Source: Thermoplasmata archaeon (lineage in GTDB: Archaea > Thermoplasmatota > Thermoplasmata > UBA10834). Taken from it: a DNA stretch of 64,000 nucleotides. The stretch lies in the NCBI GenBank assembly GCA_029864565.1, contig JAOTTD010000008.1:3857-67856 (forward strand), in the 5' to 3' direction. A model generated the notes under the pieces. That model ran no database searches and had not been told where the DNA came from. It worked only from the letters and a program-made list of their open reading frames with translations. This document shows positions 1 through 64,000 of this stretch, in pieces. A program made the translations under genes and the position numbers. The first letter of the stretch is position 1. The number at the start of each line of letters is the position of its first letter.

Positions 1-633
1 GATCCTGTTCCTGAGAGTGAGGAGCTGTCAAGAGTCTTGGGAGTAGTTACGAAACTCTCGGCCATCCACCCGGGAAAGGTTTCCATTGACACGATGAAGC
101 CCACAGTCGCAGACGCCGCCTTGAGAGCCGGCGCGACGATTGTGAACGATGTCTCAGGCCTCAGGAGCTCCGAAATGAGGACGATAGTCGCTGAACACGG
201 GGCATCAGTCATCATCATGCATATGCTAGGAGAGCCCAGAACGATGCAGGACTCCCCGATTTATGAGGATGTCGTCGTTGACATAATCGAACACTTGAAG
301 GTAAGAATTGAGGATGCGGAGAAGGACGGCATCGACCCAAAGCGCATAATGGTGGACCCAGGGATAGGCTTCGGAAAGACTGTTGATCACAACATAGAAA
401 TACTGGCCAGATTGGGGGAGATGAAGTCTCTCGGGAAGCCCGTCGTGGTTGGGGTCTCTCGGAAATCATTCATCGGAAGCATCACAGGAAGGTCTGTCGA
501 GGACAGACTCGGAGGCTCGATTGCAGCGGCCATGGTAGCGGCATCTAACGGAGCGGACATCGTTCGAGCACATGACGTGCCAGAGACAGTCCAAGCGCTG
601 AGAGTCGCCTGGCGCATATCCAGCGGACTGTGA
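1..633 (+). CDS. folP: dihydropteroate synthase, 5' end cut by window edge
   Basis: Frame 1 is open from base 1. Translation shows pterin-binding DHPS signatures: SIDTMKP, IVNDVSGL, VDPGIGFGKT, GADIVRAHDV. Confidence 0.85.
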   Translation, partial: DPVPESEELSRVLGVVTKLSAIHPGKVSIDTMKPTVADAALRAGATIVNDVSGLRSSEMRTIVAEHGASVIIMHMLGEPRTMQDSPIYEDVVVDIIEHLKVRIEDAEKDGIDPKRIMVDPGIGFGKTVDHNIEILARLGEMKSLGKPVVVGVSRKSFIGSITGRSVEDRLGGSIAAAMVAASNGADIVRAHDVPETVQALRVAWRISSGL

Positions 634-650
634 ACCCACCAATGGCAGAA

Positions 651-726
651 TGGTGGGCCCGTCGCGATTTGAACGCGAGTCACCAGCACCCCAAGCTGGA
701 AGGATTCCAAGCTACCCCACGGGCCC
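651..726 (-). tRNA. tRNA-Pro (anticodon GGG), CCA encoded
   Basis: Minus strand reads GGGCCCGTGGGGTAGCTTGGAATCCTTCCAGCTTGGGGTGCTGGTGACTCGCGTTCAAATCGCGACGGGCCCACCA. It has a 7-bp acceptor stem GGGCCCG/CGGGCCC, anticodon stem CCAGC/GCTGG with loop TTGGGGT, and T-loop TTCAAAT. Confidence 0.9.
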
Positions 727-753
727 GAAAAGGAATGGGTTTGCGAGGCACCG

Positions 754-951
754 CTAGTAGGGCGCTACCTCGTCAATCAGGTCTGCATGCGTCAGAATCA
801 TTCTCCTGCAGCAGTATCTCTCGACGTGGAGGGCATCGAGCACTTCCTTGGGGGATTCCCCCATGCCTGTCTTCCGGACGAATTCCTCGAAAGCGCTGCC
901 TATGACCTTGCCGCATGTGAAGCATCGAACTGGTATGATCAATTCAATCAC
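754..951 (-). CDS. rpoN: DNA-directed RNA polymerase subunit N (Rpb10 homolog)
   Basis: 65 aa. [18 protein letters not shown]...[12 protein letters not shown] carries the CxxC...CC zinc motif of RpoN. Sits in the classic L18e-L13-S9-RpoN-tRNA-Pro archaeal cluster. Confidence 0.92.
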
Positions 952-1346
952 CTGTACGATTTCTGACGCTTCTTCCTGGCTCCTCTTCCGAGCGGCTTCT
1001 TAGGAAGCTTCCTCCTCGGGTCGGACACCATGAGTGCCCTGTCGTACTTGACGAACTTCTCTTGGAGTCTCTCGTCACCAAGGAACTGCACCAGCCCCTT
1101 GGCGATAGCGGTCCTTGTAGCGGACGCTTGGCCCATAAAGCCTCCACCGCTGACATTGATGTCAATGTCGACCTTAGAAGCCTTGTCTCCCGCCAATGTC
1201 AGGGGCTCCATTATCTTCACTCGCGCCAGGTACGGCTCGTAAATCTCGATCGGAACGCTGTTCACGCGAATCAAACCGCGTCCTTTTCTGACTGTCGCAC
1301 GGGCGACAGCGCTCTTTCTCTTGCCGCTGACGACAACTACCTTCAT
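948..1346 (-). CDS. rps9: 30S ribosomal protein S9 (uS9)
   Basis: ATG at 1346 gives [19 protein letters not shown]...GGGFMGQA...[11 protein letters not shown]. The longer ORF-track N-extension runs into L13 and is rejected. Confidence 0.92.
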
Positions 1347-1350
1347 GTGA

Positions 1351-1764
1351 TTACAACCTCCCAGAGCCGAGCTCTTTCGAAACCTCGCCGAGATACATAG
1401 ACCTGGCAGGTGCCTTCTTGGCAATGCTCGGGGCTTCTGCCTCGAGATTCTCCAGCTCTCGTGGGACACCTACATACACCTTCAGGCGCCGGTAGGCCTC
1501 TTTCCCGGACGGTTTTCGGTATTCGAGCATGCCCCTGACTGTGCGCTTGAATATCATATCTGCGGCGCGAGGATACTTCGGCCCGCTGAAATTCTTACCT
1601 CGGGCCCATCTCTGCTTGTAGTGGGCGATTATCTGGGACCTGTTCCCGGAAATCCTGACCTTCTCCGCATTCACGATGGTGATCTCCTCACCTTCAATCA
1701 ACCGTTTAGCCACCTGGGTACACAATCTGCCCAGAACCTGCTCCTGTGCATCGATTACTGCCAG
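1351..1764 (-). CDS. rpl13: 50S ribosomal protein L13 (uL13); start uncertain (in-frame CTG at 1764, or TTG at 1725)
   Basis: ...[39 protein letters not shown] is the conserved uL13 N-terminus. The VIDA...GRL part lies upstream of the first ATG/GTG/TTG (TTG at 1725). The only plausible in-frame initiator is CTG 1762-1764, behind the SD-like GGGGTGAT. Confidence 0.85.
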
Positions 1765-1768
1765 ATCA

Positions 1769-2155
1769 TCACCCCATAATCCTTACTTTGGAGCCCTTTG
1801 GATTCTCAGCAATGAGCTCCTCAATCGAAATGCTCTGGCCTCCTGCGCTCGAAATCTTCTGCCTAGCCTGACTCGATGCGCGAAACGCGGCCACGGTCAC
1901 CTTCTTCTTGATCTCACCCGCACCCAACAGTGTACCTGGGACGACGATGACTTCGTTATCGTTGGCATACATGTCCAGCTTGCTTACGTTGACCTCGGCC
2001 CAGGTGCTTGCAGGGCCTTCAAGCCTCAACGCGATGTCTCGCCAGACACATGCCTCGTTCGTCCTGCCAGCATCCTTCAGATGCTGTATCAGGGTCAAGA
2101 GGTGGGGGTTCGTTTTATAGCTTCTTCTTCCCATTTCTGACTCCTCCGACATCAT
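1769..2155 (-). CDS. rpl18e: 50S ribosomal protein L18e
   Basis: KTNPHLLTLIQHLK...VVVPGTLLGAGEI...VAAFRASSQARQKI match the L18e/L15 family. An alternative start is ATG at 2134, preceded by GGAGGAG. Confidence 0.88.
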   Translation of the reverse strand: MMSEESEMGRRSYKTNPHLLTLIQHLKDAGRTNEACVWRDIALRLEGPASTWAEVNVSKLDMYANDNEVIVVPGTLLGAGEIKKKVTVAAFRASSQARQKISSAGGQSISIEELIAENPKGSKVRIMG

Positions 2156-2182
2156 GGAGCAGGCGACTTAATGTGCGTTCCG

Positions 2183-2190
2183 TTTATAAA
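2183..2190 (-). promoter_or_regulatory. TATA box candidate for the L18e-L13-S9-RpoN operon
   Basis: TTTATAAA lies about 28 nt upstream of the ATG at 2155. This spacing is compatible with a leaderless or short-leader transcript. Confidence 0.4.
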
Positions 2191-2362
2191 GCTTTGGATG
2201 AATCCAACAGACTGGCCAGTTCGCCTGGCGCGCGGTTGAGGACCGCTTTGTTCTTCATCGTTTAGCTCAAATTCAAGGATCGCTCCAGTCTAAGCGGCCA
2301 AGTCAACAGAAGATATATATGGCTTATGCAATACTCGATGACTCCAGACCATCCGGGAGCTA

Positions 2363-3415
2363 TTGGAGAATATGATTCGTTTTGGACCAGCCGGTATACC
2401 GCTATCCTGTAAGGGCAGGACTCTCAGGGATGGGATTGAAGACGTTCACAATCTCGGTCTTACAGCGATGGAAGGACAGCTCGTCAGAGCGAATGTCCAG
2501 GAGAGATCTGCCGAACCAGAAGAGATCGGACAGACACCAAGGGAACTCACAACGGACATGGTCATTGAGATCATACGGAGGAAGGGCGCCAAGGAAGAAA
2601 CGATATCCCACCTCGACGAACCGGTCAAAACGGGCGACACACTTGTCGTTCTTTCGAGCGGCATTTCGAGGAGTTATTCCGAACTCAGGAGCCTCAAGGG
2701 AATGGCGGAGGAGTTGGATGTGCAACTCGCCATACACACCCCCTACTACATGGATGTAATTGGTGAAGGGGAACTTTGCTTCAAGAGCATGGACTCAATC
2801 AGGTGGGCCGGAATTATAGCGAACGAGCTCGGTGCGAAGATGGTTGTCACGCACATCGGACTCTACGGCGATGTCACCCCACGGACTGCCTTCAAGCGGG
2901 CAAAGGAACGGCTGACTGAGCTCGCAAAGTGGTACAAGAAGAACGGAATCAAGACGCCGATAGGGCTGGAGCTCAGCGGCAGACAGGAGGTATTCGGGTC
3001 GCAGAGCGAGGTGTCGAGGCTGTGCAAGGACACCAAAGAGCTTGTGCCAGTCGTAAACTTCGCTCACTATCACTCGCGAGAAGGTGGCTCCCTTCGTGAG
3101 CCAAAGGATTTCGATAAGCTCCTAGACGGATTGGAAAGCGGTACGAGCGGGGATATGTACGCGCATTTCTCCGGCGTGGAACACGAGAGCGGAAACGAGA
3201 AGCGATTCACATCAATCAAGAAGGGCGACCTGAGATTCGAACCTCTCGCTGAGGCCTTGGTTGACAGGAACCAGCCAATCACGATTATCTCGAGTTCACC
3301 TTTGCTTGAACACGACGCGATGTACATGAAAGTGATACTAGAACGTGTTTTGGCAAAGAAGGTCTCAAGGGAGATCAAAGGGAACTCCAAGAAGAACAAA
3401 GCTGGGTCGAAATGA
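2363..3415 (+). CDS. xylose-isomerase-like TIM-barrel protein (AP endonuclease 2 / endonuclease IV-related family)
   Basis: IRFGPAGIP N-terminus, then ...IHTPYY..., VVTHIGLYG, NFAHYHSREG, which resemble metal-binding strand ends of the family. Start is TTG 2363 or ATG 2372. The stop overlaps the next gene (ATGA at 3412). Confidence 0.55.
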   Translation: MENMIRFGPAGIPLSCKGRTLRDGIEDVHNLGLTAMEGQLVRANVQERSAEPEEIGQTPRELTTDMVIEIIRRKGAKEETISHLDEPVKTGDTLVVLSSGISRSYSELRSLKGMAEELDVQLAIHTPYYMDVIGEGELCFKSMDSIRWAGIIANELGAKMVVTHIGLYGDVTPRTAFKRAKERLTELAKWYKKNGIKTPIGLELSGRQEVFGSQSEVSRLCKDTKELVPVVNFAHYHSREGGSLREPKDFDKLLDGLESGTSGDMYAHFSGVEHESGNEKRFTSIKKGDLRFEPLAEALVDRNQPITIISSSPLLEHDAMYMKVILERVLAKKVSREIKGNSKKNKAGSK

Positions 3416-3948
3416 AGGAGAGCACTGACTACATCATAGAGAACATCCGAAGAACCCTGGATAACGACCTGCCGGGAACGGATGAATTCGTAGACATGAT
3501 TATCTCGGCTCCTAGGATTTTCATCTACGGTGTCGGACGTTCAGGCCTCATCGCCAAGGCTTTCGCGATAAGGCTCGTCCAGATGGGACTGGAGGTCTAC
3601 TTCGTGGGTGAGACCATCACCCCGATTGTCGAAGAAGGCCACCTGGTGGTGATTGTGTCCCACACCGGGGACACGATGTCTTGTGTCCAAACGGCAAACA
3701 TCGTGAGAAGGGTTGGCGCCAGAGTAGCGAGCATCACGTCGAATGATAACTCGAAACTTGCGGCGGCATCGAATCTCGTGATTCGGATCAAGCCGAAGAT
3801 GGATGAGGAGCGCAAGAGGCTGGCTCCACTCGGCACATTGTTCGAGGACGCCACTCTGGTCTACCTCGACAGCATAGTCGCCCAGATGATGGAAAAGCTA
3901 GGGCGGAGCGAAGGGTCTATGCGCAAGAGGCACGCAATCTGGGTGTAG
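3412..3948 (+). CDS. SIS-domain protein, 6-phospho-3-hexuloisomerase (PHI)-like
   Basis: 178 aa single SIS domain: RIFIYGVGRSGLIAKAFAIRLVQMG, VVIVSHTGDT, LGTLFEDATLVYLD. Confidence 0.75.
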   Translation: MKESTDYIIENIRRTLDNDLPGTDEFVDMIISAPRIFIYGVGRSGLIAKAFAIRLVQMGLEVYFVGETITPIVEEGHLVVIVSHTGDTMSCVQTANIVRRVGARVASITSNDNSKLAAASNLVIRIKPKMDEERKRLAPLGTLFEDATLVYLDSIVAQMMEKLGRSEGSMRKRHAIWV

Positions 3949-3957
3949 CAGAACTCG

Positions 3958-5106
3958 TCAATCTAGCTCTTCGACCGGTGCTGCCTCACTCACGCCCGAC
4001 CGCTTTCGCCTCCGCCTCATGACCATAGCGACAATCACCAGTGACACCGTCACCACGCCAATCAACACCACCAATTCGGAATACTCTCGGATCCAATCGC
4101 GGACGCCACCAATGAATCCTGACTCAAATATTCCAGTGCTCGATTCGAAATCAATCTGATTCGTGCAGTTGTCGATGGCGATGATCGAATGTAGCATCAT
4201 GCCGTTGCCCGTTGTGAAGTAGGACGAATCGATGTCAACCGCCGTGCTATTGTCACCCTGATCCACGAGAACCTCTGAACCCCAGCGGTAGAACGCCTGG
4301 GTCACGCCATCCTCCTTAGCGAACAGTATCTCCTGCACGGGGTTTGGCGTTGCTCTGAACTCGTGCGGATATCCATTCTCGAACTTCCTCTCATCGATGG
4401 TTCCGGAAATCACCGTCGTTTCGGTATCGTTGTTGCCATCTGATTCCAGCAGCTCGAACATGTTGGTGGATGCACCACCCTGCAAGAACTGCTCGAGAAC
4501 GAAACTCTCGACGTCGATACATTCGTTGACGACGAGAGAGAAGTTCATCCTGAGCTGGGTGCCTCCGCCGACCACATACACCCCCTTCGAGTTCGAGTAT
4601 TCAACGGGATTCTCTGTGATCGAGAACCAAAATGAGAGAAGGGCCCAGTTTGACATCACGAGTGTCTCGTTCTCGGCGACGAGATAGGCGTTCAACTCAG
4701 ACCGCATGCTGAACGATGCATGTTCGCCAGATTGGCTGTTGTAGCCTTGGTCGATAGGGGTCATGTTCCACTCCACATGGTTCGAGTCCAAAAACGCTGT
4801 GAGAACGGCCTCCTCCGCATCGAACAAGCCATCTCCATCGCTATCATTGTGCGCGTGTATCCGCGGGAAGCTGACTTCAAATGTGGGACTGAAGGGATCG
4901 ATTTCGTGCCAGAAGATGACCCGGGGCCAATCGCGCGTTATCCTGACGGTGAAATTACCAGATACTATACTGACCTTCGCATCGTCGACGCTCACAAACA
5001 GCGTGTACTCTTCGGAACCGCTAGCTGCGAATTCAGAGAAGGCCGTTGTCGTCATTGCCAGACACGCAAATGCCACGAAGAGTCTCTTCGGGACGGTACC
5101 GCTCAC
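3958..5106 (-). CDS. secreted, C-terminally membrane-anchored protein (hypothetical)
   Basis: N-terminal signal-like segment RLFVAFACLAMTTTAFS. Contains a DSDGDGLFD Ca-binding-like motif and many N-x-S/T sequons. C-terminal TM LVVLIGVVTVSLVIVAMVM is followed by RRRRKR. Confidence 0.6.
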   Translation of the reverse strand: MSGTVPKRLFVAFACLAMTTTAFSEFAASGSEEYTLFVSVDDAKVSIVSGNFTVRITRDWPRVIFWHEIDPFSPTFEVSFPRIHAHNDSDGDGLFDAEEAVLTAFLDSNHVEWNMTPIDQGYNSQSGEHASFSMRSELNAYLVAENETLVMSNWALLSFWFSITENPVEYSNSKGVYVVGGGTQLRMNFSLVVNECIDVESFVLEQFLQGGASTNMFELLESDGNNDTETTVISGTIDERKFENGYPHEFRATPNPVQEILFAKEDGVTQAFYRWGSEVLVDQGDNSTAVDIDSSYFTTGNGMMLHSIIAIDNCTNQIDFESSTGIFESGFIGGVRDWIREYSELVVLIGVVTVSLVIVAMVMRRRRKRSGVSEAAPVEELD

Positions 5107-5171
5107 TCTCTTCCTCCCGACTCATGTATGGTACTGGCTGTCGGATAAGCTTTTCCAGCATAGGGCGACTC

Positions 5172-5816
5172 TCATTGGAGAGCTTGACCGACCTGGCCAC
5201 CTCCAAGCGTCCTGAGCCGCCTCATACGCGGGAACCCACCATCAACGATGGTGAATGGCACCCCGATGTAACCGTCCCCTCGCAACTTGAATGCCTCAAT
5301 CTCTCTGTTCAAGGGGTCTATTACGATGGCACAATGAAACGATTGACTGAACATTGCCTTCTGAGTTCGCATGTCGGTCCTCGATAGGAAGCATGTGTGG
5401 CCAGGATGTGAGTGATACCATCCAACCACGACATAGTCGAAATCCGCCCTGTCGAGGTCTGCAAAGAGCCTCGGCAAAGCCTCGGGGTCGAACTTTACCT
5501 TTGCAGGGGAGTTCTTCAAATCAGTCGTGCCGACATCTCTCACAATCGTATAGATCTCCCCTTTCCATGACCGAACCTCTCCGAGTAGAAGCCCCATGAC
5601 CTCGAGCATTTTGGGGGCGGCGTTCATGGACTGCTCAAGTATCTTGTTTTCAGCTAATGAGGATAGGTATACGTCGAACGTCTCACGAGTGGCACAGGTC
5701 GCCTTGTAACGCTTGGCAGCGTCGGGCGACAGCCATGCATGAGGTCTTGTTGCCGAAGGGGGCATGAGCTCTAGCACGGGCTTTCTGATTTCACCGACAA
5801 TCCTAGGTCTCCCCAT
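5172..5816 (-). CDS. JAMM/MPN+ metalloprotease, Rpn11/CSN5-like (putative Ubl-deconjugating/processing enzyme)
   Basis: Glu in LEVMGLLLGE plus VVGWYHSHPGHTCFLSRTDMRTQ (H-x-H-x7-S-x2-D). ATG 5816 follows the SD-like GGTGAGGT (GTG 5825 is the alternative start). Overlaps the E2 stop by 14 nt. Confidence 0.85.
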   Translation of the reverse strand: MGRPRIVGEIRKPVLELMPPSATRPHAWLSPDAAKRYKATCATRETFDVYLSSLAENKILEQSMNAAPKMLEVMGLLLGEVRSWKGEIYTIVRDVGTTDLKNSPAKVKFDPEALPRLFADLDRADFDYVVVGWYHSHPGHTCFLSRTDMRTQKAMFSQSFHCAIVIDPLNREIEAFKLRGDGYIGVPFTIVDGGFPRMRRLRTLGGGQVGQALQ

Positions 5817-6336
5817 TGACCTCACCGATTATTCGTATACTGCCTTCGCCTCGGTCCAAGGACAGAGGCGGAGTGTATCCCACTCTGTTGAAATGGGCAG
5901 CCGCCCTAGTGCAGGTGTCGCTGCCAAACGGATTCCTCGGATTCGGGTTTGCCAATAGCCACTCTATGCCTTTGAAGAATTCCAATAGGGTCGAGTTGAA
6001 GTCCCAGCACTCGAGGAGTCTGGTGCACACGTAGCCTCCGTCTTCGGGTGACATTATGTTCGGGTGAAAGATCGGCGTCCTCCACTTGACTATAGGTTTC
6101 TCAGCTGGGTACTCATCTGTAATCAACACAGCCATCCTGTGAACGTGTCTATGAACGAATCTGCCATCTTCCCATGATGGCCCTGGTACTCGCATGAAGG
6201 TGACGTGAATCAGGATTGGGAAGGAGGTGAGCGTGCAGTCTGATATCGAAATGTGATGGGTGAGTTCGCGTCGACATATTTCTATCTCGTTCTTGAGACG
6301 GATGCGCAGTATGTTGACGGGCAGGATTGTTGTCAA
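5803..6336 (-). CDS. ubiquitin-conjugating enzyme (E2/UBC-fold) homolog
   Basis: N-terminal helix RIRLKNEIEICRRE, then YPAEKPIVKWRTPIFHPNIMSPEDGGYVCTRLLECW...GIEWLLANPNPRNPFG (HPN motif, candidate catalytic Cys, Trp, Pro/Asn loop). The TTG start directly follows the Ubl TAG stop. Confidence 0.8.
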   Translation of the reverse strand: MTTILPVNILRIRLKNEIEICRRELTHHISISDCTLTSFPILIHVTFMRVPGPSWEDGRFVHRHVHRMAVLITDEYPAEKPIVKWRTPIFHPNIMSPEDGGYVCTRLLECWDFNSTLLEFFKGIEWLLANPNPRNPFGSDTCTRAAAHFNRVGYTPPLSLDRGEGSIRIIGEVNGET

Positions 6337-6585
6337 CTATCCGCCCTCTGGGTCTGGAACCAGCTCAAGCATGTCATCTTCTCTCACTCCGGCATCAGCT
6401 AGAGCCATTGTCCCCCTGAGCACCTTCTTCCCTTTCCTGACAACGTATGCCCCCATCTCCTTGTTCCAGAACGTTGCCGCGCTCTCAATCACCTCGTCGA
6501 TGGTGTTATCATTTTCGAGTTCCATTTCCACAGTCGCGCCGCTCTCTGCGTTCTTGACCTTTATCCTGAAGGGCAGGGGAACCAC
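6337..6585 (-). CDS. ubiquitin-like beta-grasp protein ending in Gly-Gly
   Basis: GTG at 6585 gives 82 aa: VPLPFRIKVKNAESGATVEMELENDNTIDEVIESAATFWNK...YVVRKGKKVLRGTMALADAGVREDDMLELVPDPEGG-stop. The longer ORF-track version overlaps E1 in another frame. Confidence 0.75.
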   Translation of the reverse strand: MVPLPFRIKVKNAESGATVEMELENDNTIDEVIESAATFWNKEMGAYVVRKGKKVLRGTMALADAGVREDDMLELVPDPEGG

Positions 6586-6637
6586 CAGAATCGTGACAAC
6601 CGTTGCAGCCTTAACGATTTCGGATACCTGTAGCCGG

Positions 6638-7474
6638 TCAATTGTGATGCACCAAGCAGTCTGGGTTTCGAGAAATTTCCAACTCCTCCATACGATTTTG
6701 TTTCCCGTCGTAATACAACATATTCGACAGCATAAGGTCATCCCTTCCAGACGTGTGCTTGGCAATCTCACGAACCATGATGGCGGCAAGAACACTGGTG
6801 GTCGTTATCTCCGCTGCCAACCTGGGCTCGTGAAAGACCGTCTCAACACCAGTACAGCTGAATCTCAGGCTAGCAACCTTAGCGTGAGACTTGTTCATTC
6901 CACACTGGAGGCATGCGCCATCGGGTGGCCTGACCACCATTACCCTGCCGGTCAGCCCCTCCATTCCACCGTCAACGTAAAGCTTTCCGGCGCGGTAAGA
7001 TTGCCCGTTTACGTGGGTTCGCGCAAGAACATTGTCGAGACATCCGAGGACGACATCGGAGCCCCTGAAAAGGTCTGACGCTGCTTCCTCAATCGGAGCC
7101 GTGACCGCCCTGGCTGAACGCCCCCCTGCGAGGCCGTTGATTCCATCGGCGACCAATTCCGCCTTGAAACGCTCATCCGCGGCGTCACTCTCCCTGAAGA
7201 ACAGACACCTGCTAAGGTTCGACACAGCCACGGTGTCCATATCCACAACAGTTATATTTCGAAAGCCCGAAAGAGCGAGATTCTTGCCGGCTTCGTTGCC
7301 AAGAGCACCGGCCCCGACCATGAGTACCTTCGTCTGGCTGATTGCATTCACATCCAACCAATCTATCCGGCGAGACCTATCGAATCTGTCTCCGTCGAAA
7401 TCGAATGGTCTAATCATCTCCTCCATTGGCAAGGGAAGAGACGATATCGCACAAATAACTTGAGTCAATTCCAA
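6638..7474 (-). CDS. E1-like ThiF/MoeB/Uba-family adenylyltransferase
   Basis: KVLMVGAGALGNEAGKNLALSG Rossmann loop, ITVVDMDTVAVSNLSRC, a CLQC...DCLVHH putative Zn site, and RFSCTG as candidate catalytic Cys. TTG 7474 overlaps the upstream gene by 10 nt. ATG 7426 is an alternative start. Confidence 0.85.
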   Translation of the reverse strand: MELTQVICAISSLPLPMEEMIRPFDFDGDRFDRSRRIDWLDVNAISQTKVLMVGAGALGNEAGKNLALSGFRNITVVDMDTVAVSNLSRCLFFRESDAADERFKAELVADGINGLAGGRSARAVTAPIEEAASDLFRGSDVVLGCLDNVLARTHVNGQSYRAGKLYVDGGMEGLTGRVMVVRPPDGACLQCGMNKSHAKVASLRFSCTGVETVFHEPRLAAEITTTSVLAAIMVREIAKHTSGRDDLMLSNMLYYDGKQNRMEELEISRNPDCLVHHN

Positions 7475-8598
7475 ACGAGTCTACCGTCGACCATCAATTG
7501 CTTCTCTCTGCGCGTTGCACCGTCAAAAATGGCGATGGTGGGCGATTTCACGAGGCCATCGAGGTGTATCAAAGCGTCTGCGTCTCCGTCATAGTTGCTG
7601 CCGATAGCGAAGTGACAGGTTCCGTACACCTTCTCGTCCTCGAGCATGTTCGCCACAATCTTCGCCTTCCGGTTGAGGCCAATGCCGAGTTCCCCGATTG
7701 CCCTGGCGTTCCTGCGATAATTCTCCGCCTCGGATGGCTTGATCTCTCCCTTTTTACCCATGCTCCGAGCATTCACCTCACCGGAGCGGATTGATTTCTT
7801 CAACTGATCCGCCTCCGAGGCTCCTGAAACCGACTTGATGAAACCGTCCTTCACCTCTACGACAATCGGCCTGCGGATGACGACCTCTCCCTCGTTCAAT
7901 GCCATCGATCCGTCGAAGGCTATAACTCCGTTCGTGGAGCCAATCGCAGGCGACACGTAGACCTCTCCTGAAGGTACGTTGCCCGCACTTCCAGGGTGTC
8001 TGAAATCGCCATCGTCTGACTTGGGAACACGGCCTTTCACGCCGACTGTAATGTCCGTCCCTGCGGGGGATGTCACTCTTATGGATTTAGCCTTGCTCAT
8101 TGCCCTTAACGTGCGCCTGCAATCATTCCTCAGGACGGAGTAGTCTATTGGCACAGTTCTGGAAAATGTGTCGATGGTGATTCCCGGTGACCAGAATGCT
8201 CTCATCTTGCCCTCGGAATAAAGCATGTCGAAGAGGTTGTCATAGCGTCGCTTCCCCTTGTACCCGTGTTTTAGGCCGAACCTGTCCATCCCGAGCCTAT
8301 CCTTGCTGATTGAGAGGACTATTTGCGGCTCTGCGGATAGAGCCTTGACAATCTCCTCCTCCGTGTAGTCGAACTGTCCTTTCTCTCCCTGGAACACAAG
8401 CACTGGGACCGCTTTCGCTTGCAGAGCCGCGTCGAACAATGACATTGCGATGTCACGCGTCTCCGGGTTTGGATTCGAGATAATCAGAAACCGTTCTCCA
8501 CGCTTCGCTGCGAGGACATCTTCCACCGCAGCTTTCGCAGCTCTGACCAACGACCGAGGATACGCCTTGCCGCTGCCAAAGCCAGGAACATCGGACAT
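7465..8598 (-). CDS. M29-family aminopeptidase (AmpS/PepS/aminopeptidase T-like)
   Basis: 377 aa. Family-like motifs: GERFLIISNPN, GEVYVSP, GVIAFDGS, IVVEVKDGFI, YGTCHFAIGSNY. Confidence 0.7.
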   Translation of the reverse strand: MSDVPGFGSGKAYPRSLVRAAKAAVEDVLAAKRGERFLIISNPNPETRDIAMSLFDAALQAKAVPVLVFQGEKGQFDYTEEEIVKALSAEPQIVLSISKDRLGMDRFGLKHGYKGKRRYDNLFDMLYSEGKMRAFWSPGITIDTFSRTVPIDYSVLRNDCRRTLRAMSKAKSIRVTSPAGTDITVGVKGRVPKSDDGDFRHPGSAGNVPSGEVYVSPAIGSTNGVIAFDGSMALNEGEVVIRRPIVVEVKDGFIKSVSGASEADQLKKSIRSGEVNARSMGKKGEIKPSEAENYRRNARAIGELGIGLNRKAKIVANMLEDEKVYGTCHFAIGSNYDGDADALIHLDGLVKSPTIAIFDGATRREKQLMVDGRLVWN

Positions 8599-8690
8599 AG
8601 AGGGTTAAGGTCTGACCTGGAACTTAAGTTTTGAGAGGCGCCCGTCTGTCTGTCGCGTTCGTCATGTTCGATTTTGGCCCGTTTGCACCT

Positions 8691-10148
8691 CTATCTGTCC
8701 AGGTAATCCGTCGGCACTGCCTTCTTAATGAGACTCTCATCGTACTTCGCGAGCAAGGATAGGATTTCCTTCTTCACATCAGCCTCCAGCTCAGCGCATC
8801 TGTGTTCCTTAAGCAACCGCTTCGCCTCCTTACTAGCGGCCACTCTCATAGGTTCGCCAACGCTTCCCGGCTCAGCTGGCAACATGGCTATCTTGGGCAG
8901 CAGGTTCTCGCTCCTGAAGTGCTTCAGCGTGTGTGAATCCTTCATGAAGTAACCACCGGGACCGACTCTTGCGATAGCATCATAAGCGAGCGTTGCGTCG
9001 TTGACGTCGATGCCTCTCCAAGCCCTGATCGTGTTCCGCCACAGTTCACAGTCCATGACGATCTGCTCGAGTGACTCGCATCCGGAGCGCTCGAAGCCTC
9101 CAATTCCGACCACCTGGTCCGCACCAGCCATAGCGGGTATCAACCCACTTATCGCCTTCTGGTAGCCGACCTCGAAACCAGGTCGGCATCCTGAAGCGGC
9201 TATTCCTCCGACTTGCGATGGCAGCCTGTATCTGCGTGCCATCTGGCATCCAGCGGCGTTTATTAGAGCTCCTTCAGTCGACCCGGAAAGGAACACACCG
9301 GTCCTCATGTCCATGGGCCCTGATTCCGAACTGTAGAGGATTGGGGCGCCAGGGGCAGCGAGCTCGGATATGACCGCGCCCGCGAGATTCTCCGCGTTTA
9401 CGAGGGTAGTTGTACCAACGAGTGACACAGGAGCGACGGACCCTGATATCGCCATGGAAAGATGAACGACCGGAAGACCTGCTCTGGCGAATTCAATCAC
9501 CGCATCGACATCGCCAGCTTCGTACCTAAGCGGAGTCATCGGAGTATGCGTGATTGAAATGATCGTTCTGCGCGCAAGCTCCTTCTCCGAGCCGACGATC
9601 GCCGCAGCGGCGTCTATCAGGAACCTGGTATCCTTCGGGTTGCCGGCACCGTGTTGCACATGCTTTCCCGTGAAGAACAGCGACGCGACGAATTCGTGGC
9701 AGTTCGAAACCTCCGGTGGAAGATCTGTCGCCACAACCTCTGGCCAGAAGAGCTCGACCTCTGGCATAGCATCGCAGACTACTGCAATGTCGACCAGGTC
9801 GCTTGCAGTAGATGGCCGCTTGATCTGCTTGTCAATGTCCCACATGTACGTAGGCTGACCGTCATTGACTCCTTGGGGATGATCAGCGGGAAGTCGGAGG
9901 TCATATCTCTTCTCTCGACCGCACATCAAGAACTCCTTTGGTGCTTTGGCCAAGGATTCCGTGACGAGCGATTCGGGTATCCTCGCCACCTCGCGTCTCT
10001 CGTCTACTTCCGCACCGTGGTCTTTCAGAATCCCCAGAACCGGCTTGCTAGTCACTTTTATGCCGACCTTCTCCAGAATCCGAATGGAGGTCTCGTGAAC
10101 GACATTCTCTTGCTCACTGGTCAATGGGTTGAAGACGGCTTTTGCCAA
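8691..10148 (-). CDS. MttB-superfamily methyltransferase (trimethylamine/quaternary-amine type), no in-frame amber codon
   Basis: 485 aa. Contains VHETSIRILEKVGIKV, LRYEAGDVDAVIEFARAGLPVVHLSMAISG, GADQVVGIGG, IVMDCELW. Paralogous to 31783..33249. Confidence 0.8.
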   Translation of the reverse strand: MAKAVFNPLTSEQENVVHETSIRILEKVGIKVTSKPVLGILKDHGAEVDERREVARIPESLVTESLAKAPKEFLMCGREKRYDLRLPADHPQGVNDGQPTYMWDIDKQIKRPSTASDLVDIAVVCDAMPEVELFWPEVVATDLPPEVSNCHEFVASLFFTGKHVQHGAGNPKDTRFLIDAAAAIVGSEKELARRTIISITHTPMTPLRYEAGDVDAVIEFARAGLPVVHLSMAISGSVAPVSLVGTTTLVNAENLAGAVISELAAPGAPILYSSESGPMDMRTGVFLSGSTEGALINAAGCQMARRYRLPSQVGGIAASGCRPGFEVGYQKAISGLIPAMAGADQVVGIGGFERSGCESLEQIVMDCELWRNTIRAWRGIDVNDATLAYDAIARVGPGGYFMKDSHTLKHFRSENLLPKIAMLPAEPGSVGEPMRVAASKEAKRLLKEHRCAELEADVKKEILSLLAKYDESLIKKAVPTDYLDR

Positions 10149-10245
10149 CTTATCCTCCCGCGGACCAGTGAACCTAGTGCACGTATAAAACCACTGTCAT
10201 GCTTGCCAAGAAAGGTTGATAAGCTCCTTGGCAACCAATGATTGG

Positions 10246-10752
10246 TCACCTCTCTTCTGATATGGATCGCTCGACTGCTTTCTCCTCGAGCCTCCGCGCG
10301 CGCCTTCTCCCAGCTTCCTGATTCCTTATATGATCATCCGAGGTCTCGAGGACTAGCTCGGGGGCCTCGCAAGGCTTTCCCAAGGTGTCGAGGGCAACGA
10401 CCGTCAGGTATGACGACCCAGTATGACGGATTTCTCCCGTTCTTGGGTCCTCGGCTTCCACCCTCACTCCTATCTCCATCGACGATCTCCAGACGGCGTT
10501 GACACTCGCTTTCAGCGTCAGAAGGTCGCCGATATGAACTGGCGAATGGAAGGTCATGCGATCTAGTGTAACTGTAACGATGTTCGTCCTCGTGTGTCTC
10601 GTTGCGACGACATAGGCTATCTCGTCTACCATCTTCAGTATAGTGCCGCCGAACACGTTTCCCGCAAGGTTCGCATCTTGAGGCATCATCACTCCTGCTA
10701 CGACGGTCTTTGATTCCGAGACCTTCCTAGAGATCCGAGGCATATCACTCAC
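10246..10752 (-). CDS. acyl-CoA thioesterase (hotdog fold)
   Basis: MPQDANLAGNVFGGTILKMVDEIAYVVA...VTLDRMTFHSPVHIGDLL...SSMEIGVRVEAED is typical of YciA/BFIT-type acyl-CoA hydrolases. Confidence 0.8.
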   Translation of the reverse strand: MSDMPRISRKVSESKTVVAGVMMPQDANLAGNVFGGTILKMVDEIAYVVATRHTRTNIVTVTLDRMTFHSPVHIGDLLTLKASVNAVWRSSMEIGVRVEAEDPRTGEIRHTGSSYLTVVALDTLGKPCEAPELVLETSDDHIRNQEAGRRRARRLEEKAVERSISEER

Positions 10753-10761
10753 CGCTGTCCC

Positions 10762-11745
10762 TCATTGTCGCCCACCATTATTAGGTGAATCGTTTTGGCG
10801 GGCTCCCTCCTCGCCCGAACGGGGAGACTCATCTATGGTCTTTTCCGAGCGAACGGATGATTCGCTGGAACGCTTCATCGCGATGATTCCCGTAATCGCT
10901 AGAGCCGTGGCGGAAACAACGACGCCAACTGCAACCAACAGAAGCATAGAGTGATCCGAATCGTCATACGACTGATAGGATGACAGCTCCGCCACGAATA
11001 CCGGTTCAGCTGAACTATTGTCATATCGCTCTGTTCTGACCGACATGCAAACATCGGACGAGTACCAGATTATCTCCGCGGTGGAATCCTGAGAGACGAA
11101 GAGCCGGATGCATTCAAAAACACCAGCTTCTGTCTCAACCGGCTCATCGACGGAATCCACCGAGAATTCCATTCGCGTGGCAACAACCGTCTCGTCGTCG
11201 AGGGAAGCGGTTCCGTTGTGGAACGATATGACCTGAATGACTTCGACGGTCTCGTTCCATCTGTCATCTTGCTCGACCGACAGAGGGGCGAAGCCCGACA
11301 TGAACGGCGGCAGGTAGCAGATTGTCTCGATCATCTGTACTTGCTCGGCCAATTGCAGAGTTCCCGAGTAGCTGGTGATGTTGACTATGGTCGTCATTTC
11401 CCTCATTACGACCGCTGGGGTCCCTATCGTCTGATAGATGTACCCATCGTACACCCCTGACGCTGAGGATCCCACGCCCAGCGGTAATGAGACGCCATCA
11501 AAGGAACCAGTGATTCGGAAGACATCCACTTGGTAGCTGGTGTCCCCCACGGACAACGCCTCTTCGCCGACCCGGTCATAAGTCATGGTTCCCGACACGG
11601 GCACCTCCTCGATTACGGTGTCTATTGTGAAGGTCCATCTTTCCTGGCTTGACCATTCGTCCCCTTCAGCTAATGCGCTCGAGTGAGCGCACACACATAA
11701 CAGGAAGGCAGCCATTGCCGCTGTGATGATGGAGCGAGGTCTCAT
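10762..11745 (-). CDS. secreted, C-terminally membrane-anchored protein (hypothetical)
   Basis: Signal-like AAMAAFLLCVCAHSSALA and C-terminal TM LLLVAVGVVVSATALAITGIIAM followed by a polar tail. No recognisable catalytic motif. Confidence 0.55.
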   Translation of the reverse strand: MRPRSIITAAMAAFLLCVCAHSSALAEGDEWSSQERWTFTIDTVIEEVPVSGTMTYDRVGEEALSVGDTSYQVDVFRITGSFDGVSLPLGVGSSASGVYDGYIYQTIGTPAVVMREMTTIVNITSYSGTLQLAEQVQMIETICYLPPFMSGFAPLSVEQDDRWNETVEVIQVISFHNGTASLDDETVVATRMEFSVDSVDEPVETEAGVFECIRLFVSQDSTAEIIWYSSDVCMSVRTERYDNSSAEPVFVAELSSYQSYDDSDHSMLLLVAVGVVVSATALAITGIIAMKRSSESSVRSEKTIDESPRSGEEGARQNDSPNNGGRQ

Positions 11746-11869
11746 AATGGCCCAGCCGCTTAGTCGTCAGCTCCGCTAGACACGATTCTTCGCCTTTATA
11801 CCTTTCCGAAACCCTCGAATCGAGAGAAAGAATATAGTATGGAATCGTTTAACCCTGGACAGTGGCTCA

Positions 11870-12988
11870 ATGAACGAAGAATTCGAGGTCACGCCTTACA
11901 GCGTCTCGGGCGACATCGACTACGACGAACTAGTCGAGAGGTTCGGAACAAAGAAGATTGACGATTCACTGATGGAGCGCTTCGCACGCCACGGGCCGAT
12001 TCACCCGATGCTCCGAAGGGGCATCTTCTACTCGCACAGGGATTTAGACTGGATTCTGAGCGAGTATGAGAAGGGGACAGGATTCACTCTTTACACAGGC
12101 AGAGGGCCATCTGGACCGGTCCATATCGGTCACACAATGCCTTGGATGTTCGCCAAGTACCTCCAAGACACCTTCAAGGCCAAGCTATGGTTCCAGCTTA
12201 CGGATGACGAGAAATTCATGTTTTACGATCACCTCTCTCTCGAGGAGGCAAAGAAGTGGGCTTATGACAACGCCCTTGACATAATCGCGCTCGGGTTCGA
12301 CCCCGACCTCACGAACATATTCTTGGACACCGAATACATCGGAACGATGTATCCCACTGCTGTCAGGGCGGCCAAGAAGATCAACTTCTCAACCATCAGA
12401 GCGGTGTTCGGATTCGACAACTCAAACAACATAGGCAGCATATTCTTCACGAGTATACAGACGGTGCCATGCTTCCTGGAATCAATCGCCCAAGGGAGGA
12501 ACGTCCCTTGTCTGATACCCTGCGGGATAGACCAAGATCCCCACTTCAGGGTGACCAGGGACATTGCCGAGGGGCTTGGATTCTACAAGCCAGCGCTTGT
12601 GCACGCCAAGTTGATGCCATCCCTCGGAGGCTCCGAGAAGATGTCGACTTCGACTAAGATGAATGACACGATATTCATGACCGATGATGAGAAGACTGCC
12701 AAGAAAAAGGTCATGAACGCCTTCACGGGTGGCAGAGTGTCCGTAGATGAGCAGAGGAAGGAAGGCGGGGACCCCGAGATCTGTGCGGTCTACCAGTATA
12801 ATCTATATCATTTCGAGCCGGACGATACGAAGTTGGCACAGCTGCATGCTGACTGCAAGTCCGGCAAGATTCTCTGTGGTGAGTGCAAAGCACGGCTGTT
12901 CGAGAAGATCTGGAAGTTCCTCGAGCACCATCAGCTCGAGCGTGAGAAAGCCAAGGACAAGGTAAACGACTTCTTGATCCGCGACTGA
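11870..12988 (+). CDS. trpS: tryptophanyl-tRNA synthetase (archaeal/eukaryotic type)
   Basis: Class I motifs TGRGPSGPVHIGH (HIGH) and EKMSTS (KMSKS). The N-terminus VTPYSVSGDIDYDELVERFGT is typical of archaeal TrpRS. Confidence 0.85.
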   Translation: MNEEFEVTPYSVSGDIDYDELVERFGTKKIDDSLMERFARHGPIHPMLRRGIFYSHRDLDWILSEYEKGTGFTLYTGRGPSGPVHIGHTMPWMFAKYLQDTFKAKLWFQLTDDEKFMFYDHLSLEEAKKWAYDNALDIIALGFDPDLTNIFLDTEYIGTMYPTAVRAAKKINFSTIRAVFGFDNSNNIGSIFFTSIQTVPCFLESIAQGRNVPCLIPCGIDQDPHFRVTRDIAEGLGFYKPALVHAKLMPSLGGSEKMSTSTKMNDTIFMTDDEKTAKKKVMNAFTGGRVSVDEQRKEGGDPEICAVYQYNLYHFEPDDTKLAQLHADCKSGKILCGECKARLFEKIWKFLEHHQLEREKAKDKVNDFLIRD

Positions 12989-13045
12989 TAGGCCAAACGC
13001 TCATTAAAGAGCTCGACCCTCTCTATCACGAGAGGTGGAGGTTCG

Positions 13046-13429
13046 TTGATAATCAGACGTATCGCGACTGTCGCGAACGACGTCACGGAGGATGTCGACG
13101 ACTGGTCGAGTGTGGAGTCGAAACTCGTCTTCGAGAGGGAGTATGTCGAGGGGCTCTATAAGCTCAATAAATTCGACCATGTCTTGGTCATATTCGGTTT
13201 TCACAGGAAGCGGAAGGTGGCGATGAAAGTTCACCCGATGCACGACCCCACGAAGCCTCTGGTCGGGGTGTTCGCATCTCGGTCGCCCAAGAGGCCGAAC
13301 AGAATAGGGTTGACTAGAGTAGAGCTGATCAGCGTTAAGGGCAACATCGTGACGGTCAAGGGGTTGGACGCGTATGACGGCTCACCAGTCTTCGATGTTA
13401 AGCCACCGGCCGACGAGATAGACTACTGA
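13046..13429 (+). CDS. TsaA/TrmO-like (UPF0066, YaeB family) domain protein
   Basis: FDHVLVIFGFH...VFASRSPKRPNRIGLTRVELISVKGNIVTVKGLDAYDGSPVFDVKP. TTG start preceded by GGTGGAGGT. Confidence 0.7.
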   Translation: MIIRRIATVANDVTEDVDDWSSVESKLVFEREYVEGLYKLNKFDHVLVIFGFHRKRKVAMKVHPMHDPTKPLVGVFASRSPKRPNRIGLTRVELISVKGNIVTVKGLDAYDGSPVFDVKPPADEIDY

Positions 13430-13485
13430 TGAACCGCACGCCAGTGGAAAAAGTAAATAAGCCGCACGTCCAATGAGGCCCGCGC

Positions 13486-15015
13486 ATGACCGAACACGAT
13501 ATCATAGATCGGCTGAGCTTCCTGGAGAAGAAGGTGATCATCGCACTTCGTGAGCTGGACTGTCCCACACCCGAGGAGGTACTGACCGAGGCGGGGCTGA
13601 ACCAGCTGGTTGAGGTCATGAACGCTGCCTCTTGGCTGCAGGCAAAGGGGCTTATTACGATAGAGGAGAAGATTACCAGGAAGTACTCTCTCAAGAGCTC
13701 GGAGAACGCCCGGAAGGAGCTCCCAGAGAAGACGGTGACCCGAACCATTCTTACAGTGTTCAATGGCAAGGCGACGACATCGCAGCTGAAGGGCTCGGAC
13801 ACATTCAAACCATCAGAGCTGCAGATAGCCCTTGGATGGATACGAAAGAAGGGATGGGGGGAATTCTCTAAGGAGGGCAGCGACACCATCGTCATTGTGA
13901 CCCAGAAGGGGCGAGACGCGCTCGACACCGAGGGCGAAGACGAGCGACTGATCAAGCAGCTCATAGACGGCGACCTCATGGAGGAAGATGTCGATATGGA
14001 CGCAATCGGCCAGCTCAAGCAGAGAAAGGATTTCCTCTCGGAGAGGCTGGTGACGGAGAGACGGTTGGCCCTGACCGAGAGCGGCTCCAAGATAGCCGCC
14101 CTCGACATCGATATAAAGGAGGAAATAGGGCAGCTGACCCCCGAGCTGATAGCCTCCGGCGGATGGCGGGACGTCGAGATTCGGAGGTACGACGTGAAGG
14201 CGTTCGCCCCCGTGATCTATGGAGGCAGGAGACATCCGATTACGCTTCTGATCGAGAAAATCAGGAACGCCTTCCTCAACATGGGATTTTCCGAGATCAC
14301 CGGCGACTATTTCGAGAGTGCCTTCTGGAACATGGACGTCCTGTTCACAGCGCAAGACCATCCCGCCAGGGAATTGCAGGACACATTCTATCTGTCCAAC
14401 CCCGACAAGGTCGATCTTTCAAACGATGCTGAGTTAGTGGACATCGTAAGGCAGGTGCACGAGAATGGTTGGAAGACCGGCTCGTTGGGCTGGAGATACG
14501 CCTGGAGTCTTGAGGAGGCTCAGAGGACACTTCTGCGGACGCACACCACCGTGAACACTATCCGCAGGATAGCGGAGGATCCCAAGTTGCCGTTCAAGGT
14601 CTTCTCAATAGGCAGGGTCTTCAGGAACGAAGCCATGGATTCGACGCACCTTCCGGAATTCGTCCAGATCGAGGGAATCGTGTGCGAAGAGGACGCCAAC
14701 TTCGGCATGCTCTGCACGCTCCTGAAGGAGTTCTACAGGCGGATGGACATACCCAAGATACGGATCAGGCCATCGTACTACCCATATACGGAACCGTCTC
14801 TGGACGTGGAGATATTCTTCAACGATCAATGGATGGAACTTGGTGGGGCGGGCATATTCAGGCCTGAGGTCACGGAGCCGCTTGGCGTGCATGCGCCCGT
14901 GCTGGCTTGGGGCTTCGGGCTGGAACGGCTGGCGATGCCAGTCTGGGGCCTCAACGATATCAGGGACATATATATCTCCGACATCGATTGGCTGAAAAAG
15001 ATGCCGCAGGTCTGA
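13486..15015 (+). CDS. pheS: phenylalanyl-tRNA synthetase alpha subunit (archaeal type)
   Basis: N-terminal wHTH repeats, then the class II core HPARELQDTFY, FRNE...THLPEFVQIEG, GAGIFRPEV, AWGFGLERLAM. Confidence 0.9.
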   Translation: MTEHDIIDRLSFLEKKVIIALRELDCPTPEEVLTEAGLNQLVEVMNAASWLQAKGLITIEEKITRKYSLKSSENARKELPEKTVTRTILTVFNGKATTSQLKGSDTFKPSELQIALGWIRKKGWGEFSKEGSDTIVIVTQKGRDALDTEGEDERLIKQLIDGDLMEEDVDMDAIGQLKQRKDFLSERLVTERRLALTESGSKIAALDIDIKEEIGQLTPELIASGGWRDVEIRRYDVKAFAPVIYGGRRHPITLLIEKIRNAFLNMGFSEITGDYFESAFWNMDVLFTAQDHPARELQDTFYLSNPDKVDLSNDAELVDIVRQVHENGWKTGSLGWRYAWSLEEAQRTLLRTHTTVNTIRRIAEDPKLPFKVFSIGRVFRNEAMDSTHLPEFVQIEGIVCEEDANFGMLCTLLKEFYRRMDIPKIRIRPSYYPYTEPSLDVEIFFNDQWMELGGAGIFRPEVTEPLGVHAPVLAWGFGLERLAMPVWGLNDIRDIYISDIDWLKKMPQV

Positions 15016-15029
15016 AGGAGCCGCCTCTA

Positions 15030-17465
15030 TCAGTCCAATCTGGCGACCTTTCGAAGCTCGGCGCCTGCCCTTGAGGCGATGTCATCTGCGGATATCGACT
15101 CAGAGAGGGCGATTGACTCCCGAAGCAAACCGGCCGCGCGCTCATGCTCCCCGCGCTCTGTGAGGAATACGCCAAACTCCACTTTCTTCTCGGCAAGTGC
15201 CCTTTGAGCTCCTGTGCCCTCGAGAGCCTTTATGCTCTCGGCGTGATACTCCTCACTCTGCTCCAGGTTTCCAGACAACCGCTCAATCGCTCCGAGCTTC
15301 GAGTAGGCGGACGACACGCCCAACGAGTCCTCGAGTTCCGCGAACACCTCGAGAGCCTCGAAACACTTCTCCCTCGCATCCGATTTGTTCCCCGACTTGA
15401 CGAGCACATCCGCCAAGGACATCAGGACGTCCGCCCTCATTCGCGGCTGTCCAGTATCCATAGACAGACGGACGGCATTCTCCAGATAAGACCGCGCATC
15501 GTCGACCCTTTCCAGGTGGACGCTTGCGTCGCCCATCTTCGCGTACGCGCTCGCGAGGTCGACTGGGCCGAAGCCTGCGGCGCACTTCAAGAAGTGCTCG
15601 ATCGCCTTTTCGTGTTCTCCCCGCCCAATGAGGACGTCTCCCAGCTCAAGATGCGCCTTGAGCATGCCCTTCTGATCCATCGCCGACAAGGAATCTTGTG
15701 CGCTTCGACTAAGCAGGTCCTCGGCCTTTGCGTGGTCGCCCATCTTGAACTCGATTACGCCGAGGCCCCTGAGTGCCTTCGCCCTCAGCTGCGGAGAATC
15801 CCCCACCTGGGACAAAGCGTCCGTCAACAACCTCGATGCCTCCTTCAGCTCGCCGCGACCGCTCAGTATCATGCCCATCCCGATTAGGGCTTCGGCTCGA
15901 AGGCCATCAGCGTCCTCCTTGGATACCATCTCGAGTATCCGCCATGCGGCATCGTAGTCGCCGAGCAGGCTGGCGAGCCTCGACTGGATGAGCATCACGC
16001 CGGGCCTGTATCTTGGCCTTGACGGCTCGTAGTCCTCAAGCTGCTGCCATAGACTCAGGACGTTGCAGCCGTCCAACAAATCCTCACCGAGGCGAGCCAT
16101 GAGCATCTCGGCCTCCAAGCCCCTGCTTGACTTCAGCAGGTGCAGCAGGCGTTCATGAGGGTTGTCCGATCGAAGATAGTAGTCGGCTGCAATGCTATGC
16201 CATCTTCGCCGCTCCTCGGGAGTCATATGGCCATAAACGAAATCACGTATCGAGGCGTGAATCTCAAACTTCCCAGGAACGACCTCCCTGAGCATCGATC
16301 CGCGCCTGACCCCTCTGAGGCCGCGAGGGATTGCTTCCGCCGCGAAAGGCATCTGGAATACTGATGCGAGCTGTAGCAGCGACTTCTGCTCCGTCGGGAG
16401 CCCTTCGTAGAACCGTTCTTCGAAGAACCGGGACAGCTGATACCGAGCTTCCCTCGGAGTGGATTCCGTGACCATCTCCAACGACAGCGGATGGCCGTTC
16501 ACCATGTTCACAAGACTCCTCCCTATGCGATTGCTAATGCCTCTTGCCTTCAAGAGTTCCGTTGCGGAGACCATGTCGAGACCGCTCAGCTCGAGTTCGG
16601 TCACTTCGCCCTTCGCAACGACCTCCGACTTGTCGTAAAGGCTTGCGCCGGTTTCGATTGTGACGATCATCTTGCTTGCGCCGCCACTGTGTCGGAACAT
16701 CCGCAGGAATTCCTGTATCTCCTCTGAAGCGTCGGCATCGTCAAACGCGAATATGTAGCCGTTCTCGGTCAGGGTTTCCCTGAGGAGGTAGCTGATCTCG
16801 CCCAGCTCGAAAGCCCCCGAAGCCAAGTAGGCCTCGAGGCGCTTGCTGCCATTCTCTGAGAAGAACGCACCCAGGGAATCTGCAATGTTCCTCGGCATGT
16901 CCCAAGGCTTGACGGCGTACCAGAAGATCCTCAGCTCCGAGGATTCCGACAGCATCTTCACCACAAGCGTGGTCTTTCCAATGCCGGAAATGCCTTTGAC
17001 GACAAGCAGCCTGCGGTTCGGATCATGTAGTGCCCGACCGAGCATGTCCAACTCCCGCTCTCTGCCGAAGAAATACTTCAGAGAAGGCAGGGGCGATGAC
17101 CGATATGCCTTCCTTCCCCTAACGGGGGAAGCATCAGCGGAGACCTTCGCCGCGTCCACCATTGCGTCGATCTCGTTGTCCATGACGTACTGATGGATAG
17201 CCGAAGCACGGGCTTTGCCGTCGTGCGTCAGGAGGTAGACCTTCCTCCTGGTCTTCCCTCTCCTGACATGCGACAGTCGCTCCTCCACCATCCCTGACGC
17301 CTTAAGCTTCTTCAGTTCGATGGCCGCATGCGCCCTCGATATGGTACAGGACTGAGATATCCCGTCCTGTGTCAAATGAAATGGCACCTCGTACTTGTCC
17401 TCGTATTTGGTGAAGGATTGCAGATGATACAGTATCCGTTCGGAGACTGTTAGTGAACCACCCAT
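15030..17465 (-). CDS. wHTH - P-loop ATPase (archaeal ATPase/STAND-like) - TPR repeat regulator
   Basis: N-terminal wHTH (ISRAHAAIELKKLKASGMVEE...KVYLLT), Walker A VVKGISGIGKTTL, and long C-terminal TPR-like repeats. ATG 17465 lies 25 nt after a TATA box, so the ORF-track extension to 17510 is rejected. Confidence 0.7.
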   Translation of the reverse strand: MGGSLTVSERILYHLQSFTKYEDKYEVPFHLTQDGISQSCTISRAHAAIELKKLKASGMVEERLSHVRRGKTRRKVYLLTHDGKARASAIHQYVMDNEIDAMVDAAKVSADASPVRGRKAYRSSPLPSLKYFFGRERELDMLGRALHDPNRRLLVVKGISGIGKTTLVVKMLSESSELRIFWYAVKPWDMPRNIADSLGAFFSENGSKRLEAYLASGAFELGEISYLLRETLTENGYIFAFDDADASEEIQEFLRMFRHSGGASKMIVTIETGASLYDKSEVVAKGEVTELELSGLDMVSATELLKARGISNRIGRSLVNMVNGHPLSLEMVTESTPREARYQLSRFFEERFYEGLPTEQKSLLQLASVFQMPFAAEAIPRGLRGVRRGSMLREVVPGKFEIHASIRDFVYGHMTPEERRRWHSIAADYYLRSDNPHERLLHLLKSSRGLEAEMLMARLGEDLLDGCNVLSLWQQLEDYEPSRPRYRPGVMLIQSRLASLLGDYDAAWRILEMVSKEDADGLRAEALIGMGMILSGRGELKEASRLLTDALSQVGDSPQLRAKALRGLGVIEFKMGDHAKAEDLLSRSAQDSLSAMDQKGMLKAHLELGDVLIGRGEHEKAIEHFLKCAAGFGPVDLASAYAKMGDASVHLERVDDARSYLENAVRLSMDTGQPRMRADVLMSLADVLVKSGNKSDAREKCFEALEVFAELEDSLGVSSAYSKLGAIERLSGNLEQSEEYHAESIKALEGTGAQRALAEKKVEFGVFLTERGEHERAAGLLRESIALSESISADDIASRAGAELRKVARLD

Positions 17466-17490
17466 GCAGCAGAACGAACGAGGATTTCCG

Positions 17491-17500
17491 TATATAAAAA
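17491..17500 (-). promoter_or_regulatory. TATA box for a leaderless transcript of 15030..17465
   Basis: Minus strand reads TTTTTATATA, then 25 nt, then ATG (17465). Confidence 0.5.
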
Positions 17501-17527
17501 CAACTGTCACATGCAGCGGCCAGTAGC

Positions 17528-18832
17528 TCAGCGTTTCTTGGCCAATCTCTCTTTCCGTGGCGTGCCATCAACGACGGTCTCTCGAACGTAGATCTGCACC
17601 ATGGTCACCGCCATTATACCCAACGCGCCAGAGATGGCGAAGGGCACAAGAGTGCCGTCCAGACCGAGTGGGAACCCTATATTCTTGCCGTAGAAATGAT
17701 CGAATATGAGTCCGCCCAAGGGAGCGCCAACGACGGCGCCAATCGCAGACATGGACTCGAGAACGCCGATGAGCTTTCCCCTCATATTCTCGGGGACGAT
17801 GTCCGCCTGCAACGCCCTAAGGGCGGGGCTGGCGACCTGGAAGGCCATGCTGCGGGCGCCCAACAGGGCCACGATAACTACCAGAGACCAGGTCGTGGGT
17901 ATAAGCAAGGTCGCCGTGAACGCAATGAGCCCGCCAGCAACGAAGAGCTTCTTCCTGCCCAACCGATCAGAGAGCCTGCCGGACGGGAACGCCACGATCG
18001 CGCCCAACCCCATCGCTATGCCGATCAGTATGGATATCCATTCGGCGCCAAGGTCGAACCTGAACATCAGGAAGAGGGCCATGAGCGGTCCGATGCTGGA
18101 GAACGAGAACCCCTCCATGGCCGCATTCACGTACAGCACCCTGATATCACGCAGCTTCCCTGATTCAAGGCCTTCGGGCTTCAGCATGCCCCTGATGCTG
18201 AGGCTACGTTTCACGGGATCCGGTGTCCGGGCATCCGTCACGTACCGCCATACCAGCAGCGTGGCGATAGCCGCCAGGATGGCAGTGAAATAGAACGGGA
18301 ATCGATAGCTGTCCATCTCCGAGAATCCCAGGGTGCTCTGGGCCAGCATGACCAACCCTCCCCCAGCGAACGGGCCGATGACGAATCCCAGGTTGGAGGA
18401 CATCACTATCTTGCCCATGGCGGCCCCTCGCTCGCCCGCAGGTGTGGAATCGATGACCAATGCCTCGCTGACTGGCCACACCATCGCGCTGGCGACGCCC
18501 TGGAAACCCCTTACAATGACCAGGCCGATCCATGTCTCCGGAACGGTGAACCAGACGGCGAAGACGACGTAGAGCGAGCTCCCTATGAGTATCAGTCTTT
18601 TCCTGCCTATCCGATCTGAGAGGTTCCCGAAGGAGGGCGAGAATATCGCCCTCGTCAGCACGAACGCCGCGAATATGATGCCGATCTCGAAGGCGCTTGC
18701 CCCCAGGTTCTCGGCGTAGACGGGGAACAGCGGGAAGATGAGGCCGAACCCTAGGCTGATGATGAAGTCCAATGCGGCGAGGTAGTTGACATTCATCCTC
18801 GCTTCGCTGACACTCAGCAGATTCGACGTCAT
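17528..18832 (-). CDS. MFS transporter
   Basis: 434 aa with about 12 hydrophobic segments. MFS loop motifs GNLSDRIGRKRL and GRLSDRLGRKKL occur in both halves. Confidence 0.8.
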   Translation of the reverse strand: MTSNLLSVSEARMNVNYLAALDFIISLGFGLIFPLFPVYAENLGASAFEIGIIFAAFVLTRAIFSPSFGNLSDRIGRKRLILIGSSLYVVFAVWFTVPETWIGLVIVRGFQGVASAMVWPVSEALVIDSTPAGERGAAMGKIVMSSNLGFVIGPFAGGGLVMLAQSTLGFSEMDSYRFPFYFTAILAAIATLLVWRYVTDARTPDPVKRSLSIRGMLKPEGLESGKLRDIRVLYVNAAMEGFSFSSIGPLMALFLMFRFDLGAEWISILIGIAMGLGAIVAFPSGRLSDRLGRKKLFVAGGLIAFTATLLIPTTWSLVVIVALLGARSMAFQVASPALRALQADIVPENMRGKLIGVLESMSAIGAVVGAPLGGLIFDHFYGKNIGFPLGLDGTLVPFAISGALGIMAVTMVQIYVRETVVDGTPRKERLAKKR

Positions 18833-18858
18833 GGTCGCCGTCCTCCCTCAGCGGAGGG

Positions 18859-19779
18859 TTAACCGAGCAGACTCACTCCAGCGCGGAGGTTCCTGAGAAT
18901 GATAGGAACCAGTGATTTGCCAGTTGCCCTCAAACCACAATCTGGGTGAGCGTAGGCGATTGAATCGAGACCTATGCGGTCCACGACTTTCTGGAGCGTT
19001 TTCCTAACGGCCTCTGGCGAATCCACCTCGGCCTCGGAGAGAGGGGTTACTGCGATGCAGCCGACTCCGAGCTTCTTGTCCGATCCCGCGAATATTCCCT
19101 GCTTGAGCAGTTCGATGTTCGGCCTCTCCTGCTTCCCCGAGAAGGCGAAACTCAGCGTGGAGACGTTGTCCAGGTCCATCAGGTGGCCGAGGACCCCAAA
19201 CCGCGTTACATTGCCACACACGTGTACGCTCGCGCGCCCCGCTGGGACATCGGCGGCAATGCTGTCCAGGAGCGCCACGCGCTCCTTGAGATCCTTGTAT
19301 CCCTGCGACAGGAACGGCTCGTCGATCTGGACATAGCCTCCGAGGGCTGCGATCTCAGCGGCGATTGGAGCTAGCGCAGATGCCATGTCCTCGTATAGAG
19401 AGAAGTCAGAGAGGCCTTTGTAATGCGATCCCATCTTCCTGCTGCCGCAGGTCATCCCGAGCGTCGTCGGTCCGGTTATGGCGATCTTCACAGGCGCCTT
19501 TGGAAGACTCTCACGTATGAACCTGAGGTCCTTCACCTTCGAGAACTCGGCCGGGTCGGTTTTCAGCTCGATCTTGCCGGTTATGACTGGCATTCCAGAC
19601 TCCACGGCCAGCCCGGTCAAGGAGTCTGCGAAATACGAGACCATGTCCGCCCGCTGTTCACCGTCTGATATGATGTCCAACCCGAAAGATTTCTGGAAGG
19701 CTATCGCTTCCTCGATAGACCCCTGCAGGTCCTCCCTGAAACGATACAGGCTCCCGATGGTAGTCGTCTTCAACGTCAT
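18859..19779 (-). CDS. short archaeal MetE-like (cobalamin-independent methionine synthase catalytic-domain) protein
   Basis: TTTIGSLYRF, ISDGEQRADMVSYF, SVHVCGN, YAHPDCGL (Zn-ligand-like His/Cys positions of the Meth_synt_2 family). Confidence 0.7.
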   Translation of the reverse strand: MTLKTTTIGSLYRFREDLQGSIEEAIAFQKSFGLDIISDGEQRADMVSYFADSLTGLAVESGMPVITGKIELKTDPAEFSKVKDLRFIRESLPKAPVKIAITGPTTLGMTCGSRKMGSHYKGLSDFSLYEDMASALAPIAAEIAALGGYVQIDEPFLSQGYKDLKERVALLDSIAADVPAGRASVHVCGNVTRFGVLGHLMDLDNVSTLSFAFSGKQERPNIELLKQGIFAGSDKKLGVGCIAVTPLSEAEVDSPEAVRKTLQKVVDRIGLDSIAYAHPDCGLRATGKSLVPIILRNLRAGVSLLG

Positions 19780-19878
19780 GTTCGCGTCAACGATTGAGAG
19801 GACAGCTCCAATTAAGCCTTTTCGGTCCGCATGCAGGGCTTGGAAAGAGTGTTATGCGAAAAAGGCCGTCAGGGTTGC

Positions 19879-20700
19879 GTGAAGCTGATAGTCACGTCTT
19901 CCGAGGATCCGGCATCCATGAACATAAGGCAGAGGCTCCTCGAGATGCGCGATTGGAGCGAGGATGGATTCTTCGCCGGCCATCCAGTCCTCGCGACCGA
20001 TGATTTTCTGATGGTGCTTGTGGATCGCATACACCTCGATGAGGACCACATTGATGGTAAGGTGGTTTCGGAGCTCGGGAAGGAAGTGTCGACGACGATA
20101 TTCGCCTCCCGACATAGCTCGGAGTCAAGGATACCCACACTCACTGTCCACCCCGTAGGCAACTACTCCAAGGCAGACTTTGGGGGAGTAGAGGGCACGC
20201 TCTCGCCATCGTCGCCGCATCTGATGACTGAAGCGCTGAGAGGACTCGTCAAGAATGCGATCGGTCTCGACTTCAAGGTCTCGTTCGAGACGACCCATCA
20301 CGGTCCATTGACCGATGGGCCTGCGTTCTATATCGAAATCGGTAGCCACGAGGAGCTTTGGACGCGCGAAGACGCGGCTACGGCGATTGCGAAGACAATC
20401 ATGGAAGTAGAAGACAGAGAATATCCGGTCACGGTCTGCGTCGGAGGGGGGCATTATGCTCCGAGATTCACGGACCTAGCGCTCTCGACGAAGATAGCGG
20501 TCGGTCACATGGCCGCCAACTACGCGCTCGACTCGCTAGACGATGCCATGATTGGCCAGATGCTGAACAAGAGCGGCGAGGCCAAGCGCGTCTACTTCCA
20601 TCGAAAGGGAATGCCCAAAGCCAAGTATCGCGAGCTGCGGCAACAATTCTCCTCTCTCGACATCGATGAGGCCAGGAGCGACGATTTCGAGCCGCTGTGA
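19879..20700 (+). CDS. dtdA: D-aminoacyl-tRNA deacylase, archaeal type
   Basis: GTG 19879 gives VKLIVTSSEDPASMNIRQRLLE...IFASRHSSES...TLTVHPVGN...SFETTHHGP, matching the DtdA family. Confidence 0.8.
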   Translation: MKLIVTSSEDPASMNIRQRLLEMRDWSEDGFFAGHPVLATDDFLMVLVDRIHLDEDHIDGKVVSELGKEVSTTIFASRHSSESRIPTLTVHPVGNYSKADFGGVEGTLSPSSPHLMTEALRGLVKNAIGLDFKVSFETTHHGPLTDGPAFYIEIGSHEELWTREDAATAIAKTIMEVEDREYPVTVCVGGGHYAPRFTDLALSTKIAVGHMAANYALDSLDDAMIGQMLNKSGEAKRVYFHRKGMPKAKYRELRQQFSSLDIDEARSDDFEPL

Positions 20701-20702
20701 CT

Positions 20703-21392
20703 TCATTTCACCACTGTGCCTCTGAACTCCTCGCTCAGAAGCGCCGACCTCAGGTTGGCAATGTCCCTGCCATCGACTATCGCCAGGATGATGCCCGCCC
20801 TGCGCACAACATCGGAACCCACGGGATCGAAAACGATATTGGGACCCGCGCCCGATGGAGTCCCGGACACAAGCGAGACGAGTTCGTCGTAGGACATCTT
20901 CGGTATGCGCTTGGCAGTCGGGTCGATCTTCGGATCAGCCGTGTAGGCACCGTCGACAGAGGTTGCGTTGACCAGCAGGGGCGCGTGCGCCCGCTCGGCC
21001 AACATAGCGGAGACGGCGTCCGTCGTTATGCCCGGGCTCACGCCTCCCATTACCACGATGTCGTGCGATTGCGAGGCGGCTAACGCCTCATCGTAATCGT
21101 TAGGGGGCACATTGGCCGATCGCTCTCCCAACGCAACGCTCAGAAGACGTGCATTCAAGCGGGTGACGGCTATGCCCATCTCATCCAACAGGCTCTCCGG
21201 CGCGCCCAGCGCTCTTGCGGAGCGGATGTAGTGGCGGGCAATCCTGCCGCCGCCGGTGACGATTAGTAGCTTTCGCTTCGAAGAGACTTGCACAAGCACG
21301 CTCGCGAGTTCCTTGATGTAGGCGACATCGTCATCGTCGGTAATCAGAACGGAGCCACCCAGCGATAGGACTACTGGTTCCATCGTGGTCAA
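20703..21392 (-). CDS. pyrH: uridylate (UMP) kinase, archaeal type
   Basis: VVLSLGGSVL, LLIVTGGGRIARHYI, AVTRLNARLL, VVMGG..PGITTDAVSAMLAE. Confidence 0.88.
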   Translation of the reverse strand: MTTMEPVVLSLGGSVLITDDDDVAYIKELASVLVQVSSKRKLLIVTGGGRIARHYIRSARALGAPESLLDEMGIAVTRLNARLLSVALGERSANVPPNDYDEALAASQSHDIVVMGGVSPGITTDAVSAMLAERAHAPLLVNATSVDGAYTADPKIDPTAKRIPKMSYDELVSLVSGTPSGAGPNIVFDPVGSDVVRRAGIILAIVDGRDIANLRSALLSEEFRGTVVK

Positions 21393-21447
21393 CCTTTATA
21401 ATGGCGAACGCTCTAACCACTACAAAAGGCTTCGGACTGGTTCTGAG

Positions 21448-22674
21448 ATGACCGAGCTGACAGACCTGCAGAAGTACGAGTTCCGAAGAAGCCTCGAAGA
21501 GGTAAGCGAACTCTCCGGAAGGGGCACGGAACTCATATCGCTCTACATACCACCGACGAGACAGATATCGGATGTTGCGGCCTACCTCAGGAACGAGTAC
21601 TCGCAATCGTCCAACATCAAGTCGGCTAGCACACGCAAGAACGTCCAAGCCGCTATATCGTCGATACTCTCCCGTCTGAAGGGATTCAAGCAATCGCCGG
21701 AGAACGGCCTTGTATTCTTCGTCGGTCACCGGTCGGTCGGCGCCGACCAGACGAGCATGGTGCAGTTCGTGCTGGAGCCGCCCGACTCCGTGCAGACATT
21801 CATGTACCGCTGCGATTCGTCGTTCTACCTCGAGCCTCTGCATGACATGCTGGAGAAGAAGGATCGGTACGGATTGATAGTCATAGACAGGAGTGAGGCG
21901 ACCGTCGGTTTGCTGAACGGCAAGAGAATAGTCCCGGTCAAGAACCTCCAGTCACTAGTGCCCAGCAAGCACGGCCGCGGTGGCCAATCCGCCCGCAGGT
22001 TCGAGAGGGTCATAGAGGTCGCTGCCCACGAGTACTACAAGAAGGTAGCCGAGATAGTCAACGATTCGTTCCTGGAGGACAAGGGCATGAAGGGCATCCT
22101 CGTCGGAGGGCCAGGCCCCACCAAGGAGTTCTTCGTGAAGAGCGAGTATCTTCACCATGAGTTGCAGCAGAAGGTGATCGACGTCTTCGACACCGGCTAC
22201 ACGGACGAGTACGGGCTCAAGGAGCTGGTTGAGAAGGCCAGGGAAGCCCTCCGCGGTCTGGACCTAATGAGGGAGAAGGACCTGATACAGCAGCTATTCG
22301 AGGAGATAAGGAAGCCAGACGGCGGCCTAGCGGTTTACGGTGAGGAGCAGGTCACTCATGCGCTTATGATCGGGGCAGTCGACACGCTGCTTGTCTCGGA
22401 GGACATGCGGAAGAAGAAGCTGGACATGCTCTGCCCCTCCTGCGGAAACACCAAGGACCTGTTCGCCAAGGAGGCCCCTGACGTAGCCAAGTGTGACAAG
22501 TGCGGCGCTTTGATGGAGACTCAGGCCTCCGTCGATTTCGTGGAGGAGTTGCACAAATTGGCGGACGCCAACAGCACAGCAATAGAGTTCATATCGGGCG
22601 AGTCCGAGGAGGGAGGGCTCCTCGTCAAGGCGTTTGGCGGACTCGCAGGGATACTCAGATTCAGGGTGAGTTGA
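21448..22674 (+). CDS. prf1: peptide chain release factor aRF1
   Basis: MTELTDLQKYEFRRSLEE...GTELISLYIPP, NIKS-like SSNIKSASTRKNV, and GGQSARRFER (GGQ motif). The stop overlaps the argS start (TGATG). Confidence 0.92.
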   Translation: MTELTDLQKYEFRRSLEEVSELSGRGTELISLYIPPTRQISDVAAYLRNEYSQSSNIKSASTRKNVQAAISSILSRLKGFKQSPENGLVFFVGHRSVGADQTSMVQFVLEPPDSVQTFMYRCDSSFYLEPLHDMLEKKDRYGLIVIDRSEATVGLLNGKRIVPVKNLQSLVPSKHGRGGQSARRFERVIEVAAHEYYKKVAEIVNDSFLEDKGMKGILVGGPGPTKEFFVKSEYLHHELQQKVIDVFDTGYTDEYGLKELVEKAREALRGLDLMREKDLIQQLFEEIRKPDGGLAVYGEEQVTHALMIGAVDTLLVSEDMRKKKLDMLCPSCGNTKDLFAKEAPDVAKCDKCGALMETQASVDFVEELHKLADANSTAIEFISGESEEGGLLVKAFGGLAGILRFRVS

Positions 22675-24419
22675 TGACGGAAATCGAGAACCACGACCCG
22701 TTCGCCGTGTTCCGCAGAGAAGCAGAGCGTGCGCTCAGCGCCGCACTCGTTGAAGTCGGTGTTGACGACACGGAGATTGTGCTGGAGAAGCCGCCGAAGG
22801 GTATGGGCGACCTTGGATTTCCTTGCTTCCCGCTAGCCAAGATTCTGAAGATGACTCCCAACAAGATCGCGGAAGACATCGCCTCGAAGATAACCCCGAA
22901 TGGAACGATCGATGGAGTCGAGGCGAAAGGAGGATACGTCAATTTCCATGTCAGGTTCGATATGCTCGCCAAGGCCACTATATCGACAGCGCTTGCGGCG
23001 AGGGAGCGCTTCGGCTCAGGTCCATCCAAAGGTGTGAAGGTGCTCTTGGAGCACACGAGCGTGAACCCAACCGGACCGATGCACATCGGGAGGGCGAGGA
23101 ACCCCATCATAGGGGACACCTTGGCGCGGATAATGCGTCTCGCGGGGTACGACGTCTTGACGGAGTTCTACGTGAACGACGTCGGACGGCAGGTGGCCAC
23201 AATGACCTGGGGGGTCAAGAATCTCACCATAGGAGACGCGCCGAACGGAGGCAAAGGCGACCACAGATTCGTTCCGTATTATCGAGAGGCGCACAAGAAA
23301 TGCGAGGAGGATCCGAAGGTGCTCGAGGAGGTCAACGCGCTACTGTACAAGTTGGAGCACGGAGACCCCGAATCGGTAGAGCTGAACAGGAAAACCAGCG
23401 AGACAGTCCTTGAGGGCATGATGGAGAGCCTCCGACGGATCAACATACGGATCGATGGTTTCACTTGGGAGTCGAGGTTCGTCGAGAACGGCAGCGTCGA
23501 CAAGGTCATCTCGAAGCTTAGGCAATCAGAATACTGTCACGAATCGGACGGGGCACAACACCTCGAACTCGAGTCGTTCGGCATCACTGGACGCGACACG
23601 AAATGGGTTTTCACTAGGTCGGACGGCACATCGCTATACACGACGCGCGACCTCGCATACCACCTGGATAAGTTCTCCAGGTCGGACGTCGCCATCAACG
23701 TGCTAGGTGAGGACCAGAAACTGGGCATGCAGCAGCTCGCTGCTGCGCTGAACATCATAGGCTCCGACAGGAGACCCGAGATAGTGTTCTATGCGTTCGT
23801 GTCGTTGCCCGAGGGGAGAATGTCGACCAGGAAGGGGACCGTTGTGACGCTGGACGACCTCATGGACGAGGCTGTCGACATGGCATACGAGGAGGTCCGC
23901 AAGCGACGGTCGGATCTTCCGGAGGAGCGCATGCGCGAAATCGCCAGAACCGTCGGATTGGGGGCGCTCAGGTACAATATCGCCAGAATACAGGCCGAGA
24001 AGCAGATAGTCTTCAAATGGGAGGAGGCGCTGAATTTCGAAGGCAGCAGCGCACCGTTCCTACAGTACGCCCACGCACGGGCGTGCTCGATACTCAAGAA
24101 AGCAGATTCCAAACCAGGGCCCGCCTCCGCCGATGCGTGCGCAAGGAAGCTTGTCAATCATCACGAGCGAGAGCTGCTGAAGCTCGTGGCCGCGTTCCCC
24201 ATGGTCATAGGGGAATGCGCGGAGACCAGGCGCCCGCACGCACTCGCGGCGTTTACACAGGACCTCGCGGCGCAGTTCAACCAGTTCTACCGCTACGTGC
24301 CGGTGCTCAAGGCCGAGGGGGATGTCATCGAGGCGAGGCTCGCTCTAGTAGAGGCCGCCAGATGGACCTTGAGGAACGCGCTCGACTGTCTCGGGATAGA
24401 CGCTCCTGAGGAGATGTGA
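22674..24419 (+). CDS. argS: arginyl-tRNA synthetase
   Basis: ATG 22674. Contains LEHTSVNPTGPMHIGRARN (HIGH-type), DGTSLYTTRDLAYH, MSTRKG, and the C-terminal anticodon-binding DALR-like region. Confidence 0.9.
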   Translation: MTEIENHDPFAVFRREAERALSAALVEVGVDDTEIVLEKPPKGMGDLGFPCFPLAKILKMTPNKIAEDIASKITPNGTIDGVEAKGGYVNFHVRFDMLAKATISTALAARERFGSGPSKGVKVLLEHTSVNPTGPMHIGRARNPIIGDTLARIMRLAGYDVLTEFYVNDVGRQVATMTWGVKNLTIGDAPNGGKGDHRFVPYYREAHKKCEEDPKVLEEVNALLYKLEHGDPESVELNRKTSETVLEGMMESLRRINIRIDGFTWESRFVENGSVDKVISKLRQSEYCHESDGAQHLELESFGITGRDTKWVFTRSDGTSLYTTRDLAYHLDKFSRSDVAINVLGEDQKLGMQQLAAALNIIGSDRRPEIVFYAFVSLPEGRMSTRKGTVVTLDDLMDEAVDMAYEEVRKRRSDLPEERMREIARTVGLGALRYNIARIQAEKQIVFKWEEALNFEGSSAPFLQYAHARACSILKKADSKPGPASADACARKLVNHHERELLKLVAAFPMVIGECAETRRPHALAAFTQDLAAQFNQFYRYVPVLKAEGDVIEARLALVEAARWTLRNALDCLGIDAPEEM

Positions 24420-24422
24420 TCG

Positions 24423-25160
24423 TCACCGCCTCATGTTCCAGCTTTCGTTGCCATAGCACGATGCGACGTAATTCTCGACCGTCTTTGACTCTGGCTCCGT
24501 CAGTTGGGATCTCTCGAATTCGACTTCGAACAACCTTCCAAACCCGCAGGTCAATGCGCCCTTGACCTGATCCATACCAGGCGCAGGATGCAGCAGATCG
24601 GATAGCCTCGTTACCCGTGCCGAAGGGCGCGTCGCTGTGCCCTTCAACACCGCATCCATGGTCTCCAAGTCGGTGTCCACGATGACGGTGCCGTGGTGGA
24701 GCAAGGACCCGTGCCTTCTCAGCTGAGCGCTTCCGGAGACCTTCCTACCCCTGACCTCGACATCGTTCATCGGGCGATAGGCCGCATGCGCGCCCAGCCC
24801 CCGGAGGGACTCCGCGACGGCACCACAGACGGCTTTGAACGCTCCTGCGGGAGTGCTCCCAAGAATCGATTCGGAAGTTATGATCGCGAATATCAGCTGT
24901 CCCCCATCTGTGTAAATCGACCCGCCCCCGGAGCGCCGACGGACGATCGCCACACCTCTTCGGACGCACTCTTCGAGGTCCACCGCCTCCGCGGCTTTCT
25001 GGAACTGGCCTAAGGACACTGTCGGCTGCGAGCGCGTGTAGAAGTGCAGGGTGTCTGGGACGTCGCCGAGCCCGTGACTCTCGAGTATTGACTCATCAAT
25101 GGCCGCAGAATGGGGTGGCGACAAAGGGCCGCTGTCAATCAAACGCCAACTCGGGCTCAT
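24423..25160 (-). CDS. lplA: lipoate-protein ligase A family (catalytic domain)
   Basis: WRLIDSGPL...LHFYTRSQPTVSLGQFQ...RRRSGGGSIYTDGGQLIFAI...VEVRGRKVSGSAQ. Confidence 0.8.
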   Translation of the reverse strand: MSPSWRLIDSGPLSPPHSAAIDESILESHGLGDVPDTLHFYTRSQPTVSLGQFQKAAEAVDLEECVRRGVAIVRRRSGGGSIYTDGGQLIFAIITSESILGSTPAGAFKAVCGAVAESLRGLGAHAAYRPMNDVEVRGRKVSGSAQLRRHGSLLHHGTVIVDTDLETMDAVLKGTATRPSARVTRLSDLLHPAPGMDQVKGALTCGFGRLFEVEFERSQLTEPESKTVENYVASCYGNESWNMRR

Positions 25161-25229
25161 CCACGATGATTATGGCAAAATCAAGGTAAAGAGGTTTGTC
25201 GGAAGGGGTTTCGGGTACGTGCGGGATGC

Positions 25230-28200
25230 TCATTCCTTGGAGCCGTTGCTCTCCTTCTCCTTCGCCGCCTTATCCCTGCGCTCCTGCTTCTCCCGCTTGT
25301 CCTTCTCCCGGCGCTCCTGCTTCTCCCGCTTGTCCTTCTCCCGGCGCTCCTTGCTGTCAAGGCGGCCCCTGTCCCTTCTCGGACCCTTGCGCTCGCGTTT
25401 GGACCATCTGCCCCTCAGGTAGAGCAGCAGTGGCACCAGGATAATGACCGCAGCGATGCCTCCCCAGAGAGCCGCTTTCTTCCAGGGAGCCTCCTTGACG
25501 ACCAGCGCCTGGTCGACCCTTGTAGTCTTGGAGTGCGTAACCAACTGGTCAGTGCTGGTCACGTTCACCTTGATCTTGTACGTGCCCCTGTTCTCAGGAG
25601 TCCATGCGAACTTCACCTGGACTTTGCCGCCGACCTCTATCTGCGTGGCCTCGATGGAGTCGTTGAGGATCTTGCTCGTGGTGCCGATGCGCGTCTCACT
25701 CTCCTCATCCACGATGTAGAAGGTCACCACGACGCCGGTCGCCACCGCGCTACCCTTGTTGGTCAGGTTGACGATGATATAGCCGCTCTTGCCTTCGGTG
25801 AACTCAGCTGGCTCGTAGTATATGTCGCCATCGATCATGACATTGGGTCTCGGACTCGTCTCAATCTTGACCGAGTGCTTCTTGAAAGCGCTATTGTTCG
25901 ACGAGTCGGTGACATTGAGCTCCACGGAGAAGGTCGTAACTTGCTTGAAAACATGTGTGACGTTGACGAGTCCCGTTCCGTTCAGCCACGAATCGTCTCC
26001 GAGTCCGTCTGCGAAGTACCACGAGAAGTACATGTCCTCGACGTCATCGAGGTTGTCGGTGGTCGCGTTGGCATCGAACACTATCGTCTGGTTCTCTATG
26101 AGGCTCGTGCCATATGTGGCGTTCTTGACGGTAAATGAGACGACAGGGGCGGCGGAATCGTTGACCTTCACGGTCAGTGTCGTGTTCTTCCAGTGACCCG
26201 CGACGTCCGTCACGTTGAGCACTACGTCGAACGTCCCAGAGTCGGCGAAAGAGTGCGAGACGTTCTTCTCGTCATCAGTCCACGAAATCCTGCCGGACTC
26301 GTTGCCTTCGCCGTAGTAGAACTCGAAGAAGTCCACGACGCCGAGAGAGTCGTCTGCGGAGGACGCATCATCGGACGAATAGGTCGCATTGAACCAGACA
26401 GCTTCGCCCTGGTCCACCTCGAGCATGCCCGTGGTGGTGTTGACCTCCCTGTCCTTGACCGTTATCACGGGGACAGGGTCGGCATCATCGCAGATGACCT
26501 CTATCTCGGTCCAGTTCTGGATGCCCACCGCATCCGTAACCGTCAGGTTGACGGTCCTGCTAGCGGAGGCGTTGACGAACACATGTCCAATCGTAACATT
26601 GGTGGTGGTTTCTGCCGCGGTGAAGTCGTCGAAGTTCCAAGTGTAAGTCATCGGGTTGCCGTTCGGATCATCGGAGTCTCTTGCGGTGAAGTTGACCTCG
26701 GAGCCGACGCGGACGATGTACTTCGTCGTATTCCCTTCGTCATCGGTCACCGCGTACACTAGGCCCTGCTCGATCTCCATGCCCGCTCCAGCCGAAGGCT
26801 TCTCGGAAAGCTCGAAGGCGAGCGAGACGGGCTCTGGGCCGCCCACATACGCCTCCGAGTCGATTGAGAACGTCTCGTATCCTGCGACGATCACATGCGA
26901 ACCTGGGCCGCTGCTGTTGTACACGAGCTCGTAGTCAGCCGGCAGCGAAACCGTGTATGTGTAGTTGACCGAAGCGGTCTCGTACGATGCATACAGAGTC
27001 GCAGTGTAATCCGAGGCGTCGACATCGATCTCATCGTCTGCAGGTGTGGTGTAGACGCAGGAATAGGTGTACAGAACACCAGTCTTGTTGAGGACGTCCG
27101 TGGGGACAATGTCCACGTCGAAGGCGCTCAGAGTTCCGGACGCCTCGTAATAGTAGGTGTCGTTGACAACCAGGAATTTGCCCGTCGTTGGGTACTTCGC
27201 GCCGTGGTCGCTAACCATGTCCACGAACTCACCGACCTCACCGGCATCGAGCAGACCGTCTGTCGTGTCGGAGTTGAGGTCGATCTGTATCCTCAGGCTC
27301 CCGATGTCGCTGTACTCGAGTCCAGGGTAAGCGTGGTCGTAGGACCATACCGTCGACTCCGTCAATGTGAACGAGTTGAAGTCCTCATCGTAGACAATGC
27401 TGGCGGCCTCGATTCTCTGAATCTGGTCCTCGAACTGCGCCGACTCGTCCACTGAGCTTCCCGAAAGCGCGCCTGTGAGATCGAGTTCCTTGACAATGGC
27501 CGAAGCACCGTCACCGTCGATACACAGTATGAATTCGTCCGCATAGGCGTCGAAAGTGAAGAAGGTACCCTCCTCGCTCCTCAGCAGCCTCTTGATCCAC
27601 GGAAGGCCGTCATCCTTGGAAAGCAGATACGCAACCACGTTCGATGCCGGGTTGCCGTCGGAGTTGGTCATAAATCCGCTCACGCGTACAGACCGAGACA
27701 GCGCGATTTCAATGACGTTGTTGCTGATGACATTGACGTCCGTGACCTCCATCTCGTACAGATCGGCGCTGACAGCGAGAGCGAAGTTGGCTGGCGTGAG
27801 GGATGTGTTCCACATGTCGACGACCGCGTAGCCCTGCGCGTTGGTCGTCCCAGAGGAGACGATCTCCTTGGCCACCTTATCGTAGAATGCCACAGTGGCG
27901 CCAGTAAGTGTAAGGCCCGTTGACTGGCTCTTCACCGTTACATTCCATTCATACTGCTTGGGGTCGAATTCAGTCAGGCTGATAGCCGGACTGATCGTCT
28001 TGGACGTGAGGGCGGAGAACGCAAACTCTGTCGCGCCCTTCTTGTCGTAATGGTCCGCTGCTATGACGTCGATCTTGTAGTATCCCGATGGGGCGTTGTT
28101 CACCACATAGAGCTTCATGGCCGAAGAATATGTGGCGGGTAGGACCTCACCGGTGTGAACGTTTGTGAGGGTGACAGTCACGCCTGTGGAGACGGGAGAC

Positions 28201-28343
28201 CCGTTCGAAGTTACGGGCACATATATCGTGTTCGTTCCCAGCGTTTCCGCCTCGGCATCGCTCATCGGGAGCACCAAGGTGGATAGGACTACGACCAGCG
28301 CGAAAAGGCTGGCTGATAGCTTGCTCATTGCATCTCTCCTCAT
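25230..28343 (-). CDS. giant surface protein: CarboxypepD_reg-like + PKD-like + CARDB-like modules, C-terminal TM and Lys/Glu/Arg-rich tail
   Basis: ATG 28343 follows GGGAGGGG. Signal peptide MSKLSASLFALVVVLSTLVLPMSDAEA. PKD-like TYTWNFDD/YFSWYFADG motifs, and a CARDB-like IIVNLTNKGSAVATGVVVTFY...FAWTPENRGTYKIKVNV. TM WGGIAAVIILVPLLLYL. The tail is KERREKDKREKQERREKDKREKQERRDK. Confidence 0.7.
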   Translation of the reverse strand: MRRDAMSKLSASLFALVVVLSTLVLPMSDAEAETLGTNTIYVPVTSNGSPVSTGVTVTLTNVHTGEVLPATYSSAMKLYVVNNAPSGYYKIDVIAADHYDKKGATEFAFSALTSKTISPAISLTEFDPKQYEWNVTVKSQSTGLTLTGATVAFYDKVAKEIVSSGTTNAQGYAVVDMWNTSLTPANFALAVSADLYEMEVTDVNVISNNVIEIALSRSVRVSGFMTNSDGNPASNVVAYLLSKDDGLPWIKRLLRSEEGTFFTFDAYADEFILCIDGDGASAIVKELDLTGALSGSSVDESAQFEDQIQRIEAASIVYDEDFNSFTLTESTVWSYDHAYPGLEYSDIGSLRIQIDLNSDTTDGLLDAGEVGEFVDMVSDHGAKYPTTGKFLVVNDTYYYEASGTLSAFDVDIVPTDVLNKTGVLYTYSCVYTTPADDEIDVDASDYTATLYASYETASVNYTYTVSLPADYELVYNSSGPGSHVIVAGYETFSIDSEAYVGGPEPVSLAFELSEKPSAGAGMEIEQGLVYAVTDDEGNTTKYIVRVGSEVNFTARDSDDPNGNPMTYTWNFDDFTAAETTTNVTIGHVFVNASASRTVNLTVTDAVGIQNWTEIEVICDDADPVPVITVKDREVNTTTGMLEVDQGEAVWFNATYSSDDASSADDSLGVVDFFEFYYGEGNESGRISWTDDEKNVSHSFADSGTFDVVLNVTDVAGHWKNTTLTVKVNDSAAPVVSFTVKNATYGTSLIENQTIVFDANATTDNLDDVEDMYFSWYFADGLGDDSWLNGTGLVNVTHVFKQVTTFSVELNVTDSSNNSAFKKHSVKIETSPRPNVMIDGDIYYEPAEFTEGKSGYIIVNLTNKGSAVATGVVVTFYIVDEESETRIGTTSKILNDSIEATQIEVGGKVQVKFAWTPENRGTYKIKVNVTSTDQLVTHSKTTRVDQALVVKEAPWKKAALWGGIAAVIILVPLLLYLRGRWSKRERKGPRRDRGRLDSKERREKDKREKQERREKDKREKQERRDKAAKEKESNGSKE
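25278..25351. repeat. perfect 33-bp tandem duplication (2 full copies plus an 8-nt partial third)
   Basis: GCGCTCCTGCTTCTCCCGCTTGTCCTTCTCCCG occurs at 25278-25310 and again, identical, at 25311-25343, followed by GCGCTCCT. It encodes the repeated REKDKREKQER tail of the surface protein. Confidence 0.9.
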
Positions 28344-28484
28344 TCGAATGTCCCCTCCCTCTCTGGGGGCCGAAACTCCAGCCCCGGTCAAGAAGGGTAC
28401 TCCGGCGAATAGATTGCCCCTTTATAAGCTTTAGGGACGCCGACGATGACATGGCCAGTATGCCAGCAACGTCGACTATTGAGC

Positions 28485-29642
28485 TCAGGTGACGATTCTA
28501 CTGACCTGTCCTGTCTCGATCGCCCGCCGAATCTCCAGGGCAAGACGGCGCCCGGTGCTCATGTTAGTCCGCCAGGTCGTGTTCCCGTAAGGATGACCCA
28601 TGGACATGTGGACATTGGTTCCGCCACCGACGCGCGGCGCGACATCATATATGTGGAATTTGAGGTCCTTGTCGACACATGTCTGAAGACAGAACGGGCC
28701 GATGATTCCTGTCTCGTAATGTTCCTGCGTCGCCCTGACGTACTTCTCAGCGAGGTCGAACGCGCCCTCTATAAGTGACTCGCGCATGGTCGCCGAATTG
28801 TGGCCGCAGACAGTGTACTCAGGGGTAGCCTGCTCGCCCACCAGCGTCATCTGCTGTGGCGCAGGGAGGCGGACATGCCCGTCCAGGGACGACTCGAAAC
28901 GCCAGTCGACCCCGATGAGCTCTATCCGATCCATCTTCGTCTCAAGAGGCGAGTAGAAAAAATCGAGGTTGAATACGGGGCCAATCACATATTCCTCCAT
29001 CCGGGCGTCCTTGAGGTCTTCCTCGGTTATCACATCGCTGGCTACGAGCGCATTGGACTTCTTGACGTACTCCTCGTACGACGCGGCCGTGAAGAACCCG
29101 CGCTCAAGTTTCTTCACTTTGTGGTGCAGTTTGACGATGACCAAGCCGTCGATGTCCTTCGGATCATCTATCCTCTTCGGAAAGGGCATCCCCGCCTTCT
29201 CGAGTAGCCAGTAGTAGTCCCGTTCCTCTCCGCGCTCCTCGCTTCTGAGAAGGGGCCTTGAGCCGACCAACGGGACCACGAAGTCATCCTCTATCTCTCG
29301 GAGCGAAACATAGGAAGTGAACGATCTGTTCGGAACGAAGAGCACGTTCTCGTTCCTGAGGCGCGCCTGAAAATCGGCTTCCATCATCTCCTTGAACTTC
29401 TCCAGGACCCAGCACTCGTCGACCGCCCCTCGGATTGCATTTCCAGCGGCGTCCCGCTGGCACTTGAAGTACTGGGTGTAAGTCTTCTCGCGTCCTCGCT
29501 GGCATATTCCGAGCGTGCGGAATCCCTCCTCGACGGCGCCGTCGCAGACGTCCAATGCAGAATGCGAAGCGACCATCCCAACCTTCGCCTTCGTTAGGTC
29601 ATAGCTCTCCAAAGCGGTCAGAATCTTCTCCCTGTCTATCAC
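28485..29642 (-). CDS. purP: 5-formaminoimidazole-4-carboxamide ribonucleotide (FAICAR) synthetase
   Basis: 385 aa ATP-grasp protein. The N-terminus ILTALESYDLTKAKVGMVASHSALDVCDGAVEEGF and the C-terminus GGTNVHMSMGHPYGN are typical of archaeal PurP. Confidence 0.8.
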   Translation of the reverse strand: MIDREKILTALESYDLTKAKVGMVASHSALDVCDGAVEEGFRTLGICQRGREKTYTQYFKCQRDAAGNAIRGAVDECWVLEKFKEMMEADFQARLRNENVLFVPNRSFTSYVSLREIEDDFVVPLVGSRPLLRSEERGEERDYYWLLEKAGMPFPKRIDDPKDIDGLVIVKLHHKVKKLERGFFTAASYEEYVKKSNALVASDVITEEDLKDARMEEYVIGPVFNLDFFYSPLETKMDRIELIGVDWRFESSLDGHVRLPAPQQMTLVGEQATPEYTVCGHNSATMRESLIEGAFDLAEKYVRATQEHYETGIIGPFCLQTCVDKDLKFHIYDVAPRVGGGTNVHMSMGHPYGNTTWRTNMSTGRRLALEIRRAIETGQVSRIVT

Positions 29643-29706
29643 GGTAAGCCTCTCCCGCGAACGAGCGAACTCGCAACTGACGCGACTGATAGGGTTGATT
29701 GTATAT

Positions 29707-30807
29707 CTATCTTGAGGGGGGCGGCGTCAGGGCGATCTCGTCCAGGCGAAGCACCAGATGTGACGAAGCCTCCTTGAATCCGTACTTCTCGTACAGCTTC
29801 TTCGCCCGCGGAAAGCTGGTGTGTAGATATGCCACGGACGCGCGGCCGCTAATGGCATCGATGGCACAGCTCATGAGCTCGTCGCCCATGCCCTCGCCCT
29901 GCTTCGATGGCGTGACGTAGATGTCGTATAACAGGCCCATGGTCTTCTCGAGCCGGACAATGACGAAACCTCCGTCCATAAGAAACACAGAGTATTCCTT
30001 GTCCTTGTCCAGCCGGCGCAGTCGCGCAGCAGCCGCAAACTTGTTCTCATCGTAGTACTCAGAGAACAGAGACACCGCGGAACCCCTGTTGGTCTTGGAC
30101 AAAGGTTGCGCCGAGTGATCATGCTCCCCCGGAGACTCCAACTCCATCCTGTACGTTGGCGTTGGATGGTAGCGTGACAAGTGGCGGCCCATATCGAAGG
30201 AGAACGCCGCCCAGGATTTCTTGGCCGACGCGAGGAACCTGACCAGCTGCTCACTGGCGAACGCGATGTCACCTTGCTCCTCGACGACCATCATCCCCGT
30301 CCTCCTGACGCCTCCGGTAAAGAGCCTGGCGACTTCGCCTTCGTCGGAATAGAACGCCCAGGCGTGCCTTCCCTCGAGCTGCATACAAACGCCAATCATA
30401 TGGTCCGAGTTCGTGAGGTCGACCGCGTTGCCATCCTGATCTATGAGGTTCTCGTCTAGTGGGAGGTCCGCGGTGCTCACGATGGAGTATTTCCCCTCCA
30501 ACCTGGGTTCTATCGCCTTGCCGATGGTCCAGCCCTGAGCCGGAAGGCTTCTTCCAAGGAGTCGGGTCCTTGTGTCTTGAGCCAGTATTCGAGAGCAACT
30601 AGCTTCCGATAACTTATCGCCGAGCTGGCGTGCCTCCTTATCATTCAGCCTAAGTCTCCTCGGCGAGCGACGCACGAACGCGCGAACGATGTTGTCCGAA
30701 AGCGGCAGTAGCTCGAGAGAGACCGCTCCGCCCGAAGTGCGCACGTTCACGACGTCGCACCTCGAGCCTAGCGTTCGGACACCTCCATCAGTGGGCGAAT
30801 CCGCCAT
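29707..30807 (-). CDS. fusion of an uncharacterised ~270-aa N-terminal region with a C-terminal GNAT acetyltransferase domain
   Basis: The C-terminus YDIYVTPSKQGEGMGDELMSCAI...AKKLYEKYGFK is the GNAT acetyl-CoA motif A region. ATG 30807 abuts the upstream stop (30809). I do not recognise the N-terminal part. Confidence 0.55.
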   Translation of the reverse strand: MADSPTDGGVRTLGSRCDVVNVRTSGGAVSLELLPLSDNIVRAFVRRSPRRLRLNDKEARQLGDKLSEASCSRILAQDTRTRLLGRSLPAQGWTIGKAIEPRLEGKYSIVSTADLPLDENLIDQDGNAVDLTNSDHMIGVCMQLEGRHAWAFYSDEGEVARLFTGGVRRTGMMVVEEQGDIAFASEQLVRFLASAKKSWAAFSFDMGRHLSRYHPTPTYRMELESPGEHDHSAQPLSKTNRGSAVSLFSEYYDENKFAAAARLRRLDKDKEYSVFLMDGGFVIVRLEKTMGLLYDIYVTPSKQGEGMGDELMSCAIDAISGRASVAYLHTSFPRAKKLYEKYGFKEASSHLVLRLDEIALTPPPSR

Positions 30808-30808
30808 T

Positions 30809-31537
30809 TCAGAAGAAATAGAAGCCGACGGCGTACTCCTTGGAGCAGTTCGCCATCGCATCCAACCTCTTCAGCGTCCCGTCGATTCTCCGGACCATCA
30901 TCTTGCCCTCTTCGGGAGTCCTCTCGCGCAGCACTGCGACCTCCTCTAGCAAAGTCTGCGCGTCCTTGGACGAGAGGACTGTCTTATTCGATGCGAGTTC
31001 TTCGACTTTCGACAGCAGGTCGAGCTTGAACTTCTTCGCGAGGGCAGGGACCGGTGACGTCGACGGGCCGAAGTTGCCCACGCAGCCCTTCTTGTTGTCC
31101 CAGGAAAGTCCGCATCTACCACAGGTCTCGTACATCTCGTCGAACTCGAGCAGGTCCCATTCGGTGATGGAGTTCTCTCTCATCGCGGCCTTGAGCACTT
31201 CGTCCCTCTGCGCCTTCGACACATTGCTCATGATGATCCAGTTCGTCTTGACTTCCGTTACGAATGGCTCGAGGGTCTTCTGGTCGGCCGGATCCTTGAT
31301 CTTCTCTATGTAGAGGGCGTCTCCTTCCACTTTGGATCTGGAGCGTTTCAGGATCTCCTCGACTCTTTCTTCACCCAGCTTGGCCTTCGCACGTTTGAGG
31401 TCAGCCACGCGGTCCACCTCGACAAGGTCAGCCCACTTGTCCGGATTAGCCACGTAGACCCTGGCCATCGTCATCTTCCTGTCCCTGCACAGTGATTTGG
31501 CGGACTCGAGTTCTGTGATTGCCATATTCAAACCCAA
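30809..31537 (-). CDS. hypothetical protein (~240 aa, charged/helical, one CxxC...C cluster)
   Basis: Long ORF with coding-like composition, tightly coupled to the downstream GNAT-fusion gene. Contains YETCGRCGLSWDNKKGC. No family recognised. Confidence 0.45.
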   Translation of the reverse strand: MGLNMAITELESAKSLCRDRKMTMARVYVANPDKWADLVEVDRVADLKRAKAKLGEERVEEILKRSRSKVEGDALYIEKIKDPADQKTLEPFVTEVKTNWIIMSNVSKAQRDEVLKAAMRENSITEWDLLEFDEMYETCGRCGLSWDNKKGCVGNFGPSTSPVPALAKKFKLDLLSKVEELASNKTVLSSKDAQTLLEEVAVLRERTPEEGKMMVRRIDGTLKRLDAMANCSKEYAVGFYFF

Positions 31538-31782
31538 TGCAACACCTTCTTGGGAGGAATGTGAGGATTCACCAAGATGTAAAAACTTTCGTAGAGCCGC
31601 CCGAGGACCGTATTGGCAATCACATTAGTCGATCCATTGTGCGCTCATCGATGCGGTCGAAAAGGATTTATATCGTACATGGCCGGCGCATCAGGATAAT
31701 TAATCTACCGCTCGGTCATTCAGGTCACGGGCCCCTACCGACCGGCTGTTTCTGACTGGTACATGCCGGCGATGGGAAAGGT

Positions 31783-33249
31783 GTGAATAGCATGACAATC
31801 GCCGCCATCAGCCTGCTGTCGAACAAGGACATCGATAAGGTGCACGAGGCGTCGCTGCGGATACTCGCCGATGCTGGAGTCAGGGTCGAAAGCGCCGCAG
31901 TGACGAAGACTTTGAAGGACGCTGGCGCCAAGGTGGACGAGACCAAGGATCTCGTCTATCTGAGCGAGGACATCGTCGACCGCTCCGTTGCGAGCGCGCC
32001 CAAAAAGATCAGGATTTGCTCCAGAGGCGGGAGGGACTTCATCATCCCTGGAGAAGGCACCCAGATTGTCTCGACGGACGGGCAGCCACCCGCGGTGTTC
32101 GATGCGGAGACCGGGAAGAAGAGAGCGTCCACGCTCCAGGACCTCAAGGAGATGATGATCCTCGCGGACGCGTTGCCTGAAGTGGGCTTCATCTGGCCTA
32201 CGGTCATTGCGAACGACATGCCTTCCGATAGGTCGTCGTTCTACGAGTTCCTCGCAGCCATCACTTACTCGTCGAAGCACATCCAGCACGGAGCAGTCTC
32301 AGCCGAGGAGGCGAACTTCCAAATCGATGTCTGCTCCGCAATATTGGGATCTAGAGAGAGCCTCAAGGAGCGCCCGATATTCTCAGACGTGAGCACCCCG
32401 ATATCCCCTCTCAGGTACGACGCTGGCGAGGCGGAGGCTATCGGTATCCTCGCCAAGGCGGGCGTACCAGTGGTCCATCTGTCGATGGCCATTGCAGGGG
32501 TCGTGACGCCCGCGTCAGTCGCGGGCTCCCTCGCGGTCATCAACGCCGAGAACCTCTTCGGCTTGACGATCACTCAGACGGCAGCGGAGGGCGCACCCAG
32601 CATCTACTCATCGTTCTCAGGCGTGATGGACCTGAAATCCGGCGTCTTCCTCTGTGGCACCCCAGAGGGGGTGCTCATGGACACTGCTGCTATTGAGATG
32701 GCGAGACACTACGGCGTGCCGTCATGCGCCGGAGGCCCGTCTAACGCCGCGCGTTCGCTCTCCTCTGAGGCGGGCGCTGAAGGCGCCATCACGACGATGG
32801 CTTCCCTCCTTGCAGGGGCCGACATGATGGTGGGCCTCGGAGGGCTCGACAGGGCGGGTATGATGTCCAAGGAGAAACTCGTGATGGACTGCGAGGTCTG
32901 GAGATGGCTTACAAGAGTGCGCGAGGGTATCGAGATCGATGACGCGACGCTCGGAGTGGACGCCATATCGAGACAGGGGCCGGGCGGATCGTTCCTTTCC
33001 GACATACACACAGCGAAGCACCTGCGGAAGGAGTTCATGGTACCCCAAGTGACGATGTACCACGTCAATCGCGAGCCTGACCGGAAGGAGGACGAGTTCC
33101 TTGCGTACGCCAGGAATCGCGTCAAGGACCTGCTGGCAACGCACAGACCGCCGCTACTCGACGCTGAGACAGCATCCAGGGTCGGAAAAATCGCCACGAG
33201 ATACGGCATCGTCATGCCAGATGGATCCCAGATATTCGAGCACGCGTGA
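31783..33249 (+). CDS. MttB-superfamily methyltransferase paralog, no in-frame amber codon
   Basis: 488 aa. Contains VHEASLRILADAGVRV, LRYDAGEAEAIGILAKAGVPVVHLSMAIAG, GADMMVGLGG, LVMDCEVW. Start is GTG 31783 or ATG 31792. Confidence 0.8.
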   Translation: MNSMTIAAISLLSNKDIDKVHEASLRILADAGVRVESAAVTKTLKDAGAKVDETKDLVYLSEDIVDRSVASAPKKIRICSRGGRDFIIPGEGTQIVSTDGQPPAVFDAETGKKRASTLQDLKEMMILADALPEVGFIWPTVIANDMPSDRSSFYEFLAAITYSSKHIQHGAVSAEEANFQIDVCSAILGSRESLKERPIFSDVSTPISPLRYDAGEAEAIGILAKAGVPVVHLSMAIAGVVTPASVAGSLAVINAENLFGLTITQTAAEGAPSIYSSFSGVMDLKSGVFLCGTPEGVLMDTAAIEMARHYGVPSCAGGPSNAARSLSSEAGAEGAITTMASLLAGADMMVGLGGLDRAGMMSKEKLVMDCEVWRWLTRVREGIEIDDATLGVDAISRQGPGGSFLSDIHTAKHLRKEFMVPQVTMYHVNREPDRKEDEFLAYARNRVKDLLATHRPPLLDAETASRVGKIATRYGIVMPDGSQIFEHA

Positions 33250-33255
33250 CCAGCG

Positions 33256-34959
33256 TCAAGCGCGTCTTTTGAACAGTTTCTCGAGGTCGTCTGGTGTCAA
33301 GGTGATCATCGTGGGTCTCCCGTGCTCGCATGTGTATGGGCTTTCCGTAGCCATCAGCTCGGACAATAGCTGTATCATTTGAGAGTGCGACAGCTTCTGC
33401 CCTGCCCGGATAGATGTGTGGCACGCGACCCGCCATATGAACTCCAGTCCCATCCTCTTCGGCACCGCCATGTCCGCGAGCTCAGCGAGTATGTCCCTCA
33501 ATGCCCTCTCGCCCTGCGCCGCACCAAGGACTGTCGGCACGGAGCGCAGTGCGTAGGATTCGCCGCCGAAATGCTCCAGCCTGAATCCCATCTGAAGGAG
33601 CGTCTCGCCGTACTCCTCCACCATCCGCGATTCGGTGGACGTGAAACCGAGAACAAGCGGAGCCAGTAGCTCTTGCGAAATCCCGGTGCCGGCCTCTATG
33701 GATTCCAAGAGCTTCTCGTAGACAATCCTCTCCGATGCAGCGTGCTGGTCTATCAGCAACAGGCTGCCGCCCGATTCGGCGAGGATGTAAGTGTCCATGA
33801 CCTGGGCAAGTGGGTGGATGCGCGTACCCTCACCCGACATTGCCTCCTTCTCCGGTATCTGAAGGGTCGATTGATTTGGCGCCGGAATCGTGCCCGCAGG
33901 GGCGGGCATTGACGCCTCGAAACCCTCTGAAAAGCGCGTGAGGTCATACTTGAAGGACAAATCGGGACCTTCAAGAGCGTCCACCAACCCCCTCTCGAGC
34001 ACCCCGAGGACGAGCTTCTCATCGTCGAACCGGACCTCCCTCTTCGTAGGATGCACATTCACGTCTATCGAGGAGCTGTCGACAAAGATCTTCACGACTC
34101 CGATAGGGTATCTGTCCTTCATGATGCGTGAGCCGAATGCGCTCACGACCGATGAGACTATCTTCCTGCTTTTCACCGGCCTGTGATTGACGAACAGCCT
34201 CACGTCTGAAGGAGATGAACGAGTGTGCTCGAGCCGCGCTAAGTGAATATCGACGCGAACACCCTCCCCCTCGGCCTGGGCGCCAATCATGTTGGCGGCG
34301 ACCTTGCGCCCGAAAGCCAGCGTGAGAGCCCCCTCCATGCCCTCCGCAGCCGGATGCGAGAGCAATCCCCTGCCGTCGGAAACGAGCTTGAACGAGATCG
34401 CAGGGCGGCACAGTATGAAATCCATAACCGATTCCTTGCAGTGAGCCAGCTCGACCGCTGCGTACTTCATCTGCTTGCGCCGGGCGGGCATATTGCTGAA
34501 TAGGTCCTCCACCACAATCTCAGTCCCCTCCGGACAACCCACGGCGGAGACGGACACGATGCGTCCTCCGTCCAGAACTATCTCCACGCCATCGGTTCGG
34601 TCATGCTCCCTCGTCCTGACGGTGACACGCGCGACGGAGGCAATCGATGACAGGGCCTCACCCCTGAAGCCGTATGTGTCGAGGGTCCGGAGGTCGTCGA
34701 TTGACTTGATCTTGCTCGTGGCATGACGTTGGAACGCTGCTTCGGCGTCTTCCGCCGACATGCCACAGCCGTTGTCCTTCACTGAGATACTCTTCCGTCC
34801 ACCCTCCTCGACAGAGACGACGATCTCGGCTGCGCCTGCATCAAGGGCGTTCTCGAGCAGCTCCTTGACGACGGAAGAAGGCCTCTCGACCACCTCGCCG
34901 GCCGCGATCTTGTCTGCGGTGTTACTGTCGAGTACCCTTATCCTTCCCAACGATCTCAT
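33256..34959 (-). CDS. mutL: DNA mismatch repair protein MutL
   Basis: IRVLDSNTADKIAAGEVVERPSSVVKELLENALDAGA (GHKL ATPase), DNGCGM, GFRGEALSSI, and a C-terminal dimerisation region with DQHAASERIVYE. Confidence 0.92.
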   Translation of the reverse strand: MRSLGRIRVLDSNTADKIAAGEVVERPSSVVKELLENALDAGAAEIVVSVEEGGRKSISVKDNGCGMSAEDAEAAFQRHATSKIKSIDDLRTLDTYGFRGEALSSIASVARVTVRTREHDRTDGVEIVLDGGRIVSVSAVGCPEGTEIVVEDLFSNMPARRKQMKYAAVELAHCKESVMDFILCRPAISFKLVSDGRGLLSHPAAEGMEGALTLAFGRKVAANMIGAQAEGEGVRVDIHLARLEHTRSSPSDVRLFVNHRPVKSRKIVSSVVSAFGSRIMKDRYPIGVVKIFVDSSSIDVNVHPTKREVRFDDEKLVLGVLERGLVDALEGPDLSFKYDLTRFSEGFEASMPAPAGTIPAPNQSTLQIPEKEAMSGEGTRIHPLAQVMDTYILAESGGSLLLIDQHAASERIVYEKLLESIEAGTGISQELLAPLVLGFTSTESRMVEEYGETLLQMGFRLEHFGGESYALRSVPTVLGAAQGERALRDILAELADMAVPKRMGLEFIWRVACHTSIRAGQKLSHSQMIQLLSELMATESPYTCEHGRPTMITLTPDDLEKLFKRRA

Positions 34960-37582
34960 CGCTCCTCTTCTTGAGTTCCCCGAGCCTTACATACGCCTCC
35001 ATGGGAGTCATCTTTGCGAGATCCAACTCCCTCAGCTCCCTCAATACGGAATCGTCCAACTTGCTGGAATCGACCGAGAACCTCATCTGCGCATGGACCT
35101 TCTTCCCCGCCTTTACTTCGATGGAGTTCTTCTCCTCGATGTCGTTCAATACTTCGCCCGCGCGCGTGACGACGCTAGCAGGAACCCCGGCCAATCTCGC
35201 GACCTGTATGCCATAGCTCTTGTTAGCCTTCCCGGGGACGACCTTGCGCAGGAAGACGATCTCTGAGCCTTGCTCCTTGACCGCCATCGAGTAGTTCTTC
35301 ACCCCCTCGAGAGACTCCGCGAGCTCCGTCAGCTGATGATAGTGTGTGGCGAAGAGTGCTTTGGCGCCGATCTTCTCCTGCTCGTAGAGGTGTTCTGCGA
35401 CAGCCCACGCGATCGCGAGGCCGTCAAATGTGCTCGTACCCCTTCCGACCTCGTCCAGGAGTATGAGGCTCCGTTTGGAGGCGCAGTTCAATATGTTGGC
35501 CAGCTCAATCATCTCAACCATGAACGTCGACTGTCCCCGGGAGAGGTCGTCGAAGGCTCCGACTCGGGTGAATATCCGGTCTACGAGGCCGATCCTCGCC
35601 TCCGATGCGGGAACGAACGACCCCGCCTGCGCCATTACGACGATATGGGCGATTTGGCGGAGATATGTGGATTTGCCCGCCATGTTCGGCCCCGTCAGTA
35701 TCACGAGCCGGTTCGAACCGGTATCGAGGTGGACCTCGTTGGGGACGAACGAGCCCCCAAGGACCCGCTCGACAATGGGATGTCTCGAATCTTTCAGGAT
35801 GATTGTGTCACTGTCGTCTACTACCGGCCTTGTATAGCCGTTCATCGCCGCTGCCTCGGCGAATGACCGCAGCACGTCCAACGACGAGACCGCCGCGGCG
35901 ATGCCTCGTATCCTCTCCCCGTGCTTGGACACGTCCGCCCGCACGCGCATGAAGATGTCATGCTCGAGCGTGTGCATGCGCTCCTGCGCGGCTAGGATCG
36001 ATTCCTCCTTCTCCTTCAGCTCTGGAGTGACGAATCGTTCCCCGGTGCTGAGAGTCTGTTTGCGCAAGTAGTCGGAGGGCACGTTCTTCATGTTGGCCTT
36101 CGACACCTCGATATAGTAGCCGAAAACATTGTTGAAGCCCAGCTTCAGGTTCTTTATCCCTGTCCGCTCCCGCTCGGTCCGCTCGAGGTCCGCGATCCAC
36201 TTCTTGCCCTCCCTCGAAGTCTTTCGAAGGTCGTCTAGATCAGGGTCGAACTCGTCCTTGATAAGACCCCCCTCCTTGAGCGTGACGGGCGGGTCGTCGG
36301 AGATGGACCTATCTATCAGCAGGACGACCTCCGACACGTCGACGAGCATCCTGGCGAGCTCGTTCAGCCTTCGAGATTTCACTCCCTCAAGCGAGAATCG
36401 GAGTGGTTGCACGGCTCTGAGGCATGCCTTCACCCCGAGCATGTCCCTCGCATTCGCGCTGCCGTAGACGACGCGGGCTGTGAGTCTCTCCAGGTCCCTG
36501 AAGCCTCCCAGGGCCTCTCCGAGCTCCATTCTCAAGGACAGGTTCGACGCGAATTCCTCCACCGCATCGAGCCTCCCTTCAATCTCGTCCATGCTCATAG
36601 ACGGCTCCACGAGCCACTTCTTCAACAAGCGGCTGCCCATTGGTGTGAGCGTGTTGTCCAAGACCGACACCAGCGTGTTCTCCTGGGACGTATCTCGCAC
36701 GTTCCGCACGACCTCGAGGTTGCGCATCGTGGCCTGGTCGAGCACCAGTTTGTCGGAAATTGAAAAGAACTTCGGCTTCGACAGGAAATCGAGTTCGCGC
36801 TTCTGTGTCGATTCAAGATACCTCAGGATGGCCCCCGCGGCCGAGGCAGCGATGGGCCTGTCGGAGAGACCGAGCCCTTCTATCGTCTGAAGTCGGAAAT
36901 GCCTTTTCAGGAGCGGCTCCGCGGCCTCCGAAATGAAACAGAAGTTCTCCATCTCCGTCAGCCGGACATCGGCGTGATCGAATTCGCTCTTCAATGCGCG
37001 GGAGTCGAAGCTCTCAGGGACGAGAATCTCCCTGGGTTGGCGCTGAGCGAACTCCGTCAGCACCTTGCTCTCGGCGTCTTCGCCTTCCGCCTCGGTCGCT
37101 ACGAACTCACCAGTCGAGATATCGACGAACGCCATCCCGTAAACGCCGTCCCTCTCGACGAGCGCCATGAGGTAGTTGTTCTTCCGACTGTCGAGCGCCG
37201 AGCCTTCGAGCACAGTTCCCGGAGTCACTATCCTAACGACGCCCCGATCGACCAGCCCCTTGGAGTTTTTCGCATCCCCGAGCTGCTCGCAGATAGCGAC
37301 CTTGTATCCCTTGTTGAGTAGCTTCGGGAGATACGAGTCCAGCGCGTGCCAAGGCACGCCGCAGAGCGGCATCTTCTCCTTCTTGCCCTTGTCCCTGGAC
37401 GTGAGCGCTATCTCGAGCTCCCTCGAGCCTATCACCGCATCCTCACCGAACATCTCGTAGAAGTCGCCAAGTCGGAACAGCAGAAGACAATCTCTGTGCT
37501 GTTCCTTGATCTTGAAGTACTGGTTCATCATCGGCGTGGCAACTCTGCCCACTATACTGCTCCCCCTCTGACGGAAAAACAC
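34922..37582 (-). CDS. mutS: DNA mismatch repair protein MutS (bacterial MutS1 type)
   Basis: TPMMNQYFKIKEQHRDCLLLFRLGDFYEMF mismatch-binding motif and Walker A TGPNMAGKSTYLRQ, plus DEVGRGTSTFDG. The start may be the internal GTG at 37552, behind AGGGGGAG. Confidence 0.92.
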   Translation of the reverse strand: MFFRQRGSSIVGRVATPMMNQYFKIKEQHRDCLLLFRLGDFYEMFGEDAVIGSRELEIALTSRDKGKKEKMPLCGVPWHALDSYLPKLLNKGYKVAICEQLGDAKNSKGLVDRGVVRIVTPGTVLEGSALDSRKNNYLMALVERDGVYGMAFVDISTGEFVATEAEGEDAESKVLTEFAQRQPREILVPESFDSRALKSEFDHADVRLTEMENFCFISEAAEPLLKRHFRLQTIEGLGLSDRPIAASAAGAILRYLESTQKRELDFLSKPKFFSISDKLVLDQATMRNLEVVRNVRDTSQENTLVSVLDNTLTPMGSRLLKKWLVEPSMSMDEIEGRLDAVEEFASNLSLRMELGEALGGFRDLERLTARVVYGSANARDMLGVKACLRAVQPLRFSLEGVKSRRLNELARMLVDVSEVVLLIDRSISDDPPVTLKEGGLIKDEFDPDLDDLRKTSREGKKWIADLERTERERTGIKNLKLGFNNVFGYYIEVSKANMKNVPSDYLRKQTLSTGERFVTPELKEKEESILAAQERMHTLEHDIFMRVRADVSKHGERIRGIAAAVSSLDVLRSFAEAAAMNGYTRPVVDDSDTIILKDSRHPIVERVLGGSFVPNEVHLDTGSNRLVILTGPNMAGKSTYLRQIAHIVVMAQAGSFVPASEARIGLVDRIFTRVGAFDDLSRGQSTFMVEMIELANILNCASKRSLILLDEVGRGTSTFDGLAIAWAVAEHLYEQEKIGAKALFATHYHQLTELAESLEGVKNYSMAVKEQGSEIVFLRKVVPGKANKSYGIQVARLAGVPASVVTRAGEVLNDIEEKNSIEVKAGKKVHAQMRFSVDSSKLDDSVLRELRELDLAKMTPMEAYVRLGELKKRSDEIVGKDKGTRQ

Positions 37583-37709
37583 AGAACTTGATATTTCAAG
37601 TTATGGAGTGGGGCTTCGGGATGATTGCAGGGTCACCATGTTTTTTACTGATTGGGGCAATATCCCTGGCATATGGGATGTGTTGACTGCCTTGACCGAT
37701 AGTCCGACC

Positions 37710-38114
37710 ATGCTCGTCTACACGGATGGCGCGTCCAGGGGCAACCCGGGACCCGCGGCTATCGGTTATGCTATCTTCAACTCCTCCGGCAAATGCCTCG
37801 AGCGCAGCGGTAGATACGTGGGCGAGCACACGAACAACGAGGCGGAGTATGAGGCGCTCATATGGGCGCTGGAAAGGGCGGGCACGATTACGAGGGACAG
37901 CGTGAAGTTCCATTCCGACAGCGAACTCGTCGTACATCAGGTGAACGGCGTCTACCAAGTCAAGAAGGAGCATCTGAGGGAGTATGTCGATCGAATCCAG
38001 AGGGCTGTCAAAGGTTTCCAATCGTTCCGTCTGGTGTACGTCCCAAGGGAGAACCCGAGGATAGTGCTCGTAGACGGCATAGTCAACAAGGTCTTGGACG
38101 AAGAAACGAGATGA
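37710..38114 (+). CDS. rnhA: ribonuclease HI (type 1 RNase H)
   Basis: MLVYTDGASRGNPGPAAIGY...NNEAEYEALIWALE...FHSDSELVVHQV carries the DEDD catalytic pattern. The ORF-track N-extension has no family support. Confidence 0.8.
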   Translation: MLVYTDGASRGNPGPAAIGYAIFNSSGKCLERSGRYVGEHTNNEAEYEALIWALERAGTITRDSVKFHSDSELVVHQVNGVYQVKKEHLREYVDRIQRAVKGFQSFRLVYVPRENPRIVLVDGIVNKVLDEETR

Positions 38115-38338
38115 GGATGGGAATCATGGCCGGGCAGCACAGGAAGGCGAAGAGAGGATTCGAGGGTGTGTCGCGTCTTGATGATTTCGGGGTTGTTGAT
38201 GACACGAAGACCAGATACAGAACCTATGCTTCCGCCGCTTCGAAACTGAATCCGAAGGAAAGAGCGGCTTGGTGGCGAGACGTCATCCAGCGAGATCCGG
38301 AGATACTGGCGTTCTTCAGAGGGAGCAGTGATCGATGA
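38111..38338 (+). CDS. small hypothetical protein (75 aa), translationally coupled to RNase HI
   Basis: Its ATG overlaps the rnhA stop (ATGA at 38111-38114). Basic N-terminus MRMGIMAGQHRKAKRG. No family recognised. Confidence 0.3.
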   Translation: MRMGIMAGQHRKAKRGFEGVSRLDDFGVVDDTKTRYRTYASAASKLNPKERAAWWRDVIQRDPEILAFFRGSSDR

Positions 38339-38400
38339 TAGCAGTACCACTCGGGATCTTGACAGCGAGGAATAGGAGAGAGGCCAGGTCGGTCCGAGAA

Positions 38401-40293
38401 TCACTCAAGTGAAGGTGGTTCCTCCTCCTCGGGTGAGCTTGGGCCTGGTCCTCTTGTCTGCCTTCTCAGGCTCAGATACATGGCCAATGCAACCAGCGAG
38501 ATCACCGCGAACAATATCACGATTGCCCCCAGCATCAAGATCTGAGAGGATAGTGAATCGATGCGATCGTTAGCGTCGTCGAGATCATCTCCTGCATCTG
38601 CCAGCCCCTCCCTCGTCTCGTTGAGCGCGTCCATCGTCTCGTTCAGATTCTGGAGAGCTTCCTCGAGATCGTCCTGCAGCGAGTCTTCGGGAGGTTCGTA
38701 GGTTACAGTGACAGATGTGCTTGCCGAATTGCCAGCCGCATCCGTAGCCGTCGCCGTAATCAAGTTGTCCCCATCTACGAGTATCACACTGCAGTTGAAC
38801 GATCCGTCACTCTCTACCGCGACAACGATCCCATTTACCGTGAGATAAGCTCCGCTCTCGGTATATCCCGAGACTGAAATCGTTGATGAATCGAAGGACT
38901 GGGCGTCCTCGGGGCTCTCTATCGTCACGGTTGGAGGGATGACGTCAGGTGAGGAATAGCGGGCCGCCCATACATCGCCCTTCGCGCTATCCGACTGCGT
39001 CCAAAGGGCGAAGCCGTTTCCGCCCCCATCGATAGTGAGCACGATCTCTCCGACATCCCCAAGACTATCCTTATTGAGCTGCTCGGAAGGTCCCCATCCT
39101 CCAGTGGGATTGTACACTGCACCGCGCACATCCTGAGATGTGCCGTCGTCATGAAGGAATATCAACAATGCTTCGCCGTCATTTGACATGGCTACTTCCG
39201 GACGTGTAGCAGAGCCCAGGTTCGAATAGGCCACGGCCATAAGCGCTCCCCAGCCGTCTTCAGCATCGTACGCTCTTGAGTAGACGCCGTCGTCACTCAA
39301 GATTCCGTCTCTCCACCACGCGACCACGGCGTTGCCGTCCTTGTCGATGCCGATCCTGGGATCCATGTCGTCAGCGTAAGCAGTCGCCGCCAATAGTGTA
39401 GGATCGTCCCATCCAACACCGGCTTCATAGGCGCAGGACCGCAACTCGTAGCAGCTCGTGGTGTCGTTGTAGTGGTGCCATGCACACATCGCATCCCCAC
39501 CGTTGCCGACGGCGACGAGAGGCGAGGCGTAGAATGCGTTACCTGCCACCGTCTCAGCGGCCCCCCAGCCGCTCGATGGTTCATAACGTTTTGACATGAT
39601 CGAATGTTCTGTCATTTCAGACTGGACCCACACAACAATGATGTTTCCCTCCCCATCGACCCCCAACGACGGCAAGTATGATTCAGTGGTGCCGCCGCCA
39701 TCATCCAGGACGGAAGGTTCGCTCCATCCGACACCATCCTCACGTTCCCCGATCATAACTCTTGTGGGTGGCAAGTCCCGGGTCCAGACGGCCACTGCAT
39801 TACCGCCGTCAATCATCAATATCTCCAGATGGAAGTCGTCCACCGTGCCGTCGTCCTCAATGGATTCGGGGCCGGTCCAACCGACACCCCTGACGTAGAA
39901 GTTGGACCACAAGTCATCAAGGGATGTTGTCTCATTATCCTGCGCCCATGCCACAAACGCATTTCCCACACTGTCGATGGCGACTTTCGGCCACATGATC
40001 TCGGTCGAAGCGTCCTCAATTACTTCTGCCTCTGACCATCCTTCGCCCACGAAGTACAACCTTGCATAGAGGTTCGATCCCGAGCCGTTGCTTTGCTTCC
40101 ATGCAACTACGATGTCGCCGTTCTCATTCATAGCGCAATGTGAATCGTAAGTGCTGTGAGAGTCGTATGTCTCGACGAGGAACGGCTCCTCCCAGCCCAC
40201 GACATAGTCATCTGAAACGGCGGACGTGGCCAGAACCGGGACGATCAGAGTGGTCAAAATCAGAGCAGAGATAATCTTGCTTCCTTTCATCAT
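38401..40293 (-). CDS. surface protein: eight GW...GN..VAW repeats (putative beta-propeller), Ig-like module, coiled coil, C-terminal TM
   Basis: Signal peptide MKGSKIISALILTTLIVPVLATSA. Eight repeats of roughly 45-55 aa (e.g. GVGWSEPSVL...EGNIIVVW). An Ig-like TVTIESPEDAQSF...VTVTYEP, an acidic helical DDLEEALQNLNETMDALNETREGL, and TM ILMLGAIVILFAVISLVALAMYL. Confidence 0.65.
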   Translation of the reverse strand: MMKGSKIISALILTTLIVPVLATSAVSDDYVVGWEEPFLVETYDSHSTYDSHCAMNENGDIVVAWKQSNGSGSNLYARLYFVGEGWSEAEVIEDASTEIMWPKVAIDSVGNAFVAWAQDNETTSLDDLWSNFYVRGVGWTGPESIEDDGTVDDFHLEILMIDGGNAVAVWTRDLPPTRVMIGEREDGVGWSEPSVLDDGGGTTESYLPSLGVDGEGNIIVVWVQSEMTEHSIMSKRYEPSSGWGAAETVAGNAFYASPLVAVGNGGDAMCAWHHYNDTTSCYELRSCAYEAGVGWDDPTLLAATAYADDMDPRIGIDKDGNAVVAWWRDGILSDDGVYSRAYDAEDGWGALMAVAYSNLGSATRPEVAMSNDGEALLIFLHDDGTSQDVRGAVYNPTGGWGPSEQLNKDSLGDVGEIVLTIDGGGNGFALWTQSDSAKGDVWAARYSSPDVIPPTVTIESPEDAQSFDSSTISVSGYTESGAYLTVNGIVVAVESDGSFNCSVILVDGDNLITATATDAAGNSASTSVTVTYEPPEDSLQDDLEEALQNLNETMDALNETREGLADAGDDLDDANDRIDSLSSQILMLGAIVILFAVISLVALAMYLSLRRQTRGPGPSSPEEEEPPSLE

Positions 40294-40583
40294 TGGAATC
40301 CCAACACAAACTGGCATTCGAATGCCGGCACGGCAAATAAAGGTTTACTGTAGAGGTATCCGACGTCAGGCACGACTTCTTGCGCTGATGAATTCTTGCC
40401 GAGTCGAACTCGCAGAAGGCCGAAACAGAGGAAAGGAGGTGGCAAGATGCACAAAGCGCGCGCACGTTACACCTCGGGTAGTTCCATTCCCCCTATGGCT
40501 ATCAGCATCAATGGAGTGGATGCTTGACAGAGCTTTCCAAAGGCATGATCATGCGTGGGCGAGTGAATGGAAGAAGTGAAAGG

Positions 40584-40678
40584 TAGCCCCGGGAGGATTC
40601 GAACCTCCGTCGCAAGATCTCTCCTTGCAAGACACACAATCCAGAGTCTCGCATGATTGACCGCTACACTACGGGGCT
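40584..40678 (-). tRNA. tRNA-Gln (anticodon CTG) with a ~22-nt intron after position 37
   Basis: Minus strand reads AGCCCCGTAGTGTAGCGGTCAATCATGCGAGACTCTGG[ATTGTGTGTCTTGCAAGGAGAG]ATCTTGCGACGGAGGTTCGAATCCTCCCGGGGCTA. Acceptor stem AGCCCCG/CGGGGCT, T-arm GGAGG-TTCGAAT-CCTCC, CCA not encoded. Confidence 0.85.
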
Positions 40679-40752
40679 TCTGTGGTGGAGGTGGCTATTT
40701 CGGTCCCGATATTTAAGAGGTTTCGGCAGCTGTCCTGTGGCGGATTCCAGGT

Positions 40753-41394
40753 TCACTTGCCCAGACGGTCAATCGCCTTGACCATCAGGTCGAATACGCC
40801 GTCGATCCCAGCAGCGCCGTCGATGTCGACGATGTTGCTCTTCTTTCGGAAGTGTTCGACGAGTGGCGCCGTCTGCCCTGTGTAGATATCGAGCCTATTG
40901 CGGACCGTGTGCTCCTTGTCGTCGTTCCTCTGTATGAGCGCGGAGCCGCAATTGTCGCACACGCCTTCCGCCTTCGGAGGGTTGAACCTGACATGGTACA
41001 CGGCTGCGCATTTCTGACATATCCTACGGCCGACCGCCCGCGCCACTAGCGCCTCCGGATCGACGACGATATTGAGCACGAGGTCCATCTCGGTCATCTT
41101 GTCGAGTTCCTCGGCCTGGCCCATCGTCCTTGGGAATCCATCGAGAATGAACCCATCCGCGCAATCCGGCTGCGATACCCGGTCCGATATCAGCTGGACT
41201 ATGAGATCGTCGGGCCCGAGCCTGCCGCTCTCAAGATACGATTTTATCCTGATTCCGAGCGGTGTCTTGTTTGCCACCGCCTCCCTCAGAAGGTCGCCTG
41301 TGGCAATCTGAGGAATGCCGTACTTCTTCGACAGCCTCTGAGCCTGTGTGCCTTTGCCGGCACTGGGCGGGCCGAATATGACCAGCTTCAACAT
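40753..41394 (-). CDS. adk: adenylate kinase (long, zinc-lid type)
   Basis: MLKLVIFGPPSAGKGTQAQRLSKKYGIPQIATGDLLR, DGFPRT, and lid CQKC...CDNCG. Confidence 0.9.
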   Translation of the reverse strand: MLKLVIFGPPSAGKGTQAQRLSKKYGIPQIATGDLLREAVANKTPLGIRIKSYLESGRLGPDDLIVQLISDRVSQPDCADGFILDGFPRTMGQAEELDKMTEMDLVLNIVVDPEALVARAVGRRICQKCAAVYHVRFNPPKAEGVCDNCGSALIQRNDDKEHTVRNRLDIYTGQTAPLVEHFRKKSNIVDIDGAAGIDGVFDLMVKAIDRLGK

Positions 41395-41507
41395 CGTGAT
41401 TACCCGCCGAAACATCTTGAAGCAGGTACTTATTGCTTCGCCATCTGCTGGAGACTCGACAGCGATTTCGTGAAAATGATTTTATGCGCCAGCGGCATTA
41501 GCGGTCG

Positions 41508-42980
41508 ATGGTCCACATGAAGAAAGAGATCGTAGAGGAGATAGAGAGGATAGTCGGTAAGGAGCGATACTCAACCGAGATTGCAGACCTCTACGTATAC
41601 GGTTTCGACGCGTCGATCCATCACATGACTCCCGATATGGTAGTCAGGCCGGCGACGGCTGAGCAGGTGTCCGAGATCGTCAAGCTCGCAAACCGAACCC
41701 TCACGCCCGTAGTCCCCAGAGGAGCGGGGACCGCCATGTGCGGGCACACTGTGCCGCTGAAAGGTGGTATCATCCTCGACCTCACAGGCATGAACAAGAT
41801 CAAGGAGATGCGTGTAGAGGACCTCTACTGTGTCGCAGAGCCCGGAGTCATATATGACACGCTCAACGCCGAACTCGGAAAGCATGGTTTCTGGTTTCCG
41901 ACTACGCCGGGGAGTGCCGAGGCGTGCACGATCGGGGGCATGGTCGCCACAAACGCCTCGGGCATGAGGGCGATTAAGTACGGCGCGACCAGAGATTATG
42001 TCCTCGGACTCGAGGTCGTCCTCCCTACCGGGGAGATCATACACACGGGAACGAGGACGCTCAAGAACTCCTCTGGCTACCAGCTCGACCGACTAATGGT
42101 TGGGAGCGAGGGCACCCTGGGAGTCATAACAGAGGTCACGCTCAGGTTCACAGTCAAACCCAAGGCCTCTGCGATGACCGTCGCCGCATTCAAATCCCTT
42201 GTCGATGCGGGCAAGTGTGTGTCGAATATAATCGCAAAGCCATTGCTTCCGTCGGCCATCGAGTTGATGGATTCCGTGACGATCAAGGCGGTCAACAAGT
42301 GCATGAACGTCGGCCTGCCGGACTGCGAGGCCATATGCATGATAGAGGTGGACGGCCATCCAAAGGCGGTCGAAGAGGAGATGAAGATCGTCGAGGAGAT
42401 ATGCCGCGAGAGCGGTGCGTTCTCCACAGAGGCTTCGAGCGACAAGAGGAAGATAACAGAATGGACCCAGGCGAGGAAGGCCATACTGCCGTCGCTCAGC
42501 AGATACGGCGAGAAGTTCGTCTCCGTGGCGCTCGCCGACGACATGTCCGTTCCCATCTCCAAGATACCCGAGGCCGTGGAGGCGTTCCAGAGGATAGCCG
42601 AGGCGAACGGGGTTATTGTCGGGACCTACGGTCATTCCGCTGATGGCAACCTGCACACTAAGATGCTCGTGGAACCCTATTCGAAGGAGAGCTGGAAGGC
42701 GGGTGAGAAGGCGGTCGGGGAGATCTACGACAAAGTGCTTGAACTCGGCGGAACCGTCACGGGCGAACACGGAGTGTCGATCACGAAGGCTCCGTACATG
42801 CAGAAGGAGCGGAAAGACTCCCTCGGCGCGATGAAGGCAATCAAAAAGGCCCTGGACCCGAACGATATCATGAATCCAGGTAAGATTTTCGACTGGGAGG
42901 GCAGCATAATCGCCCATCTGAGGTATCCGGCGTTCCTCGACGAGACATGCGCGTGCAAGAACGACTGCAAGGAAAGCTGA
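41508..42980 (+). CDS. FAD-linked oxidase (GlcD / D-lactate dehydrogenase family)
   Basis: FAD-binding PCMH-type region PVVPRGAGTAMCGHTVP, GGMVATNASGMRAIKYGATRDYVLGLEVVLPTGEI, and a C-terminal GTVTGEHGVS. Confidence 0.8.
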   Translation: MVHMKKEIVEEIERIVGKERYSTEIADLYVYGFDASIHHMTPDMVVRPATAEQVSEIVKLANRTLTPVVPRGAGTAMCGHTVPLKGGIILDLTGMNKIKEMRVEDLYCVAEPGVIYDTLNAELGKHGFWFPTTPGSAEACTIGGMVATNASGMRAIKYGATRDYVLGLEVVLPTGEIIHTGTRTLKNSSGYQLDRLMVGSEGTLGVITEVTLRFTVKPKASAMTVAAFKSLVDAGKCVSNIIAKPLLPSAIELMDSVTIKAVNKCMNVGLPDCEAICMIEVDGHPKAVEEEMKIVEEICRESGAFSTEASSDKRKITEWTQARKAILPSLSRYGEKFVSVALADDMSVPISKIPEAVEAFQRIAEANGVIVGTYGHSADGNLHTKMLVEPYSKESWKAGEKAVGEIYDKVLELGGTVTGEHGVSITKAPYMQKERKDSLGAMKAIKKALDPNDIMNPGKIFDWEGSIIAHLRYPAFLDETCACKNDCKES

Positions 42981-43021
42981 AATCTGCCGTTCGCGTGGTA
43001 AGGCAAGAATCTTATTAGCCG

Positions 43022-44974
43022 ATGCGCCATAGCTCGGAGCGGATGCGCCAACACAACGTTCTGGCAAAGCTCTTCTGGTGCGGCAAGTGCAACGTCCCGC
43101 TAATGGGCCCCAGCTGTGGCAAGTGCGGCGAGAAGGGGAAGGAGGTGCCACTCTCGCCACCGGGCGACGTTCGGTTGGCGATGGACGGTACGAAGAGGAA
43201 GCTGAGATACCTGTTCCTGAAGGAGTTCGGAGTACAACAGATCGTACAGGACGTCGTCGTCCTCAACAAGACTTCGGGCGACGACCGATCTGAGGAGGTG
43301 ATTATCGACGGGCACCGGGTGGCACTCCTCAGATACGACCTGGACCTCAGGCGGCACGAGCTCGTCCTCAGGCTGGACGGCGCGAGGATGCTCGCGGCCA
43401 TGGATTCCAAGAAGCAGATTGTGCTACGCAAAGCCGAAGGTCATATGAAGGGCAAGTATCTCCCACCGGACGCCATCGAGTCTTTCGATCCTGGGATCAG
43501 GGCGGGGGACGAGGTAGTCATCAAGATGGGCAATTTCATCGGTTGCGGCTCGGCCAAGGTCGATGCTGCCTCACTCCGGCGCTCCGAAAAAGGAGTCAAG
43601 GTCAGGGAGTTCGCCAAGGTTGGACCGCTGTCTCCGAGGAGCAAGAAGGTATGGACCAGGCTGCTGGTCAGGGCCAACCAACCGCACCTCTTGGCGAAGA
43701 AGGCAAAGGCGGAGCATGAGCTCAGAGAGGCGATATCCGCGAGGAGGCTACCTGTTACCGTGTCGTTCAGCGGAGGCAAGGACAGCCTAGTCGTCCTTGA
43801 CCTCACGCTCGGAATCACGAAGGACGTCACCGCGATGTTCATAGACACCGGCCTGGAGCATCCAATCACGAGAGACTACGTGGATCGGTTCGTCAGAAAC
43901 AGGCAGGTCAGGCTGCTCAAGGCCCACGCAGGCAACGCATTCTACGACCATCTGACTTCTTTCGGCCCACCGGCAAAGGATTTCCGATGGTGCTGCAAGG
44001 TCTGCAAGCTCGCGCCCGTGTCATCGCTGATAGAACAGGCGTATCCGAACGGCACAATCACCATCGAAGGCAACAGGAGAATGGAGTCGTTCTCGAGGGC
44101 TTATTCTGACCTTGTCGAAGAGAACCCATTCGTTCCCGGGCAGGTGACGGTCAATCCGATAAGGAACTGGACAGCGCTGGATGTCTGGCTATACATAATC
44201 TGGCGCAACCTGGAGTACAACCCTCTGTACGACGAGGACATCGAACGCGTCGGATGCTGGATGTGCCCATCGGCTCTGGCCAGCGAGTCGGAGGAGATAT
44301 CGCGCATCACTCCTGAACTTGTGCGCGCATGGAACTTGAGGCTCATGGAGTGGGCGGAGGCCAACGGATTACCTCGAGCATTCGTCACCTATGGATTCTG
44401 GCGCTGGAAGCAGCTCCCGCCCAAGATGAAGGATCTCGCTCAACGATTGGGCATAAATGCGAAGCCGGTTAGGGCTGATACTCTGGAACTTAAGGTTCTG
44501 AAGGGCGTGAGCCCGTGCACAGCTGGAGGATACTCCGTCGACGCTGTACTGGCAACCGCAAAGGTCCACCCGTTGAAGAGGACCGGCGAGATGCTTAAGG
44601 TCATCGCTGAAGTCGACCTGTCTGAGGAGTTCGGGGTCGCCAGAGTCGACCCTGGCAAGGGCAGGCTGAGGATATTCGCAGGCGGGCAGATCACCGCAAC
44701 AGACGAGTCACCCAAAGCTGCGACGGAGCTGTTCGAGAAGGGTGCCAGGGCGCTGTTGAGGGCGAGCCTGTGCACTCGATGTGGGATATGCGTGAGAACC
44801 TGCGAGCACGACGCGATATCTCTGGACAAAGAGCTCACAATCGACGAAGGGAGGTGTACCCATTGCGGAGCGTGTGTCGATAGCTGCGTGGTAGCCCACT
44901 ACTTCGACAAGCTCGCATCGGGCCTGACGAAGCCCTCCGAACCCAAGGCCAAGAAACACGGGAAAAAGCGATGA
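43022..44974 (+). CDS. zinc-ribbon + PUA-like + PAPS-reductase-fold (adenine-nucleotide alpha-hydrolase) + 2x[4Fe-4S] ferredoxin fusion protein
   Basis: CGKCNVPL...CGKCG ribbon, PP-loop VSFSGGKDSLVVLDL, and the C-terminal CTRCGICVRTCEHDAI...CTHCGACVDSC. Confidence 0.7.
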   Translation: MRHSSERMRQHNVLAKLFWCGKCNVPLMGPSCGKCGEKGKEVPLSPPGDVRLAMDGTKRKLRYLFLKEFGVQQIVQDVVVLNKTSGDDRSEEVIIDGHRVALLRYDLDLRRHELVLRLDGARMLAAMDSKKQIVLRKAEGHMKGKYLPPDAIESFDPGIRAGDEVVIKMGNFIGCGSAKVDAASLRRSEKGVKVREFAKVGPLSPRSKKVWTRLLVRANQPHLLAKKAKAEHELREAISARRLPVTVSFSGGKDSLVVLDLTLGITKDVTAMFIDTGLEHPITRDYVDRFVRNRQVRLLKAHAGNAFYDHLTSFGPPAKDFRWCCKVCKLAPVSSLIEQAYPNGTITIEGNRRMESFSRAYSDLVEENPFVPGQVTVNPIRNWTALDVWLYIIWRNLEYNPLYDEDIERVGCWMCPSALASESEEISRITPELVRAWNLRLMEWAEANGLPRAFVTYGFWRWKQLPPKMKDLAQRLGINAKPVRADTLELKVLKGVSPCTAGGYSVDAVLATAKVHPLKRTGEMLKVIAEVDLSEEFGVARVDPGKGRLRIFAGGQITATDESPKAATELFEKGARALLRASLCTRCGICVRTCEHDAISLDKELTIDEGRCTHCGACVDSCVVAHYFDKLASGLTKPSEPKAKKHGKKR

Positions 44975-45253
44975 TCAGTTTTTTTCGTCCTTGAGTTTCT
45001 TCGCGACACTTAGAGTCTCGCTCTTCGCCTTCGAAACGCCCTTCTTGCCTACGCCCACCACCTTCTTGAACAGCGGCTTCGTCTCTCGCACAATAGCTTC
45101 TGTCGCGTGCACCCCTGCCTCGATGACCTCGCCCGTCACCGTCGTCACCTTCTTCGTTCCTCTGTCGACGACGCTCTTGCTCGGGGCACCACCGCAATCG
45201 GCGCAGCTAGCCGCGTCGCCGATCTCCTTACCACATCTCGAACATTTCGCCAT
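44975..45253 (-). CDS. small zinc-ribbon protein (hypothetical)
   Basis: 92 aa. MAKCSRCGKEIGDAASCADCGG (CxxC-x9-CxxC) followed by a Lys-rich tail. Confidence 0.5.
   Translation of the reverse strand: MAKCSRCGKEIGDAASCADCGGAPSKSVVDRGTKKVTTVTGEVIEAGVHATEAIVRETKPLFKKVVGVGKKGVSKAKSETLSVAKKLKDEKN
44979..44985 (+). terminator. oligo-T run directly after the + strand stop codon (candidate archaeal terminator)
   Basis: TGATCAG followed by TTTTTTT. The two convergent genes have back-to-back stop codons (TGA/TCA at 44972-44977). The T-run doubles as Lys/Asn codons of the minus-strand gene. Confidence 0.3.
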
Positions 45254-45343
45254 GCGTCCTCACCATGCCCAGAGTAGGCTCACCCAACCCTATAAACATA
45301 TCATAGGCATTTACAGCAGCAAAAGGTGACATGGGAAGGTAGC

Positions 45344-46072
45344 ATGGCAGACTTCGTGATGATATTCAGTGCGATTGCGGGGTTCGCCCCAGCGATGGGG
45401 CTGATGTTCTACACTCTTCGGGATTACACCTTCCCAGCGGTCGCGAAGCCGTTCTTCGACGACAGGAAGGTGTTCGCGTTCTTCGCCCTCGGCATCGTCC
45501 TCGGCATGTTGCTCTTCGCCTTCGAGGAATGGGGCAGCACCGCCTCCTCGGAGGAGACTCTGCTGGTGCTGATAGTCGGCTTCGCCTTGATGGAGGAGTC
45601 GATGAAGCTGATGATACTCAACTTCCCCAGATTCCAGCGCAAGATCGACACGGCGTTCTACGGACTCTCCTTCGGGCTCGGCATCGCTGCGACGTTCACC
45701 TTCGCCACGATATACGCGAGCGCGCTGGGGATAACGAATCCTGGGGCGGTCGACATGATCGCCTACGCACTCCTGGGATTCCAGTTCGTGCTGCTTCATG
45801 GGGCGACGACAGCGTTCATTGGAATAGGAGTGGCCAGGGGTGAGGTCAAACCGTACTTCTCCGAGGCGCTCCTGATACACATCGGCTACAATGTGCTGAT
45901 GGTGCCGTTCTTCATGTACGACATATTCGAGCCGCCGTTGAACCTATTAGGGCTTGGCGCGGCGTACGCCATAGTGTTATACGGATACGTGAAGCTCCAC
46001 AGGCTTTCACTGCCAGTTTTGATCCAGGACGCGAAGAGACTCGCGGGACCCAAGAAGAAGAAGAAACGGTAG
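45344..46072 (+). CDS. PrsW-like intramembrane protease family protein
   Basis: Polytopic membrane protein with LMEESMKLM (EExxK motif) and later His-containing helices (LLHGATTAFIG, HIGYNV). ATG 45344 follows GGAAGGT. Confidence 0.5.
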   Translation: MADFVMIFSAIAGFAPAMGLMFYTLRDYTFPAVAKPFFDDRKVFAFFALGIVLGMLLFAFEEWGSTASSEETLLVLIVGFALMEESMKLMILNFPRFQRKIDTAFYGLSFGLGIAATFTFATIYASALGITNPGAVDMIAYALLGFQFVLLHGATTAFIGIGVARGEVKPYFSEALLIHIGYNVLMVPFFMYDIFEPPLNLLGLGAAYAIVLYGYVKLHRLSLPVLIQDAKRLAGPKKKKKR

Positions 46073-46525
46073 TCATGCTATCCTGTAGCGTCCCTCGCTG
46101 ACCTCGTATATGATGCTGCTATCCCTAAGCTTTTCAATGACCGAATCAGAACCATTCCTGCCCAGGATGGACAGGACTCGTTGCACGTCGTCTACCCCGA
46201 AATCCCCCAGCTCGCTAGTCAGCTCCCGGGCGATTGCCTCTGCCCTCTCGGCGGAGTCCTTCAGGACCGAGGCATTCTTGGCGACTCGAACATATGGGTC
46301 TTCCGCCGCCTTCGCTCGCGAACGTCTGAACTTCTTTCCGTTCGCAAGCTTCTCGTTTGCCTGGGCGACCATGTCAGCAAGCTCCAGAGGGGAATCGCAT
46401 TCGAACTTGAACATTGACCTGCGGAGCTTGACCTTCCGGCCGCATGGACAGGAGCTGGTCTTCCTGCTCGTCTCCACGCCGCGCGCTTTGCCGCATGATG
46501 GACAGATGATCAGACCGTATTTCAG
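46073..46525 (-). CDS. DUF1922-like zinc-ribbon protein with C-terminal wHTH-like extension; start uncertain (CTG 46525 or GTG 46477)
   Basis: The ribbon is KYGLIICPSCGKARGVETSRKTSSCPCGRKV. Its first CxxC lies upstream of the first canonical start (GTG 46477). In-frame CTG 46523-46525 follows two TGA stops and the SD-like GGGAGTTGAT. Confidence 0.55.
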   Translation of the reverse strand: MKYGLIICPSCGKARGVETSRKTSSCPCGRKVKLRRSMFKFECDSPLELADMVAQANEKLANGKKFRRSRAKAAEDPYVRVAKNASVLKDSAERAEAIARELTSELGDFGVDDVQRVLSILGRNGSDSVIEKLRDSSIIYEVSEGRYRIA

Positions 46526-46551
46526 AGATCATCAACTCCCGCAAATCGAGG

Positions 46552-47460
46552 TCAGAACGACCGGAGCTCCTTCTCGAGCATCTTCAAGTCCTGCTCCAAG
46601 AGCGTGAGCGGACTGATGGGCACGAGCAACACCGAGTCGGTGACCGCGACTTTGTCATTCAGGTGCTGCAGCAACTTCAGCACCTTGGAGAAACCGTTCT
46701 GAGACACGAGGTATTCGACGCCGGACAGAAGTATCATGCATCCTGGGTTCTCGGTGACGAACGTCTTGATGTCAGAATACAGCAACGCCAGGTTGGAGGG
46801 GTCGCGCGAGTAGCCCTTCTGCTGGTCCATCGAGAGCCAAAGGAATGGCGCCCCCTGGAGGTCGTATTTCTCCCTGACCTTCTCGGGGTACTCCCTCGTT
46901 ACGCAGAGGCTCGGGACGCCGTGCTTGAACGCGTCAACGAACATGTCAAAGGATTGGTCGGGAATCTCCTCCTTCACGAGGTAGGAGTAGGAGGTCTCCA
47001 AGGTGTACTTCCTCTCGGTTCCGATATCGAAGTGTTTCCCTGGGCGGAGGTTGTCCACGACTTCGTAGACCTGGAGGACGCATGAGAGATAGCCCCTGCT
47101 GGCGCATTCTATCTCATCAACCTCGAAACGCTTGGAGGTGACTTGCGAGACTATGCCTGATAGGTATCCCCGAGCGAAATCGCATGTGTTGCCCTCCTTG
47201 GATTCCAACGATTCCTCGAGGTTCACAACCATCTCGGTCTCCTCGGCGGACTCGACCCTGATGCGGCTAAGGCCCGCCTCCATCCAGATTGGGCCTATGA
47301 CCGCCTTGACCTCGCTCAGGGACGAACACTCCAAGCCGTAACTGTCCACGAGTGCCCTGCCGCATCGCTGGCCGTACCGGTACAGCATCAACCGTGCCCT
47401 CTGGTCACCCTCGGTTATCTCGAGCTCCTCCCTCAGGTGAGACAGGGCGACGCCCGGCAT
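46552..47460 (-). CDS. V4R domain + DUF835 domain protein
   Basis: V4R: LYRYGQRCGRALV...CDFARGYLSGIV...EIECASRGYLSCVLQV. DUF835-like: SYLVKEE...GVPSLCVTREYPEKVREKY...FLWLS. ATG 47460 lies 20 nt after the GTPase stop. Confidence 0.7.
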   Translation of the reverse strand: MPGVALSHLREELEITEGDQRARLMLYRYGQRCGRALVDSYGLECSSLSEVKAVIGPIWMEAGLSRIRVESAEETEMVVNLEESLESKEGNTCDFARGYLSGIVSQVTSKRFEVDEIECASRGYLSCVLQVYEVVDNLRPGKHFDIGTERKYTLETSYSYLVKEEIPDQSFDMFVDAFKHGVPSLCVTREYPEKVREKYDLQGAPFLWLSMDQQKGYSRDPSNLALLYSDIKTFVTENPGCMILLSGVEYLVSQNGFSKVLKLLQHLNDKVAVTDSVLLVPISPLTLLEQDLKMLEKELRSF

Positions 47461-47480
47461 GACGAAGAACTGTGTGGCCC

Positions 47481-47993
47481 TCACCGAGAGCCCCCCACCA
47501 TCCTCCGGGTCATCTCCGCAAAGGCATCCTCGACGTTGTCCCCGGTCTTGGCACTGGTCTCTATGACCGGCGAGCCGATCTGATCGCCGAAGGCTTTGAC
47601 GTCGTTGAGGGAGAGCGACTTGTCGAGGTCGCTCTTGTTGACGATGATCGTGATGGGGGCCTCTCCAGCCACCGAGAGGAAACCGTCGATCCACGACGAC
47701 AGGGATTCGAACGTCTCCAGGCGCGTGTAGTCACACACCGCGAAGGCCCCGGCCGCGCCCCTGTAGTAAGCTGCGTGGAGCGACTTCTGGGTGCGTTGCC
47801 CCAAGATGTCCCACACCATCAGATCGACTTCGATATCGTCGAATATCACCGTCTTCTTGGACACCTTGGTCCCGAACGACATCAGGTATTTGTCGTCGAA
47901 TGCGTCGAAGACGAATCTTCTCACGAGGCTGGTCTTGCCTACGGCGCCATCGCCCAGGAGACAGATCTTGAGGATGTACTTGTCGGAGGGCAT
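47481..47993 (-). CDS. Ras-superfamily small GTPase (Rab/Ras-like)
   Basis: G1 LLGDGAVGKTSL, switch I FGTKV, G3 VWDILGQ, G4 VNKSD, G5 ETSAKTGDNVEDAF. No C-terminal CAAX or Cys. Confidence 0.85.
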   Translation of the reverse strand: MPSDKYILKICLLGDGAVGKTSLVRRFVFDAFDDKYLMSFGTKVSKKTVIFDDIEVDLMVWDILGQRTQKSLHAAYYRGAAGAFAVCDYTRLETFESLSSWIDGFLSVAGEAPITIIVNKSDLDKSLSLNDVKAFGDQIGSPVIETSAKTGDNVEDAFAEMTRRMVGGSR

Positions 47994-48120
47994 CTGAGAA
48001 CGCTCTGCTAATGCTTCAGAGTCTATTTAACCGTTCAGAAATCGTCCCCGAGGCTGCGCTACGGCGTTCGCGATGGAGGGTGGTGTACGACGATCCGTGG
48101 CAAAGGGGGATCCGTCAGTC

Positions 48121-48144
48121 AAGTACTTATGCGTGCAAGTACTT
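48121..48144. promoter_or_regulatory. two copies of palindromic AAGTACTT, candidate TetR operator
   Basis: AAGTACTT occurs at 48121-48128 and 48137-48144 (the second extends to CAAGTACTTG), centres 16 bp apart. They lie 11-34 nt upstream of the TetR-family start (48155). Confidence 0.45.
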
Positions 48145-48154
48145 GCTTGCTAAA

Positions 48155-48778
48155 ATGGTGAGCGGCAGAACGGGCAAACGGAGTGGTTCCCCCGCGAGGG
48201 AACGGATACTAGACGCTGCCCTCGAGGTGTTCTCTGAGAGAGGTTTCGCGGGAGCCACTACGCGTGACATCTCGGCTAAGGCTGACGTGAACGAAGTCAC
48301 GCTCTTCAGACACTTCGACTCGAAGAAGGGGCTCTACGCGGCGGTCATATCGGAACGCTCGCCGATTGCGGAAGTCGGTAGAAATATTGAATTCGACACC
48401 GACTTGCCCGTTGACGAGCTGCTGAGAGCCAACGCCGCATCCGTGCTATCAGTGCTGCGTGCAAACCGGCGTCAGTTCATGCTCATAATGGGGGACGCAT
48501 GGAGGCCTCAGAAGTCGAGGAACATGATGAGTCGGCTCGCCGTGGAGAGAGGGATCACGATTGTCGCAGGTCTCATGGAAGCCCTGATGGACGTGGGGAA
48601 GATGAGAAGAGGGGATCCCGAAGTGGCCGCCCGAGCTATGGTCGGCATGATCCAGTCCTATTTCTTGAACGTCGACATCCTCGCCGGGCGAAGGCGGGAC
48701 CCTGACGAAGATGCGAGGATGCTAGACGGATTCGTGAGCATATTCCTCGATGGAACCCGCTCCGGAGTGAGAAGATGA
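48155..48778 (+). CDS. TetR-family transcriptional regulator
   Basis: ATG 48155. RERILDAALEVFSERGFAGATTRDISAKADVNEVTLFRHFDSKKGLY is the TetR HTH signature. Confidence 0.88.
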   Translation: MVSGRTGKRSGSPARERILDAALEVFSERGFAGATTRDISAKADVNEVTLFRHFDSKKGLYAAVISERSPIAEVGRNIEFDTDLPVDELLRANAASVLSVLRANRRQFMLIMGDAWRPQKSRNMMSRLAVERGITIVAGLMEALMDVGKMRRGDPEVAARAMVGMIQSYFLNVDILAGRRRDPDEDARMLDGFVSIFLDGTRSGVRR

Positions 48779-49557
48779 ACGACAGATCATCCGACTTGAA
48801 AGGGGTGCGATTAGATTCTCAGGAAGACGCAGGCCGACATGTAGTGCGCACGAGGGGGATTTCGAAAGCCTTCGGTGCCATCGAAGCATTGGTAGACCTT
48901 GACCTTGACATACCGAAGGGATGTGTGTACGGAATTATTGGGCCAAACGGATCGGGCAAGACGACTACCATAAGGATACTGAACGGCCTGCTGAGGGCAT
49001 CCTCAGGCCAGGCGTGGCTGCTCGGCGAGGCCGTGCCGGTGTCTGAGAGCATCCATAGGATAGGCTACATGCCGCAGGAGATGGCGATATACTCGGACCT
49101 GACAGCCGTGGAGAACCTGGAGCTATTCGCCGGCATGTACTCCATGCGCAGGGAGCGTTTCGAGGAGAGAGCGGATTATCTCCTCGACATGATAGACCTC
49201 AAGGACAGGGGCGGTTCGCTCGTGTCCGAGCTAAGCGGAGGCATGAAACACCGGTTATCGCTGGCGTGCGCATTGGTACACGACCCCGAACTGGTGTTCC
49301 TGGACGAGCCGACGGTGGGCGTGGACCCAGAACTCAGGAACGGTTTCTGGGAGCACTTCTCCAGGCTGAAAGCCGAGGGCAAGACGATCGTCCTGACCAC
49401 GCATTACATGGACGAGGCGGTCAGATGTGACATGGTGGGCATGATGAGGCTTGGAAGGATGATAGCCGAGGACACCCCCGAAGAGCTCATGGCATCGACA
49501 GGGGCGCTCAACCTCGAGGAAGCGTTCTTGCAGAGGTCGCGGAGGGTGGAACAATGA
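48775..49557 (+). CDS. ABC transporter ATP-binding protein (ABC-2/drug-export type)
   Basis: Walker A GPNGSGKTT, signature LSGGMKHRL, Walker B LVFLDEPT. ATGA overlaps at both ends. Confidence 0.9.
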   Translation: MNDRSSDLKGVRLDSQEDAGRHVVRTRGISKAFGAIEALVDLDLDIPKGCVYGIIGPNGSGKTTTIRILNGLLRASSGQAWLLGEAVPVSESIHRIGYMPQEMAIYSDLTAVENLELFAGMYSMRRERFEERADYLLDMIDLKDRGGSLVSELSGGMKHRLSLACALVHDPELVFLDEPTVGVDPELRNGFWEHFSRLKAEGKTIVLTTHYMDEAVRCDMVGMMRLGRMIAEDTPEELMASTGALNLEEAFLQRSRRVEQ

Positions 49558-50690
49558 ACGCAAGAAGGGTTCTCGCGATAGCCTTGAAGACCCTCCGGTC
49601 CCTCAGACACGACAAGAGGACCGCGGGCTTCCTTGTCTTCATGCCACTTTTCATGATTGCGATATTCGGCTACACGTTCGGCGGGGAAATCGAAAACGTC
49701 GACGTCGTTGTTGTAAACCTCGACGTCGGCAGCGCGAATGGGTCTGTCGCCGACATGATAATCGGCGACCTGGCATCACGCGTGACGCTGAGGCTGACCG
49801 CGCTATCTAGCCCCGACGAGGCGGTCGAAGCGGTGAGGCTGACTGATGCCTGGGCGGCGATATACTTCGGGCCCGAGTTCACCGAGCAGGTCGAGGAGGG
49901 CATCGCGGTTTCGGCGCTGGGGCTCTTCGCAGTTCCGAGCGTCGTCGAACTGCACCTCGACGCGAGCAATCCGAATATAGCGCAGACGGTCGTGACCGAG
50001 CTGCAGGCGTCGATCCAGGTGGTGCTAGTCGAGCATTATGACATGAACCCTCCAGTGGCCGTCGTGGAGGACCGAGTCTACGGCGAGGGCGCCGAGTTCA
50101 TCGATTTCTTCGCGCCCGGGGTCATGGGGTTGGCGGCCATGATGGTCACATTCATGTTATCCATAATCTCGTTCGTCCGCGAGAGATCCACTGGCACGCT
50201 CGACAGGCTGCTCACCACGCCCGTCACGGAGGGGGAGATCGTCGGAGGCTACGCTATGGCGTTCGGGATCGTGGCGCTCATACAATCGACGGTCATCCTT
50301 GTCGCTGCGATGCTACTGTTCAAGGTCACGGTCGAGGGTAGCGCGCTGTTGGCGTTGCTGACGATATTCCTGCTGGGAGTCGGCAGTCAAGGTCTGGGCT
50401 TCCTCCTGTCGTCGATAGCGAAGAACGAGTTTCAGGCGGTCCAGTTCATACCCCTGATACTCTTCCCGTCGATACTCCTCGCTGGGGTGTTCTGGCCCCT
50501 CGAGGCCGTCCCCGACATCCTCAGACCGGTCTCCAACTTCATACCGCTCACGTATGCGGTCGACGGGTGCAGGTCAATCATGGTCAGGGGCTGGGGAGCA
50601 GGGGATGTCTGGCCGCAGCTGGCAGTTCTCGCCGGGTTCGCGGCGGCGACGCTCATGCTGAGCGCGTATAGCCTGAAGAAGAGGGGGTGA
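49554..50690 (+). CDS. ABC-2 type transporter permease
   Basis: N-terminal TM, a large extracytoplasmic loop, then 5 TM segments. Coupled to the ATPase by an ATGA overlap. Confidence 0.8.
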   Translation: MNARRVLAIALKTLRSLRHDKRTAGFLVFMPLFMIAIFGYTFGGEIENVDVVVVNLDVGSANGSVADMIIGDLASRVTLRLTALSSPDEAVEAVRLTDAWAAIYFGPEFTEQVEEGIAVSALGLFAVPSVVELHLDASNPNIAQTVVTELQASIQVVLVEHYDMNPPVAVVEDRVYGEGAEFIDFFAPGVMGLAAMMVTFMLSIISFVRERSTGTLDRLLTTPVTEGEIVGGYAMAFGIVALIQSTVILVAAMLLFKVTVEGSALLALLTIFLLGVGSQGLGFLLSSIAKNEFQAVQFIPLILFPSILLAGVFWPLEAVPDILRPVSNFIPLTYAVDGCRSIMVRGWGAGDVWPQLAVLAGFAAATLMLSAYSLKKRG

Positions 50691-50696
50691 ACAACG

Positions 50697-51518
50697 TTGG
50701 ATGTCCGTCCTCGGGTGATACTAATCACGGACGAAGGTGAGGTCACCAACAGGCAGCTCGAGGCGCTCGCAGCGGTTCGAGATAAAGGAAGCATGAAGAA
50801 GGCCGCTGCCGTCCTGGGCATATCGACGCCCGTATTGTACAAGTATGTGAAGGAGGCGGAGGCAAAATGTGACGAGAGGCTCGTTAGTTCAGACAGCAAG
50901 GGCACGAGGCTCACGCAGGCTGGAAAGACGTTGTTGCGGAGGCTGGAAGCTCTCAGGCTGCGGGTCGTCGAACGCAAGGTGCTGCACATCGCGGGGACGC
51001 TCGTTTCCGAGCTCTGCCTCCTGAGCGCTGCGTCGGCATTGACCCAGAGAGGAGTGGACTGCAGGGTGACCATCTCGACCGACGACGAGAACCTCAGGTT
51101 GGTCGACGAGGAAAGGGTCGACTGCGTGATCGTGGACGATCCCCTCGCGGCCATGGAGCGAGCGGATCGATTCGAGGGGGTCGAGATCGGGCCGGACATG
51201 CTTCTGCTCAGAGAGGCGGGGAAGGACTTTGTGGCGCTCGCATTCGGCGCCCAGAGACTGGGATTCAGGTATCTGGAGGAGAACGGACGGGAGTTCACAA
51301 TCTCAAGGCGCATCTTCGAGCCCGCCCTCCTCGACAGGACGGACCTCAGCTACTTCGTCAACAGGAGCCTCGTCAAGAGAGGCATCGTGGCGGCCAAAGA
51401 GGCGAGGGAGCAGGATTGGTCCGTGCATTCGATCGTTGCCCTCCCGTGTTCGGAGCACCCCGATGTCAGCGGCTTCGTGGCGCACGCCAGGCGTGCGGGT
51501 ATTTACCCAAAAGGATAA
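50697..51518 (+). CDS. LysR/ModE-type HTH regulator with C-terminal ligand-binding-like domain
   Basis: TTG 50697 follows GGGGGTGA. RQLEALAAVRDKGSMKKAAAVLGISTPVLYKYV...GTRLTQAGKTLL resembles the ModE/LysR HTH_1. Confidence 0.6.
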   Translation: MDVRPRVILITDEGEVTNRQLEALAAVRDKGSMKKAAAVLGISTPVLYKYVKEAEAKCDERLVSSDSKGTRLTQAGKTLLRRLEALRLRVVERKVLHIAGTLVSELCLLSAASALTQRGVDCRVTISTDDENLRLVDEERVDCVIVDDPLAAMERADRFEGVEIGPDMLLLREAGKDFVALAFGAQRLGFRYLEENGREFTISRRIFEPALLDRTDLSYFVNRSLVKRGIVAAKEAREQDWSVHSIVALPCSEHPDVSGFVAHARRAGIYPKG

Positions 51519-51583
51519 AGCTATACCCTTTTCAGCAAAACCCTCAAATACGCCCCCACTTGTTCACTGTCCCGGTGATAGGC

Positions 51584-52096
51584 TTGGCAGATGCTAAGGA
51601 GCCGAAACCGGAGTTTACTAGGAAGGTAATAGAAGCGGGGGGCAAGACGGTTAACCTGTGCTTCCAGTGCGGTACCTGCACGGGAAGCTGCCCGTCCGGA
51701 AGGCAGACGGCCTTCAGGATAAGGAAGCTGGTCCGCAGGGCCCAGCTAGGGTTCGAGGAGGACGTCCTGCCATCTGAGGATCTGTGGCTGTGCACGACTT
51801 GTTTCACGTGCTACGAAAGATGCCCGAGAGGAGTGGAGATCGTCGATATCGTTATGGCGCTCAGGAACATGGCCGTCAGGCAGGGGCACATGGCCGAGTC
51901 GCACAGGAAGGTCGCTGAGCTCATATCGAAGACGGGCCACCTTGTGTCGCTGAGAGACCAGGACAAGGAGCTCAGAGGAAGGCTGGGACTCGAAGAGACC
52001 CCACCGACCGTGTTCTCCGACCCGAAGGCGCAGGAAGAGGTCGTCAAGATCGCTGCGCTGTGCGGGTTCGACAAGCTCGTCGCGGGAGGTAAGTGA
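51584..52096 (+). CDS. hdrC: heterodisulfide reductase subunit C-like (2x[4Fe-4S])
   Basis: CFQCGTCTGSCP and CTTCFTCYERCP clusters. TTG 51584 follows GGTGAT (GTG 51575 is the alternative start). Confidence 0.8.
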   Translation: MADAKEPKPEFTRKVIEAGGKTVNLCFQCGTCTGSCPSGRQTAFRIRKLVRRAQLGFEEDVLPSEDLWLCTTCFTCYERCPRGVEIVDIVMALRNMAVRQGHMAESHRKVAELISKTGHLVSLRDQDKELRGRLGLEETPPTVFSDPKAQEEVVKIAALCGFDKLVAGGK

Positions 52097-52097
52097 G

Positions 52098-52949
52098 ATG
52101 GCGAAGTACGGATTCTTCCTGGGCTGCATCATGCCGCTCAGGTATCCAGGGATAGAGAGTTCGAGCCGGGCGGTCATGGAGTCGCTGGGCGTCGAGCTGG
52201 TCGACATGAAGGGAGCGAGCTGCTGCCCAGCACCAGGTGTAATGAGGTCCTTCGACCAGACATACTGGATGGCGGTCGCCGCGAGGAACCTCGCGATAGC
52301 CGAGAACATGGGTGTGGACATCGTGACGATCTGCAACGGGTGCTTCGACACACTGTTCGAGGTCGCGCACAAGCTCAACCACGACGAGGATCTGAGGGCG
52401 AAGGTCAACAAGATTCTGAAGGACGCCTCTGGAATGGAGTACAAGGGCACCGTCAACGTCAGGCACTTTGTCGAGCTGCTTTACAAGGACATCGGGGTCG
52501 ACGCGGTCAGGGCGAAGGTCAAGGGCGAGAAGCAGCTGAAGGCAGCGGTACACTACGGCTGCCACTTCCTGAAGCCCAGCAACATCAAGAAGATCGACGA
52601 CGCCGAGCGGCCACATGTGTTCGACGACCTCGTTGAGGCAGCGGGGATGGTCAGCGTGCCCTACAAAGACAAGGGCACGTGCTGTGGCGCCGGAGGCGGT
52701 GTCAGGGCGAGAACCCCGGACGTTTCGCTGGCGATGACCAAGGAGAACCTCACGAACATGACGAACGCCGGAGTGGAGGTCATAGTCGACTGCTGTCCCT
52801 TCTGTCACCTGCAGTACGACGTCAGCCAGCCGCAGCTGAAGGAGTTCAACATACCCGTGTTGCACCTGTCGCAGCTGCTTGGACTCGCGTTCGGACTCGA
52901 GAAGGACAAGCTCGGACTCGAGAGCCATCAAGTGAAGGTAAACCTCTAA
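52098..52949 (+). CDS. hdrB: heterodisulfide reductase subunit B-like (two CCG domains)
   Basis: YGFFLGCIMP...ASCCPAPG and HYGCHFLKP...GTCCGAGGG...CCPFCHLQ. SD GGGAGGT upstream. Confidence 0.85.
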   Translation: MAKYGFFLGCIMPLRYPGIESSSRAVMESLGVELVDMKGASCCPAPGVMRSFDQTYWMAVAARNLAIAENMGVDIVTICNGCFDTLFEVAHKLNHDEDLRAKVNKILKDASGMEYKGTVNVRHFVELLYKDIGVDAVRAKVKGEKQLKAAVHYGCHFLKPSNIKKIDDAERPHVFDDLVEAAGMVSVPYKDKGTCCGAGGGVRARTPDVSLAMTKENLTNMTNAGVEVIVDCCPFCHLQYDVSQPQLKEFNIPVLHLSQLLGLAFGLEKDKLGLESHQVKVNL

Positions 52950-52971
52950 TAAACCCAGGAGATCACCGGAG

Positions 52972-53241
52972 ATGCACGTTGCGAGGCTGTTGGCAATAAC
53001 CGAGGTCGGCAAGGTGCCTCCGGAGATCCGCCCCTTTGTCGAGTTCCGAGCTGCGATGGAGGAACGCGAACTCGAGGAGAACGAGAAGGTCGCTATACTC
53101 GTGATCGAGACCACGAGCAGCTACGTGCCCGTGTTCCTGAAGGATGCGGTCAGCCTTGCCGAGCTCGAGAAACGACTCGCAGACCAGGACGCGAAGCTCG
53201 CGACAGACTCGCGTGACGCGCTGGCGCAGCATCTCCAGTGA
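52972..53241 (+). CDS. small hypothetical protein (89 aa)
   Basis: ATG preceded by AGGAGATCACCGGAG. Acidic/helical. Lies directly downstream of hdrB. Confidence 0.4.
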   Translation: MHVARLLAITEVGKVPPEIRPFVEFRAAMEERELEENEKVAILVIETTSSYVPVFLKDAVSLAELEKRLADQDAKLATDSRDALAQHLQ

Positions 53242-53306
53242 GTTCCGCCAGTAAGATTCATTAAACACGGACGCTTACACCCTGACGGGACCAAGGACGT
53301 GTCATC

Positions 53307-53444
53307 ATGAGGAAGTTGTACAAGTGCTTCACATGCGGCAAGCTCTACGACGACGAAGAGCGCGCCAAGGCGTGCCACGGCGCGCCGGTGCAGTCCCTGG
53401 TCGAGGACGAGACGCGGCGCAAGCCGAAGTTCCTCGGCAATTGA
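53307..53444 (+). CDS. 45-aa zinc-finger micro-protein candidate
   Basis: MRKLYKCFTCGKLYDDEERAKACHGAP... has a C-x2-C-x12-C-H pattern. It is below the ORF-track length cutoff, and no strong SD is present. Confidence 0.3.
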   Translation: MRKLYKCFTCGKLYDDEERAKACHGAPVQSLVEDETRRKPKFLGN

Positions 53445-53501
53445 GCTGTTGACATCATTTTGTGGAATATGCTCGTCGCGCCTCGGACGGAGAGGATCAC
53501 G

Positions 53502-54908
53502 ATGTCGCTCGAGAAGATACACAAGGACATCGACAGGCTCTGGCCAGTGCATCTGCAGAAGACGAGAGAGATGCTCAGGATACCGAGCGTGTCCATGACT
53601 GGGGAAGGGATAGAGGAGACTGCCGGGGCGCTTGCCGACATGCTGACCAGGATGGGGACGAGGGTCAAGATGTTCAAGGCAGGCAATAATAGCCACCCTC
53701 TGGTGGCTGGCGAACTCGACGTCGGAGCGGACATGACCGCGTTGCTCTACGGGATGTACGATGTCCAGCCAGTCGGGGACATCGACTTGTGGGACCATCC
53801 GCCCTTCGGCGCAACGATCGTTAAGAAGAAGCCATTCGGGGAGACGCTCGTCAACCGAGGTGTGTACAATTCGAAGGCTTCGCTTATGGGGACTCTGCTC
53901 GCCATCGGGACGATGTTGGACAGAGGGGAGCTCCCAATGAATATCCACTTCCTCCTGGATGGGGAGGAGGAACTCGGCGGACAGAGCTTCCCGAAGTACA
54001 TACACAAGAACAAGGCGAAGCTATCGAAGGCTGACGCCGCATTCGGGCTCGATTATGGCGAGAACGCGGACGGAGTCCCCATGATAGCATTGGGGATGAA
54101 GGGGTGCATGTACCTCGACCTGTCCACGAAGGGGTCGGAGCGCGGCGGGCCGACAGAAGGTGAGATCCATAGCAGCGACGCCGTCATCGTGGAGAGCCCC
54201 GTCTGGAGGCTGGTTCACGCCATTTCAAGCATGGTGGACGAGAACCAAGACCCATCGATCGATGGCATATGGGACGATGTGGAGGACCCGGCCAAAGAGG
54301 ACACCGCGCTGGTGCGGAAGCTCGCCAAGGTGTTCGACCCGGAATGCTACGCCCGTGAGACTGGAGTCAAGAAGTTCAAGGTCAAGGGGTCAAAGGAGAA
54401 ACTCCTCAGGAAGTACCTCTTCGAGCCGTCGCTGAACATAGACGGCATCGTGGCGGGATACAACGGCGAAGGGTCTAAGACCGTGCTGCCTGACTCCGCC
54501 AAAGCCAAAATAGACATCCGCCTGGTACCCAACATGTCCGTCGAAGGGACTTTCAAGAAGGTGGAAGCGCACCTCAGGAGGCGGGGTTTCACCGACGTCC
54601 ACATCGGGAGATATGAGGACTATCCATGGACCAAGGTGTCTGTCAATGAAACGGTTTCACAGGCGTGCATCGAGGCGATGAAGTACCATGGCAAGGAACC
54701 GGAAGTCTGGCCGTTGACGGCGGGATCGGCGCCGTTCTACCTGTTCGACCAGTTTCTCGGAGTGCCATGGGGGGGTGCCGGACTCGGTCATGGAGGCAGA
54801 GCTCACGCCCCGAACGAGTTCGCAGTCGTTGCGAAGATGAAGGACTTCGAGAAGAGTGTCGCCACGGTCTTCTGGAAGTTCACTGAGATCTCCGGCCGCA
54901 AACGATGA
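53502..54908 (+). CDS. M20-family metallopeptidase (ArgE/DapE/ACY1/CPG2 clan)
   Basis: ATG 53502 follows GGAGAGGATCAC. Contains LLYGMYDVQPVG, LLDGEEELGG, and the C-terminal GLGHGGRAHAPNEF. Confidence 0.8.
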   Translation: MSLEKIHKDIDRLWPVHLQKTREMLRIPSVSMTGEGIEETAGALADMLTRMGTRVKMFKAGNNSHPLVAGELDVGADMTALLYGMYDVQPVGDIDLWDHPPFGATIVKKKPFGETLVNRGVYNSKASLMGTLLAIGTMLDRGELPMNIHFLLDGEEELGGQSFPKYIHKNKAKLSKADAAFGLDYGENADGVPMIALGMKGCMYLDLSTKGSERGGPTEGEIHSSDAVIVESPVWRLVHAISSMVDENQDPSIDGIWDDVEDPAKEDTALVRKLAKVFDPECYARETGVKKFKVKGSKEKLLRKYLFEPSLNIDGIVAGYNGEGSKTVLPDSAKAKIDIRLVPNMSVEGTFKKVEAHLRRRGFTDVHIGRYEDYPWTKVSVNETVSQACIEAMKYHGKEPEVWPLTAGSAPFYLFDQFLGVPWGGAGLGHGGRAHAPNEFAVVAKMKDFEKSVATVFWKFTEISGRKR

Positions 54909-55124
54909 GTCCCGCAGAACCCTGATACATCGGCCTGATGCATCTCCGATATCCGAAAGGGCGATACTCTTTTCGGACGTCTACATTGCGATCCGTCCGA
55001 ACCCTTGAGGCATAATGACCACCAGACATATCTCGAGAAGGCCGTAGAATCTGAGGAGAAACCGGTCTTTTTGCGACAGAAAGATCCCATTCTGGCTCCG
55101 CGTTTCAATCGCATTGCGTAATCA

Positions 55125-55132
55125 TTTATATA
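55125..55132 (+). promoter_or_regulatory. TATA box candidate for the peptide ABC operon
   Basis: TTTATATA lies 92 nt upstream of ATG 55224. It is the only strong A/T-rich box in the 315-nt intergenic region. Confidence 0.4.
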
Positions 55133-55223
55133 GCACTAAATCTAATGCACGCGCCAAGGGGAGCCGGAATGGCCCTGTGTGGCCATCCTATAGACCGGCC
55201 GATGAATCAGGGGTCTTGGGAAT

Positions 55224-58200
55224 ATGTTGAGGAATAACCATCTAGGAATTCGTGTGCTAGTCTTAGTGATTGTGGGGGCATTTGCGCTCTCATCCGTGCC
55301 GACTCTCACCAACGAGCCGGTTGTCGAGAACGCTTCCGCACAGACCGGTGATTATGTTACCTGCGCAATGAAGAGCACAGTCGTCTACTGGAACCCGTTG
55401 AACATACAGATGGTGGAGGACTACGTAGTCACATATCTTGTCTACAGCTCGCTGGTCACATACGACGAGAACTGGGAAGGTCCTGTGAATGACCTGGCAA
55501 CCGGACACTACTATGAAAGGCATGCGAACGGCAGCATGACGACTTACATAAACATCTCGACTAATGCTTACTTCAGAAGCATAGACAATCTCGAAGACAA
55601 GAGTCATCCGCTCGATGCGAGAGACGTGTCTTACACATACAACCTCATTAAGAACAACTCAGGAGGTACTTTCGACTGGTACCTCGAGGAGTTGAGCTAC
55701 TTCACGGCCTACAAGAACGAAACCTCCGGAAAATGGGATCAGGTGAGCACTTGGTGTTCATACGAGAAAGCCACTCTGTTGGACGACATCAGCGCCACAC
55801 CCATCCTGCCGATGTACCTTTGGGGGCCTGATGGGGAGAACTACGAGCAGAACGCGCTAGGCGGAATGGATCCTAGCCAGCAGGTCGGAAGCGGGCCGTT
55901 CGTCTTCGAGGATTGGGAAAGAGATAGCTGGTATGAGTTCAAGACCGCCCCCAACTACCACGGTGAGGCGGACTACGGATCTGCCAGAACAGTCAGTATC
56001 GAAGGCGTGATGTACCAGGTTGTGAGCGAGGCGTCAACGATGAGCTTGGCGCTGAACGCGGGAGATATAGACTGCGCCGTACTGACGGGCGACCTCTCCG
56101 ATTTCGAAGATGTCCTAGGCGAAGGAGAAGTCAGCGTCAACGTCTACAAAGCCGCGGTGGCTGAGAACGGGATTACGGACATCGCAATCAATGCGATTCC
56201 GCTTGATTTTGACGCAGGAGGAGGATACCTCACACGCAGCACCGAAGCTTTGCTGGACCCGTTCGTTCGTAAAGCCATCTTCATGACCCTAAACAAACCA
56301 TATATCGTGAACACTATGATGGGCGGCCTCCCGATCATGGCTCATTCGGTCGTGCAACCCGGATTCTGGCAGAAGGACATAGAGAACAAGGTCGAGTATG
56401 ACCCGGCCGGAGCCAAGGCGATGCTCCTCGCGAACGGTTGGGAGGTCGGCGAGAACGGCTGGCTGGTCGCGACCGAGGATGCGTGGGGCGTCCGGAATGG
56501 ACACTTCGACGTCGGGGAAGAGCTCTCTGGCATCAGATGTCAGGCAATCGATACCGATGACAACTACGGCAAGATCGCCGAAGCGTGGCCAGACTGGGCC
56601 GCTCAGGCAGGAATCGAGATCATTGGGTCCCGGGAGACGGAGACGGTCATGGTGAACAAGGCGTGGTATGCAGCCGACTATGACATCTGGGTATGGCACT
56701 GGGGCTGGGGCCCCGAGCCGATCGGCGGCGCAATCAGCGTATGGCTCACCTCCGAGATCGAGAAGAGCGGAGACAACTGCCAGATGCCCATGGGGCCGTG
56801 GTGGTATGGACCGAATAACTACACTGATGCGCCCACGACTTGGAATGTCGACGGAGAGATCATAGAGTACGAACTTGAAGGGGCCTACTCGGCGTTCGAC
56901 CAGAACATATCAATCGCGTGGAGGACGCTCGACGTCGATGACCGAAAAGTCATCACCGACAAGCTCCAGCAGTGGGTCTACGACTCCTACAGCGAGCTCC
57001 CACCGTACTACGACCTGGGACTCTACGGATACACGGATTACAGGTTCGACAACTGGGGCGACTGGGAGGCGCACAACGGCCTCAACGTCGTCCAAGGCCT
57101 TCCGTGGATCTGGTTCAGGCTCGAGCCTGTAGTTGACAGGAAACCGTTCTACAATGTGGAACCGGAAGACTGGTACACAGCCTATGCAGATGTAGCGGAG
57201 GAATTCTCAGTCAAGGTCTCTGACGAGGAAGGCTCGGATCTCACTGTGACATACAACTTCGGCGATGGCAGTGACCCCGAGTCTGTGATTCTCGACGGTG
57301 ACACGACTGTTCCCACATGGGCCAACGTGACTCACGAGTATACGAATGATGGCCAGTACACGTTGAATGTGTCCTTGACGGACGGATTCATAAAGGATGA
57401 CGCCGTGAGATATATCTACCGTGAGGCCACGGTCGAAGTACAGGGCGAAGTAAACGATCCGCCAGAGATTTCCCTAGTGACCAGGGATCCACCGTCACCT
57501 GCGTATGAGGATACCGTGGTAACCTGGGAGGCCACTGCTTCAGATCCCGATTCGGGCGACAGTGGCACGGGGTTGAAGTTCACCTGGGACTGGGGTGATG
57601 GCACATACTCCGTGGAGGAGTATGCGGATCTGGCCAACGGAGAGGAAGTGACTGATACACAGACCCACTCGTGGGGCATCTCTGGTGACTACGAGGTGAC
57701 AATCTCGGTCTTCGACGAGACGGGCTCGGAGTCGGGCGAACACAACGTTTCCGCCACGTATGCGTATGAGATCCTGCGGAACGAGGCTCCTGCCAATCCG
57801 TACGTTCAGACCATCTACGGCCTAGTGGACGATCCCACTGAATGCGTTGCCTGGTCTTCAGACCCTGACCTAGAAGACCTGAAATTCACATGGGATTGGG
57901 GCGATGACACCTACACCGTCGAAACTCTGACGCCAGACTACGCAGGTCAGATGTTGACGTCGATGGTGGAGAAGACATGGTCCGCCGAGGGCGAGTACAA
58001 CATCAATGTCTCGGTCGAGGACGAGGTGGGACACAACGTAACGACCGCTGCTGTGGTGACCATAACCAGCGGCAATGCGCCTCCAAATGCGGTGTTGCTA
58101 GAATGGTCTCCTGATCCGATATACGTCGGCATCAACACGACTTTCAACGTGAGTGCGCGTGACGCGAACGGCGATGCAATCACTTTCAGCATCGATCTCG

Positions 58201-59153
58201 GGGACGGCGACAGCACCGACCACACGATGGATAGCGGAACCACGGAGAGGCAGTACTGGGAGTTCTATCACACCTACGAGCTGGAGAATTCCTACACGGT
58301 ATCCATAACAGTAGGAGATGGCGACCTTAGCCTCGTCGCGAACTTCACCGTGAACGTGATAGTGCCTCAGGAGAACGTGCCACCAGAGCTGATCATTCTG
58401 AGCAACTACCAGGCCTACTTCGAAGAGCCCAAGACGATTAGGCCGCTGGAGGTTCAGGACGCCAATCCGGAGGACGAAATCACCGTGTGGTTTGAATGGG
58501 GCGACGGATCGCCGATGAGCATGGGAGATCCCGACGATGGCTATTCAGCCACACATACTTACAGTGCGACGGGAGCGTTCACGCTGACAGTGTATGCGGA
58601 CGATGGAGAACCGGAACACAACGTAAGCAAGACGTCGACGGTCAATGTGGACGAGAGGAACAGGCAGGCGGTCGTTGAAAGGATAACCTTGTCGCCCGAC
58701 AAGGAGGAATACTCCGTTGACGAGACGATCTCATTCTCGGTGACTGTCGCTGACCTCGAAGGCGACAACGTGACCGTGCGCATTGAATTCGGCGATGGTG
58801 AGTCGGACGAGGCCGTTGTCGACCTAGTTGCGAAGGTCGACACGAACGTGACTTTCGAGCACGCGTACAGCTCAGGCGACAAGGAGTATGTGGTGAACGC
58901 GACCGCGGATGACGGACTCGAGCACGCGAACGCGACCTTGCCGAAGGAGAGCGTCACGGTAGTCGTATCCGAGACAGCCTTCCCATGGGCGTTGGCAATT
59001 GGCGCGGCAGTCGCAATCTTGGCGGCCGTCGTGGTAGCGGCGATGCTCATGAAGCGGAAGAAGAAGGGTGCGACCGATATGCCGTCAGAAGATGTCGGCG
59101 GCATGGAGGGGATGGCGCCTCCCGATGAACCGATGCCACCACCCACTGAGTAG
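55224..59153 (+). CDS. ABC substrate-binding protein (family 5, peptide/nickel type) fused to about six PKD-like modules and a C-terminal TM anchor
   Basis: Signal/anchor LGIRVLVLVIVGAFALSSV and about 600 aa of SBP_bac_5-like sequence (GSGPFVFEDWERDSWYEFKTAPNYHG). Repeated modules follow, with YNFGDGS, FTWDWGDGT, FTWDWGDDT, IDLGDGDS, FEWGDGSP and IEFGDGES. TM WALAIGAAVAILAAVVVAAMLM plus KRKKK. Confidence 0.8.
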   Translation: MLRNNHLGIRVLVLVIVGAFALSSVPTLTNEPVVENASAQTGDYVTCAMKSTVVYWNPLNIQMVEDYVVTYLVYSSLVTYDENWEGPVNDLATGHYYERHANGSMTTYINISTNAYFRSIDNLEDKSHPLDARDVSYTYNLIKNNSGGTFDWYLEELSYFTAYKNETSGKWDQVSTWCSYEKATLLDDISATPILPMYLWGPDGENYEQNALGGMDPSQQVGSGPFVFEDWERDSWYEFKTAPNYHGEADYGSARTVSIEGVMYQVVSEASTMSLALNAGDIDCAVLTGDLSDFEDVLGEGEVSVNVYKAAVAENGITDIAINAIPLDFDAGGGYLTRSTEALLDPFVRKAIFMTLNKPYIVNTMMGGLPIMAHSVVQPGFWQKDIENKVEYDPAGAKAMLLANGWEVGENGWLVATEDAWGVRNGHFDVGEELSGIRCQAIDTDDNYGKIAEAWPDWAAQAGIEIIGSRETETVMVNKAWYAADYDIWVWHWGWGPEPIGGAISVWLTSEIEKSGDNCQMPMGPWWYGPNNYTDAPTTWNVDGEIIEYELEGAYSAFDQNISIAWRTLDVDDRKVITDKLQQWVYDSYSELPPYYDLGLYGYTDYRFDNWGDWEAHNGLNVVQGLPWIWFRLEPVVDRKPFYNVEPEDWYTAYADVAEEFSVKVSDEEGSDLTVTYNFGDGSDPESVILDGDTTVPTWANVTHEYTNDGQYTLNVSLTDGFIKDDAVRYIYREATVEVQGEVNDPPEISLVTRDPPSPAYEDTVVTWEATASDPDSGDSGTGLKFTWDWGDGTYSVEEYADLANGEEVTDTQTHSWGISGDYEVTISVFDETGSESGEHNVSATYAYEILRNEAPANPYVQTIYGLVDDPTECVAWSSDPDLEDLKFTWDWGDDTYTVETLTPDYAGQMLTSMVEKTWSAEGEYNINVSVEDEVGHNVTTAAVVTITSGNAPPNAVLLEWSPDPIYVGINTTFNVSARDANGDAITFSIDLGDGDSTDHTMDSGTTERQYWEFYHTYELENSYTVSITVGDGDLSLVANFTVNVIVPQENVPPELIILSNYQAYFEEPKTIRPLEVQDANPEDEITVWFEWGDGSPMSMGDPDDGYSATHTYSATGAFTLTVYADDGEPEHNVSKTSTVNVDERNRQAVVERITLSPDKEEYSVDETISFSVTVADLEGDNVTVRIEFGDGESDEAVVDLVAKVDTNVTFEHAYSSGDKEYVVNATADDGLEHANATLPKESVTVVVSETAFPWALAIGAAVAILAAVVVAAMLMKRKKKGATDMPSEDVGGMEGMAPPDEPMPPPTE

Positions 59154-59307
59154 GATGACGACGAGAAGCAGAAACTCTTGAAACCCCTTTCATTTCACTA
59201 TTTCGAGGCGTCAAGCAAGGCGAGAAGAGATATACGCGAACGAGCTAAGGGGCAGGTTAGGACTCGCACACATATCACCCACATATTGAGAAACGGACGG
59301 TACGAAC

Positions 59308-60291
59308 ATGGATTCTTTCCGTAAGGTGCTGGCAAAACGGATATTCAATGCATTCCTGGCGATAATTCTCATAATGCTCATCAACTTCCTGCTTTTCAGA
59401 GTCATGCCCGGGGACCCTGCCCTCATGGCGACCCCCAGGCTGCCTGGAGACGCGGCTGAGGCCATATACGAAAGAAATGTCGAGTTGATGGGACTCGACC
59501 AGCCTCTCCACGTTCAGCTCTACAAGTACTTCGTGCAAACCTTCATGCTCGAATGGGGAGAATCGTACAAACACGAGCTACCCGTCACGACGGTCGTGGC
59601 GAATTCGATCATGTGGACGATGTTGTTGTTAGGCGTTTCATCGTTCCTCACGTTCGTAATCGGCATCAAGTTGGGGAAGATGGCTGCGAACAGGAGAGGA
59701 AAGCCAGTGGACGTCACAATCACGAGTTTTGGCCTCTTCTTCTATGGCATGCCAGTCTTCTGGTTCGCAATAGTGCTGATGGTCGTTTTCGCTGTGTGGA
59801 TTCCAGCTTTTCCATTGTCGGGATACATGGACCCTGGAATGCATCCGGGGTTCAGTATAGATGCCATCACGAATATTCTCTGGCACATGACTCTTCCCGT
59901 TGCGACCCTGACGATAGGCGCTCTGGCAGGCATAATTCTCATCCAGAGAAATTCGCTCGTGGATGTCCTCACGGAAGAGTACATCGTGACTGCGTACGCC
60001 AAGGGATTGTCCGAAAAGCAGGTCATGAAGGGACACGCGACCCCGAATGCCCGTTTGCCGGTCGTGACCACGATTGCCATGGACATCGCGTTCATATTAG
60101 GAGGGGCATTCCAAGTGGAGTACGTTTTCAGTTACAAGGGAATCGGATGGGTGACAATCGATGCGATCAATGACTACGATTACCCGATCCTGCAGTTCAT
60201 CGTCCTCATCGGAGGGGTTGCGGTCGTCCTCGCCAACCTGCTTGCGGACATCGTGCTGGTGAAGCTTGATCCGAGGGTGACTATAACATGA
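59308..60291 (+). CDS. ABC peptide transporter permease (DppB/OppB type)
   Basis: MDSFRKVLAKRIFNAFLAIILIMLINFLLFRVMPGDP N-terminus and EEYIVTAYAKGLSEKQVMKGHATPNA (EAA loop). Confidence 0.88.
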   Translation: MDSFRKVLAKRIFNAFLAIILIMLINFLLFRVMPGDPALMATPRLPGDAAEAIYERNVELMGLDQPLHVQLYKYFVQTFMLEWGESYKHELPVTTVVANSIMWTMLLLGVSSFLTFVIGIKLGKMAANRRGKPVDVTITSFGLFFYGMPVFWFAIVLMVVFAVWIPAFPLSGYMDPGMHPGFSIDAITNILWHMTLPVATLTIGALAGIILIQRNSLVDVLTEEYIVTAYAKGLSEKQVMKGHATPNARLPVVTTIAMDIAFILGGAFQVEYVFSYKGIGWVTIDAINDYDYPILQFIVLIGGVAVVLANLLADIVLVKLDPRVTIT

Positions 60292-60303
60292 GGGGGCAAT
60301 GAC

Positions 60304-61245
60304 GTGACCAACTTCCAGAAACATCTCGAACGGGCATCCCGCCGTGTCCTCCGCCCAATCGCAGGCCCAACATGGACAGACAAGATTGCGCTCTCAATGA
60401 AAGGTTTTGGAAAGATCACCGACCTGTTCATAGCGACATGGATGGGAAGGATCGGTATTGCAATCATCGCCTTCTTCCTTTTCGTAGTGGTCTACGCAGA
60501 CTTCTTCATGCCATACGACAGCCATGACGTCGGCGACGATATCAGAGCGGCAGCCTCATGGGAACACCCATTTGGCACGGATGGCCTTGGAAGGGATGTC
60601 TTTACGCGGACGGTTCACGGTACCAAGGCCTCGCTACTAGTCGGCTTCGTGGCGATGGCAATCTCGATGGGCATCGGCACAGGAGTCGGTCTCGTCTCGG
60701 GTTTCTGGGGAGGATGGAGGGACGAGGCTATCATGAGGTTCAACGACGTGTTCCTTTCCATACCATGGCTCGTCCTCATGATGGTTATAGTGGCGCTCTT
60801 CAATGCGAGGAACCTCTTTGCGGTCGTCTTCGTCATTGGCATCACAGGCTGGTCGTTTACCGCGAGGATAGTGCGTTCACAGGTACTTTCGCTCAAGTCG
60901 AGACAGTTCGTCGAACGCGCAAAAGCCATCGGGTCGGGGGATATGCACATCATCAGGAAACACATCTTCCCCAATGTAATCCCCATTGTGTTCGCCAACG
61001 CGATACTGACTATCGCGATAGCGATTCTGTCAGAGAGCACTTTGAGTTTCCTCGGCCTCGGCCCCCAAGATGTCGAAACGTGGGGGAGGGTGCTCGAAGA
61101 CGCCTACAAGGAGAGCGCCGTCTTGGCCGGTCCGCTTCCATTCATCATAATGCCCGGCCTGTGCATCGTGATAGTCGTCCTCGGATTCACATTCATAGGT
61201 TATGCAATGGACGAGGTGCTGAACCCCAAGTTGCGCCAACGATAG
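60304..61245 (+). CDS. ABC peptide transporter permease (DppC/OppC type)
   Basis: HPFGTDGLGRDVFTRTVHG and SRQFVERAKAIGSGDMHIIRKHIFPN (EAA loop). GTG start. Confidence 0.88.
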   Translation: MTNFQKHLERASRRVLRPIAGPTWTDKIALSMKGFGKITDLFIATWMGRIGIAIIAFFLFVVVYADFFMPYDSHDVGDDIRAAASWEHPFGTDGLGRDVFTRTVHGTKASLLVGFVAMAISMGIGTGVGLVSGFWGGWRDEAIMRFNDVFLSIPWLVLMMVIVALFNARNLFAVVFVIGITGWSFTARIVRSQVLSLKSRQFVERAKAIGSGDMHIIRKHIFPNVIPIVFANAILTIAIAILSESTLSFLGLGPQDVETWGRVLEDAYKESAVLAGPLPFIIMPGLCIVIVVLGFTFIGYAMDEVLNPKLRQR

Positions 61246-61345
61246 GAGTGGGCTAGGGGCCCTCCCGACGATTGGTGTCTGCAGCAACCTTTTAATATGG
61301 AAATCGGTTATCGAGCTACCCCGATCAGTATACCAGAGGTATCAG

Positions 61346-62164
61346 ATGGCTCAGAAGGCTAGGGTAACGACGAAGAAGGTCAAGGATCGTTGGCGCGCAA
61401 AGGAGTGGTACAAGGTGTACGCGCCCGACATGTTCAGCCGGATGCAGCTGGGCGAGACTCCTGCTGACTCCCCTGGTGCTGTCATGGGGAGGATAACGGA
61501 GGCCACAGTTCAGGATCTCACCGGCGACTTCTCAAAGATGCACATCAAACTGAAGTTCAAGGTGTACGACATCAGAGGCCTGGACGCTCACACTACATTC
61601 GTGGGTCACGACCTGACCAGCGACTACATCCGAAGGCTGACCAGGCGGAAGCGCACGAAGACCGACACAGTCGTCAAAGTCGTCACCAAGGACGGCTGGA
61701 CCATGGCCATCAAACCAATGGCCGTCTCGGAGCAGAGAATACAGGCGTCCCAGGAGACCGCCGTCAGGCGCATAATGGACGAGGAGATCAGGAAGGCAGC
61801 CGCCGAATCGACGATAGGCGAGTTCGTGAGGAAGCTGATAATGGGCGAACTCTCGAGGGCGGTTTCCGACGCATCCAGGAAGATAGTCCCGATAAAGAGG
61901 ATTGAGGTTCGCAAGAGCGAGGTCCTTGCCATCGGAAGGATGCCGGTCCCCGGTGAGGAGACCCCGATCAACGCCCCTGAACCGAAGGAGGAGGAGCCGG
62001 CCGAGCCCGAGTCTTCCGCAGAGGAGAAGCCGGTTGAGGGCGAGACAAATGGCGCCCCCGCCGTGAAAGGCAAGGAAGCCCCAGCAGAGGCGGAGGACGA
62101 GGCGTCCAAGCCGGGTGAAGGGGCTGATGAGGCCTCAGAGTCAGAGGGCGAGGGAAAGCGGTAG
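61346..62164 (+). CDS. rps3ae: 30S ribosomal protein S3Ae (eS1) with a ~70-aa acidic Pro/Glu/Ala-rich C-terminal extension
   Basis: KKVKDRWRAKEWYKVYAP.MF...DLTGDFSKMHIKLKFKV is the eS1 core. The tail is PVPGEETPINAPEPKEEEPAEPESSAEEKP...EASESEGEGKR. SD GAGGT and TATA TTTTAATAT lie upstream. Confidence 0.88.
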   Translation: MAQKARVTTKKVKDRWRAKEWYKVYAPDMFSRMQLGETPADSPGAVMGRITEATVQDLTGDFSKMHIKLKFKVYDIRGLDAHTTFVGHDLTSDYIRRLTRRKRTKTDTVVKVVTKDGWTMAIKPMAVSEQRIQASQETAVRRIMDEEIRKAAAESTIGEFVRKLIMGELSRAVSDASRKIVPIKRIEVRKSEVLAIGRMPVPGEETPINAPEPKEEEPAEPESSAEEKPVEGETNGAPAVKGKEAPAEAEDEASKPGEGADEASESEGEGKR

Positions 62165-62206
62165 GCGCATTTCACTGCTTCGTCAAACGCTCTTTATGCA
62201 CAACAA

Positions 62207-62314
62207 GTCGGGGTGGCTCAGCCTGGTGGAGCGTCGGACTCATAGGGAGTTCTTCTGACCAGATGCTCCTCGGACATCCGAAGGTCACGGGTTCGAACCC
62301 CGTCCCCGACACCA
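62207..62314 (+). tRNA. tRNA with anticodon CAT (elongator Met, or Ile2 if C34 is modified) and a ~31-nt intron after position 37; CCA encoded
   Basis: GTCGGGGTGGCTCAGCCTGGTGGAGCGTCGGACTCATA[GGGAGTTCTTCTGACCAGATGCTCCTCGGAC]ATCCGAAGGTCACGGGTTCGAACCCCGTCCCCGACACCA. G1-C72, so it is not an initiator. Confidence 0.85.
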
Positions 62315-62358
62315 TTATCGATGGACAGTGTGTTCACGGTCCTCCGAGTAGGGTTTGC

Positions 62359-63603
62359 ATGAGGGTCATCATCTACACGGGCAAAGGCGGCGTGGGCAAG
62401 ACTTCCGTCGCCGCGGCGACCGCACTCAGATCCGCCAGGCATGGGCATCGTACGGTCATAATCAGCACCGACTCAGCACATAGCCTGTCGGATTCGCTCG
62501 AGACGTCGCTAAGCGGCTCGCTGCAGAGCATATCCGAGAACCTCGACGGCATCGAGGTGGATATGCAGCTCGAGCTGGAAACTCGCTGGAAGGAGATACA
62601 GACCTATTTCTCCGACTTCCTCGCCTCCCAAGGAATGGATGGAGTGACCGCCAAGGAGATGGCAGTCTTCCCCGGGATGGAGCTCATGTCGGCCCTGTTC
62701 TATGTCGAGGAGTTCCACAAGACGGATGCTTACGATGTCGTGATCATGGATACCGCCCCGACTGCGGACACGTTGCGCCTCCTTGCGTTCCCGGACATCG
62801 CCAACTGGTATTTCGACCATCTGTTCCACATGGTCAAGAACGTCATAAGGATCGCGAGGGTCACGGTGGGAAAGCTGATGACGGCCCCCATACCGTCCGA
62901 GCAGTTCCTTGACGACCTCGAGAGCATCAGAGAGAGGCTTGTGTATGTCCGCGACCTGTTGACGGATCCAGAGATCACATCCATCAGACTCGTCCTCAAT
63001 CCAGAGAAGATGGTCATCACGGAGACGCAGAGAGCGTACACGTACCTCTGTATGTACGGGTACACGGTCGAGAGCATGGTGATAAACCGGGTCGTGCCTG
63101 AGGACCTACATGAGGAGTACTTCAGAGACAAGCTGGACGAGCAGCGGATCCACATGAAGACGATCGACGAGATATTCTCCCCGCTGCGTATGATGCGCGC
63201 CCACCAGATGCCCAGGGAGGTATTGGGCAAGGATGCCTTGGAACAGCTTGCGGACGAGGTCTTCGGCGATGAGGACCCCACGGCCACCTATTCCCTGGAA
63301 TCGCCCATGAAAGTCTTCGAGAAGGGCGAGAGAGTCGTCATGGCAATCAAGCTGCCGTTCTTAATGGACCAGAAACTAGAGCTATATACGCGGAAGGATG
63401 TTTTGACGTTGCAGCTGGGGGCTTACAAGAAGTCAATCAGCCTACCCTACGCGTTGGCAGGCAAGCCGGTGCTTAGCGCCGAAGTGGAGGGCAGCTGGCT
63501 CAATATAGAGTTCGAGGGTGAGAAAGTTGGCAAGGGAAAAGGTCGAAAGCGGCGTAGAAGCGGCAAGAAGGCTCGAAAGACACCTCGAAGAGATAGCGAC
63601 TAA
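62359..63603 (+). CDS. ArsA/Get3-family ATPase with C-terminal HSP20-like domain and basic tail
   Basis: ATG 62359. P-loop YTGKGGVGKTSVAAA, DTAPTADTLRLL signature, a C-terminal beta-sandwich-like VVMAIKLPF...LTLQLGAYKKSISLP...WLNIEFEG, then KGKGRKRRRSGKKARK. Confidence 0.8.
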   Translation: MRVIIYTGKGGVGKTSVAAATALRSARHGHRTVIISTDSAHSLSDSLETSLSGSLQSISENLDGIEVDMQLELETRWKEIQTYFSDFLASQGMDGVTAKEMAVFPGMELMSALFYVEEFHKTDAYDVVIMDTAPTADTLRLLAFPDIANWYFDHLFHMVKNVIRIARVTVGKLMTAPIPSEQFLDDLESIRERLVYVRDLLTDPEITSIRLVLNPEKMVITETQRAYTYLCMYGYTVESMVINRVVPEDLHEEYFRDKLDEQRIHMKTIDEIFSPLRMMRAHQMPREVLGKDALEQLADEVFGDEDPTATYSLESPMKVFEKGERVVMAIKLPFLMDQKLELYTRKDVLTLQLGAYKKSISLPYALAGKPVLSAEVEGSWLNIEFEGEKVGKGKGRKRRRSGKKARKTPRRDSD

Positions 63604-63604
63604 G

Positions 63605-63850
63605 ATGGCGAGCAAGGAGACGATGACCCACTTCGTCAGTGCGGGCATGGAGATCGTCCAGGCGGCCAACGCGGCAATGGCCCAACTCGAGATGCCGGAG
63701 GAGACCAAGAGGCGCATACACAACGCTGAGCGCGAGGTCCTCCTGGCCACTAGGGGCATGATTGACGCGGTTCTTGCGGAGATCGAGAAGGAGATGCCCA
63801 AGGACGCGGGGGAGCTGAAGAAGGTGCCAATCAAGCGAAAATCGGACTAG
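63605..63850 (+). CDS. small helical hypothetical protein (81 aa)
   Basis: The ATG lies 1 nt after the ArsA-like stop. Sequence MASKETMTHFVSAGMEIVQAANAAM...AEIEKEM. No family recognised. Confidence 0.35.
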   Translation: MASKETMTHFVSAGMEIVQAANAAMAQLEMPEETKRRIHNAEREVLLATRGMIDAVLAEIEKEMPKDAGELKKVPIKRKSD

Positions 63851-63941
63851 GCATCCGAGATGGGCAGGCTGTCAAGAATAGGACTTTATTACGTGTTCGC
63901 CATTGCACACTCAATTCAGTCTCAGCGAGGAGGTAACGAAT

Positions 63942-64000
63942 ATGGTGAAGATGTTGGTCCCTTATCCCGACAATTGCACGGGATGCAGGTTCTGCGAGAT
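63942..64000 (+). CDS. 4Fe-4S cluster protein, 3' end cut by window edge
   Basis: GAGGAGGT SD, then ATG. MVKMLVPYPDNCTGCRFCE begins a CxxCxxC ferredoxin-type motif. Confidence 0.5.
   Translation, partial: MVKMLVPYPDNCTGCRFCE

Follow-up and report, generated by a model that had tools for sequence, protein, structure and literature searches.

A conserved E1-Ubl-E2-JAMM operon of Thermoplasmatota with the predicted parts of a reversible ubiquitin-type tagging cascade

Results

The window, by which we mean the whole 64-kb stretch of Thermoplasmata archaeon chromosome that was analysed, carries on its minus strand a block of four genes, E1, Ubl, E2 and JAMM, whose ends abut or overlap. The original prediction had described such a co-directional cassette in a euryarchaeal-looking context, and both descriptions held: an ORF check verified the coordinates and overlaps of all four reading frames, and the genomes nearest to the window are Thermoplasmata MAGs. 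It had also placed the E1 at 6638..7474; its identity and all quoted motifs stood, but the start did not, as alignment of orthologues moves it to the ATG at 7426, although the ORF reaches a TTG at 7474. The block and its neighbours are as follows.

3958..5106, minus strand: membrane-anchored 382-aa protein, downstream neighbour, clade-specific and outside the core
5172..5816, minus strand: JAMM/MPN+ metalloprotease, Rpn11/CSN5-like, 214 aa
5803..6336, minus strand: E2, UBC-fold conjugating enzyme, 177 aa, TTG start
6337..6585, minus strand: Ubl, ubiquitin-fold modifier, 82 aa, GTG start
6638..7426, minus strand: E1, minimal Ubl-activating enzyme of ThiF/MoeB size, 262 aa
7465..8598, minus strand: M29-like peptidase (Pfam Peptidase_M29), directly upstream of E1

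The TTG start of the E2 follows immediately on the TAG stop of the Ubl (0-nt gap), and the JAMM ATG at 5816 produces a 14-nt overlap with the E2 stop. Genes that abut (0 nt) or overlap by 8 or 14 nt form a layout consistent with translational coupling. The M29-like peptidase gene adjoins the cassette in the window's clade, where it is probably co-transcribed with it, and is absent in loci L008-L010, L091 and L093, which puts it outside the conserved core; the 382-aa neighbour is missing beside the cassette in the same loci and has a median identity of only 38%.

Pfam recognizes the E1 as ThiF (E=3.2e-45) and finds no other domain in it, neither a UFD/E2-binding domain nor an inserted catalytic-Cys domain; we count the lack of a UFD and of a separate Cys domain for E2 recruitment against the interpretation preferred below. 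Among solved structures it comes closest to UBA3 (77.9 bits), then Uba1 and MoeB (66 bits), with Cap2 and BubCD reaching only ~27-30 bits. Four motifs stand out.

7292..7315, minus strand: nucleotide-binding loop GAGALGNE (GxGxxG), invariant in 9 aligned orthologues
6902..6913, minus strand: CLQC, first half of a predicted structural Zn site, conserved in all aligned orthologues
6848..6859, minus strand: SCTG with candidate thioester-forming Cys191, crossover-loop region, from R[FY]SCTG conservation
6647-6658, minus strand: C-x2-H at the C terminus, second half of the predicted Zn site, its C..H conserved in all aligned orthologues

A Zn site with this C..C plus C..H arrangement is known in MoeB, SUMO E1 and NEDD8 E1 (PMC10557695). 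By analogy with MoeB, ThiF and UbaA, Cys191 would be catalytic, given where it lies with respect to the CxxC; its R[FY]SCTG context is kept from the window to Methanomassiliicoccus luminyensis-type proteins (RYSCTG) and reads TYTCTG in the Sysuiplasma type.

That the 82-aa ORF encodes a ubiquitin-like protein, as originally proposed, was borne out by fold and by third-position bias despite sub-threshold Pfam matches (ubiquitin, YukD, Rad60-SLD). Its AlphaFold2 model (pLDDT 84.6) has the topology beta-beta-alpha-beta-beta-3_10-beta, and Caldiarchaeum ubiquitin (6fnn_C) and human ubiquitin lead its Foldseek matches at TM ~0.8, with SUMO and Hub1 also near the top; profiles of ThiS/MoaD gave no match to the Ubl. 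Identity to human ubiquitin is 28%, and an invariant G-K-K aligns with ubiquitin G47-K48, the pair G-K53 lying opposite those residues. The Ubl has 174 homologues (73-98% identity) and is under purifying selection, differences in its frame numbering 3771 at third codon positions vs 1117 and 607 at the others; its median identity across loci (78%) is the highest of the four proteins, ahead of E2 (66%), E1 (59%) and JAMM (53%).

6340..6357, minus strand: C-terminal tail PDPEGG, predicted adenylation/conjugation site, invariant in alignment A1 and across Thermoplasmatota orders

This acidic, proline-rich tail, where ubiquitin has LRLRGG, occurs in 87/87 loci. Because it immediately precedes the TAG stop, the window's Ubl is encoded already mature. 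Elsewhere precursors are found, with GG followed by N, RL or SL in 6 of the 87 loci and other forms ending GG+AHAPSR or GG+EWQSL, as are Ubl-E2 fusions with the GG at the junction. The existence of precursors and fusions points to a processing role for the JAMM, an activity demonstrated experimentally for Caldiarchaeum Rpn11 (PMC5654768).

The 177-aa protein, predicted to be a UBC-type E2, scores 46.9 bits against Pfam UQ_con (E=2.8e-12; gathering cut-off 27 bits), matches no Prok-E2 family in Pfam, and aligns with 241 solved E2s, best with Ubc9 (1.4e-8). Its AlphaFold2 model (pLDDT 80.6) matches eukaryotic class-I E2s at the top of the Foldseek results, and the catalytic cysteine is invariant in orthologues, so that the assignment is upheld by profile, fold and active site alike.

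6058..6066, minus strand: HPN motif, invariant in 39/39 sequences, aligned to the HPN of UbcH5B and Ubc9
6022..6036, minus strand: GYVCT with predicted catalytic Cys104, invariant, aligned to UBE2D2 Cys85 and the Ubc9 active-site Cys
5821..5838, minus strand: short, basic-hydrophobic C-terminal tail motif (S)IRIIGE, from tail comparison

The model leaves the tail disordered, with pLDDT <50 over residues 161-177, and 71 of 74 distinct E2 tails share R-x-R-[IV]-[IV]-G. Homologues of the E2 number 154, and solo E2s exist. A Thermoplasmatota E2 clade was reportedly noted in 2023.

The JAMM had been likened to Rpn11/CSN5, and the comparison is sustained. Pfam JAB/MPN (48.9 bits, cut-off 22.5) outscores Prok-JAB (32.6 bits); among solved structures it is closest to yeast Rpn11 and to 6fjv, the Rpn11 homologue of Caldiarchaeum (8.9e-15 each), with CSN5, AMSH and BRCC36 next; and the archaeal JAMM1 and bacterial Cap3 structures give no match at E<=1.

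5373..5414, minus strand: zinc-site motif HSHPGHTCFLSRTD (H-x-H-x7-S-x2-D), invariant in orthologues, aligned residue by residue with Rpn11 and CsRpn11
5592-5606, minus strand: LEVMG with predicted catalytic Glu, invariant in orthologues
5790..5810, minus strand: N-terminal motif RPRIVGE, similar to the E2 tail motif, from N-terminus comparison

The core of this last motif, P-[RK]-[IVL]-[IVLM], is found in 67 of 74 distinct JAMM N termini.

Wherever the contig permits a test, the order E1>Ubl>E2>JAMM holds in 95 related loci, and a count over 90 loci shows it without exception. Of 65 loci that allow the test, 62 have an adjacent E1; in the other 3 it is separated from, or absent beside, the Ubl, which we count, with the solo E2s, against the interpretation preferred below. 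JAMM is adjacent in 74/74. Such conservation, like the third-position bias of the Ubl frame, is far beyond chance. The cassette is set in a housekeeping block (TrpRS/PheRS ... AP-endonuclease/SIS/L18e-L13-S9), and the same block with the cassette recurs, at 31-59% protein identity, in contigs of the Sysuiplasma type and of the type of M. luminyensis, a cultured methanogen; contigs encoding the exact M. luminyensis E2 carry an orthologous cassette with the same flanking synteny. Between the M. luminyensis type and the window, the E1s are 50% identical, the Ubls 59%, the E2s 51% and the JAMMs 44%. The shared block therefore marks the cassette as part of the Thermoplasmatota core, inherited vertically. 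The operon is confirmed as real, a compact set predicted to add and remove a ubiquitin-like tag.

The absence of an E3-like ORF near the cassette, also part of the original prediction, extends well beyond the operon. A scan for a RING-type Cys/His pattern, as distinct from a profile search, found no match anywhere in the window or in the 95 related loci, 839 kb in all, and RING, U-box and HECT Pfam families are lacking among the called neighbours. With no linked E3, targeting would be either E2-intrinsic or provided by an unlinked factor. The second option includes a canonical E1-E2-E3 cascade in which target selection falls to an E3 elsewhere in the genome, whether RING, U-box or another type, the operon simply lacking the linked copy that is present in Caldiarchaeum and Asgard archaea. 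Caldiarchaeum E1 and E2 alone carry out ATP-dependent auto-ubiquitylation, and the small RING protein was required in vitro before a substrate was modified (PMC5654768), so an unlinked E3 may be needed here as well; RING proteins are unlinked in some archaea (PMC4327156), and the N-terminal helix, the E1/E3-binding surface of eukaryotic E2s, is strongly conserved in this E2 family. Against this stand the empty searches and the E2 itself, in which residues that contact RING domains are not kept: the loop-7 'SPA' of UbcH5 is replaced by W-D-F-x-S, its loop-4 Phe by a variable A/M/V/Y, and the WSP motif of the Caldiarchaeum E2 is not conserved. The altered loops fit E3 independence, though they could also point to a non-canonical partner, and we regard a canonical E3 encoded elsewhere as possible but doubtful.

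Discussion

Profiles, solved structures, predicted folds, invariant catalytic residues and operon order support the original reading of the locus as a self-contained module for Ubl conjugation and deconjugation. The data show which genes are present and what their folds, motifs, conservation and synteny are; each biochemical step, and likewise the E1's quaternary state, the targets and the role in the cell, is inferred. The 262-aa E1, probably a MoeB-like homodimer, would adenylate Gly82 of the acidic 9-kDa Ubl at its ready-made PDPEGG end and then take the modifier onto the conserved Cys of its R-F-S-C-T-G loop, from which transthioesterification would move it to Cys104 of the canonical HPN-type UBC E2. 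The E2 would join the Ubl to lysines of target proteins through isopeptide bonds, chosen by the E2 or through an unlinked factor, and may modify the Ubl itself at the invariant G-K-K that resembles ubiquitin G47-K48. The Rpn11-like JAMM would take the tag off again and, in sister lineages whose Ubl bears 1-6 additional residues or is fused to the E2, would also mature the precursor.

Among the nearest relatives of this system are the Caldiarchaeum/Asgard operons (Nunoura 2011, PMC3082918; Hennell James 2017, PMC5654768; Fuchs 2018, PMC6043591). Both encode a ubiquitin-fold modifier with a C-terminal GG, CsUb being the best structural match of the window's Ubl model, an E2 of UBC fold that carries the HPN and the Cys, and an adjacent Rpn11-like JAMM, which in the window scores CsRpn11 and yeast Rpn11 equally. 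The E1 is of ThiF type in both, with an adenylation domain nearest UBA3/Uba1. Ubl precursors requiring processing, a Caldiarchaeum-like trait, are seen in the window's sister lineages. Unlike those operons, the window has no small RING-finger E3 in or near its own; its E1 has neither the C-terminal ubiquitin-like (UFD) domain nor the Cys domain described for the Caldiarchaeum E1; its JAMM is co-directional with and overlaps the E2, whereas theirs is divergently transcribed; its Ubl is encoded mature with a PDPEGG tail in place of TRTVGG or LRLRGG; and its host belongs to a euryarchaeal phylum rather than to TACK or Asgard archaea.

[quoted passage not shown] Cluster III E2s, however, reportedly cluster with E2-like proteins of bacteria; the window E2 matches only UQ_con and eukaryotic E2 structures. 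The M. luminyensis JAMM (WP_019177758) was called an Rpn11 orthologue by Fort et al. (2015, PMC4453063), who grouped it with eukaryotic Rpn11/Rpn8, outside archaeal JAMM1/2, and discussed it solely as what might be an ancestor of the proteasome lid, leaving the E1, Ubl and E2 next to it undescribed. The M. luminyensis-type Ubl differs from that of the window in bearing a 6-residue propeptide. With the M. luminyensis E2 already named 'ubiquitin-conjugating enzyme E2' in RefSeq, the JAMM in PMC4453063 and E3-less operons in PMC6043591, the original prediction overrated the novelty, which is modest: the parts are catalogued and partly noted in the literature, and the system as a whole is uncharacterised.

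An antiviral function, with the operon tagging phage or virus proteins in the manner of Bil or CBASS, is very unlikely, even though BilABCD (Type I/II) has the same four types of component (E1, E2, a JAB-family DUB and a single ubiquitin-like beta-grasp Ubl), likewise without a dedicated E3, and the E1 gives weak matches to CBASS E1-E2 models in PADLOC. The likeness to Bil-type cassettes on which the original prediction remarked proved superficial. Bil operons run Ubl-E2-DUB-E1, encode an E1 of several domains (IAD+AAD+CYS) together with a diverged E2 (CEHH in Type II), and are sparsely distributed in defence islands with anti-phage action (PMC10557695); the window runs E1-Ubl-E2-JAMM, with a single adenylation domain as its E1 and a canonical UQ_con E2, and its cross-order synteny within aminoacyl-tRNA synthetase and ribosomal-protein genes is just the reverse of the patchiness of defence islands. 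The G+C content of the cassette resembles that of its flanks, PADLOC returned no match for the E2 or the Ubl, and no copy of the cassette was found in viral contigs. These differences, together with the conserved housekeeping block, lean clearly away from defence on the question of proteostasis or defence that the original prediction had posed.

The system also resembles SAMP/UbaA/JAMM1 and Urm1/ELSA in its MoeB-size E1 (probably a homodimer with a crossover-loop Cys), small beta-grasp GG modifier and reversing JAMM, but those systems have no E2 and use ThiS/MoaD-like modifiers that also serve as sulfur carriers. That the E1 and Ubl here serve primarily as a sulfur carrier (ThiS/MoaD/SAMP/Urm1-like) for cofactor synthesis or tRNA thiolation, with conjugation secondary or absent, is highly improbable: the E1 can be aligned end to end with MoeB and the UbaA model, and SAMP and Urm1 do have a dual function (PMC4571572), yet the E1 lies far under the curated NCBIfam cut-offs for ThiF, MoeB and UbaA (e.g., 66.7 vs 450 bits) and lacks a rhodanese domain, the JAMM is likewise far under that for desampylase (40.7 bits, cut-off 130), the Ubl model matches Ub, SUMO and Hub1 first, and an obligatorily linked canonical UBC E2 with an intact active site and an Rpn11-like isopeptidase would be of no use in sulfur transfer. 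The original prediction had allowed for a catalogued family with a sulfur-carrier role only; catalogued the family partly is, and the sulfur-carrier role is unsupported.

We therefore return to reversible conjugation as the preferred reading. The operon likely encodes a complete, reversible ubiquitin-type tagging cascade at an old housekeeping locus that Thermoplasmatota have inherited vertically, where its role would most likely lie in proteostasis or regulation rather than in defence against viruses.

Results

Organization of the cassette

The four co-directional minus-strand genes of the original prediction are present where it had placed them, with small start-codon corrections only, and its functional reading of them as a module for conjugation and deconjugation of a ubiquitin-like modifier (Ubl) holds, as profiles, folds, catalytic residues, and gene order agree. 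The genes, their immediate neighbors, and the flanking blocks referred to below are as follows.

948–2155, ribosomal protein genes S9, L13, and L18e
3958–5106, minus strand, membrane protein
5172–5816, minus strand, JAMM protease
5803–6336, minus strand, E2
6337–6585, minus strand, Ubl
6638–7426, minus strand, E1
7465–8598, minus strand, M29-like peptidase
11870–15015, TrpRS and PheRS genes

Inspection of the DNA shows that the TAG stop of the Ubl gene directly abuts the TTG start of the E2 gene and that the last 14 nt of the E2 gene overlap the JAMM gene, which starts with the ATG at 5816. The E1 and Ubl genes are separated by a 52-nt spacer, and the E1 start is placed by alignment of orthologues at the ATG at 7426, so that the 278-aa ORF encodes a protein of 262 aa. 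An A/T-rich element, AAACTTAAGTT, at 8626–8631 precedes the ATG of the M29-like gene by ~30 nt and may be an archaeal TATA box from which a leaderless transcript would run through M29, E1, Ubl, E2, and JAMM; no comparable element is visible in the E1–Ubl spacer.

Identity of the four proteins

The original prediction had staked its E2 assignment on the 177-aa protein matching UBC profiles and on conservation of its cysteine, and both are found: the protein matches Pfam UQ_con at 46.9 bits (gathering cut-off 27), and its catalytic Cys104 is invariant in relatives. UQ_con is the only Pfam family reached at E ≤ 0.1, with no match to the Prok-E2 families (Prok-E2_A to E). Among solved structures, 241 E2 sequences are matched, the best being Ubc9 (1.4e-8) with the HPN motif and active-site Cys aligned, and an AlphaFold2 model (pLDDT 80.6) matches class-I eukaryotic E2s, among them Naegleria UBC, Rad6, UBE2E1, and UbcH5. 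The HPN motif, D-G-G-Y-V-C, Trp111, and the NPNP loop do not vary among 39 family members. NCBIfam holds no family for either the Ubl or the E2.

The E1 ORF is a ThiF-family protein (Pfam E = 3.2e-45) whose best solved relatives are UBA3, the NEDD8 E1 subunit (77.9 bits over residues 47–194), and Uba1, followed by E. coli MoeB, which aligns along the entire protein (66 bits); scores against bacterial Cap2 and BubCD are no higher than 27–30 bits. It falls far below the NCBIfam cut-offs for ThiF (95 of 275 bits), MoeB (77 of 266), and UbaA (66.7 of 450). The ThiF match spans the whole 262-aa protein, and Pfam gives no match to E1_UFD, E2_bind, SCCH, or an inserted Cys domain. The orthologue alignment leaves invariant the GxGxxG loop, a D-x-D...SNL-x-R motif, and a C-x2-C plus C-terminal C-x2-H pair that is a probable Zn site. 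Also invariant is the loop R-[FY]-S-C-T-G, which is kept in contigs of the Methanomassiliicoccus luminyensis and Sysuiplasma types and whose Cys is the candidate thioester cysteine.

The 217-aa JAMM ORF is a JAB/MPN protein (48.9 bits, cut-off 22.5), with Prok-JAB scoring lower (32.6 bits) and every NCBIfam cut-off far out of reach. Its scores against Rpn11 of yeast and 6fjv, the Rpn11 homologue of Caldiarchaeum, are equal (8.9e-15), with CSN5, AMSH, and BRCC36 next, and it has no match at E ≤ 1 to archaeal JAMM1-type or bacterial Cap3-type structures. The catalytic Glu and H-x-H-x7-S-x2-D are invariant in orthologues.

Whether the 82-aa ORF is a translated beta-grasp protein was likewise at issue. 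Its Pfam matches (ubiquitin, YukD, and Rad60-SLD) are all subthreshold, and no ThiS/MoaD profile matches it. An AlphaFold2 model (pLDDT 84.6) shows the beta-grasp topology of ubiquitin, and Foldseek matches it best, at a TM of ~0.8, to Caldiarchaeum ubiquitin, human ubiquitin, SUMO, and Hub1. The modifier is an acidic protein (pI 4.5), 28% identical to human ubiquitin, with an invariant G-K-K aligned to G47-K48; its tail is PDPEGG, as against LRLRGG in ubiquitin. All 174 homologues, at 73–98% identity, are unannotated and end in PDPEGG. Across 87 loci, nucleotide differences fall mostly at third codon positions (3771, vs. 1117 and 607 at the others) and synonymous changes exceed nonsynonymous ones (2685 vs. 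1522), so the frame is under purifying selection. Reading of the Ubl TAG stop in the window as pyrrolysine was considered and rejected, because both MttB homologues are uninterrupted and the E2 lies in another frame. These two MttB-family (trimethylamine methyltransferase-like) genes, at 8691–10148 and 31783–33249, contain no in-frame amber codon and are nonpyrrolysine members of the superfamily.

Precursor forms and fusions

A stop codon directly follows PDPEGG in 81 of the 87 close-clade Ubl genes (66 TAG, 15 TAA), and in the other six (L007, L036, L038, L039, L046, and L052) one or two residues (N, RL, or SL) follow the di-glycine. The M. luminyensis-type Ubl (locus L091, 7760–8017) carries a six-residue propeptide, PDPEGG-AHAPSR, and the Sysuiplasma-type Ubl (locus L093, 4022–4279) one of five residues, PDPEGG-EWQSL. 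As these extensions differ among lineages, precursor processing varies between them. In-frame Ubl–E2 fusions with a GG junction also occur among metagenomic representatives (P0252 and P0311). Together, the short extensions, propeptides, and fusions suggest that the JAMM may have a second role in processing Ubl precursors, in parallel with Caldiarchaeum, in which cleavage of pro-ubiquitin by the Rpn11 homologue was shown experimentally (PMC5654768).

Other metagenomic relatives have rearranged domains. Five fusions of 223–232 aa (P0269, P0273, P0280, P0283, and P0294) join a Ubl-like domain lacking the GG to an E2-like domain that lacks the catalytic Cys and is thus UEV-like, and P0247 and P0259 are long E2–JAMM fusions, one of which has a degenerate JAMM motif and ends in a zinc ribbon. 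A solo and more distant E2, P0258, 44% identical to the window E2 and found at 5269–5754 of locus L094 and 2856–3341 of locus L095, sits between SRP19 and a YjbQ-family gene with no E1, Ubl, or JAMM adjoining.

A motif shared by E2 and JAMM

The disordered C-terminal tail of E2 (5821–5838, ..SIRIIGE..) and the N terminus of JAMM (5790–5810, MGRPRIVGE..) carry the same short basic-hydrophobic motif, R-x-[RK]-I-[VIL]-x-[DE]. Among sequences from distinct loci, it recurs in 71 of 74 tails of E2 and in 67 of 74 N termini of JAMM. The motif could dock E2 and JAMM on the acidic Ubl or on E1.

Distribution and genomic setting

The closest genomes are Thermoplasmata MAGs that share the whole neighborhood, listed here.

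Genes of the shared neighborhood
Same run of genes: MttB, M29-like peptidase, E1, Ubl, E2, JAMM, membrane protein
Opposite strand: SIS and AP-endonuclease-type genes

A metagenome scan found 364 loci encoding a relative, of which 80 were examined. The order E1>Ubl>E2>JAMM is unbroken in 90 loci; JAMM adjoins in 74 of 74, and E1 in 62 of the 65 loci with room to test. Ubl is the component closest to that of the window, with a median identity of 78%, followed by E2 (66%), E1 (59%), and JAMM (53%). Distant members keep the four genes and lose the M29 and membrane-protein neighbors, which indicates that the four genes are the unit; the M29-like peptidase and the membrane protein, considered as possible components and rejected, are neighbors in the window clade only. 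One lineage has Ubl–E2–JAMM with no E1 adjoining.

In a full HMMER search, an E2 profile matched 28 of 1.84 billion representatives at E ≤ 1e-30 and 86 of them at E ≤ 1e-10. Named relatives include Methanomethylophilaceae and Ca. Sysuiplasma, and the nearest representatives outside the family include one Theionarchaea name. A search seeded with distant E2s reached a protein of a cultured methanogen, entered in RefSeq as [quoted passage not shown] Contigs encoding this exact E2, and one Sysuiplasma-like contig, contain E1–Ubl–E2–JAMM, with protein identities to the window of 44–59% (M. luminyensis type) and 31–38% (Sysuiplasma type). In these contigs the cassette is flanked by TrpRS/PheRS on one side and by AP-endonuclease, SIS, or L18e–L13–S9 genes on the other, the same block as in the window. 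Because the same cassette lies in the same flanking block across orders, it is an old component of the core chromosome that several Thermoplasmatota orders have inherited vertically. In line with this, an E2 profile scan of 2.9 million viral contigs found no relatives, the G+C of the cassette is no different from that of its flanks, and the rest of the window is housekeeping in character (ArgRS, MutS/MutL, transporters, and ribosomal protein S3Ae).

Several other genes in the window were recorded in passing. This archaeal chromosome has tandem MutL and MutS mismatch-repair genes of bacterial type on its minus strand (33256–37582); 15030–17510 encodes an 826-aa protein in which an AAA_16 (STAND-type) ATPase region is combined with a long array of TPRs; and 62263–63603 encodes an ArsA/Get3-like ATPase with a C-terminal HSP20-like domain. 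A 650-aa protein (43022–44974) combines an N-terminal Cys-rich region with PUA, PAPS-reductase, and 4Fe-4S domains, and on the opposite strand to it lies a 94-aa zinc-ribbon protein (44978–45259) with no Pfam match; neither is RING-like.

Discussion

The original prediction had described the cassette as E3-less, and none was found nearby. A six-frame scan for a RING-type Cys/His pattern, a crude criterion that would miss U-box, HECT, or novel E3s, gave no match in the 64-kb window or in 95 related loci (839 kb), and precomputed Pfam annotation places no RING, U-box, or HECT family among the neighboring genes. Two loci with insertions between E1 and Ubl (L071, 2626–4069, 1.4 kb; L084, 1809–6749, 5 kb) were considered as a source of an E3 and encode none; their products are membrane zinc-ribbon proteins and a large beta-helix surface protein. 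It is possible that cassette-bearing genomes encode an unlinked E3 elsewhere. In UbcH5, a loop-4 Phe/Tyr and a loop-7 W-S-P contact RING domains. The same residues have been described as RING contacting in the Caldiarchaeum E2 (PMC5654768). In the window E2, the RING-contacting positions are variable or read W-D-F-x-S in place of W-S-P. Caldiarchaeum E1 and E2 alone support ATP-dependent auto-ubiquitylation, but a test substrate was modified only when the RING protein was present (PMC5654768).

Among described systems, the cassette fits two by their published descriptions, having a JAMM nearer Rpn11/CSN5 than JAMM-1 or JAMM-2, no RING, and an E1 without the C-terminal ubiquitin-like (UFD) domain: JAMM-3, in which JAMMs nearer Rpn11/CSN5 share an operon with Ub, E1, and E2 but no E3 (Fuchs et al. 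2018; PMC6043591), and "Cluster III," whose E1 has no ubiquitin-like domain (Hennell James et al. 2017; PMC5654768). The M. luminyensis JAMM, WP_019177758, has been listed as one of two archaeal Rpn11 orthologues, its neighbors not being described, in a paper that relates it to the proteasome lid (Fort et al. 2015; PMC4453063), and a deep-branching Thermoplasmatota clade appears in an E2/UEV tree (Lu et al. 2023). The system is therefore of the E3-less, eukaryote-like Ubl kind, known and catalogued yet uncharacterized. Novelty was at first rated too high: the components are annotated in public databases and the class is noted in the literature, so that the discovery value is incremental. Our search of the open-access literature found no paper in which the Thermoplasmatota cassette itself is described or put to a test.

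With the Caldiarchaeum and Asgard operons (clusters I/II) the cassette shares a Ubl-fold modifier with a C-terminal di-glycine, a UBC-fold E2 with HPN and catalytic Cys, and an adjoining Rpn11-like JAMM. It differs in that their E1 has a C-terminal UFD domain and a catalytic-Cys domain, both absent from the window E1, and in that a small RING-finger E3 lies in or next to those operons, whereas the RING-type pattern has no match in the window or the 95 loci.

The resemblance to bacterial Bil cassettes that the original prediction drew from the four-gene layout proved superficial, since the cassette departs from Bil in the order of its genes, the architecture of its E1, the type of its E2, and its genomic setting. 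The Bil order is Ubl–E2–DUB–E1 (PMC10557695), as opposed to E1–Ubl–E2–JAMM in all 90 loci here, and the Bil E1 has inactive and active adenylation domains with an inserted CYS domain, whereas the window E1 is a single 262-aa adenylation domain. Bil systems are sparse, located in defense islands, and anti-phage; the cassette lies in housekeeping synteny conserved across orders. CBASS Cap2 is an E1–E2 fusion next to a CD-NTase, whereas in the window E1 and E2 are separate genes and no CD-NTase is present. Models from PADLOC 2.0 (2023), a set that may lack Bil models, gave no match to E2 or Ubl and only weak JAB and E1-domain matches, the latter at most 43.6 bits against the E1–E2 models; this result speaks against a catalogued defense system. 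SAMP/UbaA systems lack the E2 that is obligatorily linked in the cassette, and ThiF/MoeB/UbaA sulfur-carrier systems use a ThiS/MoaD-type modifier, in contrast to the structural match of the window Ubl to Ub and SUMO.

The best-supported reading is that the cassette encodes a reversible Ubl-conjugation cascade, the biochemical steps of which are all modeled on homologous systems. Gly82 of the Ubl would be adenylated by E1 and a thioester presumably formed on the conserved loop cysteine, after which the Ubl would be transferred to Cys104 of E2. E2 would then modify lysines, and JAMM would reverse the modification. Trypsin digestion of such conjugates would leave a long ...EDDMLELVPDPEGG-type remnant on the lysines.

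A more far-reaching proposal, which we regard as rather unlikely to be correct, is that the cassette is both a minimal, E3-independent ubiquitylation machine and an intermediate between E1-only sampylation and the E1–E2–E3 systems of Asgard archaea and eukaryotes. It would combine an E1 of MoeB size that lacks a UFD with a canonical UBC E2 and an Rpn11-like protease, and docking of E2 and JAMM through their shared R-x-[RK]-I-[VIL] motif on Ubl or E1 would replace the contacts made by the UFD and RING. Under this proposal, with the locus ancestral to a euryarchaeal phylum, a Ub–E1–E2–Rpn11 module would predate the TACK/Asgard lineage. Because M. luminyensis is cultured, the ideas of E3 independence and of an intermediate are directly testable.

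Accounts of the origin of ubiquitylation center on Caldiarchaeum and Asgard archaea. Here, a eukaryote-type E2, an Rpn11-like deubiquitinase, and a MoeB-size E1, with no linked E3, form a stable core operon in a euryarchaeal phylum, and the interest of the system lies in this pairing of a minimal E1 with a canonical E2, in its phylum-wide vertical inheritance, and in its presence in a cultured organism. As the phylum includes a cultured human-gut methanogen, whether an E2 can choose its targets without an E3 could be addressed experimentally, as can the role of such tagging in a proteasome-bearing archaeon.
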